Shown: positions 1 to 64,000, numbered from the stretch's first letter. The stretch is 64,000 nt of DNA from Chloroflexota bacterium (GCA_964291655.2 OZ219802.1:32001-96000), one strand, 5' to 3'. The notes: generated from the sequence alone by a model not told the origin. Numbers and translations are program-made.

Positions 1-9
1 AGTGAACGC

Positions 10-2433
10 TTATAGCACGCTCACCGGGTCAACGTCGATCATCCATCCTGGCGGCACGTGAACTAAGAGATCGTGGATGCCCCGTCCGCGCACCATCACG
101 TGCCAGCGGTAGAGCCCGCGTACCCGTTCAGGGAATGCAGGCGCGGGACCCAGAAGCTCAACCGCTAGCCGTTCACGTGCAATGGACTTCTCTAGACATT
201 GTACCAAAGCGATTGCCGATTCTGCGGCCCGTGCGAGGTTGCGGTCCTGATACTGCAGAACTGCCATTTCCAGGCTTGGAGGGAAGGCGCCTGTACGCTC
301 TGCAATGCTCTTGCGGTAGAACCATAGGTAGCGACCAATCTCTAGGGCCCGCAGGGGGAGACTCGCCGGTGTGTACGTCTGGATGAGCATCTCCGCCTGA
401 GCCGTTTCGGCCAAGAAACCGATGCGACGCAGGAGTTGATACGTCCGCTCGGAGGCGCGAAAGTCAGGCAAGTGGAGCGCTGTGTCTGCGGAAACCACGG
501 CATACAGGCCCACAGGTAACGGCTCGAAGAGCACGGCTGCGGTACCGACAAGGATGTCCAGCTTGCCTTCACGCAGCGCCGTGAAAGGGCGTTCCTCCTC
601 CTTGGCATTGATCACGTCACGGTCCCAGCGGGCGACGCGGGCGGCAGGGAAGATTCGCTGTGCTTCGAGTTCGACACTCTGCGATCCGACGCCACGGAAG
701 CGCAGTTGTGTTTCGCATTGCGGACAGTGAGTCGGTATTGGCGATTCTCCGCCGCAATGGTGGCAGCGCATGACGCCACTCGCTCGGTGCTGCACAAGCG
801 GCACGCTGCAGTGCTGGCACTCGATTACATGTCCGCATTTGGGGCAGAGCGCATGGGTTGCGGCGCCGCGCCTATTCTGCAAGAGAACTACCGGCCGGTG
901 TTCTTCAAGCGAACATGCAATGGCATCGCGCAACTCGCGGCTGATGAGCTGTCGGGGCCCCACGTGCCGCGCGGCGCGCATGTCTATGATTCTGGCAGTG
1001 GGAGTGACAGCAGCAGCCCGGGCGAAAAGCGCACGACCGTCCTCAACCTCTGCATAGGTGGTCACACGCGGCGTGTGGGAAAACAGCAGCATTGGCGCGC
1101 GGTGAGTCTCGGCAAGCCAACCGGCGACGGTGACCGCATGGAATCGCGGACTCTCCTGGTTCTTATAGGAGTCGTCATGTTCGCTGTCGACCAGTATCAG
1201 GCCGAGTTTTTGAAAGGGCAGGAAGACTGCTGAGCGAGTCCCAACGACCATTACCGATTCGCCGCGCTGTACACGCTCCCACGCCGTCCGACGGCGGGCT
1301 GCGCCTAATGGCCCGTGCCAAGAAAGGACTCTATCAGGAAAGATGGGATTGAGCTTCTGTACAATCCGCTGCATTGCAAAGCTGTTGGGGGCAAGCAGCA
1401 GCACTTGGGTCCCGGATCCAAGCGCCTGCGCCGCGGCGTGCAGATGGAGTGCCCATGGCGTCGAATCTACTCCTGACGCCGTACCCTCCATCACCACCAT
1501 GGTGTGAGCGTTGTCTGCCGGGAGGGAACTAGACATAAACTCAGATATCTCTGCCCAGGCGTGTTCTTGTTCAGGCGATTCCAGCCTCGGCAGGTCGTGC
1601 GACTGCACATCCCGAGCTTGGACTTGGTACGCCTCCCGAAAACTCACCAGTCCTTTTTCTTCCAGCGCACGTAGCGAGGCGACACCCGTCCCGGTCTCCT
1701 CCAGGAGGGTTCGAACCAAGACTCCTTGTCCATGCGACTCCAATGCTCGCAGCAGTTTCTTTTGCAAACGCGACCGTCGCAAGAGTGGCTCGGCTTCCTT
1801 GGTGGAAGACAGGCTTTCGACCCACTGGTCACGTAGGGACGGCGGCTTGATGGGTTGCAATGCCGACCTCAGGTGCACCGCGCCGAGCTTCTCTAAGCGG
1901 CGCTGCATGCGTGTAAAGACGGACGGCCCAGCCACATGCGTTAGACGCTCATGCTCAACTTCCCCCTCGTTCTGCAATGTCTCGAGGAAGAGGCGCTCGT
2001 TGCGCGTCGTTGCCACATCCTCAGGCAGTGCGACGAGCGGGTCCAATCTCGACCAACGCTTTACACGCCCACGTAGCCCGGGTGGGAGCATCGGCCCAAT
2101 GACTTTCATCGGTGAAGCTAGGTAGTATCGCGCTATCTTGCGTGCTAGCGCGATCTGTGCCGGCGTGAGGAGCGAGCTGTCAGCGACAACATCCATGATT
2201 TCACGGACATCTTCAACTGGGGAAGTTGCAGCGCCGGATACAACTAATCCTTCAATAATTCGTTCGCCGAATCCAACTAACACCATGACGCCGGGGGCAA
2301 TACGATCTCTGAGATGGTCCGGAATGACGTAGTGGTACGTCTTATCGGCAGGGACGTTGAGGACGTCCACAGCGATCTCGGCATACGGGGTTTCAAGGGG
2401 GGTGAGATTCACCCGCGCGGTGAGATTCGACAC
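10..2433 (-). CDS. priA: Primosomal protein N' (PriA) with degenerate helicase/ATPase motifs
   Basis: N-terminal DKTYHYVIP...VLVGFG; VVGTRSAVFLPF; NRRG followed by four CxxC Zn knuckles (CPKC, CQHC, CHHC, CPQC); LPDFRASERTYQ; C-terminal LGPAPA...IDVDP. Confidence 0.93.
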   Translation of the reverse strand: MSNLTARVNLTPLETPYAEIAVDVLNVPADKTYHYVIPDHLRDRIAPGVMVLVGFGERIIEGLVVSGAATSPVEDVREIMDVVADSSLLTPAQIALARKIARYYLASPMKVIGPMLPPGLRGRVKRWSRLDPLVALPEDVATTRNERLFLETLQNEGEVEHERLTHVAGPSVFTRMQRRLEKLGAVHLRSALQPIKPPSLRDQWVESLSSTKEAEPLLRRSRLQKKLLRALESHGQGVLVRTLLEETGTGVASLRALEEKGLVSFREAYQVQARDVQSHDLPRLESPEQEHAWAEISEFMSSSLPADNAHTMVVMEGTASGVDSTPWALHLHAAAQALGSGTQVLLLAPNSFAMQRIVQKLNPIFPDRVLSWHGPLGAARRRTAWERVQRGESVMVVGTRSAVFLPFQKLGLILVDSEHDDSYKNQESPRFHAVTVAGWLAETHRAPMLLFSHTPRVTTYAEVEDGRALFARAAAVTPTARIIDMRAARHVGPRQLISRELRDAIACSLEEHRPVVLLQNRRGAATHALCPKCGHVIECQHCSVPLVQHRASGVMRCHHCGGESPIPTHCPQCETQLRFRGVGSQSVELEAQRIFPAARVARWDRDVINAKEEERPFTALREGKLDILVGTAAVLFEPLPVGLYAVVSADTALHLPDFRASERTYQLLRRIGFLAETAQAEMLIQTYTPASLPLRALEIGRYLWFYRKSIAERTGAFPPSLEMAVLQYQDRNLARAAESAIALVQCLEKSIARERLAVELLGPAPAFPERVRGLYRWHVMVRGRGIHDLLVHVPPGWMIDVDPVSVL

Positions 2434-3050
2434 TTTTCCGCCGTAATTATTGCGCTCACTTGGTTTACGGCCTGGTCAATCTTGCCGGTGTGGTTAGTCA
2501 CGAAATAGTCGAAATTGGGAATCGAGGCAAGTTCGCGGCGCAGCACAGCGTCGCGCCTTGCTCGTTCAGCGGGGGACTCTACGCCTCTACGGACTCTGCG
2601 CTCTTGAAGTGTCTCTAAGGATTGCTCCGGCACGCCGATGAATATGTGAATGCTCTCGGGCATGCGGTGGCGCACGGATGCGGCCCCTTGCACGTCCACC
2701 CGCAAGACAACGTCCTGGCCGCGGTCCAGCGCCGCTATCACCTCATGAAGTGGTGTGCCGTAGCGGTGCCCGTAGACTACTGCGGTTTCCAGAAACTTCC
2801 CTTGGGTCTCCCACTGCGAGAACTCGTCGTACGAGAGAAAATAGTGGTGTGTGCCGTGCACCTCTCCCGGTCGGGGGTCCCGCGTGACAGCGGTAATGAC
2901 GCGATAGAAGGCCACTCCCTTGTCTGCCAGGCCGTCGATAATCGAATCTTTTCCCGCGCCGGAAGGGCCGGAAAGCACGAAGAGATGCGGTCCTGAGTCT
3001 TCCGCAAAAGAAGAAACTGCTTCCGGTCTTGGCTGCTCTTCCGTATCCAC
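2409..3050 (-). CDS. gmk: Guanylate kinase
   Basis: LSGPSGAGKDS P-loop, TRDPRPGEVHG.HHYF, YGHRYGT, DVQGA; probable GTG start at 3050 with GGAG upstream (ORF track extends to 3167). Confidence 0.95.
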   Translation of the reverse strand: MDTEEQPRPEAVSSFAEDSGPHLFVLSGPSGAGKDSIIDGLADKGVAFYRVITAVTRDPRPGEVHGTHHYFLSYDEFSQWETQGKFLETAVVYGHRYGTPLHEVIAALDRGQDVVLRVDVQGAASVRHRMPESIHIFIGVPEQSLETLQERRVRRGVESPAERARRDAVLRRELASIPNFDYFVTNHTGKIDQAVNQVSAIITAEKCRISPRG

Positions 3051-3192
3051 TCTGGCAAACTCCGGCTTGTTGGAAAACCGCTGTGGTGACCAGACTACGT
3101 TACGCAAAAGCTGACGGTCAATTGCGACCGATGGCGGCCTGGTAGCGTGGCGCCGCCAACTGCGCAACTCCTCACGCCAGGAGAGGCATGGA

Positions 3193-4200
3193 TCACGCCT
3201 GTTCCCATGGAGTCAGATTCTGCTCGGTGAATTCAAAGTGGAACAATACGTAGCTCTTGTACCGGCGCGGCGTTATCGTGCCGGTCTCTTGTGCCGAGCG
3301 CACAGCGCAGCCGGGCTCGTCGATATGCACGCAGTCGCGAAAGCGACATTGACCCATCAACGCGCGCACTTCAGGAAAGAGATGGGGCAGGTCTTCAGGT
3401 TCAATACTCCACGACGAAAGTTTGCGCAGCCCCGGCGTATCCATTACGTGCGACTCATCGTCGAGCGCAATCGTCTCGGTGCGCGTCGTGATGTGACGGC
3501 CCTCGCCCTTAGCGCCAACTGCTCCCGTGGGCAACGCGGCGCTCGCAGCAAGGCAATTGATGAGGGATGACTTGCCAACTCCGGATACTCCAGTGAACAC
3601 AGACTGCTTGCCCTGCAATTCCTCACGCAGCGACGCTATCCCGCTGCCGGTGACAACACTCGTTTGGAGGATCTTGTAGCCAATGCGCTCGTAGACTGAT
3701 AACTCTTCAGCTACCTCGCGAGAGATGCCTCGGTCGACCTTGTTGAGCACTAAGCATGCAGGGAGGGTGTGGTACTCGGCAATTACGAGGTAGCGATCCA
3801 GGAGCAAGAAATCGGGAGCGGGCTGAGAAGCTGCGAGCACGATAACGGCCTGATCGATGTTAGCCGCAAGGACATGGGCGCGTTTACTCTCGGGTGCCTG
3901 GCGCAGAAGTCCCCACGTCTCGTCATCATTCCGCAATATTTCTTCGATTACGGCAGTATTCGGGCTAAGCTCCCGAATGCGCACTCTGTCGCCAACGCTA
4001 ACGGGTGAGCGCGTCTGGGTAGGCAAGACGCGTTGCACGCGCGGCGCTCTGCTCTTGCTCGTCGAATAAATGAGCTCTTTACGCAATTTTCCCCGGAGCT
4101 TGCAACTAAACGTGCCGGTCTCAGTTCTAACCCCGTATTCTCCACGCGAGACCCTAATGACCGTGCCTTCCTGGATCCGTGTGCGAGGCAAGGCGCTCAT
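3193..4200 (-). CDS. rsgA: Ribosome small subunit-dependent GTPase A
   Basis: OB fold VGDRV, AANID, LNKVD (G4), GVSGVGKSS (G1), GRHITT, DTPG (G3), CRFRDCVHIDEPGC Zn site; circularly permuted G4-G1-G3 order. Confidence 0.95.
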   Translation of the reverse strand: MSALPRTRIQEGTVIRVSRGEYGVRTETGTFSCKLRGKLRKELIYSTSKSRAPRVQRVLPTQTRSPVSVGDRVRIRELSPNTAVIEEILRNDDETWGLLRQAPESKRAHVLAANIDQAVIVLAASQPAPDFLLLDRYLVIAEYHTLPACLVLNKVDRGISREVAEELSVYERIGYKILQTSVVTGSGIASLREELQGKQSVFTGVSGVGKSSLINCLAASAALPTGAVGAKGEGRHITTRTETIALDDESHVMDTPGLRKLSSWSIEPEDLPHLFPEVRALMGQCRFRDCVHIDEPGCAVRSAQETGTITPRRYKSYVLFHFEFTEQNLTPWEQA

Positions 4201-4347
4201 GTCGTCACGCTGAGCGCGCTTTGAGTCGCACGCACTCTTGCAGCGGTAGGTAAACACAGAGACCGACAACTAATCATAGCTGTCGGTCTTGGCGTAGCCA
4301 TATTTCGCAGCATCCACATGCAGCCATCTCTCTCGGCAGCGATTGAG

Positions 4348-5793
4348 CTATGGGGAAGACGGTGCAGCCGGGGCCTCCGATGGGCTTTCTTCTGCGGGCG
4401 CCTCTTCCGCGTTGGCTTCTACGGTGACTTCCTCGATGGTAACAGTGTCTTTCAAGAAGTCGATTGTCTTGCGCATGCGCAAGTTCATCGCGATGTTGGT
4501 GCGAGATTCGTTGCTAGTCAAGTGCTGTTGCATCTGCTGCAAGCGCGCCTGCACTTCATCCTTCGTAGGCTGTTTCGACGTTACGATCATCCCTGCCTGC
4601 TGCTGCTCTTGCTGAGCGATCTGCATCCGATAATTCGCCATGCTCTGCTCGATTTCGCCTTCAATCTCCTCTGCGGGAACCGCAATGTCTTCCTTACTCG
4701 CAACGGCGTCGAGCGCGATGAAATTTCGGACCATACTCTCTGCCCGATCTTGAATTCGCTGTTTCCAATCTTCCTCCGAAAGGTTGATCATCTGGAGGTA
4801 GTATTCCTTGGGTATGCCGCGCTGTGCGGCTTCGAATGCTTCCCGCTGCTCCAGGCGCTGCGCCTGTTCTTCGATGAGGACGTCCGGCACCTCAAACGTG
4901 GCACTGGTGACGAGTTCCTGGACAAGCGAGTTCTCCGCCTGCTGTTCGGCATCTTGCTCCGCGCGTTCTTCCAGCCGCTTGCGCACATCCGCACGCAGAT
5001 CGTCGATGGATTCGAAATCCCCAGTGGCCTTTGCCAATTCATCGGAGAGACCCAGGAGACGTTTCTGGCTCGTACTTATCACCTTGATCTCGAAGTCGGC
5101 CGACCTGCCGCGTACAGCTTCCACGGCGTAGTCATCCGGCAACAAGAGGATGAAGGAGCGCTCTTGCTCGGCGACCATGCCGATGGCGGCTTCATCGAAC
5201 CCCTCCGGCATGTTGTTTTCGCCAACGATCATCGTGGAGCCGGGCGTGTTGGTGACAACTCGGCCCTCGACGCTGATGCGCAAGTCCAGGTTGACCCGGT
5301 CGCCTCTTTCAACCGGTCGTTCCACGTCGTCCCACTGCACGAACTGCTGCTCAAGGCTCTGCAACACTACTTCAATATCTTCATCGGTTACAAGCCGTTT
5401 TTCCTTGGTAATCTGGATAGCCCGATAGTCACCCGTATCAACTGCGGGCTTCACCGGCACCGTGGCTGCGAAAGACACGGGTTGATCCTTCTCGGCCTGT
5501 AGCAGCTCTAGTTCCGGGTTGCCCACGGGCTGGATTTCCGTCTGGTTGATTGCTTCAGCGTATGCCTCCGGCACGAGGCGATCGAGCGCTTCGCGAAAGA
5601 CCGAATCTGCGCCGGCATGACGCTCGACAAGGGCCTGAGGCGCGCGGCCGCGGCGGAAGCCGGGAATGTTGACTTTGTCGCTAACACGACGCACGGCGCG
5701 CTTGTAGGCCGTCTCGACCTCTTCGAGCGGCACATCCACCGTAAGTTTTACCCGGCTCTTTTCGAGTTTTTCCGACGCTACCGTGATCATCAT
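4348..5793 (-). CDS. tig: Trigger factor
   Basis: Ribosome-binding motif IPGFRRGRAP, FKBP-like middle domain (GDRVNLD...PEGFDE), helical C-terminal domain. Confidence 0.93.
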   Translation of the reverse strand: MMITVASEKLEKSRVKLTVDVPLEEVETAYKRAVRRVSDKVNIPGFRRGRAPQALVERHAGADSVFREALDRLVPEAYAEAINQTEIQPVGNPELELLQAEKDQPVSFAATVPVKPAVDTGDYRAIQITKEKRLVTDEDIEVVLQSLEQQFVQWDDVERPVERGDRVNLDLRISVEGRVVTNTPGSTMIVGENNMPEGFDEAAIGMVAEQERSFILLLPDDYAVEAVRGRSADFEIKVISTSQKRLLGLSDELAKATGDFESIDDLRADVRKRLEERAEQDAEQQAENSLVQELVTSATFEVPDVLIEEQAQRLEQREAFEAAQRGIPKEYYLQMINLSEEDWKQRIQDRAESMVRNFIALDAVASKEDIAVPAEEIEGEIEQSMANYRMQIAQQEQQQAGMIVTSKQPTKDEVQARLQQMQQHLTSNESRTNIAMNLRMRKTIDFLKDTVTIEEVTVEANAEEAPAEESPSEAPAAPSSP

Positions 5794-5878
5794 TGCCGTG
5801 TATGCTCTCCCTTACCTCAACACCACTATTCGTGCAGATGTATTCCGCTTCAGTATTCGCGAATGTCTATGACATAGC

Positions 5879-5915
5879 AAAAAAAGAGGCGCAGCCTTAG
5901 CAGCGCTCTTTTTCT
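5879..5915 (-). terminator. Probable intrinsic terminator downstream of tRNA-Gly
   Basis: Minus strand reads AAAAAGAGCGCTGCTAAGGCTGCGCCTCTTTTTTT: imperfect hairpin followed by a T run. Confidence 0.6.
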
Positions 5916-5945
5916 CTCACGTCGGCGTTCTCGTGACCTGCCGGG

Positions 5946-6017
5946 AGCGGAAGACGGGATTCGAACCCGTGACCCTCTCCTTGGCAAGGAGATGCTCTAC
6001 CTCTGAGCCACTTCCGC
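5946..6017 (-). tRNA. tRNA-Gly (anticodon GCC)
   Basis: Minus strand GCGGAAGTGGCTCAGAGGTAGAGCATCTCCTTGCCAAGGAGAGGGTCACGGGTTCGAATCCCGTCTTCCGCT; acceptor stem GCGGAAG/CTTCCGC, anticodon loop TTGCCAA, GGTTCGAAT T-loop; followed by CCC, not CCA. Confidence 0.96.
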
Positions 6018-6035
6018 AATGCTTGATTCGTCATT

Positions 6036-6064
6036 ATTATAGCGAGTTAGCGAGTTCTTGGCAA
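6036..6064 (-). promoter_or_regulatory. sigma70-type promoter for tRNA-Gly
   Basis: Minus strand TTGCCA-17 nt-TATAAT, about 18 nt upstream of the tRNA 5' end. Confidence 0.8.
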
Positions 6065-6290
6065 GATGCGGGGCATTGAAGGGTCGGAGAGTACACTATG
6101 AGTTCGAGCGCCTTCCGATGCAAGATAGCTGACGCACAATTGCGCAGAGTCCAAGGGTGCGTGAGTTTCCCCTCGCAGTCTTGATGCAAGAGTGGCTGCG
6201 TGTAGGCTGGCTACGGTCGGCAATGAAGCGATCAAGGGTAGTTCACAAGGGATGTGATATGCTAGTCCAATATACTGAAGGAGGCAAGAA

Positions 6291-6743
6291 ATGGCACAGG
6301 ACGACAATAGTGATGCACGTCGGGTAATTGCGCGCGCTTGGCAGGATGCGGGATTCAAAAGTCTATTGCTTCGCGATCCTCGTGCGGCGCTGGAGGACCT
6401 CAACATCGAAGTTCCAGACCACTTGTCCCTCTCGGTCTATGACAATTCCGGCTCCACCCACCACATGGTGATTTGCACGCCGTGCAGTTGCTACCCCTCT
6501 TTCATTGGGGCGGCTCCCGACTACTGGAAGGACCCCGATTACAAGAACGCCATCACACAGAATCCCGCTGCTTGGCTTGAGGGAATGGGCACAAAACTTG
6601 CCCCGGACGAAAACTTGCAGGTGGTAGACACCGACGTGAACAGTCGCGCATTTGTCATACCTAAGCGGCCTGAAGGCAAAATAACCGAGGAAACTACGGC
6701 GCACGTCGTCACTGCTACCAGCCTCGTCGGTCACACACGCTAG
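6291..6743 (+). CDS. Nitrile hydratase alpha-subunit-like protein (short, orphan)
   Basis: ARAWQDAGFKSLLLRDP; metal-binding motif VICTPCSCYP; PDYWKDPDYK; SRAFVIPKRP; strong AGGAGG RBS. Confidence 0.85.
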   Translation: MAQDDNSDARRVIARAWQDAGFKSLLLRDPRAALEDLNIEVPDHLSLSVYDNSGSTHHMVICTPCSCYPSFIGAAPDYWKDPDYKNAITQNPAAWLEGMGTKLAPDENLQVVDTDVNSRAFVIPKRPEGKITEETTAHVVTATSLVGHTR

Positions 6744-6800
6744 CAAGAAGCCCGGGTCAATTCTTGCCTTGAGTAGATACTATTCTGAGAGAATCAAGAG

Positions 6801-7757
6801 ATGAACTTGTGCATCGTTGGGTACGGCAGTATTGCCGAAGTGCATCGCCGGTCGTTTGCGCGGATTCCCGGCGTGCGCGTCGCGGCCGTCGTCGGTAGGC
6901 TCTTAGAACCGACGCGGGCTTTTGCCAAAAAGTGCGAAGCTTCATTTGCTACGGTTGAGTTGGAAGAGGCTCTGGCAAGAGATGACATTGACGCGGTCGT
7001 GGTCACGTCGCCCAGCGCTAAGCACGCGGCGCAGGCGCAGGCCGCCCTTGAGGCTGGCAAACACGTGCTGGTGGAGATTCCCCTTGCGCTTTCACTTCAT
7101 GAATCAGAGATGCTCACCGCTCTGGCAGAGCAGCGCGGCCGCACCCTGATGGTGGCTCATACGATGCGCTTTTGGCCTACCTTGACTGCCGTGCGGCAAC
7201 GCATCGCCGAAGGCGAGTTGCACGTACACAGCCTTTACATACACTATGGGTTCCTACGTCGGGAGAACGTGAATTGGCAGGGGCGGCGGCGCTCGTGGAC
7301 AGACAACTTGCTCTGGCACCATGGTTGCCATGCGGTGGATACGGCACTATGGCTGCTGGGAGAATCAGCCCAGGACATTGCCGGCTTCATGGGCCCGCCG
7401 CACCAAGAGCTAGAAATCCCACTGGATCTGGCAGTGTCGCTCCGCACGCCGCGCGACCAAGTGGTGTCATGTGCGCTCTCCTACAACACGATGCGTTCTC
7501 TCCTCGAAATCTTGGTCATCGGTGAAGAGACGACGCTGATGGTGCGGGATAGCAAACTGGTAGATCCCCATGACCAGATAGTAGCCGCGGGCGGCGAGAA
7601 TGAGGAAGGCAGCGCGGTCTACCTGCAAAATATCGAATTCATCAGCGCGCTTCGCCAAGAGCGGGAACCCATAGTCTCAGGTGAAGCTGTCCTGCCAACC
7701 ATGCGCGCGCTGCAGGCGGTGCAGGATATGAATCCGCAGAATCCGCATCAGCAGTAG
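6801..7757 (+). CDS. Gfo/Idh/MocA family oxidoreductase (LigC-like)
   Basis: IVGYGSIA Rossmann motif, GKHVLVEIPLA, NWQGRRRSWTDNLLWHHGCH resembles LigC-type dehydrogenases. Confidence 0.85.
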   Translation: MNLCIVGYGSIAEVHRRSFARIPGVRVAAVVGRLLEPTRAFAKKCEASFATVELEEALARDDIDAVVVTSPSAKHAAQAQAALEAGKHVLVEIPLALSLHESEMLTALAEQRGRTLMVAHTMRFWPTLTAVRQRIAEGELHVHSLYIHYGFLRRENVNWQGRRRSWTDNLLWHHGCHAVDTALWLLGESAQDIAGFMGPPHQELEIPLDLAVSLRTPRDQVVSCALSYNTMRSLLEILVIGEETTLMVRDSKLVDPHDQIVAAGGENEEGSAVYLQNIEFISALRQEREPIVSGEAVLPTMRALQAVQDMNPQNPHQQ

Positions 7758-7885
7758 GTTTCCCGCCCCGCAAGCGGGCTCGTTGTTGCTGCCGGGAATG
7801 TCATGGTATCGATCATCCACAGGCGCGCTTTCGATTCTGACCACCCCGTCTTTTCGTCCAGTACGGCCTGATGAGGAGGGCATTG

Positions 7886-10384
7886 ATGGTACACGCGAAG
7901 CCTCTTGATCTGTCAGCAGTGCGGAATGCCGCGCGCCGTGACGACGTGTCCTCCTGGGACGGACCCGTGGCACTGAACTTGGACAAGCTGCCGGAGGGAG
8001 AGCAGGACTTCTGGGGGATTCCCTTCGCTCTAGGCTCTGTGGACGCAACGGAAAGTTGGATTCGCTTGAGTGAAGAGGGTGTCGCCGTTCCAGTCGGTAG
8101 CCGTGGCATCACGCACTTTGTCTTTGCGCACTTTTGCGACGCAGAACCGGGCGTGTCATCCCAGCCCGGCATGAGCGGCATGGTATTTTATCCTGGCGAG
8201 CAACTTGCCGCGTATACGCTCCGCTACGCCGACGGCGGGGAGCAGGTGCAATCAGTCCGGCGGCGGTTTGAAATCAACTCGACCGTCGCTTGGGGACAAA
8301 TGGCATTTGCTGCCCGGCCGCAGGGAGGCACGGATCCGGCTGACATCAACGGGCCGTACCCGCGCGGATCTTGGGGACACTGGCAGACGGGCCTCAAAAT
8401 GCAGCGGGCAAGGTCGGCTTCAAACTACTGGATTTACGCATTGCCAAACCCCCATCCCGATCGAACCGTTGAGTCGTTGCAGTTGGCGGCAACAAGCGGA
8501 GTCAACGTTGTGGTTGCCGGCATTACGCTTTATACGGGAAAGCACCATCCACTGCGCCACAATCAGTTGGAAAGTTTTCGCATTGTGCTACCAGCGGAAA
8601 TGCAGGATGCGTCGCCGGAAGACACAGCGGTGACGGTAGACCTTGGCACCTTGGCGCGCAAGTATGCAGTCCCGGCGTTCGACCCGGAGACGTGGCTCGA
8701 TGACGAGGCGCCCGGTTTGGGCGAGAAAGCCAGTAGTGAAGCAGAGAAGACGCTAATCGTGGACGTGACCGCAAGTCCCGATGCCACGCTGGACGTGGCT
8801 GGGCATGCCGTGCCTATGGAGTCCTTGTACGACGCGGGCGAGAGCAAGAGCGGGGACGGCAAGGTCCGTGTGGAGGTGCTTACGCCGGAGCGGACGTGGG
8901 TCCACGTACGCCTGGAAGAAGCAGCGAGTGGCAAAACAACCGCGGCGCGTGTTCACTTTCGTTCGCCGGACGGCCGCTATTTTCCACCCTACGGCCACCG
9001 GCATGAAGTAAACGACAACTGGTTTGAAGACTACGCCGGCGATCTCAAGTTGGGAACGACCCAGTACGCCTACGTGGACGGCACCTTTCAGATTGAACTG
9101 CCGGTTGGCGAAGTCTATGTCGAGATATTCAAAGGCTTCGAATACCAGCCACTACGCTCTCGCCTCAAGATTGCGCCGGGGCAGCGGGAATTAACCCTTA
9201 AGCTGGCGCGTCCGCTCAATTGGCGTGAGAATGGCTGGGTGACCGCCGATACCCACGTGCACTTCATCTCACCGCAAACCGCCTGGCTGGAAGGTCAGGC
9301 TGAAGGTGTGAACCTGATTAATCTTCTCGCCTCTCAATGGGGCGATTTGTACACCAACGTCGCTGACATTACCGGCGAGGTTTCCGGCGTCAGCCGAGAC
9401 GACACCGTTGTGTACGTGGGCACCGAAAACCGGCAACACTTGATGGGTCACATCAGCTTGCTGGGCGTCAAAGGTGAACCGGTGTACCCCATGACCACGG
9501 CCGGACCGGGTGAGAGCTACATTGGAGACCCAATACTCAGCAGCATGAGCGAATGGGCGGACCGCGCGCGCGAACGCGATGGCCTGGTGGTCATCCCGCA
9601 CTTCCCGAACCCTTATACCGAAGCAGTGGCGGAGATTGTGCTCGGCAAGGTAGACGCGGTTGAGCTCAAGTACTTTACGCCCTCCATCGACGGTTTTGGC
9701 CTGCATGAATGGTACCGATTCCTCAACAACGGCTACCGGGTGGCCGCTGTGGGTGGTACGGACAAGATGAGCGCCGGTATCCCTGTCGGCGGTGTGCGCA
9801 CCTACGCGCTGTTGGAGGACGAATTCTCGTTCGGCACATGGGCCCAGGCTGTGCGAGACGGGCGTACATTTACGACCAGCGGCCCGCTCCTGGATGTGCG
9901 CGTTGAAGGGAAACGGCCCGGCGATGAACTCAAGCTGCCGTCCGGCGGAGGCACATTGACGGTTGAGGCGTGGGCGGATTCAGTGCTGCCGTTCCATGAG
10001 CTACAAATTGTGTGCAACGGCGCCGTGGTCGCAACCAAGACAGTGCCCGATGGAGGCAAGACCTGCCGCATCAGTCAAGAGGTGAAGCTGGATGGAAGCG
10101 GTTGGATTGCGGCGCGTTGTGTCAGCTCGTTGGAAGTTCAACATTACTGGGTAGTGAATGTGGCGGCTCACACGTCCCCGGTATATGTCGTAGCGGACCA
10201 GCAAGATCTCTTCAACCCCAGTGACGCAACGTACATGATGACTATCCTGGATGGCGGACTGACCTGGCTCGACACCTTAGCGACGCGGGCCGACGCCGAA
10301 CGCCACGCGGGCGTGCGCCGGGTCTTTGAGCACGCAAAATCTCACCTCCAGGGGCGTCTGCACTCGCACGGACATGAGCACTAG
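7886..10384 (+). CDS. CehA/McbA-family PHP-like metallohydrolase
   Basis: WVTADTHVH, GHISLL, IPHFP, GGTDK, GRTFTTSGP, AHTSPVYV; GAGGAGG RBS before ATG 7886; His-rich C-terminus HSHGHEH. Confidence 0.75.
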   Translation: MVHAKPLDLSAVRNAARRDDVSSWDGPVALNLDKLPEGEQDFWGIPFALGSVDATESWIRLSEEGVAVPVGSRGITHFVFAHFCDAEPGVSSQPGMSGMVFYPGEQLAAYTLRYADGGEQVQSVRRRFEINSTVAWGQMAFAARPQGGTDPADINGPYPRGSWGHWQTGLKMQRARSASNYWIYALPNPHPDRTVESLQLAATSGVNVVVAGITLYTGKHHPLRHNQLESFRIVLPAEMQDASPEDTAVTVDLGTLARKYAVPAFDPETWLDDEAPGLGEKASSEAEKTLIVDVTASPDATLDVAGHAVPMESLYDAGESKSGDGKVRVEVLTPERTWVHVRLEEAASGKTTAARVHFRSPDGRYFPPYGHRHEVNDNWFEDYAGDLKLGTTQYAYVDGTFQIELPVGEVYVEIFKGFEYQPLRSRLKIAPGQRELTLKLARPLNWRENGWVTADTHVHFISPQTAWLEGQAEGVNLINLLASQWGDLYTNVADITGEVSGVSRDDTVVYVGTENRQHLMGHISLLGVKGEPVYPMTTAGPGESYIGDPILSSMSEWADRARERDGLVVIPHFPNPYTEAVAEIVLGKVDAVELKYFTPSIDGFGLHEWYRFLNNGYRVAAVGGTDKMSAGIPVGGVRTYALLEDEFSFGTWAQAVRDGRTFTTSGPLLDVRVEGKRPGDELKLPSGGGTLTVEAWADSVLPFHELQIVCNGAVVATKTVPDGGKTCRISQEVKLDGSGWIAARCVSSLEVQHYWVVNVAAHTSPVYVVADQQDLFNPSDATYMMTILDGGLTWLDTLATRADAERHAGVRRVFEHAKSHLQGRLHSHGHEH

Positions 10385-10832
10385 AGGCCGCGTGCCGGCA
10401 GCGAGTGACACCGGGTTCGCATTCGTAGAGCATACGGCCGACATTGGCGTGAGGGCTTGGGGGCCCACTCCCGCCGCCGCTTTTGCCGCCACCGCCCGTG
10501 GTATGTATGTCATTACACTTGGCAAGGAGCCGGCTGAAACGACGGGACGGACGATAGAGCGCACTGTTTCCGTCAGTGGCGAAACGTGGCCTGACCTCCT
10601 CGTGAACTGGCTTGCGGAATTGCTTTTCCAATTCAGTGTGGAGGGAGTGGTGGCTTTTGAATACGAGTTCTCGGCGTGCGCACCGCCGCGATGCTCCGCC
10701 TCAGTCACTGGCATAGCCATTGAAGATGAAGATCAAGTTGCGGGTGGGGAAATCAAGGCAGTGACGTATCATAATCTGAAGATCGACGTGCAGCCGGAGT
10801 GCACGACGGCGCAAGTAATCTTTGACATCTGA
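10374..10832 (+). CDS. Archease
   Basis: EHTADIG N-terminal motif, EIKAVTYH, C-terminal IFDI; directly upstream of rtcB; start could also be GTG 10392. Confidence 0.92.
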   Translation: MSTRGRVPAASDTGFAFVEHTADIGVRAWGPTPAAAFAATARGMYVITLGKEPAETTGRTIERTVSVSGETWPDLLVNWLAELLFQFSVEGVVAFEYEFSACAPPRCSASVTGIAIEDEDQVAGGEIKAVTYHNLKIDVQPECTTAQVIFDI

Positions 10833-10846
10833 GCAGGTGAGGTTTC

Positions 10847-12319
10847 ATGGGTAAGAGCGCGCCGCAGAACTGGCGGTCGGTGCTGCGACAGCGGGATGCG
10901 GTCCGCTGGGAATTGCCAGTCGAATACATGCCCGGCATGCGTGTGCCGGGGCTGATCTTTGCTGATGCGGCCATGATTGATTCGATGGCCGGTGACATGG
11001 CGATTCAGCAAGTGGCGAACATGGCCACGCTGCCGGGAATTGTGGGGCATGCCCTTGCCATGCCGGACATCCACTGGGGGTATGGTTTTCCCATTGGGGG
11101 CGTTGCGGCGACGCGGGTCGAGGACGGCGTTGTCTCGCCGGGCGGCGTCGGATTTGACATAAATTGCGGCGTGCGGCTCTTGCGCACCAACCTTCACGAA
11201 CGGGCAGTAAGGGGCCGTCTGCCGGAGATTGTGGATCAGCTCTTTCGTGACGTCCCTACCGGTCTGGGGCGCGGCAAGAGGAAGCGCGTCGTGAACATAA
11301 ACGTGGAAGGCGCTCTTGCCGCGGGGGCGGCGTGGGCAGTGGAGAACGGTCACGGTAGGCGGGAAGACCTCGCCGCTATCGAAGCGGGAGGGTGTCTACC
11401 CGGCGCCGATCCGACGCAAGTGAGCCAGCGGGCGCGTCAAAGAGGGGCCCCTCAGCTGGGTTCGCTGGGTTCCGGCAACCACTTCCTGGAAATGCAAGTG
11501 GTGGAGACCATTGCGGACGCAGAAGCCGCCCACGCGTTCGGCATCACGGAACCTGGGCAGGTCATGCTTTCCATTCATACCGGCTCTCGCGGGCTAGGCC
11601 ACCAGGTGTGCCAGGAATTTCTGGGCACAATGCAGCGCGCGATGGAGAAGTACCGCATTTCCCTACCAGACAGGCAGCTAGCGTGTGCGCCCATTCAGTC
11701 CGAAGAGGGCCAGGCGTATCTCGGCGCGATGTCCGCTGCGGCAAATTTCGCTTTCGCCAACCGCCAGGCCATTACCGAACGCACACGGCGGGCGTTTCAG
11801 CACGTGCTTGGCAGCTCAGCGTCTGAAATTGAGATTGGTGTGGTCTACGACGTTGCCCACAACATCGCGAAGATGGAACGCCATCGGGTCAATGGCAAGG
11901 AAGCGGACCTGTGCGTTCACCGCAAAGGCGCCACCCGGGCTTTGCCTGCGGGGGATGCCGATGTGCCCGCGATGTACCGCTCTGTGGGTCAGCCGGTCCT
12001 CATCCCCGGTGACATGGGACGTTACTCGTACATTCTCGTGGGGCAGGACCGGGCGCGGCACGAGACCTTTGCCTCAACCTGTCACGGCGCGGGACGTTTA
12101 CTAAGCCGGGGTGCAGCCAAGAAGAAGCTGGCCGGTGTCGACCTTACACAGGTGCTCCGCAGCAAGGGCATTGTCGTGCGTGCCCAGAGCAAGGCCGGTC
12201 TGGCGGAGGAGGCAAGCGATGCCTACAAGGACGTGCGAGAGGTGGTGAGTGTGGTCGAGCAATCCGGCATTGCCCGTGTGGTGGCGCGCGTGCGGCCAAT
12301 CGGTGTGATCAAGGGTTGA
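10847..12319 (+). CDS. rtcB: RtcB RNA 2',3'-cyclic-phosphate/5'-OH ligase (long, archease-associated type)
   Basis: MPDIHWGYGFPIGGV, GFDINCGVR, GSGNHFLE, IHTGSRG, DVAHN, HRKGAT, CHGAGR, EEASDAYK, terminal VIKG. Confidence 0.96.
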   Translation: MGKSAPQNWRSVLRQRDAVRWELPVEYMPGMRVPGLIFADAAMIDSMAGDMAIQQVANMATLPGIVGHALAMPDIHWGYGFPIGGVAATRVEDGVVSPGGVGFDINCGVRLLRTNLHERAVRGRLPEIVDQLFRDVPTGLGRGKRKRVVNINVEGALAAGAAWAVENGHGRREDLAAIEAGGCLPGADPTQVSQRARQRGAPQLGSLGSGNHFLEMQVVETIADAEAAHAFGITEPGQVMLSIHTGSRGLGHQVCQEFLGTMQRAMEKYRISLPDRQLACAPIQSEEGQAYLGAMSAAANFAFANRQAITERTRRAFQHVLGSSASEIEIGVVYDVAHNIAKMERHRVNGKEADLCVHRKGATRALPAGDADVPAMYRSVGQPVLIPGDMGRYSYILVGQDRARHETFASTCHGAGRLLSRGAAKKKLAGVDLTQVLRSKGIVVRAQSKAGLAEEASDAYKDVREVVSVVEQSGIARVVARVRPIGVIKG

Positions 12320-12323
12320 CTCG

Positions 12324-13346
12324 ATGCTCCAAGGCAAACTACCCGCAGCGCTCTTGTCTGAACTACTCAAAGCTATACCAATCGATGACCCGGACGTAAT
12401 CGTGGGTCCCCGCTTGGGCGAGGATGCCGCCGTGTTGGACATTGGCGATCGGTATCTCATCGCAAAAAGCGATCCGATTACGTTCACCGCGCACCGCATT
12501 GGCTGGTACGCTTTGCAGATCAATGCCAATGACGTGGCAACGATGGGTGCGCGTCCGCGCTGGTTCCTGGGCACCCTCTTGCTCCCACCCACGTGCAGCG
12601 AAGATACAGTAAAGGAAATATTCGCCGACATCAAGGAAGCGTGCCGGGTGCTGGGTGTCACGCTGGTTGGCGGGCATACGGAGGTAACCGACGGTGTCGT
12701 CCGACCCATCCTTGCCGGGACACTCTTGGGAGAGGTCGCCAAAGACCGGCTCGTCATGAATGCGGACGCGCGGCCCGGGGATGTAATCCTTCTCACTGCA
12801 GGCATTGCGATTGAAGGCACTGCCATTCTTGCACAGGATGCGAGCGAGGAGCTCGCGGCCCAAGGCGTAGCGCCGGTCACAATCGCGCGTGCGCAGGCAT
12901 ACCTTGACGATCCCGGTATCAGCGTGGTTCATGCCGCGGAGGCGTTGTGCCGTGCAGTGCATCCACGCGCGATGCACGATCCCACGGAAGGCGGACTGGC
13001 AACGGCTCTGGTTGAACTGGCGGCAGGGGCGGCATGTGGGCTCGCAATCGACCTTGCTACCGTGCTGGTCTTATCGGAGACCGCCGAAATCTGCATGGCT
13101 CTAGCGCTTGACCCACTCGGCTTACTCGCGTCAGGCGCCTTGCTCGCGGTCGTAGCGCCGGATGACGTCGTCAAGTCCTTAACAGCACTGCAGGATTGTG
13201 GCATAGAAGCTGCCGCCATTGGCCGCATGGCCGAGCAGGCGGAAGGAGTGCGGATGCAGGTGGAAGGGGCTTGGCACCCAGTACCTACATTCCCGCGCGA
13301 TGAATTGGCGCGCTTCTTTGCAGAAGCCGGCGGGAACGAAACGTAG
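12324..13346 (+). CDS. AIR synthase/PurM-HypE superfamily protein
   Basis: GEDAAVL, NANDVATMGARP, VGGHTE, MHDPTEGG, DPLGLLASGALL; lacks the HypE C-terminal PRIC. Confidence 0.85.
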   Translation: MLQGKLPAALLSELLKAIPIDDPDVIVGPRLGEDAAVLDIGDRYLIAKSDPITFTAHRIGWYALQINANDVATMGARPRWFLGTLLLPPTCSEDTVKEIFADIKEACRVLGVTLVGGHTEVTDGVVRPILAGTLLGEVAKDRLVMNADARPGDVILLTAGIAIEGTAILAQDASEELAAQGVAPVTIARAQAYLDDPGISVVHAAEALCRAVHPRAMHDPTEGGLATALVELAAGAACGLAIDLATVLVLSETAEICMALALDPLGLLASGALLAVVAPDDVVKSLTALQDCGIEAAAIGRMAEQAEGVRMQVEGAWHPVPTFPRDELARFFAEAGGNET

Positions 13347-13579
13347 GTTGTTTGCACTGCAGCGGCGGCGAGACCATCCGGATGCGACACATCCGGCCGA
13401 TGTCGAACGTGCGCTAATTGGGCAGGGACTCTATACTTGAAAGAGGATGAAACCTGCTAGGTGTGAAGGTGGGTGCTGCCTAAGAGCGTGGTACGGTTCA
13501 TGCCGCTGGCATGTGCAGACCAGAGCAATCAAGAGAAGCCAACTAGCAAGACAAGGAAGTTCAGCAAGGGAGAGAACGG

Positions 13580-14641
13580 ATGCCTAAGGTTATTGACCTG
13601 CGCAGCGATACAGTAAGTATGCCAACCGCGGAAATGCGCGAGGCTATGAGGAATGCGGAAGTCGGTGACGATTGCTATCGAGAAGACCCTTCCGTTAATC
13701 GATTAGAGGCCATGGCGGCGGAAATCACGGGCAAAGAAGCAGCGCTTATGGTCACCAGCGGCACGCAAGGAAACCTCGTGTGCCTCCTCACCCATTGCCG
13801 CAATGGTGACGAGTTCGTTGTAGCAGACGAAGCTCATATCATTACCACTGAGTCTGGCGATTTTGCCTGTGTGGCGGGGGCATCACCCCGCATCGCGCCG
13901 TCGGAGAGGGGCATCCTGACAGCCGACAATATCCGCAGTGTGTTGCGACGGTCCTATGACGCATTTTCTCCCACACGCCTGATCTGTCTTGAAAACACTA
14001 ACAACCGTGGCGGCGGGGCCATTTACCCGTTGGCTACCCTTGCCGGCATCCGTGAGCTGGCTGATGAGCAAGGCATTAGCGTGCACATGGATGGCGCGCG
14101 TGTTTTCAATGCAGCGGCGGGTTTGGGCGTCCCTGTGTCTGAAGTCGTGCAGTACGTAGATTCGGTGACGTTTTGCCTCTCCAAGGCATTGAGCGCACCT
14201 GTAGGGTCTATTATTTGCGGTACCGCAGAGTATATAGAGACGGCCAGACGCTTCCGGCGGATGCTCGGCGGCGGCTTGCGGCAGTCCGGCGTGCTAGCCG
14301 CTGCCGGCATTGTCGCGTTGGAGACTATTCCCCAGAAGCTTCCCCAAGATCATGCCAATGCCCGCCGCCTCGGCGAAGGACTTGGCGAGATCGACGGCAT
14401 TTCCGCCGATTCCGTGGAGACCAATATGATTTATATCGATATTGACCCCTCTTTGGGGGAGGCTCAGCAGCTTGTGGATGAGTTGGCAGCGCGGTCAGTG
14501 AAGTGCAGCGCCGTCTCAGCCGATCGCATTCGCCTCGTGACCTACCACCAAGTCACAGCGGAAGACATCGAATCGGCCATTGAGGCCGCACGCGATGCAG
14601 TCAAGGCGATGACCAATGTGCCGGCTGCCGCGCAGGTTTAG
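13580..14641 (+). CDS. ltaE: Low-specificity L-threonine aldolase
   Basis: IDLRSDTV, VGDD, SGTQGNL, CLENT, HMDGARVFNA, CLSKALSAPVGS (PLP lysine), GGGLRQSG. Confidence 0.9.
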   Translation: MPKVIDLRSDTVSMPTAEMREAMRNAEVGDDCYREDPSVNRLEAMAAEITGKEAALMVTSGTQGNLVCLLTHCRNGDEFVVADEAHIITTESGDFACVAGASPRIAPSERGILTADNIRSVLRRSYDAFSPTRLICLENTNNRGGGAIYPLATLAGIRELADEQGISVHMDGARVFNAAAGLGVPVSEVVQYVDSVTFCLSKALSAPVGSIICGTAEYIETARRFRRMLGGGLRQSGVLAAAGIVALETIPQKLPQDHANARRLGEGLGEIDGISADSVETNMIYIDIDPSLGEAQQLVDELAARSVKCSAVSADRIRLVTYHQVTAEDIESAIEAARDAVKAMTNVPAAAQV

Positions 14642-14744
14642 TTTGGCTTCGGATTTCAGCTTGGGTCAGGAGAGTCTCAGCAATAGCGCAGTGCAATCGG
14701 ACCTATAGCGGACTGCCGTGCTTAGTGAAGTGACGCAGATGCGT

Positions 14745-16445
14745 CTACTGTTCATCTTCCTGAGGGGCCTGCAAGCGCCGCCGCACTTCATCCGGCGTGA
14801 GTGAAGTCTCCAGAAGTGCGAGCTCAGTGCCCTCCGGCAGGGAGCTTTGCGCAATTTGGGCTTGCGCGGCTTTGAGGTTACCGCCCGTAAGCGTGACCAC
14901 AACGCTGTGCACTTCCGGTTCGGACGCGGTAACTCCAGCTGCTGAAGGCGCCTGACTCTCAGTGACCGTAGGTTCTTCTTCCTCCCGTGGGGCCCGGTGC
15001 TCCAGACGCAGAAAGCGCACATGGTACGCCAACAATGTGATGGCAATCAGCGCCAAACTGACGTTGATGTTCAAAGCATCGATGAAGTCGTTGCCCGAGC
15101 CGATGCCAAGCACGGAACGCAACCCTTGGTAGAGCAGCGTCCCGACTGCAATCACAACGGCGATCACGCTAGCTGATGATACCAGGGAGAGGTAAATGCG
15201 GCGCACCAGCGACCCTCGTTCTGCACCGCTTTCGTCGGCCTCCAAATCGTGCTGAATCTGGCGCCAATACCACACCCAAGCGGCGAGGCCCACGAGCAGC
15301 AACGTCACGTAGAGGCTAAGCTGCTGCTGCAGGAATTTCTCCGGCAGATCGAGGGTGTCCGCCTGGCCGGTCAGAATTCCTACGATCAGGCGCAGGATGC
15401 CAAATGCCCCAAATGCCAACAAAGAGATGCCTATGGCCGTTAACAGGTAGGAGTAAACACGCCGTATCGACGCCTGTTGCGGCAATTCGGAGACGAGGGC
15501 AGCATCTTGCTGCAAATGGTACCGGTGATAGAACCAGCCCGTGGCAGCTACGACCGCAACTGGAATGATCCACGCCAGGTTATCGCGGAACGCAAGCTGA
15601 TCGTCAACGGCATTCAGGATGTTCAAGAGTACCAAATAGAGAATTCGCCCAATTGCCAAGAGTGCGCCGGCTGCGGCAATGCCCACGGACAGATAGAGAT
15701 AGACCTTGCGCAGGGCCGATCGTAATTCCGGACTATCGGCAGTGGCGGTTCGGCGCTGGATCATAGCCCAGTGGAACGACCAGCCGACACCTCCGACAAC
15801 GATCCAAGCCACGCTGTTTACGAAGGGCATTTCCCACCACGCAGCATCGGCTGATTCAGCTCCAATGAATCGTTGAATAATCGTTGTGAGCAGTGGGATG
15901 AGTGATGTAACCACTATTCCCAAACTGCCGAAGGATGCAGCGTACCAATACCAGCGCGTAATAGTTGCGGCCGCCCCGGTTTGAAGCTGCGCGGGTGGTC
16001 GCTGGCGGATATGGTACGTCCAGAACAGGCCGTAGATTACCACCTCAGCGAGATGGTCCAGCAAATTGGCCGTTTCAAAGGAATTGCCCGCAAGGCGCGC
16101 AAGCGGAACGAACAGGACCTCTCCGGCTCCCTCGGCAGTCTCAATGAGGGTAACGCCCAAGACGCCTAGGAAAAATAGTGCACGGAGCGGGCTAGCTTCC
16201 TCGGCGCTGTTGCGCGCAAGTCGCTGTGCCCATATCCAATGTCCCAGCCAGAGCGGGGTTCCCACTGCGATCAGGGCGAGGTTGAGGCTCAGTTGTTCGC
16301 GCCACCAGTCACTGCCTAGACTGAACTCGGCGTCTGGCGTAAATGTCAGGAGGGCAAGCCGCAGCAGTTCGCTGCTGGCATGCATGAAAAGCAAGAGGCC
16401 GATAAAAGCAGCAGCAAGAATGTAGAGGCGCCGTACCGTAAGCAT
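14745..16445 (-). CDS. Multi-pass membrane protein with repeated units (DUF5671-like)
   Basis: Repeated pattern [R/K][R/K]xYxY-TM...WxxH; many hydrophobic helices; ATG 16445 has a GGGGA RBS. Confidence 0.6.
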   Translation of the reverse strand: MLTVRRLYILAAAFIGLLLFMHASSELLRLALLTFTPDAEFSLGSDWWREQLSLNLALIAVGTPLWLGHWIWAQRLARNSAEEASPLRALFFLGVLGVTLIETAEGAGEVLFVPLARLAGNSFETANLLDHLAEVVIYGLFWTYHIRQRPPAQLQTGAAATITRWYWYAASFGSLGIVVTSLIPLLTTIIQRFIGAESADAAWWEMPFVNSVAWIVVGGVGWSFHWAMIQRRTATADSPELRSALRKVYLYLSVGIAAAGALLAIGRILYLVLLNILNAVDDQLAFRDNLAWIIPVAVVAATGWFYHRYHLQQDAALVSELPQQASIRRVYSYLLTAIGISLLAFGAFGILRLIVGILTGQADTLDLPEKFLQQQLSLYVTLLLVGLAAWVWYWRQIQHDLEADESGAERGSLVRRIYLSLVSSASVIAVVIAVGTLLYQGLRSVLGIGSGNDFIDALNINVSLALIAITLLAYHVRFLRLEHRAPREEEEPTVTESQAPSAAGVTASEPEVHSVVVTLTGGNLKAAQAQIAQSSLPEGTELALLETSLTPDEVRRRLQAPQEDEQ

Positions 16446-16489
16446 TGCTTGTTCCCCGCTACGCGAGTGGCTGATTGCAGTGACGTTTC

Positions 16490-17017
16490 CTACGCGACGA
16501 TATTGTGCAGCATCCATATGTCGAAGGGCTTAACGACCTTCCACTCGCCATCGATCTGCCGCAACCGCACTTCAACTTCACGCGAGTACCGGTTGGACTC
16601 AAAGACTCCAAGGAGACCCAAGGGCGTCGGACGGGAGTACCAGGTAGTAATGTTGACCCGCACGGTCGCCAGACCCTCCACGGTCTCAGCTCCTTCAACC
16701 ACCAAGCGCACGCCGGTATTCAAGCCCGAACGACGCGAAGGCAATAGCGAATATCCGCTATCCTTCTCCCGTTCTTCTATGTCCTCCAGGACTTCCGGCG
16801 AGAGATAGGACTTGGTCCGGTCTTCATCCCCGCGCGTTGCCGCAACCACAAGATTGTGCACGATGTCTTCGGGCGCGGTGCCGGCACTGTATTCAAGCTC
16901 AACCGACGTAGGAGAGCGCCATACGAGAACGACGGCGAATACTATGATGAAGAATATGACGATAAGAATCGTCGCCAGAAACCGGTCAATTCCTTTTAGC
17001 ATCGGACCTGCCTGCAA
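16490..17017 (-). CDS. Hypothetical single-TM exported protein
   Basis: N-terminal TM helix, then PEDIVHNL and C-terminal LRQIDGEWKV typical of NTF2-like/DUF4878-type surface proteins; start uncertain. Confidence 0.6.
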   Translation of the reverse strand: MQAGPMLKGIDRFLATILIVIFFIIVFAVVLVWRSPTSVELEYSAGTAPEDIVHNLVVAATRGDEDRTKSYLSPEVLEDIEEREKDSGYSLLPSRRSGLNTGVRLVVEGAETVEGLATVRVNITTWYSRPTPLGLLGVFESNRYSREVEVRLRQIDGEWKVVKPFDIWMLHNIVA

Positions 17018-17250
17018 TTCTCAGTAGCGTGCTGCAAGATCGGCTATGAGTCTAGTATAGCAAGACGGCATCGAAACCAGATGGAAATCTGCAACATGGA
17101 TTAGAATTCAGAAGGGGCACCGGCGTGCTACGTTGGAATAGTCGCTTGTGAAGGCTTCTGTAGTGACTCAGGGAGAGGTCGCGTAGAATCTAAGGGCAGG
17201 AGTTGCTTCAGACCGGCTAGGCGCGGTACTTGCCGCGAGGAGGATTGTGG

Positions 17251-17955
17251 ATGAGCGTACTCTCAGGGAAGACTCTTGGCGGACTGTGCCTCATTGTGGG
17301 CCCGATCCTGGCGCTCGTCTTCTTTGTCTTCCAGCCTGGCGGCGTCCTCTACAACAACGCCTTGATGGACAAGGCCGAAGCTACCATAGTCGCTCTGGAG
17401 CGCTACCATGCTCTGGCAAACCTCACGGGTATCGGTATTGCGCTGGGACTAACTCTCGCCCTCTACGGCCAATTCGCACTTCTGCGCAGCTTGCAGAGTG
17501 ACACAGGCGATGAGGCTCTTTCTCAGTTGGGCCTGTTGTTCCTGGCGGTGGGCGCAATCGGTTGGGTAGTGATGCAGGGGCTGAACCTGGAAATGGCCGA
17601 TACGAACACGGAGAGTGCTGCCTCCTTCCAGTCAGCCGCAGCCGTTTTCAGGGTTGAATTCGGGATAAGCCTGATCGCGGGCCTTTGTGTCGCGCTGGGA
17701 TTCTTGCTCTTTAGTTTGGGACTTGCGACCAGAAAGGGTTTCAACCGCATTGCCGCCGGGATCATTGCCGTTGTCTCGCTCATCGCGCTCGTGAGTCAGA
17801 TAATCGGCATCAGCGTCACGTCTCTAACGAATTCCATGATCCAGATAGCACGGCTTTGCTTTGTCTTTTGGGCAGTCTGGAGCATATTACTTGGCGTGGG
17901 CTTGCTCCGACGGAGCAGATTGAAGCCGGTTGAGGAAATCGGAGACCAGCGGTAG
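17251..17955 (+). CDS. Hypothetical membrane protein (about 6 TM)
   Basis: Hydrophobic helices; GAGGAGG RBS before ATG 17251. Confidence 0.7.
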   Translation: MSVLSGKTLGGLCLIVGPILALVFFVFQPGGVLYNNALMDKAEATIVALERYHALANLTGIGIALGLTLALYGQFALLRSLQSDTGDEALSQLGLLFLAVGAIGWVVMQGLNLEMADTNTESAASFQSAAAVFRVEFGISLIAGLCVALGFLLFSLGLATRKGFNRIAAGIIAVVSLIALVSQIIGISVTSLTNSMIQIARLCFVFWAVWSILLGVGLLRRSRLKPVEEIGDQR

Positions 17956-18238
17956 GGCTTGGTGCAGTCTTAGCTATGCCTCTACGGGCGAGGTGCGAAC
18001 GCAACTACGCTTACAGAGTCTGGCGCCATCAATTGGCGTGCACTTCAACGTGTGGCAGACGTCGAGGCTCCGTAAGCTAGGGTGTACAACCGGTACGGCC
18101 CTTCGACGCACAATAGCCGTGTGACGATAGCAAGAATTGGCAGGAAGGGCACTATTTCTTGTCTCTTTGGCTGCAGAGTCGTGCAGCCCAATGCCGAGAC
18201 CGTATAATTGATTCGAGGATCGGCATAGCCTGACAGCA

Positions 18239-18634
18239 GTGGCGGAGGAATCTCTCGTGCGCGTCTTGTTACTCCGAAGTTTGGCAGTGCTGGTTGCCGT
18301 AGTGATTGCGAGCCGCTTTGCGCTTGTGGAATTCACCGACAGCGGCGATTGGCTATCGCTCATTGTTTTTGCAGTAGGTGTGGCTTTGATCAACGCGGTG
18401 ATTGGGCCGGTACTCAAGGTCATTTCGTTTCCGGTGACAATACTGACCTTAGGCATCTGGATTCTAGTTTTGAACGGCCTGCTGTTCTGGTTGGGCACCG
18501 CCCTCTTGCCAGGGGTTGAGCTGGCTGACTCGGGCCGACCGACCTTACTCTCGGCCATGCTGGTTGCTCTCATCATTAGCGTGGTCAGCTTTGCCGTCAA
18601 TCGAGTTGTGAAAGATGACGAAGAGAAAGAATGA
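18239..18634 (+). CDS. YvlD/DUF360 'phage holin family' 4-TM membrane protein
   Basis: LINAVIGPVLKVISFPVTILTLGIWILVLNGLL matches the family signature. Confidence 0.8.
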   Translation: MAEESLVRVLLLRSLAVLVAVVIASRFALVEFTDSGDWLSLIVFAVGVALINAVIGPVLKVISFPVTILTLGIWILVLNGLLFWLGTALLPGVELADSGRPTLLSAMLVALIISVVSFAVNRVVKDDEEKE

Positions 18635-18677
18635 GCTTGCACGACCGAACCTCAAGCAATTAAAGGACTTAGGCGAA

Positions 18678-19706
18678 ATGCAAATCTTGGTGACTGGCGC
18701 CGCAGGATTTATTGGAAGTAACTATGTGCGCTACGTCCTGTCGGAGTATCCGGATGCCGATGTGGTGGCGGTGGATAAGTTAACGTACGCCGGCAACCTG
18801 GATAATCTCGCCGCTCTTGAAGAAAACCCTCGGTTTCAATTCGTACATGCTGACATTTGTGATGCCGGTGCAATTGATGAAGCAATGACGGGCTGTGACG
18901 CCCTCGTCAACTTTGCCGCGGAGAGTCATGTGGACCGCTCGGTAATGGACCCGGCGGCGTTCGTACGGACGAATGTGGAGGGAATCCGCGTACTCTTGGA
19001 AGCGGCCCGCGCGCACGGCGTGGAGCGTATCGTGCAGGTGAGCACTGACGAGGTATACGGACATGTGCCTGTAGGCACCTCAACCGAGGATGCGCGCCTG
19101 GCGCCCCGCAATCCCTATTCGGCCAGCAAGGCCGGGGGTGAGTTGCTGGCCCTTGCGTATTTCACCAGCTTTGGTCTACCGGTGATGATTACGCGCGGCG
19201 CCAATACTATCGGCCCCCGCCAGTATCCCGAGAAGGTGGTACCGGTTTTTGTTACCAACGCCATCGACGACAAGCCATTGCCCATCTACGGAGAGGGTGA
19301 AGCCGTACGCAATTACATGTACGTAGCAGACCACTGCGCCGGTGTCGATCTCGTCTTGCGAAGGGGGGAACCTGGCGCAGTATACAATGTCGGCGTGGAG
19401 TTTGAGGTTAACACAGTAACGCTGGCGACGAGTATTTTAGATGCTCTCGGCAAGCCGCATGCATTGATGCGGTTGATTGAGGATCGCCCCGGCCATGACT
19501 TCCGCTATAGTCTGGACTCATCCCGCCTTGCGGCGCTCGGCTGGCAGCCGCAGTACGCGTTCCAACAAGCATTGGCGGAGACGGTGAACTGGTATGTCGA
19601 CAATGAGGACTGGTGGCGACCTATCAAGTCCGGCGGGTATGGGGAGTATTACGAGCGGAACTATGCCGAACGGCTTGCACGCTCGCGTCCCCTCGTCGCA
19701 GGATAG
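18678..19706 (+). CDS. rfbB: dTDP-glucose 4,6-dehydratase
   Basis: LVTGAAGFIGSN, DKLTYAGN, FAAESHVDRS, STDEVYG, YSASK, DRPGHDFRY. Confidence 0.95.
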   Translation: MQILVTGAAGFIGSNYVRYVLSEYPDADVVAVDKLTYAGNLDNLAALEENPRFQFVHADICDAGAIDEAMTGCDALVNFAAESHVDRSVMDPAAFVRTNVEGIRVLLEAARAHGVERIVQVSTDEVYGHVPVGTSTEDARLAPRNPYSASKAGGELLALAYFTSFGLPVMITRGANTIGPRQYPEKVVPVFVTNAIDDKPLPIYGEGEAVRNYMYVADHCAGVDLVLRRGEPGAVYNVGVEFEVNTVTLATSILDALGKPHALMRLIEDRPGHDFRYSLDSSRLAALGWQPQYAFQQALAETVNWYVDNEDWWRPIKSGGYGEYYERNYAERLARSRPLVAG

Positions 19707-19740
19707 GCTCCACTCCGCACACGAGTTGCGGCATTCAAGT

Positions 19741-20148
19741 CTACGGCTTGAGCTCCGCGCTGCCTGTAACCAGGTCATTGCCGTCTTCATCACGGCAGCC
19801 GACTGTGATCTGAAGGCTGCCCGTCTCGCTGTCTATCTTCTTAATTCTTCCCCAGGCGGTTACCGTGCTACCCACGTAGCCCGGCTTGCGGAACCTGACC
19901 TTGAGCTGACCTGACGTGATCCATGCCTCTCCAAACGTGGTTGTTAGCATCTCCATGACAAACGCGAGCAGCAGCATTCCATGAGCAATCGGCCGTTCGA
20001 ACGGTGTGGTGGCGGCAAATGCTGGATCAGTATGTATAGGGTTATAATCTCCGCTCGCCGCCGCATAACTCCGTAGCGATTCCAGCGATATTAATCGTGA
20101 GCGGGCAGGCAATTCAGCGCCAGTTCCCCAACGCTCGCTTGCACTCAT
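19741..20148 (-). CDS. MaoC-family dehydratase (catalytic hotdog subunit)
   Basis: YAAASGDYNPIHTD...IAHGM hydratase motif. Confidence 0.9.
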   Translation of the reverse strand: MSASERWGTGAELPARSRLISLESLRSYAAASGDYNPIHTDPAFAATTPFERPIAHGMLLLAFVMEMLTTTFGEAWITSGQLKVRFRKPGYVGSTVTAWGRIKKIDSETGSLQITVGCRDEDGNDLVTGSAELKP

Positions 20149-20543
20149 TTCGCTTCCTCACTCCCGGGCATCATCAACATCGAGCGGCCTGACAGTACCG
20201 GTCGATTTTGGTGAAGGGCAGTTATCTCAACCACAATCACGTCCATGCCGGCCCGTGACGTGGCCTGGACGACTTCTGCGGTCGCGTCGAGCGTACTGTC
20301 CACTGTTGCATTGTCTTGGAACGAAAACTCCTGGGTGGCGTGTACCGATCCGGGCGGTAGTCCAATGGCCTCTATAAGGCCCGCTAGGACCCATGCCGCA
20401 ATTGCCAGCGGTGGCGCAACGTTGCCGTCGCCGTGGTACAGCGGACTCTCACTGCCGACCGCGGCAAGATATTGCTGCACTCTGTCGGGGGAAACGTGTA
20501 CCGTTTGTTCAGGAAAGCAATAACCGACGGAAAACCGAGGCAT
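20145..20543 (-). CDS. MaoC-like N-terminal / FAS1-type hotdog protein (non-catalytic partner)
   Basis: YLAAVG...APP, VHATQEFSF; 4-nt ATGA overlap with the downstream MaoC gene. Confidence 0.7.
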   Translation of the reverse strand: MPRFSVGYCFPEQTVHVSPDRVQQYLAAVGSESPLYHGDGNVAPPLAIAAWVLAGLIEAIGLPPGSVHATQEFSFQDNATVDSTLDATAEVVQATSRAGMDVIVVEITALHQNRPVLSGRSMLMMPGSEEAK

Positions 20544-20859
20544 GTCTCTCTGCTCGTTCAGTGTTTGGTATGGGTGCCGGGATGGCGCGACCCACATACC
20601 TGCACGGGTTTCCACTACAGCGACTCTGTCGGCTGCAACTCTATTCCTCATTCGCGCCTGAAGGACGCAACCCACTGCGGCCCATTATAGCCGCAAAGGT
20701 TGCGCTCATTCCAGATGCACGTACGCGCCCACCATATGCGTGAAGTTGGTGTACAATAACCAGCAAAACACCCATCACCTGACTCGGATTGCACTGAAGT
20801 ACGCGCAAGGAATCAAGTGAAGATTCATTGATAGCAAAGAGTCCGAGCAAGGGGTCGAA

Positions 20860-21219
20860 TTGTCTGAAACGCCGAACGGACACCGCTATCAAACCGAGCA
20901 GCAGGCCTTGCTCAATCGGCTGCGGCGCATCGAGGGCCAGGTGCGGGGCATTCAGCGCATGGTTGCGGAAGACCGCTATTGCGTGGAAATCCTCCAACAG
21001 ATGGCGGCAATTACGTCCGGATTACAGGAAGTCTCGCTGATCGTGTTGAGGAACCACATCGAGGGGTGCGTATCGGAAGCGATTCGTTCCGGCGAAGAGG
21101 AAGAACTCATCGAGGAGTTGATGAACGCGATTCGGAACGGAGTCGGCCGATGGGTGGTTCCCCCGCACACGGCGAGTACGACAGAGCCGGTATCAAGAAT
21201 AGTTCAACAAGAGGAGTAA
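20860..21219 (+). CDS. csoR: CsoR/RcnR-family metal-sensing repressor
   Basis: LLNRLRRIEGQVRGIQRMV..DRYCVEILQQ...NHIEGCV with the Cys-His-Cys fingerprint. Confidence 0.88.
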   Translation: MSETPNGHRYQTEQQALLNRLRRIEGQVRGIQRMVAEDRYCVEILQQMAAITSGLQEVSLIVLRNHIEGCVSEAIRSGEEEELIEELMNAIRNGVGRWVVPPHTASTTEPVSRIVQQEE

Positions 21220-21222
21220 ACT

Positions 21223-22218
21223 ATGGCACGTGTTGGCTGGGGCATAATTGGATGCGGCGACATTGCCAACAAGGCCGTAGCGCCTGCCGTAAACGAGGAT
21301 CCGAATAGTCGCCTGGTTGCCTTCGCGAGTAGCAGCCAGGAGCGGGCGGAGGACTTCACGACGAGGCACGGCGCGCAGCGGGCTTATAGCGACATTGAAG
21401 CGTTCCTCGCAGACCCGGAGATTGATGTGGTCTATGCCGCCAGTCGCGTGTATGAGCATCTACCGCAGACAATTGCTTCCGCGGCGGTGGGCAAACACGT
21501 GCTCTGCGAAAAGCCGATGGCGCTCACGGATGCCGAGTGCCGTGAGATGATTTCCGCCTGTCAGCAGGCCGGTGTGAATTTGGCGATCGCCTACTACCGG
21601 CGCTACTATCCCAAGAACATCAAGATCAAGGAGCTACTCGCTAGCGGGGCAATCGGCACACCGGTCTTGGTGCGCATGGTCTTGACCGGCAACTATGACC
21701 CGATGCCGGATGACCCGAAGATCTGGCGCGTTGACCCCGCGAAAAGTGCCGGAGGTCCGATCGCAGACGTTGGCTCCCATCGGCTCGATCTCCTCTGCCA
21801 CTGGTTTGGCGATCCTGTTGCGGTGGCTGCCTGCAACGAGACGCTCGTGCACTCGTATCCCGCGGACGATTCGGATGTGTTGCTGATCAAGATGGCAAGC
21901 GGCGTTCAGGTGACCGCCTCCTTTCACTGGAGCATTGGCGTCGGTTACGACACGATTGAGATATTTGGAACGGAAGGAGCGCTGTTCAGCACACCTACCG
22001 ATGGGGCGAAGCTGGTCCTGAAGCATGCTGCGGGTACCGAGGAGTTTGACCTCCCGAATGCGGAGAATAAGCACTCACCGCTTGTCGAGGACTTTAGCGC
22101 GAGGGTCCTGGCAGGTGAACCGCCGCTCTACTCGGGTGAAGACGGAGCCAAAGCAACGCGCATCATAGAGACCTCATTCGCGGCAAGCCGCGCCGAAAAG
22201 TGGGTGACAATCGAATGA
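21223..22218 (+). CDS. Gfo/Idh/MocA family oxidoreductase
   Basis: WGIIGCGDIA, GKHVLCEKPMA, DVGSH. Confidence 0.9.
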   Translation: MARVGWGIIGCGDIANKAVAPAVNEDPNSRLVAFASSSQERAEDFTTRHGAQRAYSDIEAFLADPEIDVVYAASRVYEHLPQTIASAAVGKHVLCEKPMALTDAECREMISACQQAGVNLAIAYYRRYYPKNIKIKELLASGAIGTPVLVRMVLTGNYDPMPDDPKIWRVDPAKSAGGPIADVGSHRLDLLCHWFGDPVAVAACNETLVHSYPADDSDVLLIKMASGVQVTASFHWSIGVGYDTIEIFGTEGALFSTPTDGAKLVLKHAAGTEEFDLPNAENKHSPLVEDFSARVLAGEPPLYSGEDGAKATRIIETSFAASRAEKWVTIE

Positions 22219-23312
22219 TGAACATAATTGGCCGACCGGCAAAAGACATCGACACGCCGGCACTCTTGGTCGATCTCGACATCTTGGATCGCAACGTTGC
22301 TCACATGGCACGCGTCATCATCCAGGATGCAGGCATCAATTGGCGTCCGCACACCAAGGGCATCAAGTCGCCTGCCATTGCGCACTTGCTTGTGGATGCC
22401 GGCGCAATTGGGGTTACATGCGCCAAGCTCGGTGAAGCCGAGGTGATGGCCGCAGGCGGCATCCGCAGTATTCTCATTGCTAACCAGATCGTTGGGCCCC
22501 AGAAGATTGAACGGCTGGTCAACCTCCGCAGGCATGCCGACGTGATTCCTGCCGTGGACAACGAGGACAATGTCCGTGAGATTGCCGAAGCGGCGGCACG
22601 CAAGGGCGTGCGGCAACGCGTAGTGGTTGAAATCAACGTAGGCATCGACCGGGCCGGGGTGCTTCCAGGCGAGCCGGTTCTTAGCTTGGCAAAGAAGGTC
22701 GCATCCTACCCAAGTCTTGAGTTTGCGGGCGTCATGGCATGGGAAGCGCTGGTCCTTGGCGCCAAGGATGATGCTGAGAAAGCGCGCATGGTCAAAACGG
22801 CTATCTCACAGCTCACCGAAAGTGCAGATCGTTGTCGCGATGCCGGGTTACCGGTGGAAATCGTGAGTTGCGGCGGCAGCGGCACATACTGGCACACCGC
22901 GTTCCAGCCGGGTGTTACTGAAATCCAGGGCGGAGGCGGCATTTTTTGCGACATTACGTACCGCGAGCGGTTTGGCGTAAAGCATGACTATGCGCTTACG
23001 GTTCTGTCAACCGTAACCAGTAGGCCCGCACCGACGCGCATCATCTGCGACGCGGGCAAGAAGACGATGAGTACGGATGCAAGCACCCCCAAGCCCTGTG
23101 GTCTGCCTGAAGTCGCCTCCGTAGGATGTTCGGCAGAGCACGGGACAATTCACCTGGTAGAGGGGTCCGATACTCCCCGCGTCGGAGACAAGATTTCGTT
23201 CATTGTTGGCTATGGGGATACGACCGTGTTCCTGCACGACAACTTCTACGGCATTCGCGACGGCCGCGTGGAGGTGGTGTGGCCGATACTCGGTCGCGGC
23301 AAACTGCAGTGA
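22215..23312 (+). CDS. D-threonine aldolase / DSD1-like PLP enzyme (alanine racemase fold)
   Basis: DTPALLVD, WRPHTK (PLP lysine), TCAKLGEAE, GGSGT, DAGKK, SAEHG; overlaps the upstream stop codon. Confidence 0.85.
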   Translation: MMNIIGRPAKDIDTPALLVDLDILDRNVAHMARVIIQDAGINWRPHTKGIKSPAIAHLLVDAGAIGVTCAKLGEAEVMAAGGIRSILIANQIVGPQKIERLVNLRRHADVIPAVDNEDNVREIAEAAARKGVRQRVVVEINVGIDRAGVLPGEPVLSLAKKVASYPSLEFAGVMAWEALVLGAKDDAEKARMVKTAISQLTESADRCRDAGLPVEIVSCGGSGTYWHTAFQPGVTEIQGGGGIFCDITYRERFGVKHDYALTVLSTVTSRPAPTRIICDAGKKTMSTDASTPKPCGLPEVASVGCSAEHGTIHLVEGSDTPRVGDKISFIVGYGDTTVFLHDNFYGIRDGRVEVVWPILGRGKLQ

Positions 23313-23320
23313 GATAAACA

Positions 23321-23360
23321 AATCGCTCTCAAGCCTCGCATTGGTGGCAAGAGAGCGATT
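23321..23360. terminator. Inverted repeat between convergent genes, possible terminator
   Basis: AATCGCTCTC-20 nt-GAGAGCGATT, perfect 10-bp arms. Confidence 0.45.
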
Positions 23361-23438
23361 CTGAATTTCGTACGCATGCCTTGAATTGCGCGTTTACGAC
23401 AGGCGTCGCACTGTTCGTGCCCGTCACTAATGCGTATT

Positions 23439-23690
23439 CTACCCCGTGGGAATGCCCATCTCGATCAACATGACCGGGATGTTCTCATCAATTCGGTAGA
23501 TTGTAGCGCCGTCATCGGTAATCAGCCCTTCTTCCAGCGGCTTGTCGACCACGTTGCCGTCTTGATACGTGACCACGTCGCTTTCAATGCGGGAATTAAG
23601 CTGGCTGATCTCATCACTTGAAAGAGGGCGCAACTGCGCCTTGGTAGCGGGGCACCGCAGGATTTCGAGTAATTGTTCACTTATGGGCAT
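23439..23690 (-). CDS. Trm112-like protein
   Basis: LLEILRCPAT...YRIDENIPVML. Confidence 0.8.
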   Translation of the reverse strand: MPISEQLLEILRCPATKAQLRPLSSDEISQLNSRIESDVVTYQDGNVVDKPLEEGLITDDGATIYRIDENIPVMLIEMGIPTG

Positions 23691-23928
23691 GACATCAAGT
23701 CTCCGGGGTAATGAGTGAGTTTCCGCACATTTCGTATTAGCAAGGACCGTTGCTGCTCACTATCAAATGTGGCAAGGGCTTGCTTATGGTCCTAACACAC
23801 GAGGCTTAAGACAGGCATGAACGTGTCAATCATATTCACACTTGTCGGTCTGCCTATCCCCTATTTCAAAGGAAGGAGCGCAATGTAAGCTCCATTCATC
23901 CTCAGTCTAAGAACGGTGCAACGCACTG

Positions 23929-24561
23929 TCAACCAGAGCGTGCCCTGACTACGCGATACGGGATCTTGCCAAGGCGGGTGAGAACGGTAGGTCCTAAATT
24001 GAACAGCGCAAGATCGGCTATGAAATGGACGATAATGGGTGTGAGGATTGTGCCGGAAGCCAGGAAGAGAAGTCCGAATAAGAATCCTCCTGCAGTAGCA
24101 AGCAGCAGGAAGGGCATTGGAAATCCGGCGATTCGGTGATAGAAGCCGAATATCAAGGCAACGCCGATGAATCCCGCCGCCGGATGCACGAATGCTATGC
24201 TCATCGCCCACGACTGCAGCATGCCCCGAAAGAAGAGTTCCTCGGCAGGCGCATTAAAGAAGAGGAAGTATCCATCCTCGATGGCGTGGGCGCGGCGGGA
24301 CGCCAAGCTGTGGATTGGCCAATAGCGCGCGGGGAACAGCGTACAGGCAGCAAATGCCGGAATTCCCGTGCCCAGGATAAGTGCGACGTCTAGGCCGGTA
24401 ATGCGCCAGGAGAGCTTTAGCGTTTCGGCCCCACCTGCCAGGGCATAGGCCCAAACAAGAGCCACAATCGCGAATGGGAGGAGCCGACGAAGAACATCCC
24501 AGCCTATCCACCGCAGCGAGTCGCGCGCCGTACGAATAGCGATAGCGGGCGTACGGTTCAT
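23929..24561 (-). CDS. CPBP (CAAX/Abi) intramembrane metalloprotease
   Basis: EELFFRG, FGFYH, HFIAD motifs. Confidence 0.85.
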   Translation of the reverse strand: MNRTPAIAIRTARDSLRWIGWDVLRRLLPFAIVALVWAYALAGGAETLKLSWRITGLDVALILGTGIPAFAACTLFPARYWPIHSLASRRAHAIEDGYFLFFNAPAEELFFRGMLQSWAMSIAFVHPAAGFIGVALIFGFYHRIAGFPMPFLLLATAGGFLFGLLFLASGTILTPIIVHFIADLALFNLGPTVLTRLGKIPYRVVRARSG

Positions 24562-24579
24562 AGGTCGTGAATCCGTAAT

Positions 24580-25614
24580 CTAATCGAAGAGGCGGGGCTG
24601 TTCTTTGTCAGCAGCATCACCGGCGTCAAGCCCCAAGTGCTCGTATGCCGCGGAGAGCACCACTCGTCCACGTGGCGTTTTGGCCAGGAAGCCAAGTTGC
24701 ATCAGATACGGCTCGTAGACATCCTCGATGGTCTGCGCTTCATCGCCAATTGCTGCCGCTAAAGTGTCGATACCGACCGGCCCGCCGCCAAACTTCTCGA
24801 GAATTGTCATGAGAATCGTCCGATCCACCGCGTCCAGCCCTAGTCCATCGATCTCCAGGCTTTCCAAGCAGTCTTCAGCAAGGGAAGAGGTGATATGTCC
24901 GTCGCCTTTCACCTGCGCCCAGTCTCGGATGCGACGCAGCAGTCGATTGGTTATACGCGGCGTGCCGCGCGATCGCTGGGCGATTTCATTTATGCCTGCT
25001 TTGTCAATTGCCACACCCAAGATTCCGGCTGAACGGTGGACGATTTTCCGCATGGCGTCAATGTCATAGTACTCCATGTGGAAGTGCGCACCGAAGCGGT
25101 CCCGCAGAGGGGAACTGACCAGGGCAAGCCGGGTGGTTGCACCAATGAGCGTGAATTGGGGTAGGGAGAGACGTATACTGCGCGCCGCCATGCCTTTGCC
25201 CATGACAATGTCTAAAGCAAAGTCCTCCATCGCCGGATAGAGTATCTCTTCCACGGCACGATGGAGGCGATGCACTTCGTCGATGAAGAGAATGTCGTGC
25301 GAACGAACGTTAGAGAGGATTGCTGCCAGGTCTCCCGCACGCTCGATGGCCGGTCCAGCGGTGACTCTGATGTTGACGCCCATTTCGGTAGCCAACACGT
25401 TTGCAAAGGTTGTCTTGCCCAGCCCAGGCGGGCCGTGGAAAAGAGTATGATCAAGCGGCTCCTGCCGCTGTTTCGCGGCAGTGATGGCAATACGCAAGTG
25501 CTCCCGCACTTTTTCCTGGCCGATGCACTCTTCCAGGGAGCGCGGACGCAGCGACTGCGCGACTTGGAGGTCTTCCGGCTCCTCTTGCGGCGCAACGACG
25601 CGTGTGTCGGTCAT
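24580..25614 (-). CDS. ruvB: Holliday junction branch migration helicase RuvB
   Basis: [35 protein letters not shown]. Confidence 0.97.
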
Positions 25615-25747
25615 GTGCTCATTCCTTGCAAATGAACTCGGATTCGCTTGCACTGTAAGTCGTGCGCTTCAACGTCTGCGCTCGACCTCTCAAAGAGCTT
25701 GGTTCGATGGCATTGTAGGGTGCGAGAAGTACCTTGCCAATACTGAT

Positions 25748-26329
25748 TTAGGTCCCAAGGTGGCGCAGCGCGGCTCCAACACGCGATTCGACCGACGCGG
25801 CTGCTTGCACCTCCGGTTGCGCGAGCGCATGCGCGATCTCTGCGGTCGAATATCCCAGCGCCGCCAGCGCATCGGCGGTTTCATCGGGTGCGCCTGTGGT
25901 TTCAGGTGACGCCGCCAACTTCCCGCGTAGTTCGAGGACGATACGACTTGCGGTCCGCTTGCCCAGGCCGCTTACGAGAGTGAGCTGCCGAAGGTCCTCG
26001 CTTTCAATTGCAGTTGCAAATTGCTCAGGAGCGAACGTCGAGAGGATGGCTAGCGCGAGTCTCGGCCCCACACCGTTCACGGTCTGTACTTGGTCGAAGA
26101 GAGCTGCTTGCTGTTCTGAGGTAAAGCCAAAGAGCTCTAGCCGGTCGTCGCGAACCAGCAGCCTCGTCGCAAGCTTGACGGTACTGCCAACTGCGCCGAG
26201 TTCGTGCACAACGCTGGCAGGCACGACGACGCGCAAGCCAATGCCGCCGACTGTGTCAGAACCGCCGACCTGAATAGTTACGGACTCCAGGTCGCTGCTT
26301 ACGAGTTCACCTTGGATAAAGGCAATCAT
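25748..26329 (-). CDS. ruvA: Holliday junction branch migration protein RuvA
   Basis: LFGF, VNGVGPRLA and GLGKRTA HhH motifs, ALAALGYS. Confidence 0.95.
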   Translation of the reverse strand: MIAFIQGELVSSDLESVTIQVGGSDTVGGIGLRVVVPASVVHELGAVGSTVKLATRLLVRDDRLELFGFTSEQQAALFDQVQTVNGVGPRLALAILSTFAPEQFATAIESEDLRQLTLVSGLGKRTASRIVLELRGKLAASPETTGAPDETADALAALGYSTAEIAHALAQPEVQAAASVESRVGAALRHLGT

Positions 26330-26817
26330 GTTTGTGCAAGGAGTTGCTGCGCGGAGCGCATGTGGGCGTGGCAGATTGCTACGGCAAGAGCGTCGGCTGC
26401 GTCGTCGGGTGTGGGAGGTTTCTGGAGTGCGAGCGCGATGGACACCATCGTTTGCACCTGGCGCTTGTCAGCCCTGCCATACCCCACGAGCGTTTGCTTG
26501 ATCTGAAGCGGCGAATAGTCGCTGACGGGACAGCCGGCTTCGGCGGCGCGCAAGAGCACAACTCCCCTGGCTTCACCAACGGCAAACGCAGTCGTTACGT
26601 TCTGATTGAAGAAGAGTCGCTCCACAGCAACCTCATCGGGCGCGGCAGATTCAATGACCTCTCCGAGCTGTCGATAGATTGAAAGGAGACGCGTGGGTTG
26701 GCTGTCTTTGGCAGGCGTCGTGATGCAACCAAATGTAACAAGGGAAGGTTGTGGCGAATCTTCGATAACGCCGTAGCCGAGACGGGCAGTGCCCGGATCG
26801 ATGCCAAGGATGCGCAT
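26326..26817 (-). CDS. ruvC: Crossover junction endodeoxyribonuclease RuvC
   Basis: ILGIDPG, AVERLFF, ARGV, PDDAADALAVAICH. Confidence 0.97.
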   Translation of the reverse strand: MRILGIDPGTARLGYGVIEDSPQPSLVTFGCITTPAKDSQPTRLLSIYRQLGEVIESAAPDEVAVERLFFNQNVTTAFAVGEARGVVLLRAAEAGCPVSDYSPLQIKQTLVGYGRADKRQVQTMVSIALALQKPPTPDDAADALAVAICHAHMRSAQQLLAQT

Positions 26818-26826
26818 GAAGTCATC

Positions 26827-27597
26827 CTATCCTGATAACGCCGAATTCGCTGAGAACGCGACCATCAATTCGTCGGTCAACTCAAGATTTGTGTAGACCT
26901 TCTGGACGTCGTCGAGGTCTTCGACCTGCTCGATAAGCCGCATAGACTGGGTAGCCTTGTCGGTTTCGGGTTCCGACATGGTCTTAGGAACGCGAGTTAA
27001 CTCAGCACTTTCCACCGTGTAACCGCCCTCTTCCATGCCTCGGCGCACGGCTTCAAGTTGCTCGATGAGGGTAATCACAACCAGCGTGCCTTCTTCTTCC
27101 TGCACGTCTTCCGCCCCCAACTCAATAGACTCCAGCATAGCCTCGTCCGGGTCGCTGCCGTTGAGTTCGATGATGATCTGTCCTCGGGTGTCAAACATCC
27201 ACGCAACACTACCGGATTCGCCCAGATTGCCACCCCCACGTGCAAGCACGTTGCGGAGCTCTGCGACTGTGCGATTACGATTGTCCGTCAGCGCCTCGAT
27301 GAAGAAGGCCGCGCCTCCCGGCCCATAACCCTCATAGTTGATATCCTCCAGCCGGGCAGCGTCTTCGAGCTCGCCGCTGCCACGCTTGACGGCGCGCACG
27401 ATGGTGTCAGCGGGCATATTGGCGTCTTTCGCCCGCTGAATAGCAAGACGCAAGCGGAAATTCGTCTCTGGATCGCCGCCGCCATCTCGGGCGGCCACCG
27501 TGATTTCGCGACCCAATTTCGTATAGAGCTGCCCTCGTTTTGCGTCATTGGCTGCCTTTTGGCGCTTGATTTGCGCCCATTTTGAATGTCCTGCCAT
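26827..27597 (-). CDS. yebC: YebC/PmpR family protein
   Basis: MAGHSKWAQIKRQK, YEGYGPGG, TDNRNRT, DLDDVQKVYTN. Confidence 0.96.
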   Translation of the reverse strand: MAGHSKWAQIKRQKAANDAKRGQLYTKLGREITVAARDGGGDPETNFRLRLAIQRAKDANMPADTIVRAVKRGSGELEDAARLEDINYEGYGPGGAAFFIEALTDNRNRTVAELRNVLARGGGNLGESGSVAWMFDTRGQIIIELNGSDPDEAMLESIELGAEDVQEEEGTLVVITLIEQLEAVRRGMEEGGYTVESAELTRVPKTMSEPETDKATQSMRLIEQVEDLDDVQKVYTNLELTDELMVAFSANSALSG

Positions 27598-27706
27598 GCT
27601 CACTCTCCTAGGCAACACGCAGACTAACGCGGACGGTCTTTCAGGGGGTCAAAAGCGTTGCGAGGACGTCTCTAGTGCCTGTATTAATAACGGATATGCT
27701 ACAGCT

Positions 27707-27715
27707 ATTATAGCA
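27707..27715 (-). promoter_or_regulatory. Extended -10 promoter upstream of yebC-ruvCAB
   Basis: Minus strand TGCTATAAT about 110 nt upstream of the yebC ATG. Confidence 0.55.
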
Positions 27716-28044
27716 CTTCTCTCCGTCTTGGCCCGGGGCAAAAGTATGGGTAGCGGTGAAACAACTGAATGCGAATACATACCACATGCAGAGGCTGAGC
27801 AGAGGTAGCGTAAGGCCTGCTGCAGTCGCCGCATTGAGCCTGCGGCGTTCGATGCAATCAGAAGTGAGAACCAAAACTGAGGTGTGGTGGGATGTGCGGG
27901 CGCGGAGGGTACTCGACGGTTGGCCGAAGTAATTCAGACGCCAAGAGCACGTGGCGAGGATTCTGAGAGCGCTACCTTGTATCTCGCGGCACTTCCCAAG
28001 CCGCACACTCCATCGTGAGCGAACGTCGGCACGACGAAGTGACC

Positions 28045-29055
28045 CTACCGAAAACTGACCAGGCTGCGCTTTAGCGTGTCAAAGTACTGCATTGCAACCC
28101 CGGTACCCAGTGCGACACTGATGAGGGGAGTGTCGGCAAGATAGCACGCAATGCCGGTTTCCTGCGTGAGGAGCCCGTCTAGATTGCGAAGCAGGGAACC
28201 GCCGCCTGTCATCACAATGCCTCGATCGATAATGTCTGAAGCAAGTTCCGGCGGTGTCTTTTCCAAGACGTCACGCGCGCACTTAACGATTATGCAGATG
28301 GTCTCCTGAATCGCTTCAGTTATCTCATCGGATGTGATGGTTATGGTTCTTGGCAGGCCCGCTACCTGATCTCTGCCGCGCACTTCAAGTGAAATCGGCT
28401 GGTCCAAGGGAAGTGCACTGCCTACGGCAATCTTTACCTCTTCAGCGGTGCCTTCACCGATCAAGAGGTTATAGTGTCTCTTGACATAATTGAGGATTGT
28501 CGAGTCGATGCGCCGTCCGCCCACGCGTACCGATTGGCAAACTACAATCGCGTTGAGTGAGAGAACGGCTACTTCAGTAGTGCCACCGCCTATGTTGATT
28601 ACCATGCTGCCGCTGGCGGAGGATATGGGCACATTGGCGCCGAGCGCCGCGGCAAGCGGCTCCTCGATCAGATAGGCATTGCCGGCGCCGGCCGAGACGA
28701 CTGCATCATGCACGGCGCGCCGCTCGACGCTGGTAATTCCGGTTGGCACAGAGACCATCACGTCTGGCTTGAAGAAGCGTACACGACCGCAGACCCGCCG
28801 AATGAGATGGCGTATCATCTCTTGGGTCACCACGTAATCAGCGATCACACCATCGCGCATCGGTCGGACAACGGCAATATTACTCGGCGCCCTACCAATC
28901 ATTTGGCGCGCCTCGTCGCCAATAGTCTCTACGCGATTGTCATCCGTGGATACGGCAACGACTGAAGGGCCATTAATGGTGATGCCCCGTCCCGGTACGT
29001 ATACCAGCACGTTGGCGGTTCCCAGATCGATGCCGATTTGCTGTGCACCAAACAT
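28045..29055 (-). CDS. mreB: Rod shape-determining protein MreB/Mbl
   Basis: IGIDLGTAN, RPMRDGVIAD, IEEPLAAA, IGGGTTEVAV, TPPELASDI, TGGG. Confidence 0.95.
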   Translation of the reverse strand: MFGAQQIGIDLGTANVLVYVPGRGITINGPSVVAVSTDDNRVETIGDEARQMIGRAPSNIAVVRPMRDGVIADYVVTQEMIRHLIRRVCGRVRFFKPDVMVSVPTGITSVERRAVHDAVVSAGAGNAYLIEEPLAAALGANVPISSASGSMVINIGGGTTEVAVLSLNAIVVCQSVRVGGRRIDSTILNYVKRHYNLLIGEGTAEEVKIAVGSALPLDQPISLEVRGRDQVAGLPRTITITSDEITEAIQETICIIVKCARDVLEKTPPELASDIIDRGIVMTGGGSLLRNLDGLLTQETGIACYLADTPLISVALGTGVAMQYFDTLKRSLVSFR

Positions 29056-29063
29056 CTAGCTTG

Positions 29064-30344
29064 CTATTCCATTGCGACGTGCGCGCCGAGAGCTATCAAA
29101 TTCTCCGGCAGAGACTCATACCCCCGAAACACGTGATGCATGTCCGTCACGCGTGTTGTGCCCTCAGCAGCAAGGGCCGCAAGCAAGAGGGCGACACCTG
29201 AACGGATATCGAGTGCGCGCACCGAGGCTGCCTGCAAGGGTGTGGGCCCGTGAATGTATGCTTTCTCGCCGGATACCCGAATGTCGGCTCCCATCTTGCG
29301 CAACTCTTCCACGTAGTTAAAGCGTGCCTCAAATACGCGCTCGTGAATTACGCTCTCCCCGGTTGCTTGCGTAAGCAAGGCACAAATCTGTGGCTGTAAG
29401 TCTGTGGGAAAGCCGGGAAAGTGAATTGCCTGCACTTCCACGGCTCGCAGAGGGTAGCTCGCCGACACCCTAATGGGATCAAGCGTTCCCTGTATGGTAA
29501 CACCGCATTGGGAAAGTTTGTAGAGCAGGGGTTCCATATGATCGTAATTCGTGTTGTGAATAGTCACGTCACCACCGGTGATAGCGCTGGCGAACGCAAA
29601 TGTCCCTGCCTCATGTCTGTCCGGTATCACGTCCCATTCCGCGCCGTGGAGACTCTCTACTCCCTCAACCTCTATCGTATTGGTGCCTGCGCCGTGGACG
29701 CGCGCTCCCATTTGATTGAGGCAATCGGCGAGTGCCACCACCTCCGGTTCTGAGGAGGCATGTCGAATCACGCTCGTACCCTTCGCCAATGCGGCGGCAA
29801 GCATGAGATTCTCAGTGCCGGTATGGCTGGGATAGTCCAGGTAGAGCCGAGCACCGCTAAGTCGGCTGGCGGACAGGCGATAGTCCTGGTCTTGGCTCTC
29901 CACTGAGGCGCCCATTGCCTCGAAGCCAAGCAAGTCCACGTTTACGGGCCGCTCTCCGATCTTGCAGCCGCCGGGATGCACGGAGGACACTTCACCGACA
30001 CGTGTCAACAGCGGTCCGGTCACCAGAAAAGAAGCGCGAAAACTCGTGGCTAATTCCGTGGGCGTGCGCGTCGATGAAATCGTCTCTGCAGTAATTGCAA
30101 TAGTCCGCTGATTCGCATCCAACTCCACGCGGGCGCCCAAGCTAGTGAGCAGATTGGCCATTGCCTCGATATCGCGAATGAAGGGTGGATTGTGCAGAAC
30201 GCACGTTTCATTCGTAAGCAAGGCTGCTGCCATGAGAGGCAACGCGCAGTTCTTCGAACCTCGGGCCCGCACCTCGCCGTACAAGCGATTTCCGCCAGAG
30301 ACGACGGCAGTATCGGCTTGTGTTCGTTGCTTCAGTGCTGTCAT
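29064..30344 (-). CDS. murA: UDP-N-acetylglucosamine 1-carboxyvinyltransferase
   Basis: GSKN, RAS, PGGCKIGERP (catalytic Cys), EPEV, PGFPTDLQ, DIRSG, RGYE. Confidence 0.95.
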   Translation of the reverse strand: MTALKQRTQADTAVVSGGNRLYGEVRARGSKNCALPLMAAALLTNETCVLHNPPFIRDIEAMANLLTSLGARVELDANQRTIAITAETISSTRTPTELATSFRASFLVTGPLLTRVGEVSSVHPGGCKIGERPVNVDLLGFEAMGASVESQDQDYRLSASRLSGARLYLDYPSHTGTENLMLAAALAKGTSVIRHASSEPEVVALADCLNQMGARVHGAGTNTIEVEGVESLHGAEWDVIPDRHEAGTFAFASAITGGDVTIHNTNYDHMEPLLYKLSQCGVTIQGTLDPIRVSASYPLRAVEVQAIHFPGFPTDLQPQICALLTQATGESVIHERVFEARFNYVEELRKMGADIRVSGEKAYIHGPTPLQAASVRALDIRSGVALLLAALAAEGTTRVTDMHHVFRGYESLPENLIALGAHVAME

Positions 30345-30530
30345 TCAGGGCTGCTCCTGAGGAAGACCACACGCACCAAGAACCGTTTAGCAGCTAAGGG
30401 CCGCCGGTAGGAAAGCGACAGGAATGCGATCAGAATGAAAAGTAGGAAGTCTGCGAAGACCGGCCGAACCGTCGTTCAAACTGCTGCGAGAATACGTCGC
30501 GATACCGCTTCCGAATTTCCTCTGCAGTGT

Positions 30531-30965
30531 TCATCGCGTCTGAGAAGAGCCGCGCCTGCGTCCCGCTCGTTGCGCTATACGCAAACGAATTAGCGCACGC
30601 CGCATGGCTGCCTCAGCGGCTGCGAGTTCCGCACCTTCACGCTTTTCGCTGAGGGCTTCTTCGGCGCGCCGACGCGCCTCTTCTGCACGTTCGACATCAA
30701 TCTCTTCGGCACGTTCAGAGGCATCTGCCAGGACAGCTACCTGATTGTCCCGTACTTCCAAGAATCCTCCCGTTACAAAGAAGGATTCTTCCTCCTCACC
30801 CTTGCGCATTATGAGTTCACCAGGGGCCAACGCAGTCATAAGCGGCGCGTGGCGCGGCAAGATTCCTACCATGCCTTCCGATGCCGGAGCCCGCACGGAA
30901 GCAACTGCCTCCGCCGTGAGAACTACACGCTCGGCGGTTATGATCTCAATGCGAAGCGATGCCAT
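30531..30965 (-). CDS. atpC: ATP synthase F1 epsilon
   Basis: GILPRHAPL, GGFLEV, C-terminal helical hairpin; operon position. Confidence 0.95.
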   Translation of the reverse strand: MASLRIEIITAERVVLTAEAVASVRAPASEGMVGILPRHAPLMTALAPGELIMRKGEEEESFFVTGGFLEVRDNQVAVLADASERAEEIDVERAEEARRRAEEALSEKREGAELAAAEAAMRRALIRLRIAQRAGRRRGSSQTR

Positions 30966-30967
30966 GA

Positions 30968-33318
<2,351 letters not shown>

Positions 33319-34851
33319 TTACGCTGCTCCTGACTGCACGGAAGGCTGGAAAACATCCTGCTTGAATTGACTGATTGCTGCCGTCAATTTCTCTTCAACC
33401 TCTTCAGGGAGGGCTTGGGATTCCCTTATCTCATCCGCTACCTCACGGTGGCTGGCAGAGATATGTTGCAGCAATTCGGTGACAAAGCGGTCGATGTCAT
33501 TTACAGCAACGTCGTCCAACTCACCGGCATTCAGGGCAAAAATGCTGATAACCTGGTTTTCAACAGACAGTGGGACGTACTGAGGCTGTTTCAAAATTTC
33601 CATCGCCCGTTGCCCGCGTTCGAGTTGCTGCCGTGTAACACGGTCAAGGTCCGAGCCGATTTGCGCGAAAGCGGCAAGTTCACGGTACTGCGCCATGTCC
33701 AAGCGCAGCCTCCCGGCCACCTGTTTCATCGCCTTGATCTGCGCATCTCCACCGACGCGCGAAACCGAGATACCGGCATTCACGGCAGGTCGCTGGCCAG
33801 CATAGAAGAGGTCCGGCTCAAGGTATATCTGCCCGTCCGTAATCGAAATCACGTTTGTGGGGATGTACGCAGATACGTCCCCGGCTTGAGTCTCGATGAT
33901 GGGTAGTGCGGTCAGCGTGCCACCGCCATGGTCTTCATTGAGACAGGAAGCCCGTTCCAGTAAGCGCGAGTGCAGATAGAAGACGTCGCCTGGATAGGCC
34001 TCACGGCCGGGTGGGCGGCGCAACAACAGGGATACCTGTCGATATGCCCAGGCATGCTTGCTGAGGTCGTCGTAGATGACCAGGGCGTCCTGGCCTCTAT
34101 CTCGGAAATACTCGCCCATAGTGCATCCGGCGAATGGAGAGAGATAGAGCAGAGCCGCGGGATCGGACGCGCCTGCGGCTACAATGATGGTGTGATCCAT
34201 TGCGCCGTTGCGGTCGAGAATCGTCATGACGTTGGCGATGTCTGACTCTTTCTGACCGATGGCGACATAAATGCAGACTACATCCTTGCCCTTTTGGTTG
34301 ATTATGGTGTCCAGCGCAATCGCCGTCTTTCCGGTCTGACGGTCGCCGATGATAAGTTCGCGCTGGCCGCGGCCAATGGGAATCATTGAGTCGATGGCCT
34401 TGATACCAGTCTGCAACGGGACATTCACGCTTTTTCGCGTGACGACACCGGGGGCCACTTTTTCAATCACGCTTGTCTCTGTGGTATTGATCGGTCCTTT
34501 GCCGTCCACGGGTTGGCCTAGCGAATTGACCACCCGTCCGGCGAGTTCAGGTCCGATAGGAACTGACATAACGCGTCCGGTGCCTCGCACCTCGTCACCC
34601 TCTTTGATCTCCTCGTAAGGGCCCATGATGACCGCACCGACGGTGTCTTCTTCCAAATTCAATGCGAGCCCAAAGACTCCGTTGGAGAACTCCAAAATTT
34701 CACTGCTCATAACTCCGGAAAGGCCGAAGATACGAGCGATGCCGTCTCCCGCTTCAACCACGGTGCCGACGTCAACCGCCTCGCTCGGGCGATCGAACGC
34801 TTCAATCTGTTGGCGAAGTGCGGAGGCAATATCCTCAGACTTGATGCTCAA
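33319..34851 (-). CDS. atpA: ATP synthase F1 alpha
   Basis: [31 protein letters not shown]. Confidence 0.98.
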
Positions 34852-34877
34852 GAGGCCCTCTCTCCTTTCCGAGCGCG

Positions 34878-35414
34878 CTAGATTACACGCGCCAGTTGCT
34901 CTTCCATCGCCCTTAGCGACGCTCGGACGCTAAGGTCTTGCAGGCGGTCTTCTTCGCGTAGTATAAGTCCGCCAACGATGGCGGGATCTACAGTTTCCTC
35001 CAAATGCACGCTGCGGCCATCTCTGCCCAGCGAATCCTTGAGTTGCTGACGCAAGTCCTCCGTCAGTGGTGCCGCACTGGTCACGTGTACGCGCGCTATT
35101 CCTTCAATTCGGTCCGCTTCTCGCAACACCTGTCGAGCAATCTGCGAAATACTGCGCACCGCGCGATCCTCAATGAGAATTCTCAACAGCTCCTGACCGG
35201 CGGTAGACAGATGGCCTCCAATTGAACGTTGCACAGCATCCATCCGCTCCGCCAAAGTCAGACGCGGGTCTTCCAAGAAGTGGCGAATCGTACGGTCTTC
35301 GCCGATCACCAGGAGAACCGTCATGTCACGCCGCCATTGGTCAAGCGTATTCGTCTTACGCGCGAAGTCCAGCACACCGCGGCTGTAGCGGCGGACATTG
35401 GTAGCGCTGCTCAC
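34878..35414 (-). CDS. atpH: ATP synthase F1 delta
   Basis: RRYS start, [19 protein letters not shown]; operon position. Confidence 0.9.
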
Positions 35415-35905
35415 GATGTTTCTTCCAAATCTGCAACGAGACGGGCCGTGAGTTGGCGGTCCTTCTCTGAATCGAAACTCTCGTGAATGAGCTTTCCGGC
35501 CACAGCAACCGAGAGCGACGCAACCTCTTGGCGCAATTCACGGCGAGCGTGCCCAATCTCAGCACGAAGTTCTTCTTGGCCTCTCTCCAGAATGCGCTGC
35601 GCTTCCTGTTGAGCATTGGCGACACTTTCATCGCGTAAGCGCTCAGCCGCCGCCGTCGCGTCATCGATGATCTTGCGTGCATGAGCGCGCGAATCTTCAA
35701 GCTGCCGCTCATACTCTTCGCGGAGATTCTCTGCCTCAGTGCGCGCACGTTCCGCTGCCTCTTGGCCTTCGCGGATACGCTCCTTCCGCTGATCGAGCAT
35801 GTTTAGCACGGGGCGGTAAAGCAGACGGTGCAGCAGAAAGACGAGAAGCAGAAAGTTGATGATCTGGAAGGCGAGATAAAACGGGTTGATCCCCAGCTCG
35901 CCCAT
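35411..35905 (-). CDS. atpF: ATP synthase Fo b subunit
   Basis: LGINP..QIINFLLL TM, YRPV..LDQR, coiled coil. Confidence 0.95.
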   Translation of the reverse strand: MGELGINPFYLAFQIINFLLLVFLLHRLLYRPVLNMLDQRKERIREGQEAAERARTEAENLREEYERQLEDSRAHARKIIDDATAAAERLRDESVANAQQEAQRILERGQEELRAEIGHARRELRQEVASLSVAVAGKLIHESFDSEKDRQLTARLVADLEETS

Positions 35906-35977
35906 AGCGGTACCTTCTCCCTTTTGCCTGATGTATCTCGAGTCTACCTAGAATCGGCGGTGCGATTCTCGAATGCC

Positions 35978-36208
35978 TTACCCTAGGAAAATAAGCAGGA
36001 TCGCCGTTAGCAACGAGTAGATTGCAATCGCCTCGGCGAGGCCCGCACCAATGATAAGGGTGTTGCGAACGTCATTCGCGGCTTCTGGATTGCGTCCAAT
36101 TGCCTCCATCGCGCCGCGCACCGCAATTCCGATGCCCAAGCCCGGACCAATAGCTCCGACGCCCATTGCGATACCCGCAGCCAACTTTGCAGCAGTTTCC
36201 GGATCCAT
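35978..36208 (-). CDS. atpE: ATP synthase Fo c subunit (H+-type)
   Basis: GAIGPGLGIG, IGRNPE, AEAIAIY; lacks the Q...ES/T Na+-binding signature. Confidence 0.97.
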   Translation of the reverse strand: MDPETAAKLAAGIAMGVGAIGPGLGIGIAVRGAMEAIGRNPEAANDVRNTLIIGAGLAEAIAIYSLLTAILLIFLG

Positions 36209-36284
36209 GGATTCCTCTTCTCCTTACTCTTACCACTACTAGCTCGGTACGAAAAACCTAACTGCTCTTACGCATGACAAAACT

Positions 36285-37052
36285 CTAGGAATGCGCTTCT
36301 TCGTGTTCATGTTCACCGCTCATGGCCAGTCCAAGGAAGATTAGTGTGAGCATGGTGAAGATGAGCGCCTGGATCAGGCCGAAGAGTACCTCCAAGACCA
36401 TGAATGCGGCTCCTACCAATGGTATGCGCATCACCAAGAGCAAGACTTCTCCAGCAAAGATATTGCCAAAAAGACGGACGGAGAGCGACACCGGCACAAA
36501 AGATTCGATCGCAATGTTTATCAGGATCAGAATTGGCAGGGGGCCCGCCAGGTGCTTTAGGTATCCCAGTGGCTTGTGAACGATCAATCCCGCGGCGTGG
36601 ATGAGAATGAAAGCGATCAGCGCCATACCGATAGTCATGTTGAGGTCGCTGTTGGCAGCTCGAAAGATCGGTATGAAAATCTCGTGCCCCTTGCCGTCGT
36701 CTCCCCAAACGCCAATGCTATTGAAGCCTGGCAAGAGTCCCATCCAGTTCGCAACAACAATGTAGATGAAGAATGTCGCAATGATAGGAAATACGATGCG
36801 GGCGCGGGCACCGACGACGCCCTCAACAATGTCGTAGAGCATGCCGACAATGGCTTCGGCAAAATTCTGTAGGCCGCTCGGGACCAATTGCATGTTACGC
36901 GTGGCAAGGATGGAGGCAATCACCAGCAGCGCCATGACGATCCAGGCGGTAAAGATAGTGTTGGTGATTGTAATAGGGCCTATGTGAAACAGGGGTTCCG
37001 CAGCCAGCGAAATGTGCAGTCCTTTGAAGCCAATGATTTCCAGGAAATCCAT
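36285..37052 (-). CDS. atpB: ATP synthase Fo a subunit
   Basis: PSGLQN, NWMGLLPG, SLSVRLFGNIFAGE, IQALIF. Confidence 0.96.
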   Translation of the reverse strand: MDFLEIIGFKGLHISLAAEPLFHIGPITITNTIFTAWIVMALLVIASILATRNMQLVPSGLQNFAEAIVGMLYDIVEGVVGARARIVFPIIATFFIYIVVANWMGLLPGFNSIGVWGDDGKGHEIFIPIFRAANSDLNMTIGMALIAFILIHAAGLIVHKPLGYLKHLAGPLPILILINIAIESFVPVSLSVRLFGNIFAGEVLLLVMRIPLVGAAFMVLEVLFGLIQALIFTMLTLIFLGLAMSGEHEHEEAHS

Positions 37053-37060
37053 AGTGCTCC

Positions 37061-37288
37061 CTACACCTGCAATCGAAAGAGCTGGTAGAGCGTACCAAAG
37101 CTCAACAATAACCCGATTAACATACCTACGAGAACCAGCAACGGACCCGTGCCGAACCGTTCGTCAAGATAGTTGCCGGCCCAAACACCACCGAGCACAA
37201 ATGCGCCCACTACAAAGCCGAATTGGAGCGCGAACATTCCTGCTCGCAGCGGCCCTATCTCAATGCGCTTCTTGGGCTGGGGCGGCAT
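37061..37288 (-). CDS. AtpZ/AtpI-family small membrane protein
   Basis: GVWAGNYLDERFGTGP; first gene of the atp operon. Confidence 0.85.
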   Translation of the reverse strand: MPPQPKKRIEIGPLRAGMFALQFGFVVGAFVLGGVWAGNYLDERFGTGPLLVLVGMLIGLLLSFGTLYQLFRLQV

Positions 37289-37311
37289 TGTCCTTCCTCT
37301 AGCGTCAAGCA

Positions 37312-37340
37312 AGTATAGCATACGCCGATGTCCGCCTCAA
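37312..37340 (-). promoter_or_regulatory. sigma70-type promoter of the atp operon
   Basis: Minus strand TTGAGG-17 nt-TATACT with extended TG (TGCTATACT). Confidence 0.7.
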
Positions 37341-37426
37341 AGCCTCCGCGCGCATGTGCATTATTTCACAATCTCTTTTGTTTGTCTACAAGCGAGGTTG
37401 ATTAATTGGATCATTGACCCCGATTC

Positions 37427-38554
37427 TCAGCGAGCGCGTGTCAGTAGGTCTTGTATGGAAACTGAAGCTCCGTCCCGACCGGCTGAGACATTTGCGCCGA
37501 GCACGGCAGCCAGACTGTACATCGCATCGCTAAAGGGACTGCGAATGTATGACGGGTCGCCCTGCGCTACCGCTCTAACGAATGCGCGGTTGACTTCAAG
37601 CGTGGCGTCGCCGCGATTGCCTGCGGGCAATCTATGCCGCAGTACTTCGGTTGATGGCGTCGTGCGAGGAGGGTACGCTCCGTCATGGAAGTAGGCGACC
37701 GGCCCTTGGGGCTCCAGGCTCAGATGGCCGTGGTCCCACAGCACGTGCATGTAGCTTTCCTGATAGAAGACTCGGGCCAAACGCGACATAATGAGGTGTC
37801 CCACAGCCCCATTGGCAAATGTGTACGTCACGCTATAGGCTGTCGGATTGTCGCCTTCAAAAGCGGCAAGTACGGGGTCCCGTTGCACGTAATGAGCTTG
37901 TACACTGTCAATCTCACCGCACCAGTAACGCATCAAATCAGTCTGGTGAATGCCGGCTTCGACGACCGAACTGCCGGACCAATCTTGAAAGGCAGTCCAA
38001 ACCCGGCTCGCCGGTCCGCCAAGGTCTTCAGTCGGTGTGTGCTTCGCGTTATGGCTTTCCACGCTTCCCGTGTGAACCATGGTTGCCATGACGATGCGCT
38101 TGCCTTGCAGATACTCGTGCATTGCGGCATGCCAGGCATCGTAGCGCTCCTGAAAGCCAACCGCAGCAATGACGTTTTTGCGTTCAATGGCAGCATCCAT
38201 GGCGTGCGCTTCTTTGAGGTCGAGACTCATGGGCTTTTCCACAAAGAGATTGAGGCCCCGTTCAGCGGCGCACACCACCTCGCCGTTGTGGCGGTTGGGT
38301 GGAATGCACACGTAGAGCGCGTCTAGCTCCTCCGCTGCCAGGAGCGTGTCTAAGGAAGTGTAGCGGCGGACACTCTCCTGTCGATATTCAGGAACATGAC
38401 GGCGGATCTTTTCTTCCACCAGATTGGGTTCGTGCATGTCTCCGAGCGCGGCGACCTGAGCCACTCCCTCTTCCTGCAAACGCCAAAGCGCTGCCAGGTG
38501 TTGCAATCCGCGCTGACCGATGCCAAGAATGCCGATCCGAGGTGGTGCGGTCAT
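37427..38554 (-). CDS. Gfo/Idh/MocA family oxidoreductase
   Basis: IGILGIGQRG, FVEKPMS, EAGIHQTD. Confidence 0.85.
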   Translation of the reverse strand: MTAPPRIGILGIGQRGLQHLAALWRLQEEGVAQVAALGDMHEPNLVEEKIRRHVPEYRQESVRRYTSLDTLLAAEELDALYVCIPPNRHNGEVVCAAERGLNLFVEKPMSLDLKEAHAMDAAIERKNVIAAVGFQERYDAWHAAMHEYLQGKRIVMATMVHTGSVESHNAKHTPTEDLGGPASRVWTAFQDWSGSSVVEAGIHQTDLMRYWCGEIDSVQAHYVQRDPVLAAFEGDNPTAYSVTYTFANGAVGHLIMSRLARVFYQESYMHVLWDHGHLSLEPQGPVAYFHDGAYPPRTTPSTEVLRHRLPAGNRGDATLEVNRAFVRAVAQGDPSYIRSPFSDAMYSLAAVLGANVSAGRDGASVSIQDLLTRAR

Positions 38555-38879
38555 GCTGAAGATGTTCCAGTGTAATGTAACTTACGGTGCACTGTGCGCT
38601 CCGCGTTCACTACTAATCTCCCCATGCTCATAACAACCAAGCGCACTATCGTCATCTTCTGAAGCGATGCCAAGTGGCCGCTATGCGCAAGCAAGAGGGA
38701 GTGTTGTGTCATCGTCTACACGACGCCCCGTTCAGCTTTTGTATCCTCAAGACAAAAAGGCAGTCGGTTGCTCGAGCGAAATCAAGAATACAAGGTACGC
38801 GCTAACATTGGGCGAGGCACTCCCATGCCGAGCCTCTCCCGGGCCTTCTCAATCCTTCTCGCGACCCAAGACACGAGCA

Positions 38880-39716
38880 TCAGTAAGGGAGTTGGGTGTC
38901 TGGATTCTCTTGCATGTAGTGTGCGAGGCGAACGCCGAGATTCTCCTGCAACTGAATGCTGAGACCGCCGTCAACTACCAGAGCGTGACCCGTAATGAAA
39001 CTCGCCTGTGCCGAGCAGAGGAACGCAATGGCGCTGGCAATTTCCTCCGGCTTTCCGCAGCGCCGCAGGGGGTACTGCTCTTCAAAGAACGCGTAGCCGC
39101 TTGGATTGTCCTCCCACATGCGGGCCTGGATATTCTCGGTGACAATGTGGCCCGGGCAGATAGCGTTCACGCGAATGCCGCGCGGGCCGAGATCAATTGC
39201 CATCTGACGTGTCATGCCGATCACTGCACTCTTGCTCGCTTCGTAGACGAGAAAGCCGGGCGATTGTAAGAGGCCATGCACGGACGAGATGTTGATGATG
39301 TTGCCGCCACCATTCTTCTCCATGTGCGGAACTGCGTACTTGCTGGCGAGGAAGAGGGCTTTGGCCATTACTGCTAATCCGGAATCCCAGGCTTCTTCTG
39401 TCGTCTCGAGAATGCTCGTGTCTTGGGCCGACGTCGGGGAGTACGCGTTATTCACAAGAATATCCACCCGTCCCCAATGCTCCACGGCACTGTCGATAGT
39501 CTTGACGATGTCGGCGTGGTCACCCACATTTGCCAACACAACTTCAGCCTCACCGCCCGCCTCACGAATGCCGGAGGCATTCTCCCTTGCCGCTTCCTCG
39601 TTGATGTCAGCAATGAGGACCTTCCCGCCGTCGGCGTCTAGCCGACGCGCGGTAGCGCCACCGATTCCCAATGCGCCCCCCGTCACTATGGCTACATGTC
39701 CCGACAAGTCAAACAT
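38880..39716 (-). CDS. Short-chain dehydrogenase/reductase
   Basis: TGGALGIG, NNA, NISS, YEASK, NAICPG, VDGG. Confidence 0.92.
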   Translation of the reverse strand: MFDLSGHVAIVTGGALGIGGATARRLDADGGKVLIADINEEAARENASGIREAGGEAEVVLANVGDHADIVKTIDSAVEHWGRVDILVNNAYSPTSAQDTSILETTEEAWDSGLAVMAKALFLASKYAVPHMEKNGGGNIINISSVHGLLQSPGFLVYEASKSAVIGMTRQMAIDLGPRGIRVNAICPGHIVTENIQARMWEDNPSGYAFFEEQYPLRRCGKPEEIASAIAFLCSAQASFITGHALVVDGGLSIQLQENLGVRLAHYMQENPDTQLPY

Positions 39717-39741
39717 AGGCCTACTCTTTCCGTCTCAGCAA

Positions 39742-40740
39742 CTAATCGCTTGCAGATTGTTGTAACTTTACGCGCGCCAAGACCTCCGGATTGACGACAC
39801 TTTCCGGCATGTTCGCTTGCAGTACCTGGGCGACTGCCTGGGCCGTGCGCGTCTGCAAAACCGCAAGCGACTCCTCACTATAGAAGGCGACGTGGGGAGA
39901 GACGATCAGGTTCTCCTGTTTGAGGAGCGGGTCGCTCGGGTCAGGCGGTTCCTGGGGAAGCACGTCGACTCCGGCAGCGGCAATGTGCCCGGAACCAAGC
40001 GTCTCCGCCAAGGCAGAACTCTCGACCAAGCCGCCGCGGGAGGTATTGATGAAGATCGCGCCAGGCTTCATGAGTCGGAATCGCTCCCGATCGAACATGA
40101 GCGCGGTTTCAGGTGTGAGAGGAAGATGCAAGCTGACAAAGTCACACTCTTTCAGCAAGTCTGGCAAGCTGACTGCGCGGCAGCCTGCTCGTTGGGCATC
40201 CTCAGACGTCAAATGAGGGCTGTGCGCAAGCACTCGCAGTCCCAGAGCGTGCGCTTTGGCCGCCACCCGGCGGCCGGTTTGTCCAAAGCCGACAATACCC
40301 AATGTCTTGCCATGGATGCGGAAGAGCGGCATGCCCACTTTGCTATTCCAATTCTCTGCGCGCACCGCTCTATCGTAGCGGGTTAGTCGCCGGGCGCAGG
40401 CGAAGAGGAGGGCAAGCGTGTGTTCTGCTACTTCCTCCACACAATAGTCCGGCACATTCGTTACTACTACGTCACGGCCCGTAGCTACGTCCACAGCAAT
40501 GTTGTCTACGCCGATGCCGTACCGCGCAATGACTCTGAGCTGATCTGTAGCGCGCACGACTGCGGGTGTGACGGAGGCAAAACACGTCATGATGCCGTCA
40601 ACGCCGGCGGCAAGTTTTACCAAAGTCTCTTCATCACCACTTGGTGATGGGACCAACTCGACGCCAAGCGGCTCGAGGACTGTTCGCTCTCTGTCCAGCG
40701 TGGGCCAAACGTAATCGGTGATGAGTACGCGGTAGCGCAT
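39742..40740 (-). CDS. D-isomer 2-hydroxyacid dehydrogenase (CtBP-like)
   Basis: GIGVDN, TNVPDY, GIVGFGQTG, INTSRG, QEP, SPHVAFYS. Confidence 0.9.
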   Translation of the reverse strand: MRYRVLITDYVWPTLDRERTVLEPLGVELVPSPSGDEETLVKLAAGVDGIMTCFASVTPAVVRATDQLRVIARYGIGVDNIAVDVATGRDVVVTNVPDYCVEEVAEHTLALLFACARRLTRYDRAVRAENWNSKVGMPLFRIHGKTLGIVGFGQTGRRVAAKAHALGLRVLAHSPHLTSEDAQRAGCRAVSLPDLLKECDFVSLHLPLTPETALMFDRERFRLMKPGAIFINTSRGGLVESSALAETLGSGHIAAAGVDVLPQEPPDPSDPLLKQENLIVSPHVAFYSEESLAVLQTRTAQAVAQVLQANMPESVVNPEVLARVKLQQSASD

Positions 40741-40770
40741 ACATTCTCCTTGTAAGCGGAGTTTGGGCGG

Positions 40771-41883
40771 CTATTTGGACTTGCCACTGTGCGCAAGAAC
40801 TATGAGCAAAGCAGCAACGATGACACCAAGAATGCCCAACGCGTAGATTTTCTGCAGCGGCGTGGGCAGCAACAACGCGATCGCACCGAAGGCGGCCGCT
40901 AGCGACCAGTAGACGAGCGCAATGCCAAGAGGAGGCAGCCCTAGTTCCGACAGGCGATGATGCAAGTGGCTCGTATCCCGTTGGTAGAAGCGGCCGCCTC
41001 GCAACGTACGGCGAATGATAGACCACGCCACGTCAATGGCGGGTACCCCAAAGATTAGCAGTGTGGTGGCTAGTTTTGCTCCACCAATGATGGCTATAGT
41101 GCCTAGAGCGAAACCGAGGAAGTGGGCCCCGCTGTCGCCCATGATGATGCGCGCACGATAGACATTGAAGGGAAGAAAGCCGAGGATTGCTCCGGCGAGG
41201 ATGAGCGGCAGAAACGCTAAGCTGAATTGCTGCAACGACATACTGAGGAAAAAGAGCACTCCCGCCCCAATGAACGAGAGCCCTCCGGCCAGTCCGTCAT
41301 AGCCATCTACGAAATTGATAGCATTCATCATGCCCACAATCCAAAAGAGCGTGATGATCACCGACAGCCAATAAGGAAAGAAAATGTGGCCGTCCATGTA
41401 GGTAGCGATGCCACTCAAGAAGGAGATGTTTCCACCGAATGGATCGCGGACGAATTCAATAAATATCCCAAAAGAGACAGCTATACCGGCCGCGGCAACC
41501 TGCGCGATGAATTTGGGAAGGGGTGGCAGGCCGCGAACGTCGTCAATGAACATGACGAGCGTAATCAAGCCGGCGCCCAGCAGAAGACCCAGGATCTTCG
41601 GGTCCAACGACAGATCCTCGCGCAGCCACACCGTCGCAAGTAAGATGCCGGCAAATGCCGCAAAGATGGCGAGACCGCCAATCCGCGGAACCGGCCTCTT
41701 GTGCACCCTCCCTACGCCAGGCTGATCCAACCATTGCATACGCAGCGCCGTACGTCGCACGGCGTCGGTCAGGAGTAAAGCAACGACTGTCGCAGAGAAA
41801 AGGGCAAACAGAAGGGTGCTGGTAGCAGGTTGCACAACTCTACCCGGAGTGAGTATTGCGAAGGTGGGACTGTGTCCGCCCAT
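40771..41883 (-). CDS. WecA/TagO (MraY-like GT4 family) polyprenyl-phosphate GlcNAc-1-P transferase
   Basis: VHKRPVPRIGG, IDD, NAINFVDGYDGL, IIMGDSG, HLHH; true start may be somewhat downstream of 41883. Confidence 0.9.
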   Translation of the reverse strand: MGGHSPTFAILTPGRVVQPATSTLLFALFSATVVALLLTDAVRRTALRMQWLDQPGVGRVHKRPVPRIGGLAIFAAFAGILLATVWLREDLSLDPKILGLLLGAGLITLVMFIDDVRGLPPLPKFIAQVAAAGIAVSFGIFIEFVRDPFGGNISFLSGIATYMDGHIFFPYWLSVIITLFWIVGMMNAINFVDGYDGLAGGLSFIGAGVLFFLSMSLQQFSLAFLPLILAGAILGFLPFNVYRARIIMGDSGAHFLGFALGTIAIIGGAKLATTLLIFGVPAIDVAWSIIRRTLRGGRFYQRDTSHLHHRLSELGLPPLGIALVYWSLAAAFGAIALLLPTPLQKIYALGILGVIVAALLIVLAHSGKSK

Positions 41884-41969
41884 AAGTATACCATCACCTT
41901 TCGCTGCATTACCTGTTTAGACGCAAGCGCCGCCGTGGCGGTACAATAACGGTATGGGAGGATGTCGTC

Positions 41970-42440
41970 ATGCGCATGACAGAGTATGCAATGAATGATA
42001 CCGAGAGGGGCCACCAGAGACTTCCTGAGCATCGACCGGAGCAACACATTGAAGAGAGCGACCCTCTGGGATTTCTCGGCGGCTTTGTCGCGGGTGCCAT
42101 GTGCAGCGCGGTGGGCTCGACAACATGGCTGTGGTCGCTCGGCGTCTTGCTCCTAAATGTAGTACCGCAACTTGATAGGTTCACCCAGCCTACGCGGCCG
42201 CTACTGAACTTGGACCGCCTAATCGGAACCGCCGGTGAGGACTATGCATTGTTCGTTTTGATTGGGGGTTTATTCTTTTCTTTCTTGCCCATCGCACTCG
42301 CACTCTCCTTAAAGGAAGGTGGGCAGACGTTGAGTCTGCGCAACGGCCTGTTCATCGGCTGGATGCTGGGCCTCTTCTCTATTCCAATTATGGTCTTCCA
42401 GGCGTTCACCGAGTCCTTGGGAAGGCTCCCTAGGCTTTAG
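41970..42440 (+). CDS. Hypothetical membrane protein
   Basis: GGAGG RBS; about 3 hydrophobic segments. Confidence 0.55.
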   Translation: MRMTEYAMNDTERGHQRLPEHRPEQHIEESDPLGFLGGFVAGAMCSAVGSTTWLWSLGVLLLNVVPQLDRFTQPTRPLLNLDRLIGTAGEDYALFVLIGGLFFSFLPIALALSLKEGGQTLSLRNGLFIGWMLGLFSIPIMVFQAFTESLGRLPRL

Positions 42441-42747
42441 ACACGCCAAGACTGACTTGCTGGGTTCGCGAGAGGGGTCTGGGGAAGCGCCATCCGCAGA
42501 GTTCCTGTTAAGATGAGTAGTATCTAGCGTGTTTCGTTCCCACCGACCAACAAGACTCACACTTATCACTGTTGACATTCCAAGAATTGGGTAGAGTTGC
42601 TATGGGTAGCGTGTAAGGGCGACTCAAGGCACTTTGCATGTGACTTTGTGAGTGACTCTCGGCTCAGTGTTAAATCTCAATGAGGAAGGATTCGAAGATT
42701 TCCGGTAAAGACTGAATCGAATGAAGTTTCTAGTCAGATTGGGGACA

Positions 42748-43440
42748 ATGTCACAGAATCCACCAGAATTTGAGATGAGTTCAGTACAAGGCGAATATCT
42801 GATTCGCGTGTACACGACGCTTCGCGAGGGGTCACGAGTAGTTGGATCTCGCCTGGCAGAACGGCTGGGAGTTTCCGCGTCGGCGGTGACACAGGCTTTC
42901 CAACGCATGGAGCGACAGGGGCTCGCCGTCATCGACCACGACTGGGGTCTTCAATTGACGCCTGAAGGGCGTAGCATAGCTGAATCGATTATTCGCCGGC
43001 ACTACCTAATTGAGAGACTATTGGTTGATACGTTGGGGTTCGATTGGGCCGATGCCGATGATGAAGCGGAACGCCTGGAACACGCGCTTTCATCTAAATT
43101 AGAAACCTACCTATTCGAAAGTCTTGGAGAGCCGACAACGTGCCCGCATGGGAACCCGTTTCCAGGGTCGCCGGATGAGGAACGGTTGCTAGGCGCGCGA
43201 AAGCTGACAGAAACAAGGGTGGGGGAGAGCGTCGTGATTCTCCGCATCACCGAAGAAGGTGAAGACGACGGCGATCTTCTCCGTTTTGCCCATAGCCAGG
43301 GCCTGCTGCCAGGATCGCCAGTCTTGGTCGAAGACATCGACCTGCGAGCAGGACAGCTACTCCTGAGTACAGATGAGCGCAAAGTCGTTATTTCGGTGCG
43401 CTGGGCTCAAAGTGTTCGCGTTTCCGGCCCTGTCTCTTAA
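42748..43440 (+). CDS. DtxR/MntR-family metal-dependent regulator with C-terminal FeoA/SH3-like domain
   Basis: wHTH LAERLGVSASAVT, RRHYLIERLL, EAERLEHALS, PTTCPHGNPFP. Confidence 0.92.
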   Translation: MSQNPPEFEMSSVQGEYLIRVYTTLREGSRVVGSRLAERLGVSASAVTQAFQRMERQGLAVIDHDWGLQLTPEGRSIAESIIRRHYLIERLLVDTLGFDWADADDEAERLEHALSSKLETYLFESLGEPTTCPHGNPFPGSPDEERLLGARKLTETRVGESVVILRITEEGEDDGDLLRFAHSQGLLPGSPVLVEDIDLRAGQLLLSTDERKVVISVRWAQSVRVSGPVS

Positions 43441-43563
43441 GCAGATTCACTCGCGGAGCTCGCGCGTTTGGCCGCTACGGAGCTTTACCACAGACAAGGC
43501 GACATTGACGTAACTAGGTTGTTTGTCGCTGTCTGAAGTGTTCGTTTGCGTTACCGGCTGTCG

Positions 43564-44433
43564 CTACCCTCGAGATCCCGCTCGCAGAGCTGCCAAATGG
43601 TCGGCAAGCGCATCTTGCCAGGGTCGAAGGTCGTCCTGATGGATGGCTGCCAGCCGCTCGTTTGCCAATACGGAGTAGGGAGGGCGCGCCGCCGGCGTAA
43701 CGTACTTCTTCGACGATGTAGGAGAAAGCTCTGCGTCGACGCCCACTAACTCGAAGATAGTTTTGGCGAATTCATACCAGGTGCACGAACCGGCGTTGGT
43801 TATGTGGACGACGCCAGTAATGTCTTGCCCAATCAACCACGCTACTTTCTCAGCCAGGTCTCTGGTCGAGGTAGGCGTACACTCCTGGTCGTCGACTACC
43901 CGGAGCGCAGACCCTTCCCCTGCCTTGCGAAGCATTGTTTGGACGAAGTTGCCTCCTTTGCTGCTTGCGCCCGCAGCGCCGTACAAGCCGCACGTTCGCA
44001 CTATCACCGCTCTCCGCCACGCAATTTGAGCAAGATACTCTCCGGCGAGCTTGGAAGTCCCATAGACGGACAGCGGCGCCGGTGGATCGTCTTCGGTTAG
44101 TGGAGCGCGTTTTGCCTGACCGCCAAACACGTAGTCTGTGCTGAAGTGCACAAACTGCGAGTTCTGCTCTGCACAGAGTTGGGCGAGATGCCGTACAGCG
44201 AGAACATTCGTGGCAAAGGCGGTTTCTTCCTGAGTCTCACAGTCGTCTACGCGATGAAAGGCAGCGGTGTTAATGAGCGCGTCCGGCCTGAATGAACGAA
44301 AAATCTCAGCGGTCCGGTCGGCGTTGCAAATGTCTAGGTCCTGGCGCGGCGGCGCAAGTACTTCATATTGAGAGAGTGAGAGCCTGAGGTCGTACGCTAG
44401 CTGTCCGTTCCCGCCTGTGATAAGGATTCGCAT
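43564..44433 (-). CDS. rfbD: dTDP-4-dehydrorhamnose reductase
   Basis: TGGNGQL, STDYVF, YGTSKLAGE, VVDDQ, ARPPYSVL. Confidence 0.94.
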   Translation of the reverse strand: MRILITGGNGQLAYDLRLSLSQYEVLAPPRQDLDICNADRTAEIFRSFRPDALINTAAFHRVDDCETQEETAFATNVLAVRHLAQLCAEQNSQFVHFSTDYVFGGQAKRAPLTEDDPPAPLSVYGTSKLAGEYLAQIAWRRAVIVRTCGLYGAAGASSKGGNFVQTMLRKAGEGSALRVVDDQECTPTSTRDLAEKVAWLIGQDITGVVHITNAGSCTWYEFAKTIFELVGVDAELSPTSSKKYVTPAARPPYSVLANERLAAIHQDDLRPWQDALADHLAALRAGSRG

Positions 44434-44661
44434 TCCACCCTCGTCGTTACACTTCTCGCCGTAAAGCCGCTTCGCTTAACATACATCAGCCTGCACGCAC
44501 TGAGGTTTTCAGTAGTGTACTACTTTGAAAATGAGCGCGGTCGCCGCTATCCTGGATAAACGACTTGGGGTGCATTGATGTTCGAGGAAGCTACACATAT
44601 GAGAAGGCAAGAGGGACACGAAGTAGTGAACTTGTCAGGATTTCGAGTGAGGATTCTTTAG

Positions 44662-45819
44662 TTGTCGCAGCCAACGCTACGTAACCCAGCAGCATCGTCA
44701 CCCGACGCGCCAGACATAGATGTCGCAATAGTTGGCGGGGGTCCTGGCGGGCTTGCCGCCGCCCAGCAGTTAGGCGAGCGGGGTATTGCAAGCGTGGTTC
44801 TTGAGAAGGGTGGTTGCCCCGGTTGGATGTGGAGCAAGACGTACGAGAGTCTCCGCCTGCACACCGGAAAGCACCTGAGCGCTTTGCCTGGAATGCCGTA
44901 CCCAAGTGGGACCAGCCTTTTCCCTTCACGTGCGGAATTCACGGATTATCTCAAGGACTACGTGGCACAATTCAGTCTGCCCCTCCGTGTTGGTGTAGAG
45001 GCGCAGGCACTTGAGCGGCAAGCGGACACATGGAGAATTAAGACGAGTGAAGGTTGGGTTACGGCACGCGCTGTAGTCGTAGCAACCGGCATCATGTCGT
45101 CGCCGCTTGTGCCAAGCAAACTTGGGTCGGAATCATTCGAGGGATACCTCATCCACAGTTCGGACTACAGGAGGCCATCGCCATTCTCACACCAGCGTGT
45201 GTTAGTCGTTGGCGTAGGCAATTCCGGAGCGGAGATTGCGGCGGAGCTTGCAAGTGCCAGTGTACGTGTGGCGATATCTGTCCGTTCGGGAGTGAACAAC
45301 GTGCCTCGAAGCGTCGTTGGGATTCCGAGCCAATACCTGGGGTGGGCAATCTCCTGGCTGCCTCGTCCCATCCAACAGCGATTGACACGGACGTTTGGGC
45401 TCGTGGGAGCCGTAGTCCGGGGCGGCAACCCAATCCCGCGCAAGAAGGGGTTCGGCAATTGCCCGGACGTACCCCTTATCGGTATGAAGCTGGCCAACGC
45501 CGTGCGATCTGGTGCTATCGCCCTCCTGCCTGGCATCGATCGTTTCACGCCGGAAGGAGCGACATTTACTGATGGCACGCAACACGGGTTCGACGCGGTG
45601 ATACTGGCTACCGGGTACAGGTCGTCCATTGAGTGGATGGGCGCTTACAACGCCAGAGATGCTTGCGGATTCGCTAAACGACGAGACCGCGTGAGAAGCC
45701 TTGAATTCCCTAATCTCTACTTTATTGGTCACAACTACGATGGCAGGGGCGGACTCTATAATATCGCCGTGGACGCAAAGCGGATTGCCCGGATTGTGTT
45801 GAGCAGTCAAAGGCTGTGA
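44662..45819 (+). CDS. Flavin-containing monooxygenase (FMO/YUCCA-like)
   Basis: GGGPGG FAD motif, FEGYLIHSSDY FMO fingerprint, VGVGNSG NADPH motif, ATGY. Confidence 0.9.
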   Translation: MSQPTLRNPAASSPDAPDIDVAIVGGGPGGLAAAQQLGERGIASVVLEKGGCPGWMWSKTYESLRLHTGKHLSALPGMPYPSGTSLFPSRAEFTDYLKDYVAQFSLPLRVGVEAQALERQADTWRIKTSEGWVTARAVVVATGIMSSPLVPSKLGSESFEGYLIHSSDYRRPSPFSHQRVLVVGVGNSGAEIAAELASASVRVAISVRSGVNNVPRSVVGIPSQYLGWAISWLPRPIQQRLTRTFGLVGAVVRGGNPIPRKKGFGNCPDVPLIGMKLANAVRSGAIALLPGIDRFTPEGATFTDGTQHGFDAVILATGYRSSIEWMGAYNARDACGFAKRRDRVRSLEFPNLYFIGHNYDGRGGLYNIAVDAKRIARIVLSSQRL

Positions 45820-46226
45820 TAGCTGCCAAAGGACCAAAGTGCTGTTGCCAACACCATATGAAACCAGATTGGGATCGTCCGCTTGAGCCATCTCCTTTCC
45901 GGCTTGAGCTTCATCGTTAGAATATAGCGCGCCAACATTGCACCGAAGTAAACTACTGCGGCAGCCCTGAGGGGCGTCGCCAACATGCCCCACCAGCTCG
46001 AAGCAAAGAGACCCTCAGTCCGGTAGACGTCGGCAGCAATGACTGCCAGGAGCGAAAACAGAACTAGCTGCGCAGGGAGCAGGTAGCGGTAGGGCATCAA
46101 TCCCGAGTACCAGTGTTCCATCGCAGGCAACCAGCGAGGCGAGAACAAAACGACTACCACTTGTCCCAGCACTCGTAACCCAAACAAGACAGTACATACA
46201 AGGAGGATTAGAGGTGCCAGGGACAT
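45807..46226 (-). CDS. Hypothetical membrane protein
   Basis: Four hydrophobic segments, WYSG motif, GAGG RBS; 13-nt convergent overlap with the FMO gene. Confidence 0.6.
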   Translation of the reverse strand: MSLAPLILLVCTVLFGLRVLGQVVVVLFSPRWLPAMEHWYSGLMPYRYLLPAQLVLFSLLAVIAADVYRTEGLFASSWWGMLATPLRAAAVVYFGAMLARYILTMKLKPERRWLKRTIPIWFHMVLATALWSFGSYHSL

Positions 46227-46923
46227 GTCTTCAACCTCGTGCTAGTCGACGATGCGAGTTTCTCGGCCGGCTCTAACTCTTTAGGAATGAGAATCTACTG
46301 CAGCAATCTACTTGGTTGCCTATGCGGCACCCAGAAATAGGGCTGCAATTTCCGTTACCACGCCAATGCAATTTCAAACAGCTTCCATTCTATATGTTAG
46401 CTTGACATGGGCACTCCCAATTGGTAGGTTAATGGCCAGAAATCACAGTGATGATTCTACGATTTGGTGGTCTCTGGCTAATTGGTCGGCAGGCAATATT
46501 GTAGTATTATTGCACCCAAAGAACCGAGTGGTTACACAACTGGGGATAACTCGGATCTTGGGCAAGTGTTTTGTCCTCGCACTGCTTTGACATCTCCCTT
46601 CTTAAAAAAGAAGACGGGATGCACATTGACTGTGGGGAGAAGGTGAGGGAACCTAACAAGACTTTCATTGTAGTTTCCAGGGGGCAGTGGAGAGAAAGGA
46701 GCAGAGTGCTCGCGCAGACCGTTCGTCGAGAATGAGCCTGAGCAATTCATTGATCGTGTTACCTTGTGGCGAGAAATTCATCGGTTCCAGTTGGACGTGG
46801 ATTCGGTATGTTCCCGCCCTTGCTGTCATATGGTCACGTGCAGGATTTAGAGGTTGAGAACGACTTAGAGTTCAGGTATGGTGTTCAGCAAGACCAAGTT
46901 GCAATGTTAAGGAGATGCGCCCA

Positions 46924-47262
46924 ATGGGAGTAACTACGGAGCGGCAAGATAACACACTGATTGCAAAGACCGATGGTCGCATTGATGGGGCGAATGCCCG
47001 TGAATTCCAGGATGCCTTAGACGCCGCAATTGACTCGAGTGAGCGTGCCGTCGTCTTGGACCTGGAGGAAGTTTCGTATATCAGTAGTGCCGGCTTGCGA
47101 GTTATCCTCCTAACAGCCAAGTCGTTGCAGAAGCAAGACGCGAAGTTTGCCGTCTGCTCGCTCTCAGAATCAATTCGAGAGATATTCGAGATCAGCGGCT
47201 TTGATCAAATCATTGCCGTTCACGATTCTCGAGATGAAGCAATAGACGCACTCAAGAATTAA
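46924..47262 (+). CDS. STAS anti-sigma-factor antagonist (RsbV/SpoIIAA-like)
   Basis: GRID, VVLDLEEVSYISSAGLR with phosphorylatable Ser, IFEISGF. Confidence 0.93.
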   Translation: MGVTTERQDNTLIAKTDGRIDGANAREFQDALDAAIDSSERAVVLDLEEVSYISSAGLRVILLTAKSLQKQDAKFAVCSLSESIREIFEISGFDQIIAVHDSRDEAIDALKN

Positions 47263-47352
47263 CTCGCCCATTCTTGCGCAGCATCGAGAATTCAACTGGC
47301 CCGTGGGTACTCCCTACAGGGTCAGATAATGCAGTTCTCGAGGAAGGGAACG

Positions 47353-48513
47353 ATGGAACCACCTTACAAAATCCTCGTTGTCGATGATGAACCGGATCTT
47401 GAGCCTCTCATGCTGCAGCGAATGCGTCGCCACATTCGGGCGGGACGCTACTCGTTCGTCTTCGCTCAGAATGGAGTTGAAGCGCTTGAACGCCTGACCG
47501 AAGAGGATGACATTGATATGGTCCTCTCCGATATCAATATGCCTCGCATGGATGGCTTAACGCTGCTTGAACAGATTCCCAAGGTCGATCCCAACATCCG
47601 CTCCGTAATCGTTTCAGCATACGGAGACATGAAGAACATCCGCACGGCCATGAATCGTGGCGCTTTCGACTTTGTGACCAAACCGCTAGACTTTGCAGAC
47701 CTTCAAATTACAATCGATCGCACATTGAGTCATATGACTGAATGGCGAGAAGCACTCTCTTCGCGTGACAAACTGGTTGCATTGCAGAATGAACTGAATG
47801 TCGCCAGCCAGATCCAGCAGTCGATTTTGCCAACAATATTTCCTAAAGGCGAAAACTACAAAATCTATGCCAGCATGGAACCTGCGCGCAATGTTGGGGG
47901 AGACTTCTTTGACGTTTTGACTCTGGATGCCGGCATGGTTGGCCTTGCGATTGCGGACGTATCCGACAAAGGCGTACCCGCTGCCCTATTCATGATGTCT
48001 AGCCGCACGCTTCTGAAGGGCTCTGCCATCGGCATTGGAGAGCCGGGCCAGGTGCTGTGTGAGGTAAACGATTTGCTTCATGAAGACAATGACACGGGAA
48101 TGTTCGTCACTGTTCTGTATGCGGTCTATAGTCCGGCGAGTGGAGAACTAGCCTATGCCAACGGCGGGCACAATAGTCCTCTCATGGTTCATCCGGATGG
48201 GAGTTCATCGTTGCTTCCCCTTACTGGTGGCATTGCGCTTGGTGTTATGCCTGATTTGCCATACCAACAGCAGACTGTGACCCTGGCTCCAGGTGATCTT
48301 GCGTTCCTCTACACAGACGGTGTCACCGAGGCCATGAACGCCGAGGGAGAGGAATTTGGCGTGGAACGCCTGCAGGAAGTGTTTGCAACCAACCCTCCCC
48401 GGGATCCAGAAGAGGCGAACGAGGCGGTTTTCGCTGCGGTGAGTGAGTTTGCCGGCGAAACACCCCAGTCTGACGACATAACATGCTTAGCATTGTATCG
48501 TAGCGAGTCATAA
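47353..48513 (+). CDS. Response regulator receiver + PP2C/SpoIIE serine phosphatase
   Basis: REC: VVDDE, SDINMP, VTKP; PP2C: GGDFF, ADVSDKG, YTDGVTE, DDIT. Confidence 0.94.
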   Translation: MEPPYKILVVDDEPDLEPLMLQRMRRHIRAGRYSFVFAQNGVEALERLTEEDDIDMVLSDINMPRMDGLTLLEQIPKVDPNIRSVIVSAYGDMKNIRTAMNRGAFDFVTKPLDFADLQITIDRTLSHMTEWREALSSRDKLVALQNELNVASQIQQSILPTIFPKGENYKIYASMEPARNVGGDFFDVLTLDAGMVGLAIADVSDKGVPAALFMMSSRTLLKGSAIGIGEPGQVLCEVNDLLHEDNDTGMFVTVLYAVYSPASGELAYANGGHNSPLMVHPDGSSSLLPLTGGIALGVMPDLPYQQQTVTLAPGDLAFLYTDGVTEAMNAEGEEFGVERLQEVFATNPPRDPEEANEAVFAAVSEFAGETPQSDDITCLALYRSES

Positions 48514-48515
48514 AG

Positions 48516-48935
48516 TTGGGTAGCGAGCTGAATTTAAAGGTCGAGACCAGACGTGACGAACTAGACCGGGTCTCGACAGCAATAGAGAGCTTTGGCCTGG
48601 AAGCAGACTGGCCGATAGATCTCATATTCAAGGTGAACCTGGCCCTTGAAGAGCTCGTGATCAACGTCATGAATTATGGCCATGATGGTGGACTCCATGA
48701 GATCGATATCACCTTAACCTCCGATGAGGATTCCCTCACCATCGAAATTGTAGATGACGGCCGACCCTTTGATCCGTTGCATGACGCACCTAAACCCGAT
48801 GTGAACGCCGAACTAGAGGATAGAGACATAGGTGGTTTGGGCATTCATTTTGTACGCAAGATGATGGATGACGTGCGCTACCGTCGGGAAGAGGGAAAGA
48901 ACCACTTGACCCTGGTTACGAGCTTAGCAAAATGA
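48516..48935 (+). CDS. RsbW/SpoIIAB-like anti-sigma Ser/Thr kinase (GHKL)
   Basis: LALEELVINVMNYG, DDGRPFDP, GGLGIHFV. Confidence 0.92.
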   Translation: MGSELNLKVETRRDELDRVSTAIESFGLEADWPIDLIFKVNLALEELVINVMNYGHDGGLHEIDITLTSDEDSLTIEIVDDGRPFDPLHDAPKPDVNAELEDRDIGGLGIHFVRKMMDDVRYRREEGKNHLTLVTSLAK

Positions 48936-50212
48936 AAACCGTCTCCTGCATTCCTGCGGCCTCGTTGGTTCGCTTAGGAAACAGGGTGGCAGTTGGGTTT
49001 CTCTTAGCCACCCTTCTCATCGGTTGCTCCACTTCTGCTCAAGAAGGCGATTCGGTAGTTGCGGAAGCTTCGGCAACACCGGAGACAGTTACCGAAGATT
49101 CTCAGTCTCTTGCCCCTGGTGTCACGGAGGATCAAGTCCTCTTCGGGCAATCCGCAGCTTTCAGCGGCCCCGCGGAAGAGCTTGGCACAAACATGGAATT
49201 CGGCATTAGGGCCGCTTTCCATGAAGTCAACCAGAAGGGTGGCGTCCATGGACGGGAGCTCATGCTGCTCCAATTGGATGACGCCTACGAACCGGAAGCC
49301 GCGATTGAAAACACGAGAGAGCTCATTGAAGAGTACGGTGTTTTCGCACTCATTGGAGCCGTTGGCACGCCGACCTCCCGCTCCGCGGTGCCGGTTGCCT
49401 TCGAAGCAGGTGTGCCGTACATTGCCCCCTTCACCGGCGCCGAATTCCTGCGCAACTCTGACCTGTTCAATGTCGTAAACATGCGCGCCTCCTACTTTCA
49501 AGAGACCGAAGAAATGGTGGAGCGCCTGACGACGGACTTGGGTATCACCCGCATTGGTGTCTTGTACCAAGACGATTCCTATGGTCGGGCCGGCTACAAC
49601 GGCGTGCGGCGGGCTCTTGAAAAGCGCAACATGGAAATGGTGTCGATTGGGGTCTATGCGCGTAACACCACTGCAGTTAAGGCGGCATTGCTTGATCTCC
49701 GTCGCGGCGAACCTGAAGCGGTAATCATGATTGGCGCCTATAAGCCGGTCGCCGCCCTTATCCTCTGGGCGCGGCAAATAGGCTTAGACCCGGTGTTCAT
49801 GACCGTGTCCTTCGTGGGTAGCAATGCTCTGGCACAGGAGCTTGGACCAGCCGGGGAAGGCGTGTTCGTTACACAGGTGGTCCCGTTTCCCACGGATGAG
49901 AACCAGCAAATCGTCAAAGAGTATCGGCGTGCCATTCGGGAGTTTTCCGCGTGGCACGATCCCGGCTTTGTCTCTTTAGAGGGTTACCTCGCCGGCCGCT
50001 TGGCAATTGCCGGGCTTGAGCGCTGCGGGCCGCAGCCTACACGAGAGTGCTTCCTCGATAGCATTCGCAACACCGGCTTAATCGACCTTAGCGGTTTTGA
50101 GCTTAACTATGGAGCGGAAGATAACCAGGGTTCAGACGAAGTTTTTCTGACGATGATCGGACCAGATGGCACGTATCAGCCTATGAGTTCACTTCGGGAT
50201 TTGAACCGGTGA
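48932..50212 (+). CDS. Branched-chain amino acid/amide-type solute-binding lipoprotein
   Basis: Lipobox LLIGC, GQSAAFSGP, GGVHGR, DDAYEP, GAVGTPT, NMRASY. Confidence 0.88.
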   Translation: MKTVSCIPAASLVRLGNRVAVGFLLATLLIGCSTSAQEGDSVVAEASATPETVTEDSQSLAPGVTEDQVLFGQSAAFSGPAEELGTNMEFGIRAAFHEVNQKGGVHGRELMLLQLDDAYEPEAAIENTRELIEEYGVFALIGAVGTPTSRSAVPVAFEAGVPYIAPFTGAEFLRNSDLFNVVNMRASYFQETEEMVERLTTDLGITRIGVLYQDDSYGRAGYNGVRRALEKRNMEMVSIGVYARNTTAVKAALLDLRRGEPEAVIMIGAYKPVAALILWARQIGLDPVFMTVSFVGSNALAQELGPAGEGVFVTQVVPFPTDENQQIVKEYRRAIREFSAWHDPGFVSLEGYLAGRLAIAGLERCGPQPTRECFLDSIRNTGLIDLSGFELNYGAEDNQGSDEVFLTMIGPDGTYQPMSSLRDLNR

Positions 50213-52371
50213 TTGAGCAAATCAGGGGCTTGCTGGAAAGCCGCTACAGGATCTCAACACAGCTCTACTTGGGCATTGGCGGCGCAGTGGCGCTCGTCAT
50301 TGCGGCCAGTCTTGTCGGGTGGTTCTCCTTCAATCGCGTCGGTGAAGTCCAGAGCCGTGTGAACGAAGGCAGTGTCCCCGAAATGGAAGCTGCCTTTCGC
50401 GTGGCACAACACAGTAACTCATTAGAGGCCGCGGCCCCACGGCTGACGAGCGCCGCGACGCCGGAAGACTTCAACCGAGTCGCTGCCAGCATTGACGAAG
50501 CGCATGCCGCGCTGGAAGAGCAGTTGGCAATCCTGGAACAGGCCGACGCGGGAGATGAGCGCTTTGCGCGTGTTCGCGCCCGCGCGGATGCACTAATCTC
50601 CAACATAGGTGCAGTTGAAACCGGGATGTCGGAGTCGTTCCAGCTTAACGATCAGAGTGAGCAGTTGCGCGTAGAACTAGCGACCACGCGAGGCAATCTG
50701 GAAGACATTCTAACCCCCCTGATCGATGATCAGATTTTCTATCTCATCACAGGCTATAGCGTAATCGGAGGGTCTGCTGCGGCGCGGGAAAACCACTTTT
50801 CCGAGGAAGAATTCAATCGATATCGCCACTTAGAAATATTGAGCAGAGAAGCGAATGTCGCTACTGAGCTCTTGGCGAATTCTTATGTTGTTTCCGATGC
50901 TTCTTTTGTCGAGCCACTGCGAGAACGCTTCGAGTCGGCGCAGAGCCGGATCGAACGCAGCCTGTTCGCACTGGTGGATGCGCCGTTCTATGCAGAGCTA
51001 ACCCCAATCTTTGACGAGCTGTTTGCATTAGAGAGTGTATTCGCATTGCGCTCGCAGCAATTGCGGCTCATTCAGCACCAGGATGACCTATTGGCGAGCA
51101 ACAATGACTTGGCGAATGAGCTTCTGGGCGAGGTTGAGGGCCTCGTAAGTGCGGCCTCAGACAGCGTAGAGGAAGCAACACAGGCTTCTACGCAGGCTAT
51201 CCTGACCGGTCGGCTCCTCCTTCTTGCTATCGGTATTGTTAGTATTATCGGCGCACTCATAATTGTGTGGCTCTTCGTTGGTCGGGTCGTGGTGCGCCGC
51301 ATTGAGATGCTTTCGGATTGGATGCGTGGGATGGCAGGCGGCGATCTGGAAACGCAAGTGGAGATTGGGGGACGAGACGAAGTGGCGGAGATGGCTTCTG
51401 CCCTGGAGGTATTCCGCCGCCATGCCCTCGAAGTGCAGCGCCTTAATCTGGTTGAGAAACTCGCCGATGAACTACAGGGCAAGAACGATGAACTTGAGAG
51501 CGTTTTGGCGGACCTCCGCAAGGCGCAAGACCAGATCGTGATGCGCGAAAAGCTGGCAGCTCTGGGTGAACTGACCGCAGGCGTGGCCCATGAAATCAAG
51601 AACCCGCTTAATTTCGTCAAGAACTTCTCCGAATCTTCTGCAGACCTTCTCGAAGAACTACGAGAGGTGCTCGGTGAAAACGGCGGTGAATTGAGCGGAG
51701 ATGACCGCGATCTCATTGATGAGATATCGGATGATCTCACCGGAAACCTTGAGCGCATTCGTTCGCACGGGGAACGCGCCAACCGCATCGTTCACGATAT
51801 GCTATCCATGGGTCGCGGCACCGGTGGCATGCAACCCACAAATCTCAACAATCTGCTCGATGAGCACGCCCGGCTTGCCTATCACAGCAAGCGCGCCACC
51901 GATCCGGACTTCCAGTTGGACCTGAAGCAGGAATTGGACCCGGAGATGGGAGAGGTCGAGGTCGTTCCGCAGGACTTGGGCCGTGTCTTCTTGAATATGG
52001 TGAGCAACGCCTGTGATGCAACCGATGAGCGTCGGCGCGCTATTGAGCAGGCAGGCGGCAAAGACTATAGCCCGACAGTTTGGCTTGTTTCAAAGCGCGG
52101 CGAGGAATTCGCCGAATTTCGCATAAGGGACAATGGCGCCGGCATCCCGCCGGACGTGATTGAAAAAATCTTCAACCCATTCTTTACCACCAAGCCTACC
52201 GACAAAGGCACCGGCCTAGGGCTGGCCATGTCCAGTGATATCGTACGCCGCCGGGGCGGCACTATCCGAGTGCAGTCCGAACCCGGTGAGTTTACTGAGA
52301 TGACCATAGAGATACCCCTTGATCCCGTGGCAATTGAGGAAGACGCCGACGAAGCGGTAGTTCAGGCATAG
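50209..52371 (+). CDS. Membrane sensor histidine kinase (long helical sensor domain, HAMP)
   Basis: Two TMs flanking an about 290-aa helical domain, HAMP (DEVAEM), H-box AHEIKNP, N, DNGAG, FFTTK, GTGLG. Confidence 0.94.
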   Translation: MIEQIRGLLESRYRISTQLYLGIGGAVALVIAASLVGWFSFNRVGEVQSRVNEGSVPEMEAAFRVAQHSNSLEAAAPRLTSAATPEDFNRVAASIDEAHAALEEQLAILEQADAGDERFARVRARADALISNIGAVETGMSESFQLNDQSEQLRVELATTRGNLEDILTPLIDDQIFYLITGYSVIGGSAAARENHFSEEEFNRYRHLEILSREANVATELLANSYVVSDASFVEPLRERFESAQSRIERSLFALVDAPFYAELTPIFDELFALESVFALRSQQLRLIQHQDDLLASNNDLANELLGEVEGLVSAASDSVEEATQASTQAILTGRLLLLAIGIVSIIGALIIVWLFVGRVVVRRIEMLSDWMRGMAGGDLETQVEIGGRDEVAEMASALEVFRRHALEVQRLNLVEKLADELQGKNDELESVLADLRKAQDQIVMREKLAALGELTAGVAHEIKNPLNFVKNFSESSADLLEELREVLGENGGELSGDDRDLIDEISDDLTGNLERIRSHGERANRIVHDMLSMGRGTGGMQPTNLNNLLDEHARLAYHSKRATDPDFQLDLKQELDPEMGEVEVVPQDLGRVFLNMVSNACDATDERRRAIEQAGGKDYSPTVWLVSKRGEEFAEFRIRDNGAGIPPDVIEKIFNPFFTTKPTDKGTGLGLAMSSDIVRRRGGTIRVQSEPGEFTEMTIEIPLDPVAIEEDADEAVVQA

Positions 52372-52730
52372 GGTACACTAGGGACTTCCAGCAGTTGCAT
52401 AAGGAAGTTAGGCTGTAGGGTGCAATCTAGTCGGCAGGAATTGTGCTTCTACTTGGGCAACGCAGATTTCTGGAGTGAGGCACGTTCCGGAATGGTTTTC
52501 TGCGCCCGCAGACTCTTGGTGTACTGCGGGCATGCAGGATACCCCTCGCACAGGAGTGTGCAGAGTCTGTCTTGAATTTACTTGCGCAGTTTGGTACTGT
52601 GCTGGCGGGATTTAATTACGCGTTTCCCACTAAACGACAGGATTACCGCCAATTCAGATACTTGCCCGACGCTATGGTGTGTCCCAGATACGAGAAACGA
52701 GCGAAATGTGCCTGCTAAGCGAGTTATGCC

Positions 52731-54191
52731 GTGAACTTTGATGACTATCAGATTGACGCAGATGTCTACGATGAAATGTTCCTGCCTGACGGCACTCCCC
52801 GTAAACACAGCCGAGACCTTTACGAGATTCTTTGCCAGTTATCTTCCGAAGAGCTGGTTAGCATTCAGGATAGGGTAACACGCTCCTTCTCCAATGAAGG
52901 CATCACTTTCACGGTGTACGGCGACGACGAGGCTGATGAGCGCATAATTCCAATCGACTCTCTGCCCCGCATCCTCTCAAACACTGAGTGGCAGGGAATC
53001 GAAGCCGGTCTCAAGCAGCGAATCAAAGCGCTGAATATCTTCCTAGAGGATGTATACGGAGAGTCTCAAACCAAGAACCTCTATGGTGAGCCGCGCATCG
53101 TTCATGACGGTGTGATTCCCGTGGATATGGTGCGCGGATGCCCGCAATACCGGGTCGAGATGCGCGGGTTTTCGGCCCCCCACGGCACGTGGGTCGCAGT
53201 CTGCGGCACAGACTTGGTGCGCACCAGCGAGGGTTTCTGCGTGCTAGAGGATAACCTGCGCGTTCCCTCCGGTGTATCCTATATGCTGGCCAACCGCGAG
53301 GCGGTAAAGAAGAGCTTCCGCCGCCTGTATCGGCGCTCTCGCGTGCGAGAAATCGAGAACTACGGTCAGGTGCTCCAAACAACCCTACGGGAACTCGCGC
53401 CGGGCGGGCAATCCGACCCCACGATAGTCTTGCTGACTCCGGGTGTATATAATTCCGCCTTCTACGAGCACATCTTCTTGGCTCGCGAAATCGGCGCAGA
53501 GCTCGTGGAGGGCCGCGACCTGCTCGTCAACAACGGCTTTGTTTACATGCGCACTACCGCGGGGCTGCGGCGGGTAGACGTTGTTTACCGGCGTGTGGAC
53601 GACGACTTCCTGGACCCGTTGGTATTTCGCCCGGATTCGCTTCTCGGCGTGCCGGGACTTCTACACGCCTACAAACTTGGGAACGTCGCCCTGGTGAATG
53701 CGCCGGGCACGGGCGTTGCCGACGACAAGAGCATATACGCGTACGTGCCCGACATGATTCGCTACTACCTGGGAGAGGAACCGATCCTTGCCAACGTGGA
53801 GACGTTTCTCTGTCGGCGACGGGAGGACTTGGAATATACGCTTGACAATTTACAAGACCTAGTGGTAAAACGTGTCGGTGAATCCGGTGGCTACGGCATG
53901 CTGATTGGCCCCCACTCTACTCCTGAAGAGCGGGAGGAATTTGCTGAACAGTTGCGCGCGGACCCAGCCGGATTTATCTCACAGCCAGTTCTTGCGCTCT
54001 CGCGGTCGCCATGCTTCATCGAGGGAAACTTCGAGCCACGTCACGTGGACTTGCGTCCGTTTGTGCTGCATGGCCGCGAGACCCGCATTGTTCCCGGGGC
54101 GTTCTGCCGTGTCGCCTTGCGCCGCGGCAGCTTGGTAGTCAATTCTAGTCAAGGAGGAGGAGGCAAGGACTTCTGGGTGGTGGAAGACTGA
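52731..54191 (+). CDS. Circularly permuted type 2 ATP-grasp protein
   Basis: GITFTVY, VLEDNLRVPSGVSY, LTPGVYNSAFYEH, RVDVVYRRVDDDFLDP, GESGGYG, HVDLRP, VNSSQGGGGKD. Confidence 0.93.
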   Translation: MNFDDYQIDADVYDEMFLPDGTPRKHSRDLYEILCQLSSEELVSIQDRVTRSFSNEGITFTVYGDDEADERIIPIDSLPRILSNTEWQGIEAGLKQRIKALNIFLEDVYGESQTKNLYGEPRIVHDGVIPVDMVRGCPQYRVEMRGFSAPHGTWVAVCGTDLVRTSEGFCVLEDNLRVPSGVSYMLANREAVKKSFRRLYRRSRVREIENYGQVLQTTLRELAPGGQSDPTIVLLTPGVYNSAFYEHIFLAREIGAELVEGRDLLVNNGFVYMRTTAGLRRVDVVYRRVDDDFLDPLVFRPDSLLGVPGLLHAYKLGNVALVNAPGTGVADDKSIYAYVPDMIRYYLGEEPILANVETFLCRRREDLEYTLDNLQDLVVKRVGESGGYGMLIGPHSTPEEREEFAEQLRADPAGFISQPVLALSRSPCFIEGNFEPRHVDLRPFVLHGRETRIVPGAFCRVALRRGSLVVNSSQGGGGKDFWVVED

Positions 54192-54219
54192 TCATTGTAT
54201 CTCAAAGGAGAGAGGGTAC

Positions 54220-55617
54220 ATGGTATTCACGGACGTACTTGCACGTCATCGCCGTATCGCAGTAATTGCGGCAGTCTTGATCCTGACATTTCTCTATTTC
54301 TTGCTCCGACCGGCAGTTGCCCACGCAGCGACAGATAGCGAAACTACATTCGTCCTCAATACGTTTGCATTCCTAATCTGGGGTGTGTTGGTGATGTGGA
54401 TGGCTGCGGGCTTCACGATGCTTGAGGCCGGCGCGGTACGCACCAAGAACGCCTCCATGATTTGCCTAAAAAACATCGGTCTTTACTCCATCGCCGGGCT
54501 TGCTTACTTCTTCGTCGGCTACAACCTTATGTACGTCGACGTCGACGTCGAGCGGTTTGGGGGACTGGTAGGATCGTTTAGCTTACTCTATGGCCCATCA
54601 TCCGATGAGCTCGCCTTGCTGGATGGCGATCAAAGCGCTGCGGCGGCTGTGATAGAGAGCGGTTACTCGGTCATGTCGGACTGGTTCTTCCAGATGGTTT
54701 TCGTCGCGACCACCGCTTCCATCATTTCCGGCGCCTTGGCCGAGCGGGTTAGAATGTGGTCGTTCTTCCTCTTCATCCTTGTCCTCACAGCATTCATCTA
54801 CCCAGTGGTAGGCGCTTGGACATGGGGCGGCGGCTGGCTGGCTGATATGGGCTTCCAGGATTTTGCCGGCTCAACAATTGTACACAGCACTGGCGGCTGG
54901 GCGGCGCTTGCGGGCGTGATCATTGTCGGCCCCAGGCTTGGCAAGTATCGCAAGGACGGCACCGTTAGACCCACGCCACCTTCCAACGTGCTCCTCGTGA
55001 CGTTGGGCGTATTCATCCTGTGGTTAGGTTGGTTTGGATTTAATGGCGGCTCGCAACTGGCGCTGGGAAGCGCTATAGATGCAGTCGCGATAGGTCACGT
55101 GTTGGTGAATACTAACCTTGCCGCGGCAGGAGGCGTGATGGCCGCCCTGATAATTTCGCGGCCGCTCTTGGGCCGGACTGACCTCTTTGCCGGCTTGAAT
55201 GGCGCGATTGCCGGTCTCGTCTCAATTACGGCTGGACCCGACATTACGCAGCACTATTGGGCCGTCATCATCGGCGCTATCGGCGGCATCATCTGCACCC
55301 TCGCCATATTGTTGCTTGAGAAAGTCAAGCTGGACGATGTTGTCGGGGCAATTCCCGCCCACTTGTTCGCGGGCGTTTGGGGAACTCTGGCGGTTGCCAT
55401 TGCCGCCGGCGCCAATATCGGCGTGCAAGTTATCGGCATTCTTGCCATAGGCGCATTTGTTTTCATAGTCTCGCTGGTCCTCTGGAAAGTACTCGATGTG
55501 GTTCTCAGCTTGCGGGTTTCCGAGCAGGTCGAGCGCCTGGGTCAAGACACGGCAGAACTGGGATTAGAAGCCTATCCCGAGTTTGTACTCATGCCTGAAG
55601 AGCACGATGATGACTAG
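54220..55617 (+). CDS. amt: Ammonium transporter (Amt family)
   Basis: FFQMVF, SGALAER, DFAGSTIVH and DDVVGAIPAH (twin His), GWFGFNGGS; N-terminal signal-like segment ending AHA. Confidence 0.95.
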   Translation: MVFTDVLARHRRIAVIAAVLILTFLYFLLRPAVAHAATDSETTFVLNTFAFLIWGVLVMWMAAGFTMLEAGAVRTKNASMICLKNIGLYSIAGLAYFFVGYNLMYVDVDVERFGGLVGSFSLLYGPSSDELALLDGDQSAAAAVIESGYSVMSDWFFQMVFVATTASIISGALAERVRMWSFFLFILVLTAFIYPVVGAWTWGGGWLADMGFQDFAGSTIVHSTGGWAALAGVIIVGPRLGKYRKDGTVRPTPPSNVLLVTLGVFILWLGWFGFNGGSQLALGSAIDAVAIGHVLVNTNLAAAGGVMAALIISRPLLGRTDLFAGLNGAIAGLVSITAGPDITQHYWAVIIGAIGGIICTLAILLLEKVKLDDVVGAIPAHLFAGVWGTLAVAIAAGANIGVQVIGILAIGAFVFIVSLVLWKVLDVVLSLRVSEQVERLGQDTAELGLEAYPEFVLMPEEHDDD

Positions 55618-55645
55618 CGTATGCAGGAACTGAGAAACTAAACCA

Positions 55646-56611
55646 ATGCTCTCACGCAGCGCACAGGGCCTCTACTGGATGGGGCGGTATCTTGAGCGGG
55701 CGCAGCACCTCTGCCGCCTTCTGCAACTGCAGACGGCGGCTTTGGTGGACCGCCCCGTCCAGGAAATCTACTTTGGGTGGAGTCGTATTTACATAACTGT
55801 AAATCGGCTGCCGCCCGGCGGCAGCCTGGAATTCACCGATAGCGATGACTTCACGCTGGCAGACTCTTACACGCTGGCGGATGATCTCACCTTCGAGCGT
55901 TCCAATCCCGGCTCCGTCTGGAGTTGCTTTGCCATGGCGCGGGAAAACGCCCGTCAAACGCGCAATTGCGTGAGCGCGGAGATGTGGTCGCACTTGAACT
56001 TGGTCTACCTGCGGCTGCAAGATCGAGACATACAGGACATCTGGACCACATCCCCCGAGAGTTTCTACAGCCGGACCACCAACGAGATTGACACCTTCAT
56101 GGGTGTGGCCGCAGGCACCATGTATCGCGACGAAGGCTGGCACTTTCTGCAGCTTGGTCGCTTCATTGAACGCGCCCAACTCGCAGTCTCGTTGTTTCTG
56201 GCCCAACTCGCTTCTGAAGTCCACTTCGAAGAGTCATCCGAAGCGGACTGGGTTAGCTTGCTACGCGCCTACCATGCTTTGGAAGTCTATAACCGCAGTT
56301 ATAGCGTGGAAATGCAGCCGGGCCAGGTGTTGGATCTGCTTGTCACCGATCCGCTGCTACCTGATTCGTTGTGCCAGTCCCTCGATGTCTTGGGAGCCCA
56401 GCTAGACGCAATTGGCAAGGGTCCAAGTGCCGAATCCAGTGGCGCCACACGTCGGCTTGCCGGTCGCTTAGGATCGTTGATCCATTACGAATGGCCGGAC
56501 CAGGAAGACCGGAAGGAGACCTTGCAGGATTTGGGCGAGTTCTGCCGGGACCTTCACAGCCTCATTGTGCAAACGTATTTCGATTACCAAGTCGACGATT
56601 CCCCTGTCTAA
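55646..56611 (+). CDS. Alpha-E domain protein
   Basis: MLSR...LYWMGRYLERA, ARENAR, LGRFIERA (two ER motifs). Confidence 0.93.
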   Translation: MLSRSAQGLYWMGRYLERAQHLCRLLQLQTAALVDRPVQEIYFGWSRIYITVNRLPPGGSLEFTDSDDFTLADSYTLADDLTFERSNPGSVWSCFAMARENARQTRNCVSAEMWSHLNLVYLRLQDRDIQDIWTTSPESFYSRTTNEIDTFMGVAAGTMYRDEGWHFLQLGRFIERAQLAVSLFLAQLASEVHFEESSEADWVSLLRAYHALEVYNRSYSVEMQPGQVLDLLVTDPLLPDSLCQSLDVLGAQLDAIGKGPSAESSGATRRLAGRLGSLIHYEWPDQEDRKETLQDLGEFCRDLHSLIVQTYFDYQVDDSPV

Positions 56612-56618
56612 TGACGCC

Positions 56619-57560
56619 ATGGCCGGATCGAACCGCTTCGAGATCGCGCACACTTCTCATTACCGGTACTCGTCTCCGGCGCGGCACTCGGTGATGTCGC
56701 TCTGCCTGCAGCCGCGCAACAGCGTCAAGCAGCAACTCGTGCACTTCGATCTGACCACAGAGCCTGTTTCCCAATACAGTGTTGGGATTGATCCCTACGG
56801 GAACACGAAACACGTCTTTAGCGTGCATCAATGGCACGAGTCCCTTAAGATTACCGCCCGCGCCACAGTAGATATGGGTCCGGTCGTCCAGCTTCCTACC
56901 TTCTTGGACTCCGGAGCTTGGGACAAGATTCACGCGTGGCGCGACTCTTTCGCGCTCTGGGACTTTACGCACGATAGCCCGCTGGCGCAGTCATCGCCAG
57001 CCCTCACGGCCTTCATCCAGCGGGAGGGCATCAAGCCTGACGATGATCCCCTTCAGGCCCTGGGTTCACTATCTGAACAGTTGAATCGCGCTTTTGACTA
57101 CGTGCCCGGCAGCACGTCGGTTGCCTCACCCATCGAGCACATCTTGGAAACCGGCCGGGGCGTGTGTCAGGACTATGCCCACGTCATGATTGCCGTTGCG
57201 CGATCGTGGGGCGTGCCGTCGCGCTACGTCTCCGGCTACGTCCATGTAACAGGCGAAGGCCGCGAGCACGCGCCTACCCTCGCGCAGATGCAGAGCTCGT
57301 CGCAGACGCAGACTTCGTCAGATTCGCCGCAGACCGCCACCCACGCGTGGGTAGAGTGCCGCTTGCCCGGCCTCGGCTGGGTGGGATTCGATCCCACGAA
57401 TCAGACCCTGGCCGGCAACCATCACGTCTCTATCGCTATAGGACGTGACTATCAGGACGTGCCGCCGTCCAAAGGCGTCCTGCACGGCTTCGTTGAGAGT
57501 GACCTCGAGGTGGACGTCCGCATGCGCCTGCTGCCGCCAGCGCCGGCCGAAACGGTGTGA
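56619..57560 (+). CDS. Transglutaminase-like protein
   Basis: HTSHYRY N-domain, DPYGN; catalytic GVCQDYAH, HAWVE, FDPTN; GRDY. Confidence 0.93.
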   Translation: MAGSNRFEIAHTSHYRYSSPARHSVMSLCLQPRNSVKQQLVHFDLTTEPVSQYSVGIDPYGNTKHVFSVHQWHESLKITARATVDMGPVVQLPTFLDSGAWDKIHAWRDSFALWDFTHDSPLAQSSPALTAFIQREGIKPDDDPLQALGSLSEQLNRAFDYVPGSTSVASPIEHILETGRGVCQDYAHVMIAVARSWGVPSRYVSGYVHVTGEGREHAPTLAQMQSSSQTQTSSDSPQTATHAWVECRLPGLGWVGFDPTNQTLAGNHHVSIAIGRDYQDVPPSKGVLHGFVESDLEVDVRMRLLPPAPAETV

Positions 57561-57766
57561 CCGGCGGCGTCCCGCGCGCAGCAAGTCGCCGGAACCCGCG
57601 CGGTAGCATTCGCCAACCTCTGTTACCATCGAGATGTCGCTGACAGCGCACACGGTATCGCAAGCGTCAGGGCGAATGTAGATTCGTCCAAGTAAGCCGT
57701 TCTGCCGCGGACTACGCAGCAATTCAGTTTAGGGGCTGCTCGCTCATTCCATAGGAGAGTGCAACC

Positions 57767-57955
57767 ATGCGGAAAACACTGAAGAAGATCACCCACATCG
57801 CGCTCTTCTTGGTGGCAATCATTGTCTTTTATCTCGGACTAGGCATCGGCTTGACGGCGAATCCCACGCTCGGCACCGCCCTCTGGGTTGTCGCCATAGC
57901 CATCGCCGTCGCCAACCTGTATTGGATCCTCCGCGGACGGCTACGCCAGCAATAG
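57767..57955 (+). CDS. Small 2-TM membrane protein
   Basis: AGGAGA RBS; two hydrophobic helices in 62 aa. Confidence 0.6.
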   Translation: MRKTLKKITHIALFLVAIIVFYLGLGIGLTANPTLGTALWVVAIAIAVANLYWILRGRLRQQ

Positions 57956-58067
57956 CGCTGGTGCAATGGCATTGGCCCGAACCGAATGAATGTCCTCAGC
58001 CCTTTTCATGGGTTCGTTTCTGCGGATCGTTGTGCGCAGTGCTCGCTGAGAATGTAAAACTATCGCC

Positions 58068-61000
58068 ATGACCGGTCAACTCTTCACACAGTATTTTCTT
58101 ACCGAAGGCATCACCGCAACTGCCGCATGGGACGAGTCTTGTTCTGACCAGCAGGCCTATGACGCGTTCAAGCGGTCCCTGAGCAATATCCTGAGCAGCA
58201 TAGTCTCCCAGAACAATCCCAACGAATCGGTCACCGAGCAAGAGGTCGTTCGGCCGATTCTGAAGTTGCTCGGTTGGCGCGAATACTTACCGCAACAGGG
58301 CGCTGACAGCAATTTGATCATCCCCGATCACCTGCTGTTTACGGATGGCGAGGCAAAGAGCAGGGCAATGGCGCGGGCCAACTCTACTGATGGTTTCCAA
58401 GACGCCTTGGCGATTGAGGAGAGCAAGCGGTTCGGCCTGCCGCTAGACAACCGCGATCAGACCGACACCAGGCAGATAGGCACTCCCCACGGCCAGATTT
58501 TGCGGTATCTGGCGGAAGCGGAGCCGGTCTCCGACGGACGCTTGCGCTGGGGCATCCTAACCAACGGCGCCGTTTGGCGCCTCTATGATTACCGTTCTCG
58601 TCCCCGCGCTACAGCCTTCTACGAAGCAGATCTGCAAACCATTCTGGGCAGCAAAGACGACCATGCTCTGCGCGCCTTCTACTTGCTCTTCAGGCGGGAT
58701 TCTTTCGTTCCGCAAGCGGGAGCCGCTACGACTTTTCTCGAGCACGCCATCGCGGAAGGCAAGCGTTACGAGCAACAGGTGGCCGCGGACCTTTCCGAGG
58801 TAGTGTTCGAGCGCGTCTTTCCTACCTTGGTCAGCGCTCTTGCGGGTGGTTCCACTTTGGATGAGGACGTGAGCGAAGACTTCGCTGGTCCCCGGCACGC
58901 GGCTCTCATCTTTCTCTACCGGCTGCTCTTCATTCTCTACGCCGAGGACCGCGGCCTCCTGCCGGTCCACGACTCCCGTTACGACGACTACGGGCTGCGC
59001 AAGCGCGTGCGCGACGACGTCGCCAAGCGCATGCAGGATGGAGATGCCTTCTCCAGCATGGCAAAGAACTACTACGACCGTTTGGTCACGCTGTTCACGT
59101 TGATTGACGCCGGCGATCCCTCCATCGGCCTCCCGCCCTACAACGGCGGTCTCTTTGCCTCTGATGCTGCGCCGCTGTTGCAGCAGGTCCGCTTGGCGGA
59201 TGCGGTCGTGGCGCCCATAATCTATGACCTGAGCCACACCCGCAGCACGCGCAGGGACGAGACCGGGCGTTCATTCGTCAATTACCGCGACATGTCCGTG
59301 CAGCAGCTTGGCTCGATTTACGAGCGGCTGCTGGAGCAGGAACCGGTGCGCGGGGCTGACGGCGCCATCACCACGCGGCCTAATCCCTACGCCCGCAAGG
59401 ATAGCGGCAGCTTCTACACGCCTCAGGAGCTTGTGGACCTCATCGTTGAGAAGACGGTAGAACCTCTGGTGGAGGAACGCCTCGCGGCATTCGAAGAGAA
59501 GGCCGGTAAGCTCAAGAGCGATCGCCGTTCGAAGGCGGAGCGACGACAGGAATTGGCGGCGCTCGACCCGGCGGAGGCCGTGCTCGACCTGAAAATTCTC
59601 GATCCTGCCATGGGCAGCGGCCACTTCCTGGTCACGGCCGTGGACTTCCTCGCCGACTACATCGCCGACTTGGTCGAATACGTGCCCGGCGTGCCGGACT
59701 GGCTCGCAGGTGTCGGCGATGTTTACGTTTCGCCATTGTTGGCACGCATCGCCCACATCCGGCAAGAGATCTTGGAGCGGGCGCGTGAGTCTCATTGGAC
59801 CATTGACGCGGCCCAGCTCACCGACCAGGCTTATCATCCGGCGCATGGTGCTGAAGCGCTGCATCTACGGCGTGGACAAGAATCCCTTGGCCGTGGAGCT
59901 GGCCAAGGTCTCGCTCTGGCTCCATAGCTTCACCGTCGGCGCGCCGCTCTCGTTCCTGGACCACCACCTGCGTTGCGGCGACTCGCTGCTGGGCATGCGT
60001 GTGACGGAGGCCGTTGACGAACTGAATCGACTGGGCGGCTTGGCCGCATGGTCAGCTATGACAGGCGCGGAGAATGCCGCCGCGGGCATGCAGCGCATCG
60101 AGTCCCTTTCTGATGCCGACGTGGCCGAGGTGCGGGAGTCCGCGGCGCTCTTTCAGGGCGTGGAAGAGACCACCGCCGAACTCCGCGGCCTGCTTGACAT
60201 ACTCTGCGGCATGCGCTGGCTGACGGCGGGCTTGAAGAAAAGCGAGCGCACGCTCTTCGAAGCGCCGCTATTCGAGATGCTCGGTCAGCGGCCCAATGAC
60301 GCTTTCAAACTCCTATCCCACGGGCCGGAAGTCCGTCATACCGGCGGCGGCGCTCCCATCCGTCATTCCGGCGCACCTATCCGTCATTCCGGCGAAAGCC
60401 GGAATCCATCCTCATCCGCGTCTTCCGGTAGCGCAGGTTCGCAACCTGCGTCCGACGAGGGCAGAGAATCGGCGGACGATGCGGGCGGGCATGGTTCCGC
60501 GCTACGCCACCATTCCCGCGCAAGCGCCTCGCTCCGTCATTCCCGCGAAAGCGGGAATCCATCTTCCTCCGAATCCGTGGACTCGCCTGCCAGCGGGAAC
60601 CCATCTTCCCCGCCTAAGATGGACTCCCGTTTTCACGGGAGTGACGACCAAGAGTCTGCCGCGCCATCCTCCGGTAGCGCAGGTTCGCACGAGATGTGCG
60701 CGCAACCTGCGTCCGCCGCCGCATCCTCTGGTAGCGCAGGTTTGCAACCTGCGTCCGAAGAGGGCAAGGACCCGGCAACCGACACAATTGGAGAAACCCT
60801 CACCCAAGAATTCGCAACCCTCTGGCATCGCGCCAAGACCATCGCCGACCGGGAGACCTTCCTGCACTGGGAGGTGGCGTTTCCGGGGGTGTGGCAAAAG
60901 TGGCAAGACGCGCATCCGGCCGGCGGTTTCGACGCCGTGATCGGCAATCCGCCCTGGGACCAGATCGAGCAACTTGAGAAGGAGTGGTTTGAATATCGAG

Positions 61001-62577
61001 ATGTCGAGATAAGGCAGGCAAGAACTGGATCGCAAAGGAAGGCATTAATTCACAGGAAAAGAACGGAAGGCGACAGTATAGCCATCCAGTACAACCTAGT
61101 CCGAGAGCATGCAAAGTCCATGCGACAGTTTGTACGTTCGTCTGGCAATTATCCCCTACTAAGTGGAGGTCGCATTAATTTCTATTCGCTCTTCGTGGAG
61201 CGCGCCCTGCACCTCGTGAATGCTAACGGCCTGGTTGGCCTGCTCACCCCCTCCGGCATCTATGCCGACAAGACCGCGGCCAAGTTCTTCAAGTCCGTTT
61301 CCACCCGTGGGCACGTGGCCGGGCTGTACGACTTTGAGAACAGAAAGATTTTCTTCAAGGAAGTGCACGCCTCGTTCAAATTCTGTGCCCTCATCGTTGG
61401 CGGCAAGGCACGGCAGTTCGACGAGACCGCGTGCGCATTCTTCCTCCACGACACCAAGACTACAGAGGACCCCGACCGCTGTTTCCCACTCGCGCCTGAT
61501 GACTTCGCCCGCGTCAATCCCAACACCGGCACCGCCCCGGTCTTCCGCACCCGCCGCGACGCCGACATCACCCGCGCCGTCTACGCCCGCCACCCCGTGC
61601 TCGTTGACCACTCCGACGGCACCGAGCAGAAGACTTGGCCGGTGCGATATATGCAGGGGCTTTTCAACATGACCTCAGACTCCCACCTATTCCGTACCGC
61701 CGCGCAACTAGACGAAGAAGGCTTCTACCCCGTCCAAGGCAACCGCTGGAAGAAGGGGGATGCGGACTACTCGCCGCTCTATCAAGGTCGAATGATTCAA
61801 AAATATGACCACCGCTTTAATTCTGTTCGATTCAATCCAGAGAGCACAATCAATCCCTACCTAAGCGAGGAAGTTACAGAGCTTCAGCATGTTGATCCAG
61901 AATTCCTGCCTAGAACCCAGTATTGGGTACCGGAGCAGGAAGTAAGGGCCAAATTGCCCGGCAAGTCTGGATGGACGATCGCCTATCGTCGTTCTTCCCG
62001 ATCCACTGACGTCAATACAATGATCGCAACAGTCTTACCCTCTATCGGAGTCGGAGATAGCGTATTCCTTCTGAATCCTGAGAGTGGACTGACTGCGGCT
62101 GACGGATGTATTCTTGTCGCCAATCTCAACAGCTTTGTGCTCGACTATGTTACCCGCCAGAAGATTCAGGGCACAAATCTCAGTTGGTTTATTGTCGAGC
62201 AACTCCCCGTGATCGCCCCCGCCGGCTACGACCGCAAATTCGGGGATACCACCGCCCGCGCTCTCGTCCGCGACCACGTGTTGAAACTCACCTACACCGC
62301 CCACGACCTGGCGCCGTTCGCCCGTGACCTCGGCTACAGCGGTCCGCCCTTCATCTGGAACGAAGAAGAGCGCCGCCACCTCCGCGCCCGCCTCGACGCC
62401 TGCTACTTCCACCTCTACGGCATCTCCCGCGACGACGCCGCCTACATCCTCAGCACCTTCCCCATCGTCCAACGCCAAGACCAAGCCGCGTTCGGTACCT
62501 ACCGCACCCAAAACCTCATCCTCGCCTACATGAGCGCCCTCCAAGCCGGCGATACAACAATCATCGTTGATCTCTAG
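58068..62577 (+). pseudogene. Type IIG (Eco57I-like) fused restriction endonuclease / N6-adenine methyltransferase, split by a +1 frameshift near 59831
   Basis: PD...EESK nuclease motif, ILTNG..WRLY, YNGGLF, LGSIYE, SGSFYTP, LDPAMGSGHF (motif I) in ORF 58068-59927; IYGVDKNP, IGNPPW (motif IV) and C-terminal region in ORF 59710-62577; span 4510 nt = 3n+1. Confidence 0.88.
60331..60790. repeat. Cluster of REP-like palindromes inside the R-M coding sequence
   Basis: CGTCATTCCGGCGAAAGCCGGAATCCA (60382-60408), CGTCATTCCCGCGAAAGCGGGAATCCA (60535-60561), inverted copy TGGACTCCCGTTTTCACGGGAGTGACG (60620-60646), and GGTAGCGCAGGTT(C/T)GCAACCTGCG (60427-60450, interrupted copy near 60673-60711, 60730-60753). 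Confidence 0.85.
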
Positions 62578-62752
62578 GTTCTGTGAAAATTTGCAGTATA
62601 CTGTATATATGTCAACGGTGACCCTATCTTCCAAACAATAGTCGCACATCTACGCGTTTCTTTGCAGCCAGCCGGATGTGTTCAAAAGTGGAACTTCGTG
62701 ACCAAGTAGACGATGGGATCTGTTCTGTGTGCGCTCAAAATCAGGCATTACA

Positions 62753-63607
62753 ATGTCGCTAAACAAGAAAGACGTATGGGCGGACCTAAGGTATGCCCTC
62801 GATGAACTGGAAAGACCGTCGCGCGATATTCATAGCCGCTTGACTGATGCAGCAAACTTAGATGCACAATCTGACGATGAATTTCACAAGAGACTCCTTC
62901 AGATTGGACTACTCTCCACAGCATACTTTAAGGCTAGAGCAAGGGCGGAGACGAGGAATGCTCACGAAGCAATCGAGAAGGGCCTAAAGGCGATTCTGAT
63001 AGACGGCGGCCTGTCACAGGAACACGTTCGTTCTCGCGGGCACGAACTACACCGACTGCTAGCGGACATTCAACAACACAACCCAACGGCATTCAATGAA
63101 CTAGAGCGATGTTTTGAAAGCACCATCCAGTATCTGGAGAGCGTCACAACCCTCCAGCACAACACAAACATTGTTGACTATTTCCAAGAATTTGGTAAAG
63201 CCGAAATCTTTGTAGCAAATAGGTACACGAGTATCGAGGGTAATAGCGACAAGTACGGAATGATTGGCTGTGTCTATCGTGAGATTATACGTGCTCTATT
63301 GTCGCTTATATTTGGCTGGACCCCCAAAGACATAGGCTCCCGCATCGAGGAAGAGGCAAGGAAGGCAATACTGTCCGAGAGCAAACTTGATCCGGCGTGG
63401 GACGCAACGGAATGGTTAAAGCAGGGACCTGTTCGGCCACGACTAGAAGTCATCGCAAACCTAGACAATAATAGAGTGCTTCTTGCTGCGGTGCGAAGGT
63501 GTGCAAGAGAGCCTAAGGATAGCGCGATTCAGCTTTGGGCTCAGACGCTAAGGCACAATCGCATCATTGAAAAAAGAAAGGCGCGAGCTGAGCACCCGGT
63601 TGGGTAG
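62753..63607 (+). CDS. HEPN-like domain protein
   Basis: HEAIEKGLKAIL...GHELHRLL...NRY resembles the HEPN pattern AEKxLKA...HDL...RY; AT-richer than flanks. Confidence 0.6.
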   Translation: MSLNKKDVWADLRYALDELERPSRDIHSRLTDAANLDAQSDDEFHKRLLQIGLLSTAYFKARARAETRNAHEAIEKGLKAILIDGGLSQEHVRSRGHELHRLLADIQQHNPTAFNELERCFESTIQYLESVTTLQHNTNIVDYFQEFGKAEIFVANRYTSIEGNSDKYGMIGCVYREIIRALLSLIFGWTPKDIGSRIEEEARKAILSESKLDPAWDATEWLKQGPVRPRLEVIANLDNNRVLLAAVRRCAREPKDSAIQLWAQTLRHNRIIEKRKARAEHPVG

Positions 63608-63729
63608 GATACGATATATCGCCTCTGACATCGCCTGTCCCGTTTGCCACAGAGTACCACTAGTACACGATTCAATAGGCTATTGATTGATGAGCATGAG
63701 TGCACCAAAACGCAAATTGGTATTAGACG

Positions 63730-64000
63730 ATGTCGCGAAATAGGACCCCCGCCGAACAAAAGCACGACTACATTTGCTCTATGGGCAGCCCTCTTGGTGA
63801 GGTCTACTATTCCCTTTGGCAGGACGTGGCATGGCTACATGTCAAGTGGGACGAGTACGTCCAGTTGTACGGTACCAAACCCGAACAGGTTGATCTGTTG
63901 AACACTACTGCTCGGTTCTTCTTCAAAGTGGTTCACGAAGTTCTCTGGTCTGACATTCTACTGGGCATTGCCAGGCTCGTAGACCAACCGAAATCTGGAG
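63730..64000 (+). CDS. Partial ORF, AbiU2-like HEPN protein (runs off the window)
   Basis: Translated by hand: MSRNRTPAEQKHDYICSMGSPLGEVYYSLWQDVAWLHVKWDEYVQLYGTKPEQVDLLNTTARFFFKVVHEVLWSDILLGIARLVDQPKSG; open to the window end; not in the ORF track. Confidence 0.55.
   Translation, partial: MSRNRTPAEQKHDYICSMGSPLGEVYYSLWQDVAWLHVKWDEYVQLYGTKPEQVDLLNTTARFFFKVVHEVLWSDILLGIARLVDQPKSG

Follow-up and report, generated by a model that had tools for sequence, protein, structure and literature searches.

Within the window, the whole 64,000-nucleotide stretch of Chloroflexota DNA analysed here, genes for a circularly permuted (CP) ATP-grasp protein, an ammonium transporter (Amt), alpha-E and a transglutaminase-like hydrolase stand on one strand, and a short ORF follows them.

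52731..54191, + strand: circularly permuted ATP-grasp amidoligase (GTG start; Pfam PF14403 and PF04174; PDB 3N6X, E 1.2e-163)
54220..55617, + strand: Amt of the TIGR03644 'marine' / AMT1-like clade (acidic tail YPEFVLMPEEHDDD; sole Amt found in the genome)
55646..56611, + strand: alpha-E, all-helical (Pfam PF04168, 228 bits; AF2 model, pLDDT 88.9)
56619..57560, + strand: transglutaminase-like cysteine hydrolase (ATG at 56619; Pfam; Cys, His and Asp present)
57767..57955, + strand: 62-aa hydrophobic ORF downstream (tblastn; operon membership uncertain)

The ORF coordinates, with gaps of 28, 28 and 7 nt between the four genes, agree with the domain matches and with the gene order and spacing described in the first-pass annotation. 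The ATP-grasp protein matches CP_ATPgrasp_2 at 514.5 bits and the transglutaminase-like protein matches Bact_transglu_N (66.3 bits) and Transglut_core (79.8 bits), all by Pfam; the ATP-grasp, alpha-E and transglutaminase-like families (the triad) are adjacent on one strand with their order kept and Amt intercalated. The annotation had also stated that no peptidase gene follows, and the operon is indeed followed by the 62-aa membrane ORF and then by MmeI/BREX-like methylase ORFs.

The triad is widespread, and to our knowledge its substrate and product have been unknown since 2008-2009; Iyer et al. 2009 is reportedly also a source on this COG2308-COG2307-COG1305 system. Its members are the 'Anbu operon' genes in passages of Valas & Bourne 2008 (PMC3235984), where the Anbu peptidase is optional. 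The locus shares with this system the three families, the relative order of ATP-grasp, alpha-E and transglutaminase-like genes, the Cys, His and Asp of the hydrolase, and a tie to nitrogen limitation that is documented in Proteobacteria. However, it differs in the Amt gene between the ATP-grasp and alpha-E genes, in having no Anbu/proteasome-fold gene and no sigma-54 found in the genome, and in a partner-switching/two-component cassette that stands upstream in place of NtrC control.

Induction of the triad under nitrogen limitation is reported in passages of PMC3235984 (in a note added in proof), PMC5666114 and PMC5491218, and PMC6376114 is also among the sources supporting the link between triad and nitrogen. 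Published transcriptomes show strong induction in both Pseudomonas and Burkholderia, and in Pseudomonas putida few genes respond to nitrogen limitation as strongly as the triad. The Burkholderia triad depends on NtrC and sigma-54; when ntrC is mutated, expression of the genes I35_5080-83 is 6- to 9.4-fold lower (passages in PMC5491218). Excerpts of two other papers report a predicted sigma-54 site 5' of a CP_ATPgrasp_1 gene (PMC13207237) and co-variation of the triad domains with urea-metabolism domains in marine metagenomes (PMC3597751).

The genome is 97.55% complete (Chloroflexota), and genome-wide absences are to be read on this basis. No PF00227 match (proteasome/Anbu/HslV) was found in it, in line with the earlier statement that no Anbu gene follows the operon, and no Sigma54_DBD match either; without this sigma-54 DNA-binding domain, the proteobacterial NtrC/sigma-54 control is not simply transferable here. 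The operon's Amt is the sole PF00909 match in the genome. The first-pass annotation saw no glnK/PII neighbour; indeed none stands beside Amt, and the whole genome gave no PF00543 match, so its term 'PII-independent' is correct. Among the scanned ORFs flanking 26 clade loci of relatives, a choice of ORFs that is imperfect, no PII gene stands beside Amt. The locus therefore differs from the amtB-glnK operon in having no PII gene, and also in its AMT1-like TIGR03644 Amt, which is distant from E. coli AmtB (E about 1e-26). What the two have in common is a nitrogen-limitation setting and the grouping of an Amt with cytoplasmic proteins (co-transcription is predicted here).

Transporter and triad proteins

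The Amt protein (465 aa) matches PF00909 Ammonium_transp at 333.7 bits (Pfam; cut-off 23.2) and the 'marine subtype' model TIGR03644 at 537.9 bits (NCBIfam; cut-off 514). Ammonium_transp is its sole Pfam match, and no cytoplasmic transducer module is fused to it. In the alignment to Sd-Amt1, both pore histidines (H222 and H381) are present, as had been claimed from the first reading, together with the Phe gate (F161 and F274), the vestibule Ser278, W202 and D214, the last two of which we take to correspond to W148 and D160 of E. coli. All of these residues are invariant or nearly so in the alignments of relatives, and judging from them the conduction path appears intact.

Among solved structures, Amt comes closest to two ammonium receptors, Sd-Amt1 (E 2.6e-67) and Ks-Amt5 (3.4e-57); Af-Amt1 (1.7e-44) and E. 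coli AmtB match less well. This order is what would be expected if Amt served mainly as an ammonium receptor (transceptor), signalling external ammonium to the triad or the partner switch, and not as a carrier for assimilation. Fusions to MCP, histidine-kinase or PAS-SpoIIE modules are frequent among representatives at 41-47% identity, and STAS/RsbW genes stand directly beside Amt in triad-less proteobacterial and acidobacterial loci. With the receptors, as described in passages of PMC11152129 and PMC5764959, it shares the paired pore histidines and the Phe gate, along with Phe65 (Sd-F25), a glutamate matching Sd-E29 and the exit asparagine of LNG (Sd-N269), and Lys84 agrees with them as well (alignment; PMC11152129). 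However, it lacks the fused transducer, and the receptor N1/N2 signature Q-X6-E-X15-N-X2-D-F/T-X54-60-T-X2-S/T, taken from a passage of Pfluger et al. 2024 (PMC11152129), is incomplete: Amt reads A62, E69, N85, L88, Y89, S for T, and S (Q to A, D to L, F/T to Y, T to S), and the N2 aspartate is missing. Moreover, uptake would otherwise be without a carrier in a genome with a single Amt, and transport is described, in a passage of PMC11152129, for plant AMT1 proteins, which fall in the same broad cluster. A mainly sensory Amt is therefore, in our estimate, improbable.

An acidic C-tail with YPEFVLMPE is found in 28 of 28 clade members at >=65% identity (among 80 Amt loci). Since 24 of the 28 clade loci keep this tail although no triad lies within 6 kb of them, the tail does not count as a docking feature specific to the operon; a RimK-on-S6-like extension or modification of the tail by the ATP-grasp protein is unsupported for the same reason. 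A predicted complex of Amt residues 37-465 with the STAS protein of the upstream cassette scored 0.09 and 0.06, which is neutral on binding.

In the transglutaminase-like protein, the catalytic Cys, His and Asp (GVCQDYAH, HAWVE and FDPTN) align to 3ISR. For the alpha-E model, Foldseek against the PDB gave nothing at E 0.001 or better, and the best VIA-align Z (10.3, to helical membrane subunits and designed bundles) is below the meaningful level for helical proteins; comparison of the predicted structure thus leaves no function assignable. Among the lists of relatives inspected, we found no credible case of Amt fused to any triad protein. For example, P0061 (655 aa) joins a C-terminal ATP-grasp part to Amt, but it leaves the ATP-grasp end after QGGGG and runs through the spacer, and looks like a frameshift or gene-call artefact, while P0123, P0134 and P0136 contain Amt domains only.

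Distribution of the Amt-triad linkage

Amt stands directly beside alpha-E in 16/16 genomes of the same genus, as it does in two other genera of the class (6/6 in g5 and 3/3 in g8). In the sample of 401 Chloroflexota genomes, 99 carry an alpha-E homologue, and Amt is directly adjacent in 19 of them (11 of g1, including the window's own, and 8 of g8); these related genomes are not independent samples, and such counts overstate the number of independent events. In 7 genomes of g10, Amt lies 1.8-5.3 kb upstream on the same strand, and in those of f4 it is not beside the triad (8/8).

The linkage extends to two other phyla. In Gemmatimonadota, the Amt clade occurs in 28 of 201 genomes, with the ATP-grasp gene directly downstream of Amt in 23 of the 28; alpha-E and the Amt clade occur together in 24 genomes, 4 others have this Amt alone and 6 have alpha-E alone, and the Amt-type alpha-E is confined to genomes that carry the Amt clade (24/24). 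Compared with the window, these loci have 32-35% identity in alpha-E, 41-44% in the transglutaminase-like protein and 66-72% in Amt. In Acidobacteriota, 16 close Amt copies were found in 12 of 251 genomes, 5 of them in the window's exact order, 1 after alpha-E and 10 away from the triad. At the acidobacterial INS loci, the Amt copies nest inside the Chloroflexota clade, and the ATP-grasp and alpha-E proteins are 77-78% and 62-64% identical to those of the window.

Altogether, the linkage recurs in three phyla and in at least three gene orders, which answers the call in the first-pass annotation for a count of genomes with Amt inside or next to the triad; uniqueness to this genome, named there as grounds for dropping the idea, is contradicted by the relatives and by both other phyla. 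In the one-genome-per-species scan, the triad is present at 4 of 80 Amt loci and the remaining 76 are not beside it, so the link is dispensable, because most close Amt relatives stand apart from the triad. Our literature search found no paper describing an Amt-triad association.

It might be supposed that a single Amt insertion into an ancestral triad operon was kept by inertia, without shared function or regulation; many close Amt relatives do stand alone, and the order within one class could be simple inheritance. The three different orders across three phyla, the 23/28 linkage in Gemmatimonadota, gaps in the window's operon too small for separate promoters, and the independent literature that ties the triad to nitrogen limitation, in the passages cited above, all count against such accidental hitch-hiking, which is disfavoured and to our minds very improbable. 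Comparison of the gene orders indicates that the arrangement is far more than chance, and the pairing in three phyla ties the triad to nitrogen supply. The tie to ammonium or nitrogen proposed in the first reading is borne out by this cross-phylum linkage together with the published induction under nitrogen limitation. The particular mechanisms suggested there, namely amidation or Glu/Gln tagging of alpha-E, nitrogen storage and its reversal by the transglutaminase-like enzyme, are speculative.

The same distribution bears on a direct coupling of the two. In this reading, ammonia delivered by Amt would be the amine substrate of the ATP-grasp protein, which would amidate a carboxylate on alpha-E or a peptide, or else the triad would gate Amt at its cytoplasmic face in GlnK's place, and the transglutaminase-like hydrolase would reverse the modification. 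Two triad lineages that have diverged deeply (those of Gemmatimonadota and of the window) are linked to one and the same Amt clade, the link survives in three gene orders, and the nested Amt copies and similar ATP-grasp proteins of the INS loci, the 24/24 confinement of the Amt-type alpha-E and a genome without PII all argue in the same direction. So does the pairing of a ligase with a cysteine amidase, for which the deposit name of 3N6X points to a likeness to glutathionylspermidine synthetase/amidase, an enzyme that this part of the triad presumably recalls. Against it stand the acidic tails of the 24 clade members whose loci lack a triad within 6 kb and the lack of a credible fusion in the lists inspected. 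We consider direct coupling doubtful, also in view of the cassette described below.

Sensor cassette upstream of the operon

While its nitrogen link stands, the first-pass reading missed a five-gene partner-switching/two-component cassette directly upstream; two candidate control elements lie between it and the operon.

46915..47262, + strand: STAS-domain protein of anti-sigma-antagonist type, first gene of the cassette (Pfam STAS, 82.2 bits; YISSAGLR serine motif)
47329..48513, + strand: receiver-PP2C (SpoIIE) phosphatase fusion (Pfam Response_reg, 86.4 bits; SpoIIE, 182.6 bits)
48516..48935, + strand: RsbW-like serine kinase/anti-sigma-type protein (Pfam HATPase_c_2, 95.5 bits; weak NCBIfam matches to RsbW and SpoIIAB)
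48932..50212, + strand: periplasmic binding protein, Peripla_BP_6, LivJ/UrtA-like (Pfam, 190 bits)
50209..52371, + strand: histidine kinase with TorS-like periplasmic sensor, HAMP, HisKA and HATPase_c (Pfam; TIGR02956, 185.8 bits, below cut-off)
52468..52492, + strand: terminator-like hairpin after the kinase gene, between cassette and four-gene operon (pattern scan; consensus match only)
52572..52600, + strand: putative promoter-like block TTGAAT-N17-TACTGT (read from the sequence; absent from the pattern-scan output)

The STAS protein with its conserved serine (S57 and S58 are invariant across 14 aligned sequences), the HATPase_c_2 kinase and the PP2C phosphatase are encoded together as a partner-switch set. 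Partner switches of like type are P. aeruginosa HsbR-HsbA and B. cereus RsbK-RsbY-RsbV-RsbW, in which a receiver-PP2C protein, an HATPase_c_2 kinase and a STAS protein whose serine can be phosphorylated are likewise encoded side by side. What sets the cassette apart from both is that it is coupled to a TorS-like kinase and a periplasmic binding protein, that its neighbours are Amt and the triad and that no sigma factor gene is in the cluster, none being seen within 46915-57560.

The TTGAAT-N17-TACTGT block also lies 5' of the ATP-grasp gene in the congeners G003 and G015. A sigma-54-like match, TGGTACTGTGCTGGC at 52592, overlaps this conserved sigma-70-like block and was rejected as a sigma-54 site, since the genome gave no Sigma54_DBD match and G003 does not conserve the GC element. 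Rfam elements, including the glutamine riboswitch, gave 0 matches in 45000-59000 (E up to 1), and 11 marine proteobacterial Amt loci gave 0 matches at the gathering threshold.

Partner-switch components are near Amt in 6 of 80 loci. The cassette accompanies both Amt and the triad in four genomes (G003, G015, G338 and G023), the triad without Amt in two (G408 and G307) and Amt without the triad in one (G126). Because it accompanies either alone, the triad and Amt both look like outputs of the cassette, and these combinations, as far as gene neighbourhoods can tell, favour shared regulation over an obligatory Amt-triad machine of the directly coupled kind.

A candidate nitrogen-limitation module

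We think it probable, on balance, that the locus is a PII-independent nitrogen-limitation module in which Amt is predicted to be co-expressed with the triad. The four genes would form one transcription unit, placing the sole Amt under common expression with the ATP-grasp / alpha-E / transglutaminase-like triad, and the cassette would sense a periplasmic nitrogen compound and switch on both. Amt would import scarce NH4+ and recapture leaked NH3. The triad, as an ATP-dependent amide-forming ligase with a papain-like amide hydrolase, would turn over nitrogen held as amide by alpha-E or by peptides, so that ammonium may be either consumed or released by it.

A stronger form would make the triad itself an ammonium-handling device in direct partnership with a dedicated Amt clade, in which the ligase traps Amt-delivered ammonia on alpha-E as an amide bound to protein or peptide, or gates Amt instead of GlnK, the cysteine hydrolase frees the nitrogen, and the STAS partner switch replaces PII in lineages that have lost it. 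This form is unlikely, though worth weighing; if true, the long-orphan 'Anbu operon' enzymes would at last have a substrate, and ammonium uptake would have a second, PII-independent mode of control.

For the nitrogen-limitation module that we prefer, the cross-phylum link to one Amt clade and the PII-less genomes narrow the search on the triad to ammonium as substrate, product or signal. The compact four-gene cassettes are expressible and assayable units, and the sensor cassette may stand in for PII/NtrBC in controlling ammonium uptake.

Two minor observations concern the genome and the end of the operon. Three DNA runs labelled 'sponge metagenome' contain 0.35-0.44 of the sampled words, from which no habitat claim is drawn. 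The 62-aa ORF had no credible tblastn match among the stored loci beyond its own locus (L002) and two congener loci, L096 and L097, where it is kept at 77% and 61% identity, respectively.

A four-gene operon around an ammonium transporter

In the window, the gene of an ammonium transporter (Amt) lies inside a triad of CP-ATP-grasp, alpha-E and transglutaminase-like (TGase) genes:

52731-54191, + strand: CP-ATP-grasp gene with a GTG start (Pfam CP_ATPgrasp_2, 514.5 bits)
54220-55617, + strand: Amt gene (Pfam Ammonium_transp, 333.7 bits)
55646-56611, + strand: alpha-E gene (Pfam Alpha-E, 228 bits)
56619-57560, + strand: transglutaminase-like gene with an in-frame ATG at 56619 (Pfam Bact_transglu_N and Transglut_core)

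These ORF coordinates agree with the positions assigned by the first-pass annotation, and the spacers are 28 nt (ATP-grasp/Amt), 28 nt (Amt/alpha-E) and 7 nt (alpha-E/TGase). Cys, His and Asp are all retained in the transglutaminase-like protein. The window Amt is the sole PF00909 match in the assembly (3.47 Mb, two contigs), which also contains one alpha-E and a glutamine synthetase. The lack of a glnK/PII neighbour, already noticed from the sequence, extends to the whole genome, with zero PII matches at 97.55% completeness. Neither a proteasome/Anbu/HslV fold nor a sigma-54 DNA-binding domain was matched anywhere in this genome. The tight operon, with the only Amt of a PII-free genome inside the triad, is real, and the gene arrangement is well conserved.

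The window Amt belongs to TIGR03644, “probable ammonium transporter, marine subtype” (NCBIfam 537.9 bits; cut-off 514). One 99%-identical protein carries the label “Chloroflexota bacterium”, and the nearest named loci come from Dehalococcoidia MAGs. In alignment with the ammonium receptor Sd-Amt1, both pore histidines that had been described are present (H222 and H381), and these twin histidines, the Phe gate (F161 and F274) and Ser278 of the vestibule match their Sd-Amt1 counterparts and show little or no variation across two alignments. Among solved structures, the ammonium receptors Sd-Amt1 (E 2.6e-67) and Ks-Amt5 (3.4e-57) are nearest; the assimilatory Af-Amt1 (1.7e-44) and E. coli AmtB (about 1e-26) come after them. 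Representatives at 41–47% identity frequently carry a fused MCP, histidine-kinase or PAS-SpoIIE module. A minority reading would make the window Amt a transceptor. The receptor signature published in PMC11152129 is Q-X6-E-X15-N-X2-D-F/T-X54-60-T-X2-S/T, and the window Amt departs from it with A, E, N, L, Y, S and S at these positions. Because of this departure and the absence of the N2 aspartate, we regard it as a predicted transporter from the AMT1-like group.

Conservation and rearrangement of the linkage

By coordinates, Amt and alpha-E are immediate neighbours in all 16 same-genus genomes, all 6 from genus g5 and all 3 from g8, and in none of the 4 from g4. We also sampled 401 genomes drawn evenly from the Chloroflexota (G199 and G293, flagged as unpublished, enter the tallies only), and, with an E cut-off of 1e-20, the window alpha-E has a homologue in 99 of them. 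In this sample, alpha-E places were compared with TIGR03644 places. Amt directly adjoins alpha-E in 11 genomes of g1, the genus of the window (own genome included), and in all 8 alpha-E-bearing g8 genomes. In 7 of 9 g10 genomes the two genes share a strand, with Amt 1.8–5.3 kb upstream; the other two genomes have them on separate contigs. The genes are unlinked in f4 (8 of 8 genomes), and in family f16 all 18 genomes with both places listed have them on different contigs or separated by more than 1 Mb.

In the fetched regions, the order is ATP-grasp-Amt-alphaE-TGase in g1, g5 and g8, and Amt-ATP-grasp-alphaE-TGase in g10, with a spacer of 332 nt in G354. Two g10 genomes carry a TPP-dependent enzyme gene between Amt and ATP-grasp (G037, locus L093 8529-10217; G179, locus L095 9416-12299), and the G179 spacer also houses a HEPN/RES toxin-like gene, so insertions can be accommodated between Amt and the triad.

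When a single genome of each species was scanned with an Amt alignment, 80 loci were returned. Amts at 65–76% identity were found in MAGs labelled Dehalococcoidia, Acidimicrobiia, Gemmatimonadota, Nitrospirales, Nitrospinota, Binatia, Vicinamibacterales, Alphaproteobacteria and Gammaproteobacteria. By tblastn with the window proteins, a triad lies within 6 kb of Amt in 4 of the 80 loci: a Dehalococcoidia MAG (ATP-grasp-Amt-alphaE), two Gemmatimonadota (Amt-ATP-grasp-alphaE-TGase) and a Vicinamibacterales genome (ATP-grasp-alphaE-Amt). In the same search, neither the Dehalococcoidia locus L004 nor the Vicinamibacterales locus L022 showed a transglutaminase-like gene within 6 kb; the TGase position is occupied by an AMP-binding enzyme gene in L004 (8436-10193) and by a LOG/“lysine decarboxylase”-family gene in L022 (7265-7933).

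Among 201 sampled Gemmatimonadota genomes, 28 contain the window-type Amt clade, and 23 of these have a co-oriented ATP-grasp gene directly downstream. Alpha-E is found in 30 of the 201 (both genes in 24, Amt only in 4, alpha-E only in 6), and the alpha-E of the six genomes without this Amt is of a different, higher-scoring type. In Acidobacteriota, 12 of 251 sampled genomes contain 16 close Amt copies: 5 in the exact order of the window, 1 after alpha-E, 5 beside a STAS gene without the triad, and 5 alone within 1.5 kb. Such counts are not numbers of events, because related genomes are not independent. PII was absent from the scanned ORFs flanking 26 clade loci (a crude ORF choice), and Rfam gave 0 matches in 11 marine Amt loci.

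A quick maximum-likelihood tree was built from 90 Amt rows, with five more distant Amts as outgroup. Loci L113 and L138 were removed as duplicates of L013 and L022, and matches below 60% identity or spanning 350 query residues or fewer were left out, hence the absence of loci L130 and L132. The “Amt-first” copies of Gemmatimonadota form a single clade (SH-aLRT 99), while Acidobacteriota copies with the window's order nest within the Chloroflexota clade. The linkage therefore occurs in at least three architectures. One Amt clade is linked to triad lineages diverged as far as 32–35% alpha-E identity.

Four Acidobacteriota genomes (G711, G771, G793 and G823; loci L133-L136 and L145-L148) each contain two Amt copies, one lying inside the triad and one after a STAS gene. 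The copies of each genome stand almost together in the tree, with end branches of about 0.003 and supported pairs in 3 of 4 cases, which points to a very recent duplication or to gene conversion. Separately, P0061, a 655-aa protein predicted on a metagenome contig, joins the C-terminal half of ATP-grasp and Amt in one frame; its junction resembles frameshift read-through more than a designed fusion.

The upstream sensor cassette

Directly upstream of the operon, on the same strand, is a five-gene sensor cassette overlooked by the first-pass annotation:

46915-47262, + strand: STAS protein, first of the five genes
47329-48513, + strand: receiver-PP2C phosphatase
48516-48935, + strand: RsbW-like HATPase_c_2 kinase
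48932-50212, + strand: Peripla_BP_6 binding protein
50209-52371, + strand: TorS-like histidine kinase
52468-52492: terminator-like hairpin after the kinase gene
52572-52600: promoter-like block TTGAAT-N17-TACTGT after the hairpin, conserved in two congeners

The putative hairpin and promoter separate the cassette from the four-gene operon. At 47–97% protein identity, the cassette (46915-52371) recurs as a conserved unit in further genera of the class and in a single genome from outside it. G003, G015, G338 and G023 have it ahead of the complete four-gene operon, G408 and G307 ahead of a triad that lacks Amt, and G126, a genome of another class, ahead of an Amt with no triad. None was found near the g5, g10 or g4 loci. 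In the species scan, cassette parts lie near Amt in 6 of 80 loci: a STAS gene is directly 3' of Amt in three proteobacterial MAGs, one of which (L017) also has an RsbW-like gene before Amt, and partner-switch genes are also present at triad-bearing Gemmatimonadota and Vicinamibacterales loci. The linkage is conserved and rearranged across phyla, and the cassette accompanies either partner.

Four congeners (G003, G004, G005 and G007) contain a second, AmtB-like Amt and a divergent PII-like gene immediately before the cassette, on its STAS side (L096 3484-4251 in G003), and G408 also has a second Amt there (L084 18394-19161). This pair is missing from the window genome, which has no PII at all.

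Possible roles in nitrogen limitation

In Proteobacteria, nitrogen limitation is established as a condition to which the triad responds; PMC5666114 and PMC6376114 restate this and emphasise that its function is unknown. When ntrC is mutated in B. cenocepacia, I35_5080-83 (DUF404/407, DUF403 and transglutaminase genes) drop 6- to 9.4-fold (PMC5491218). A sigma-54 site is predicted before a Bradyrhizobium CP_ATPgrasp_1 gene (PMC13207237), and triad domains co-vary with urea-metabolism domains in marine metagenomes (PMC3597751). No description of an Amt-triad linkage was found in a full-text literature search, whose scope left out Iyer et al. 2009. The linkage is a useful lead into this orphan system.

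We infer that the operon is a PII-independent nitrogen-limitation module, in which the sensor cassette would switch on both Amt and the triad. Direct coupling of Amt and triad is an attractive alternative, since the same Amt clade is joined to two very different triad lineages; against it, the cassette occurs with Amt alone or with the triad alone, and the Amt tail is not a feature particular to this operon.

The window ATP-grasp is of the same family as 3N6X, a structure deposited as “putative glutathionylspermidine synthase”. An ATP-grasp ligase and a papain-like hydrolase together suggest a putative amide-forming and amide-cleaving pair. In such a module, ammonium could be the substrate of the triad (capture) or its product, and in the latter case Amt would recapture NH3 leaking out. 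Recapture of leaked NH3 is a known role of AmtB in E. coli.

Downstream of the transglutaminase-like gene, a 62-aa hydrophobic ORF (57767-57955) has counterparts at 77% and 61% identity in both congeners examined, with none in the other loci compared. Beyond the operon, two overlapping ORFs (619 and 955 aa; 58068-62577) are followed by an ORF with a weak HEPN match (62729-63607). The overlapping ORFs have weak matches to MmeI-helicase-spacer, N6_Mtase, Eco57I and BREX PglX-like families, and may represent a single type IIG or BREX-like methyltransferase gene that has been split or frameshifted.
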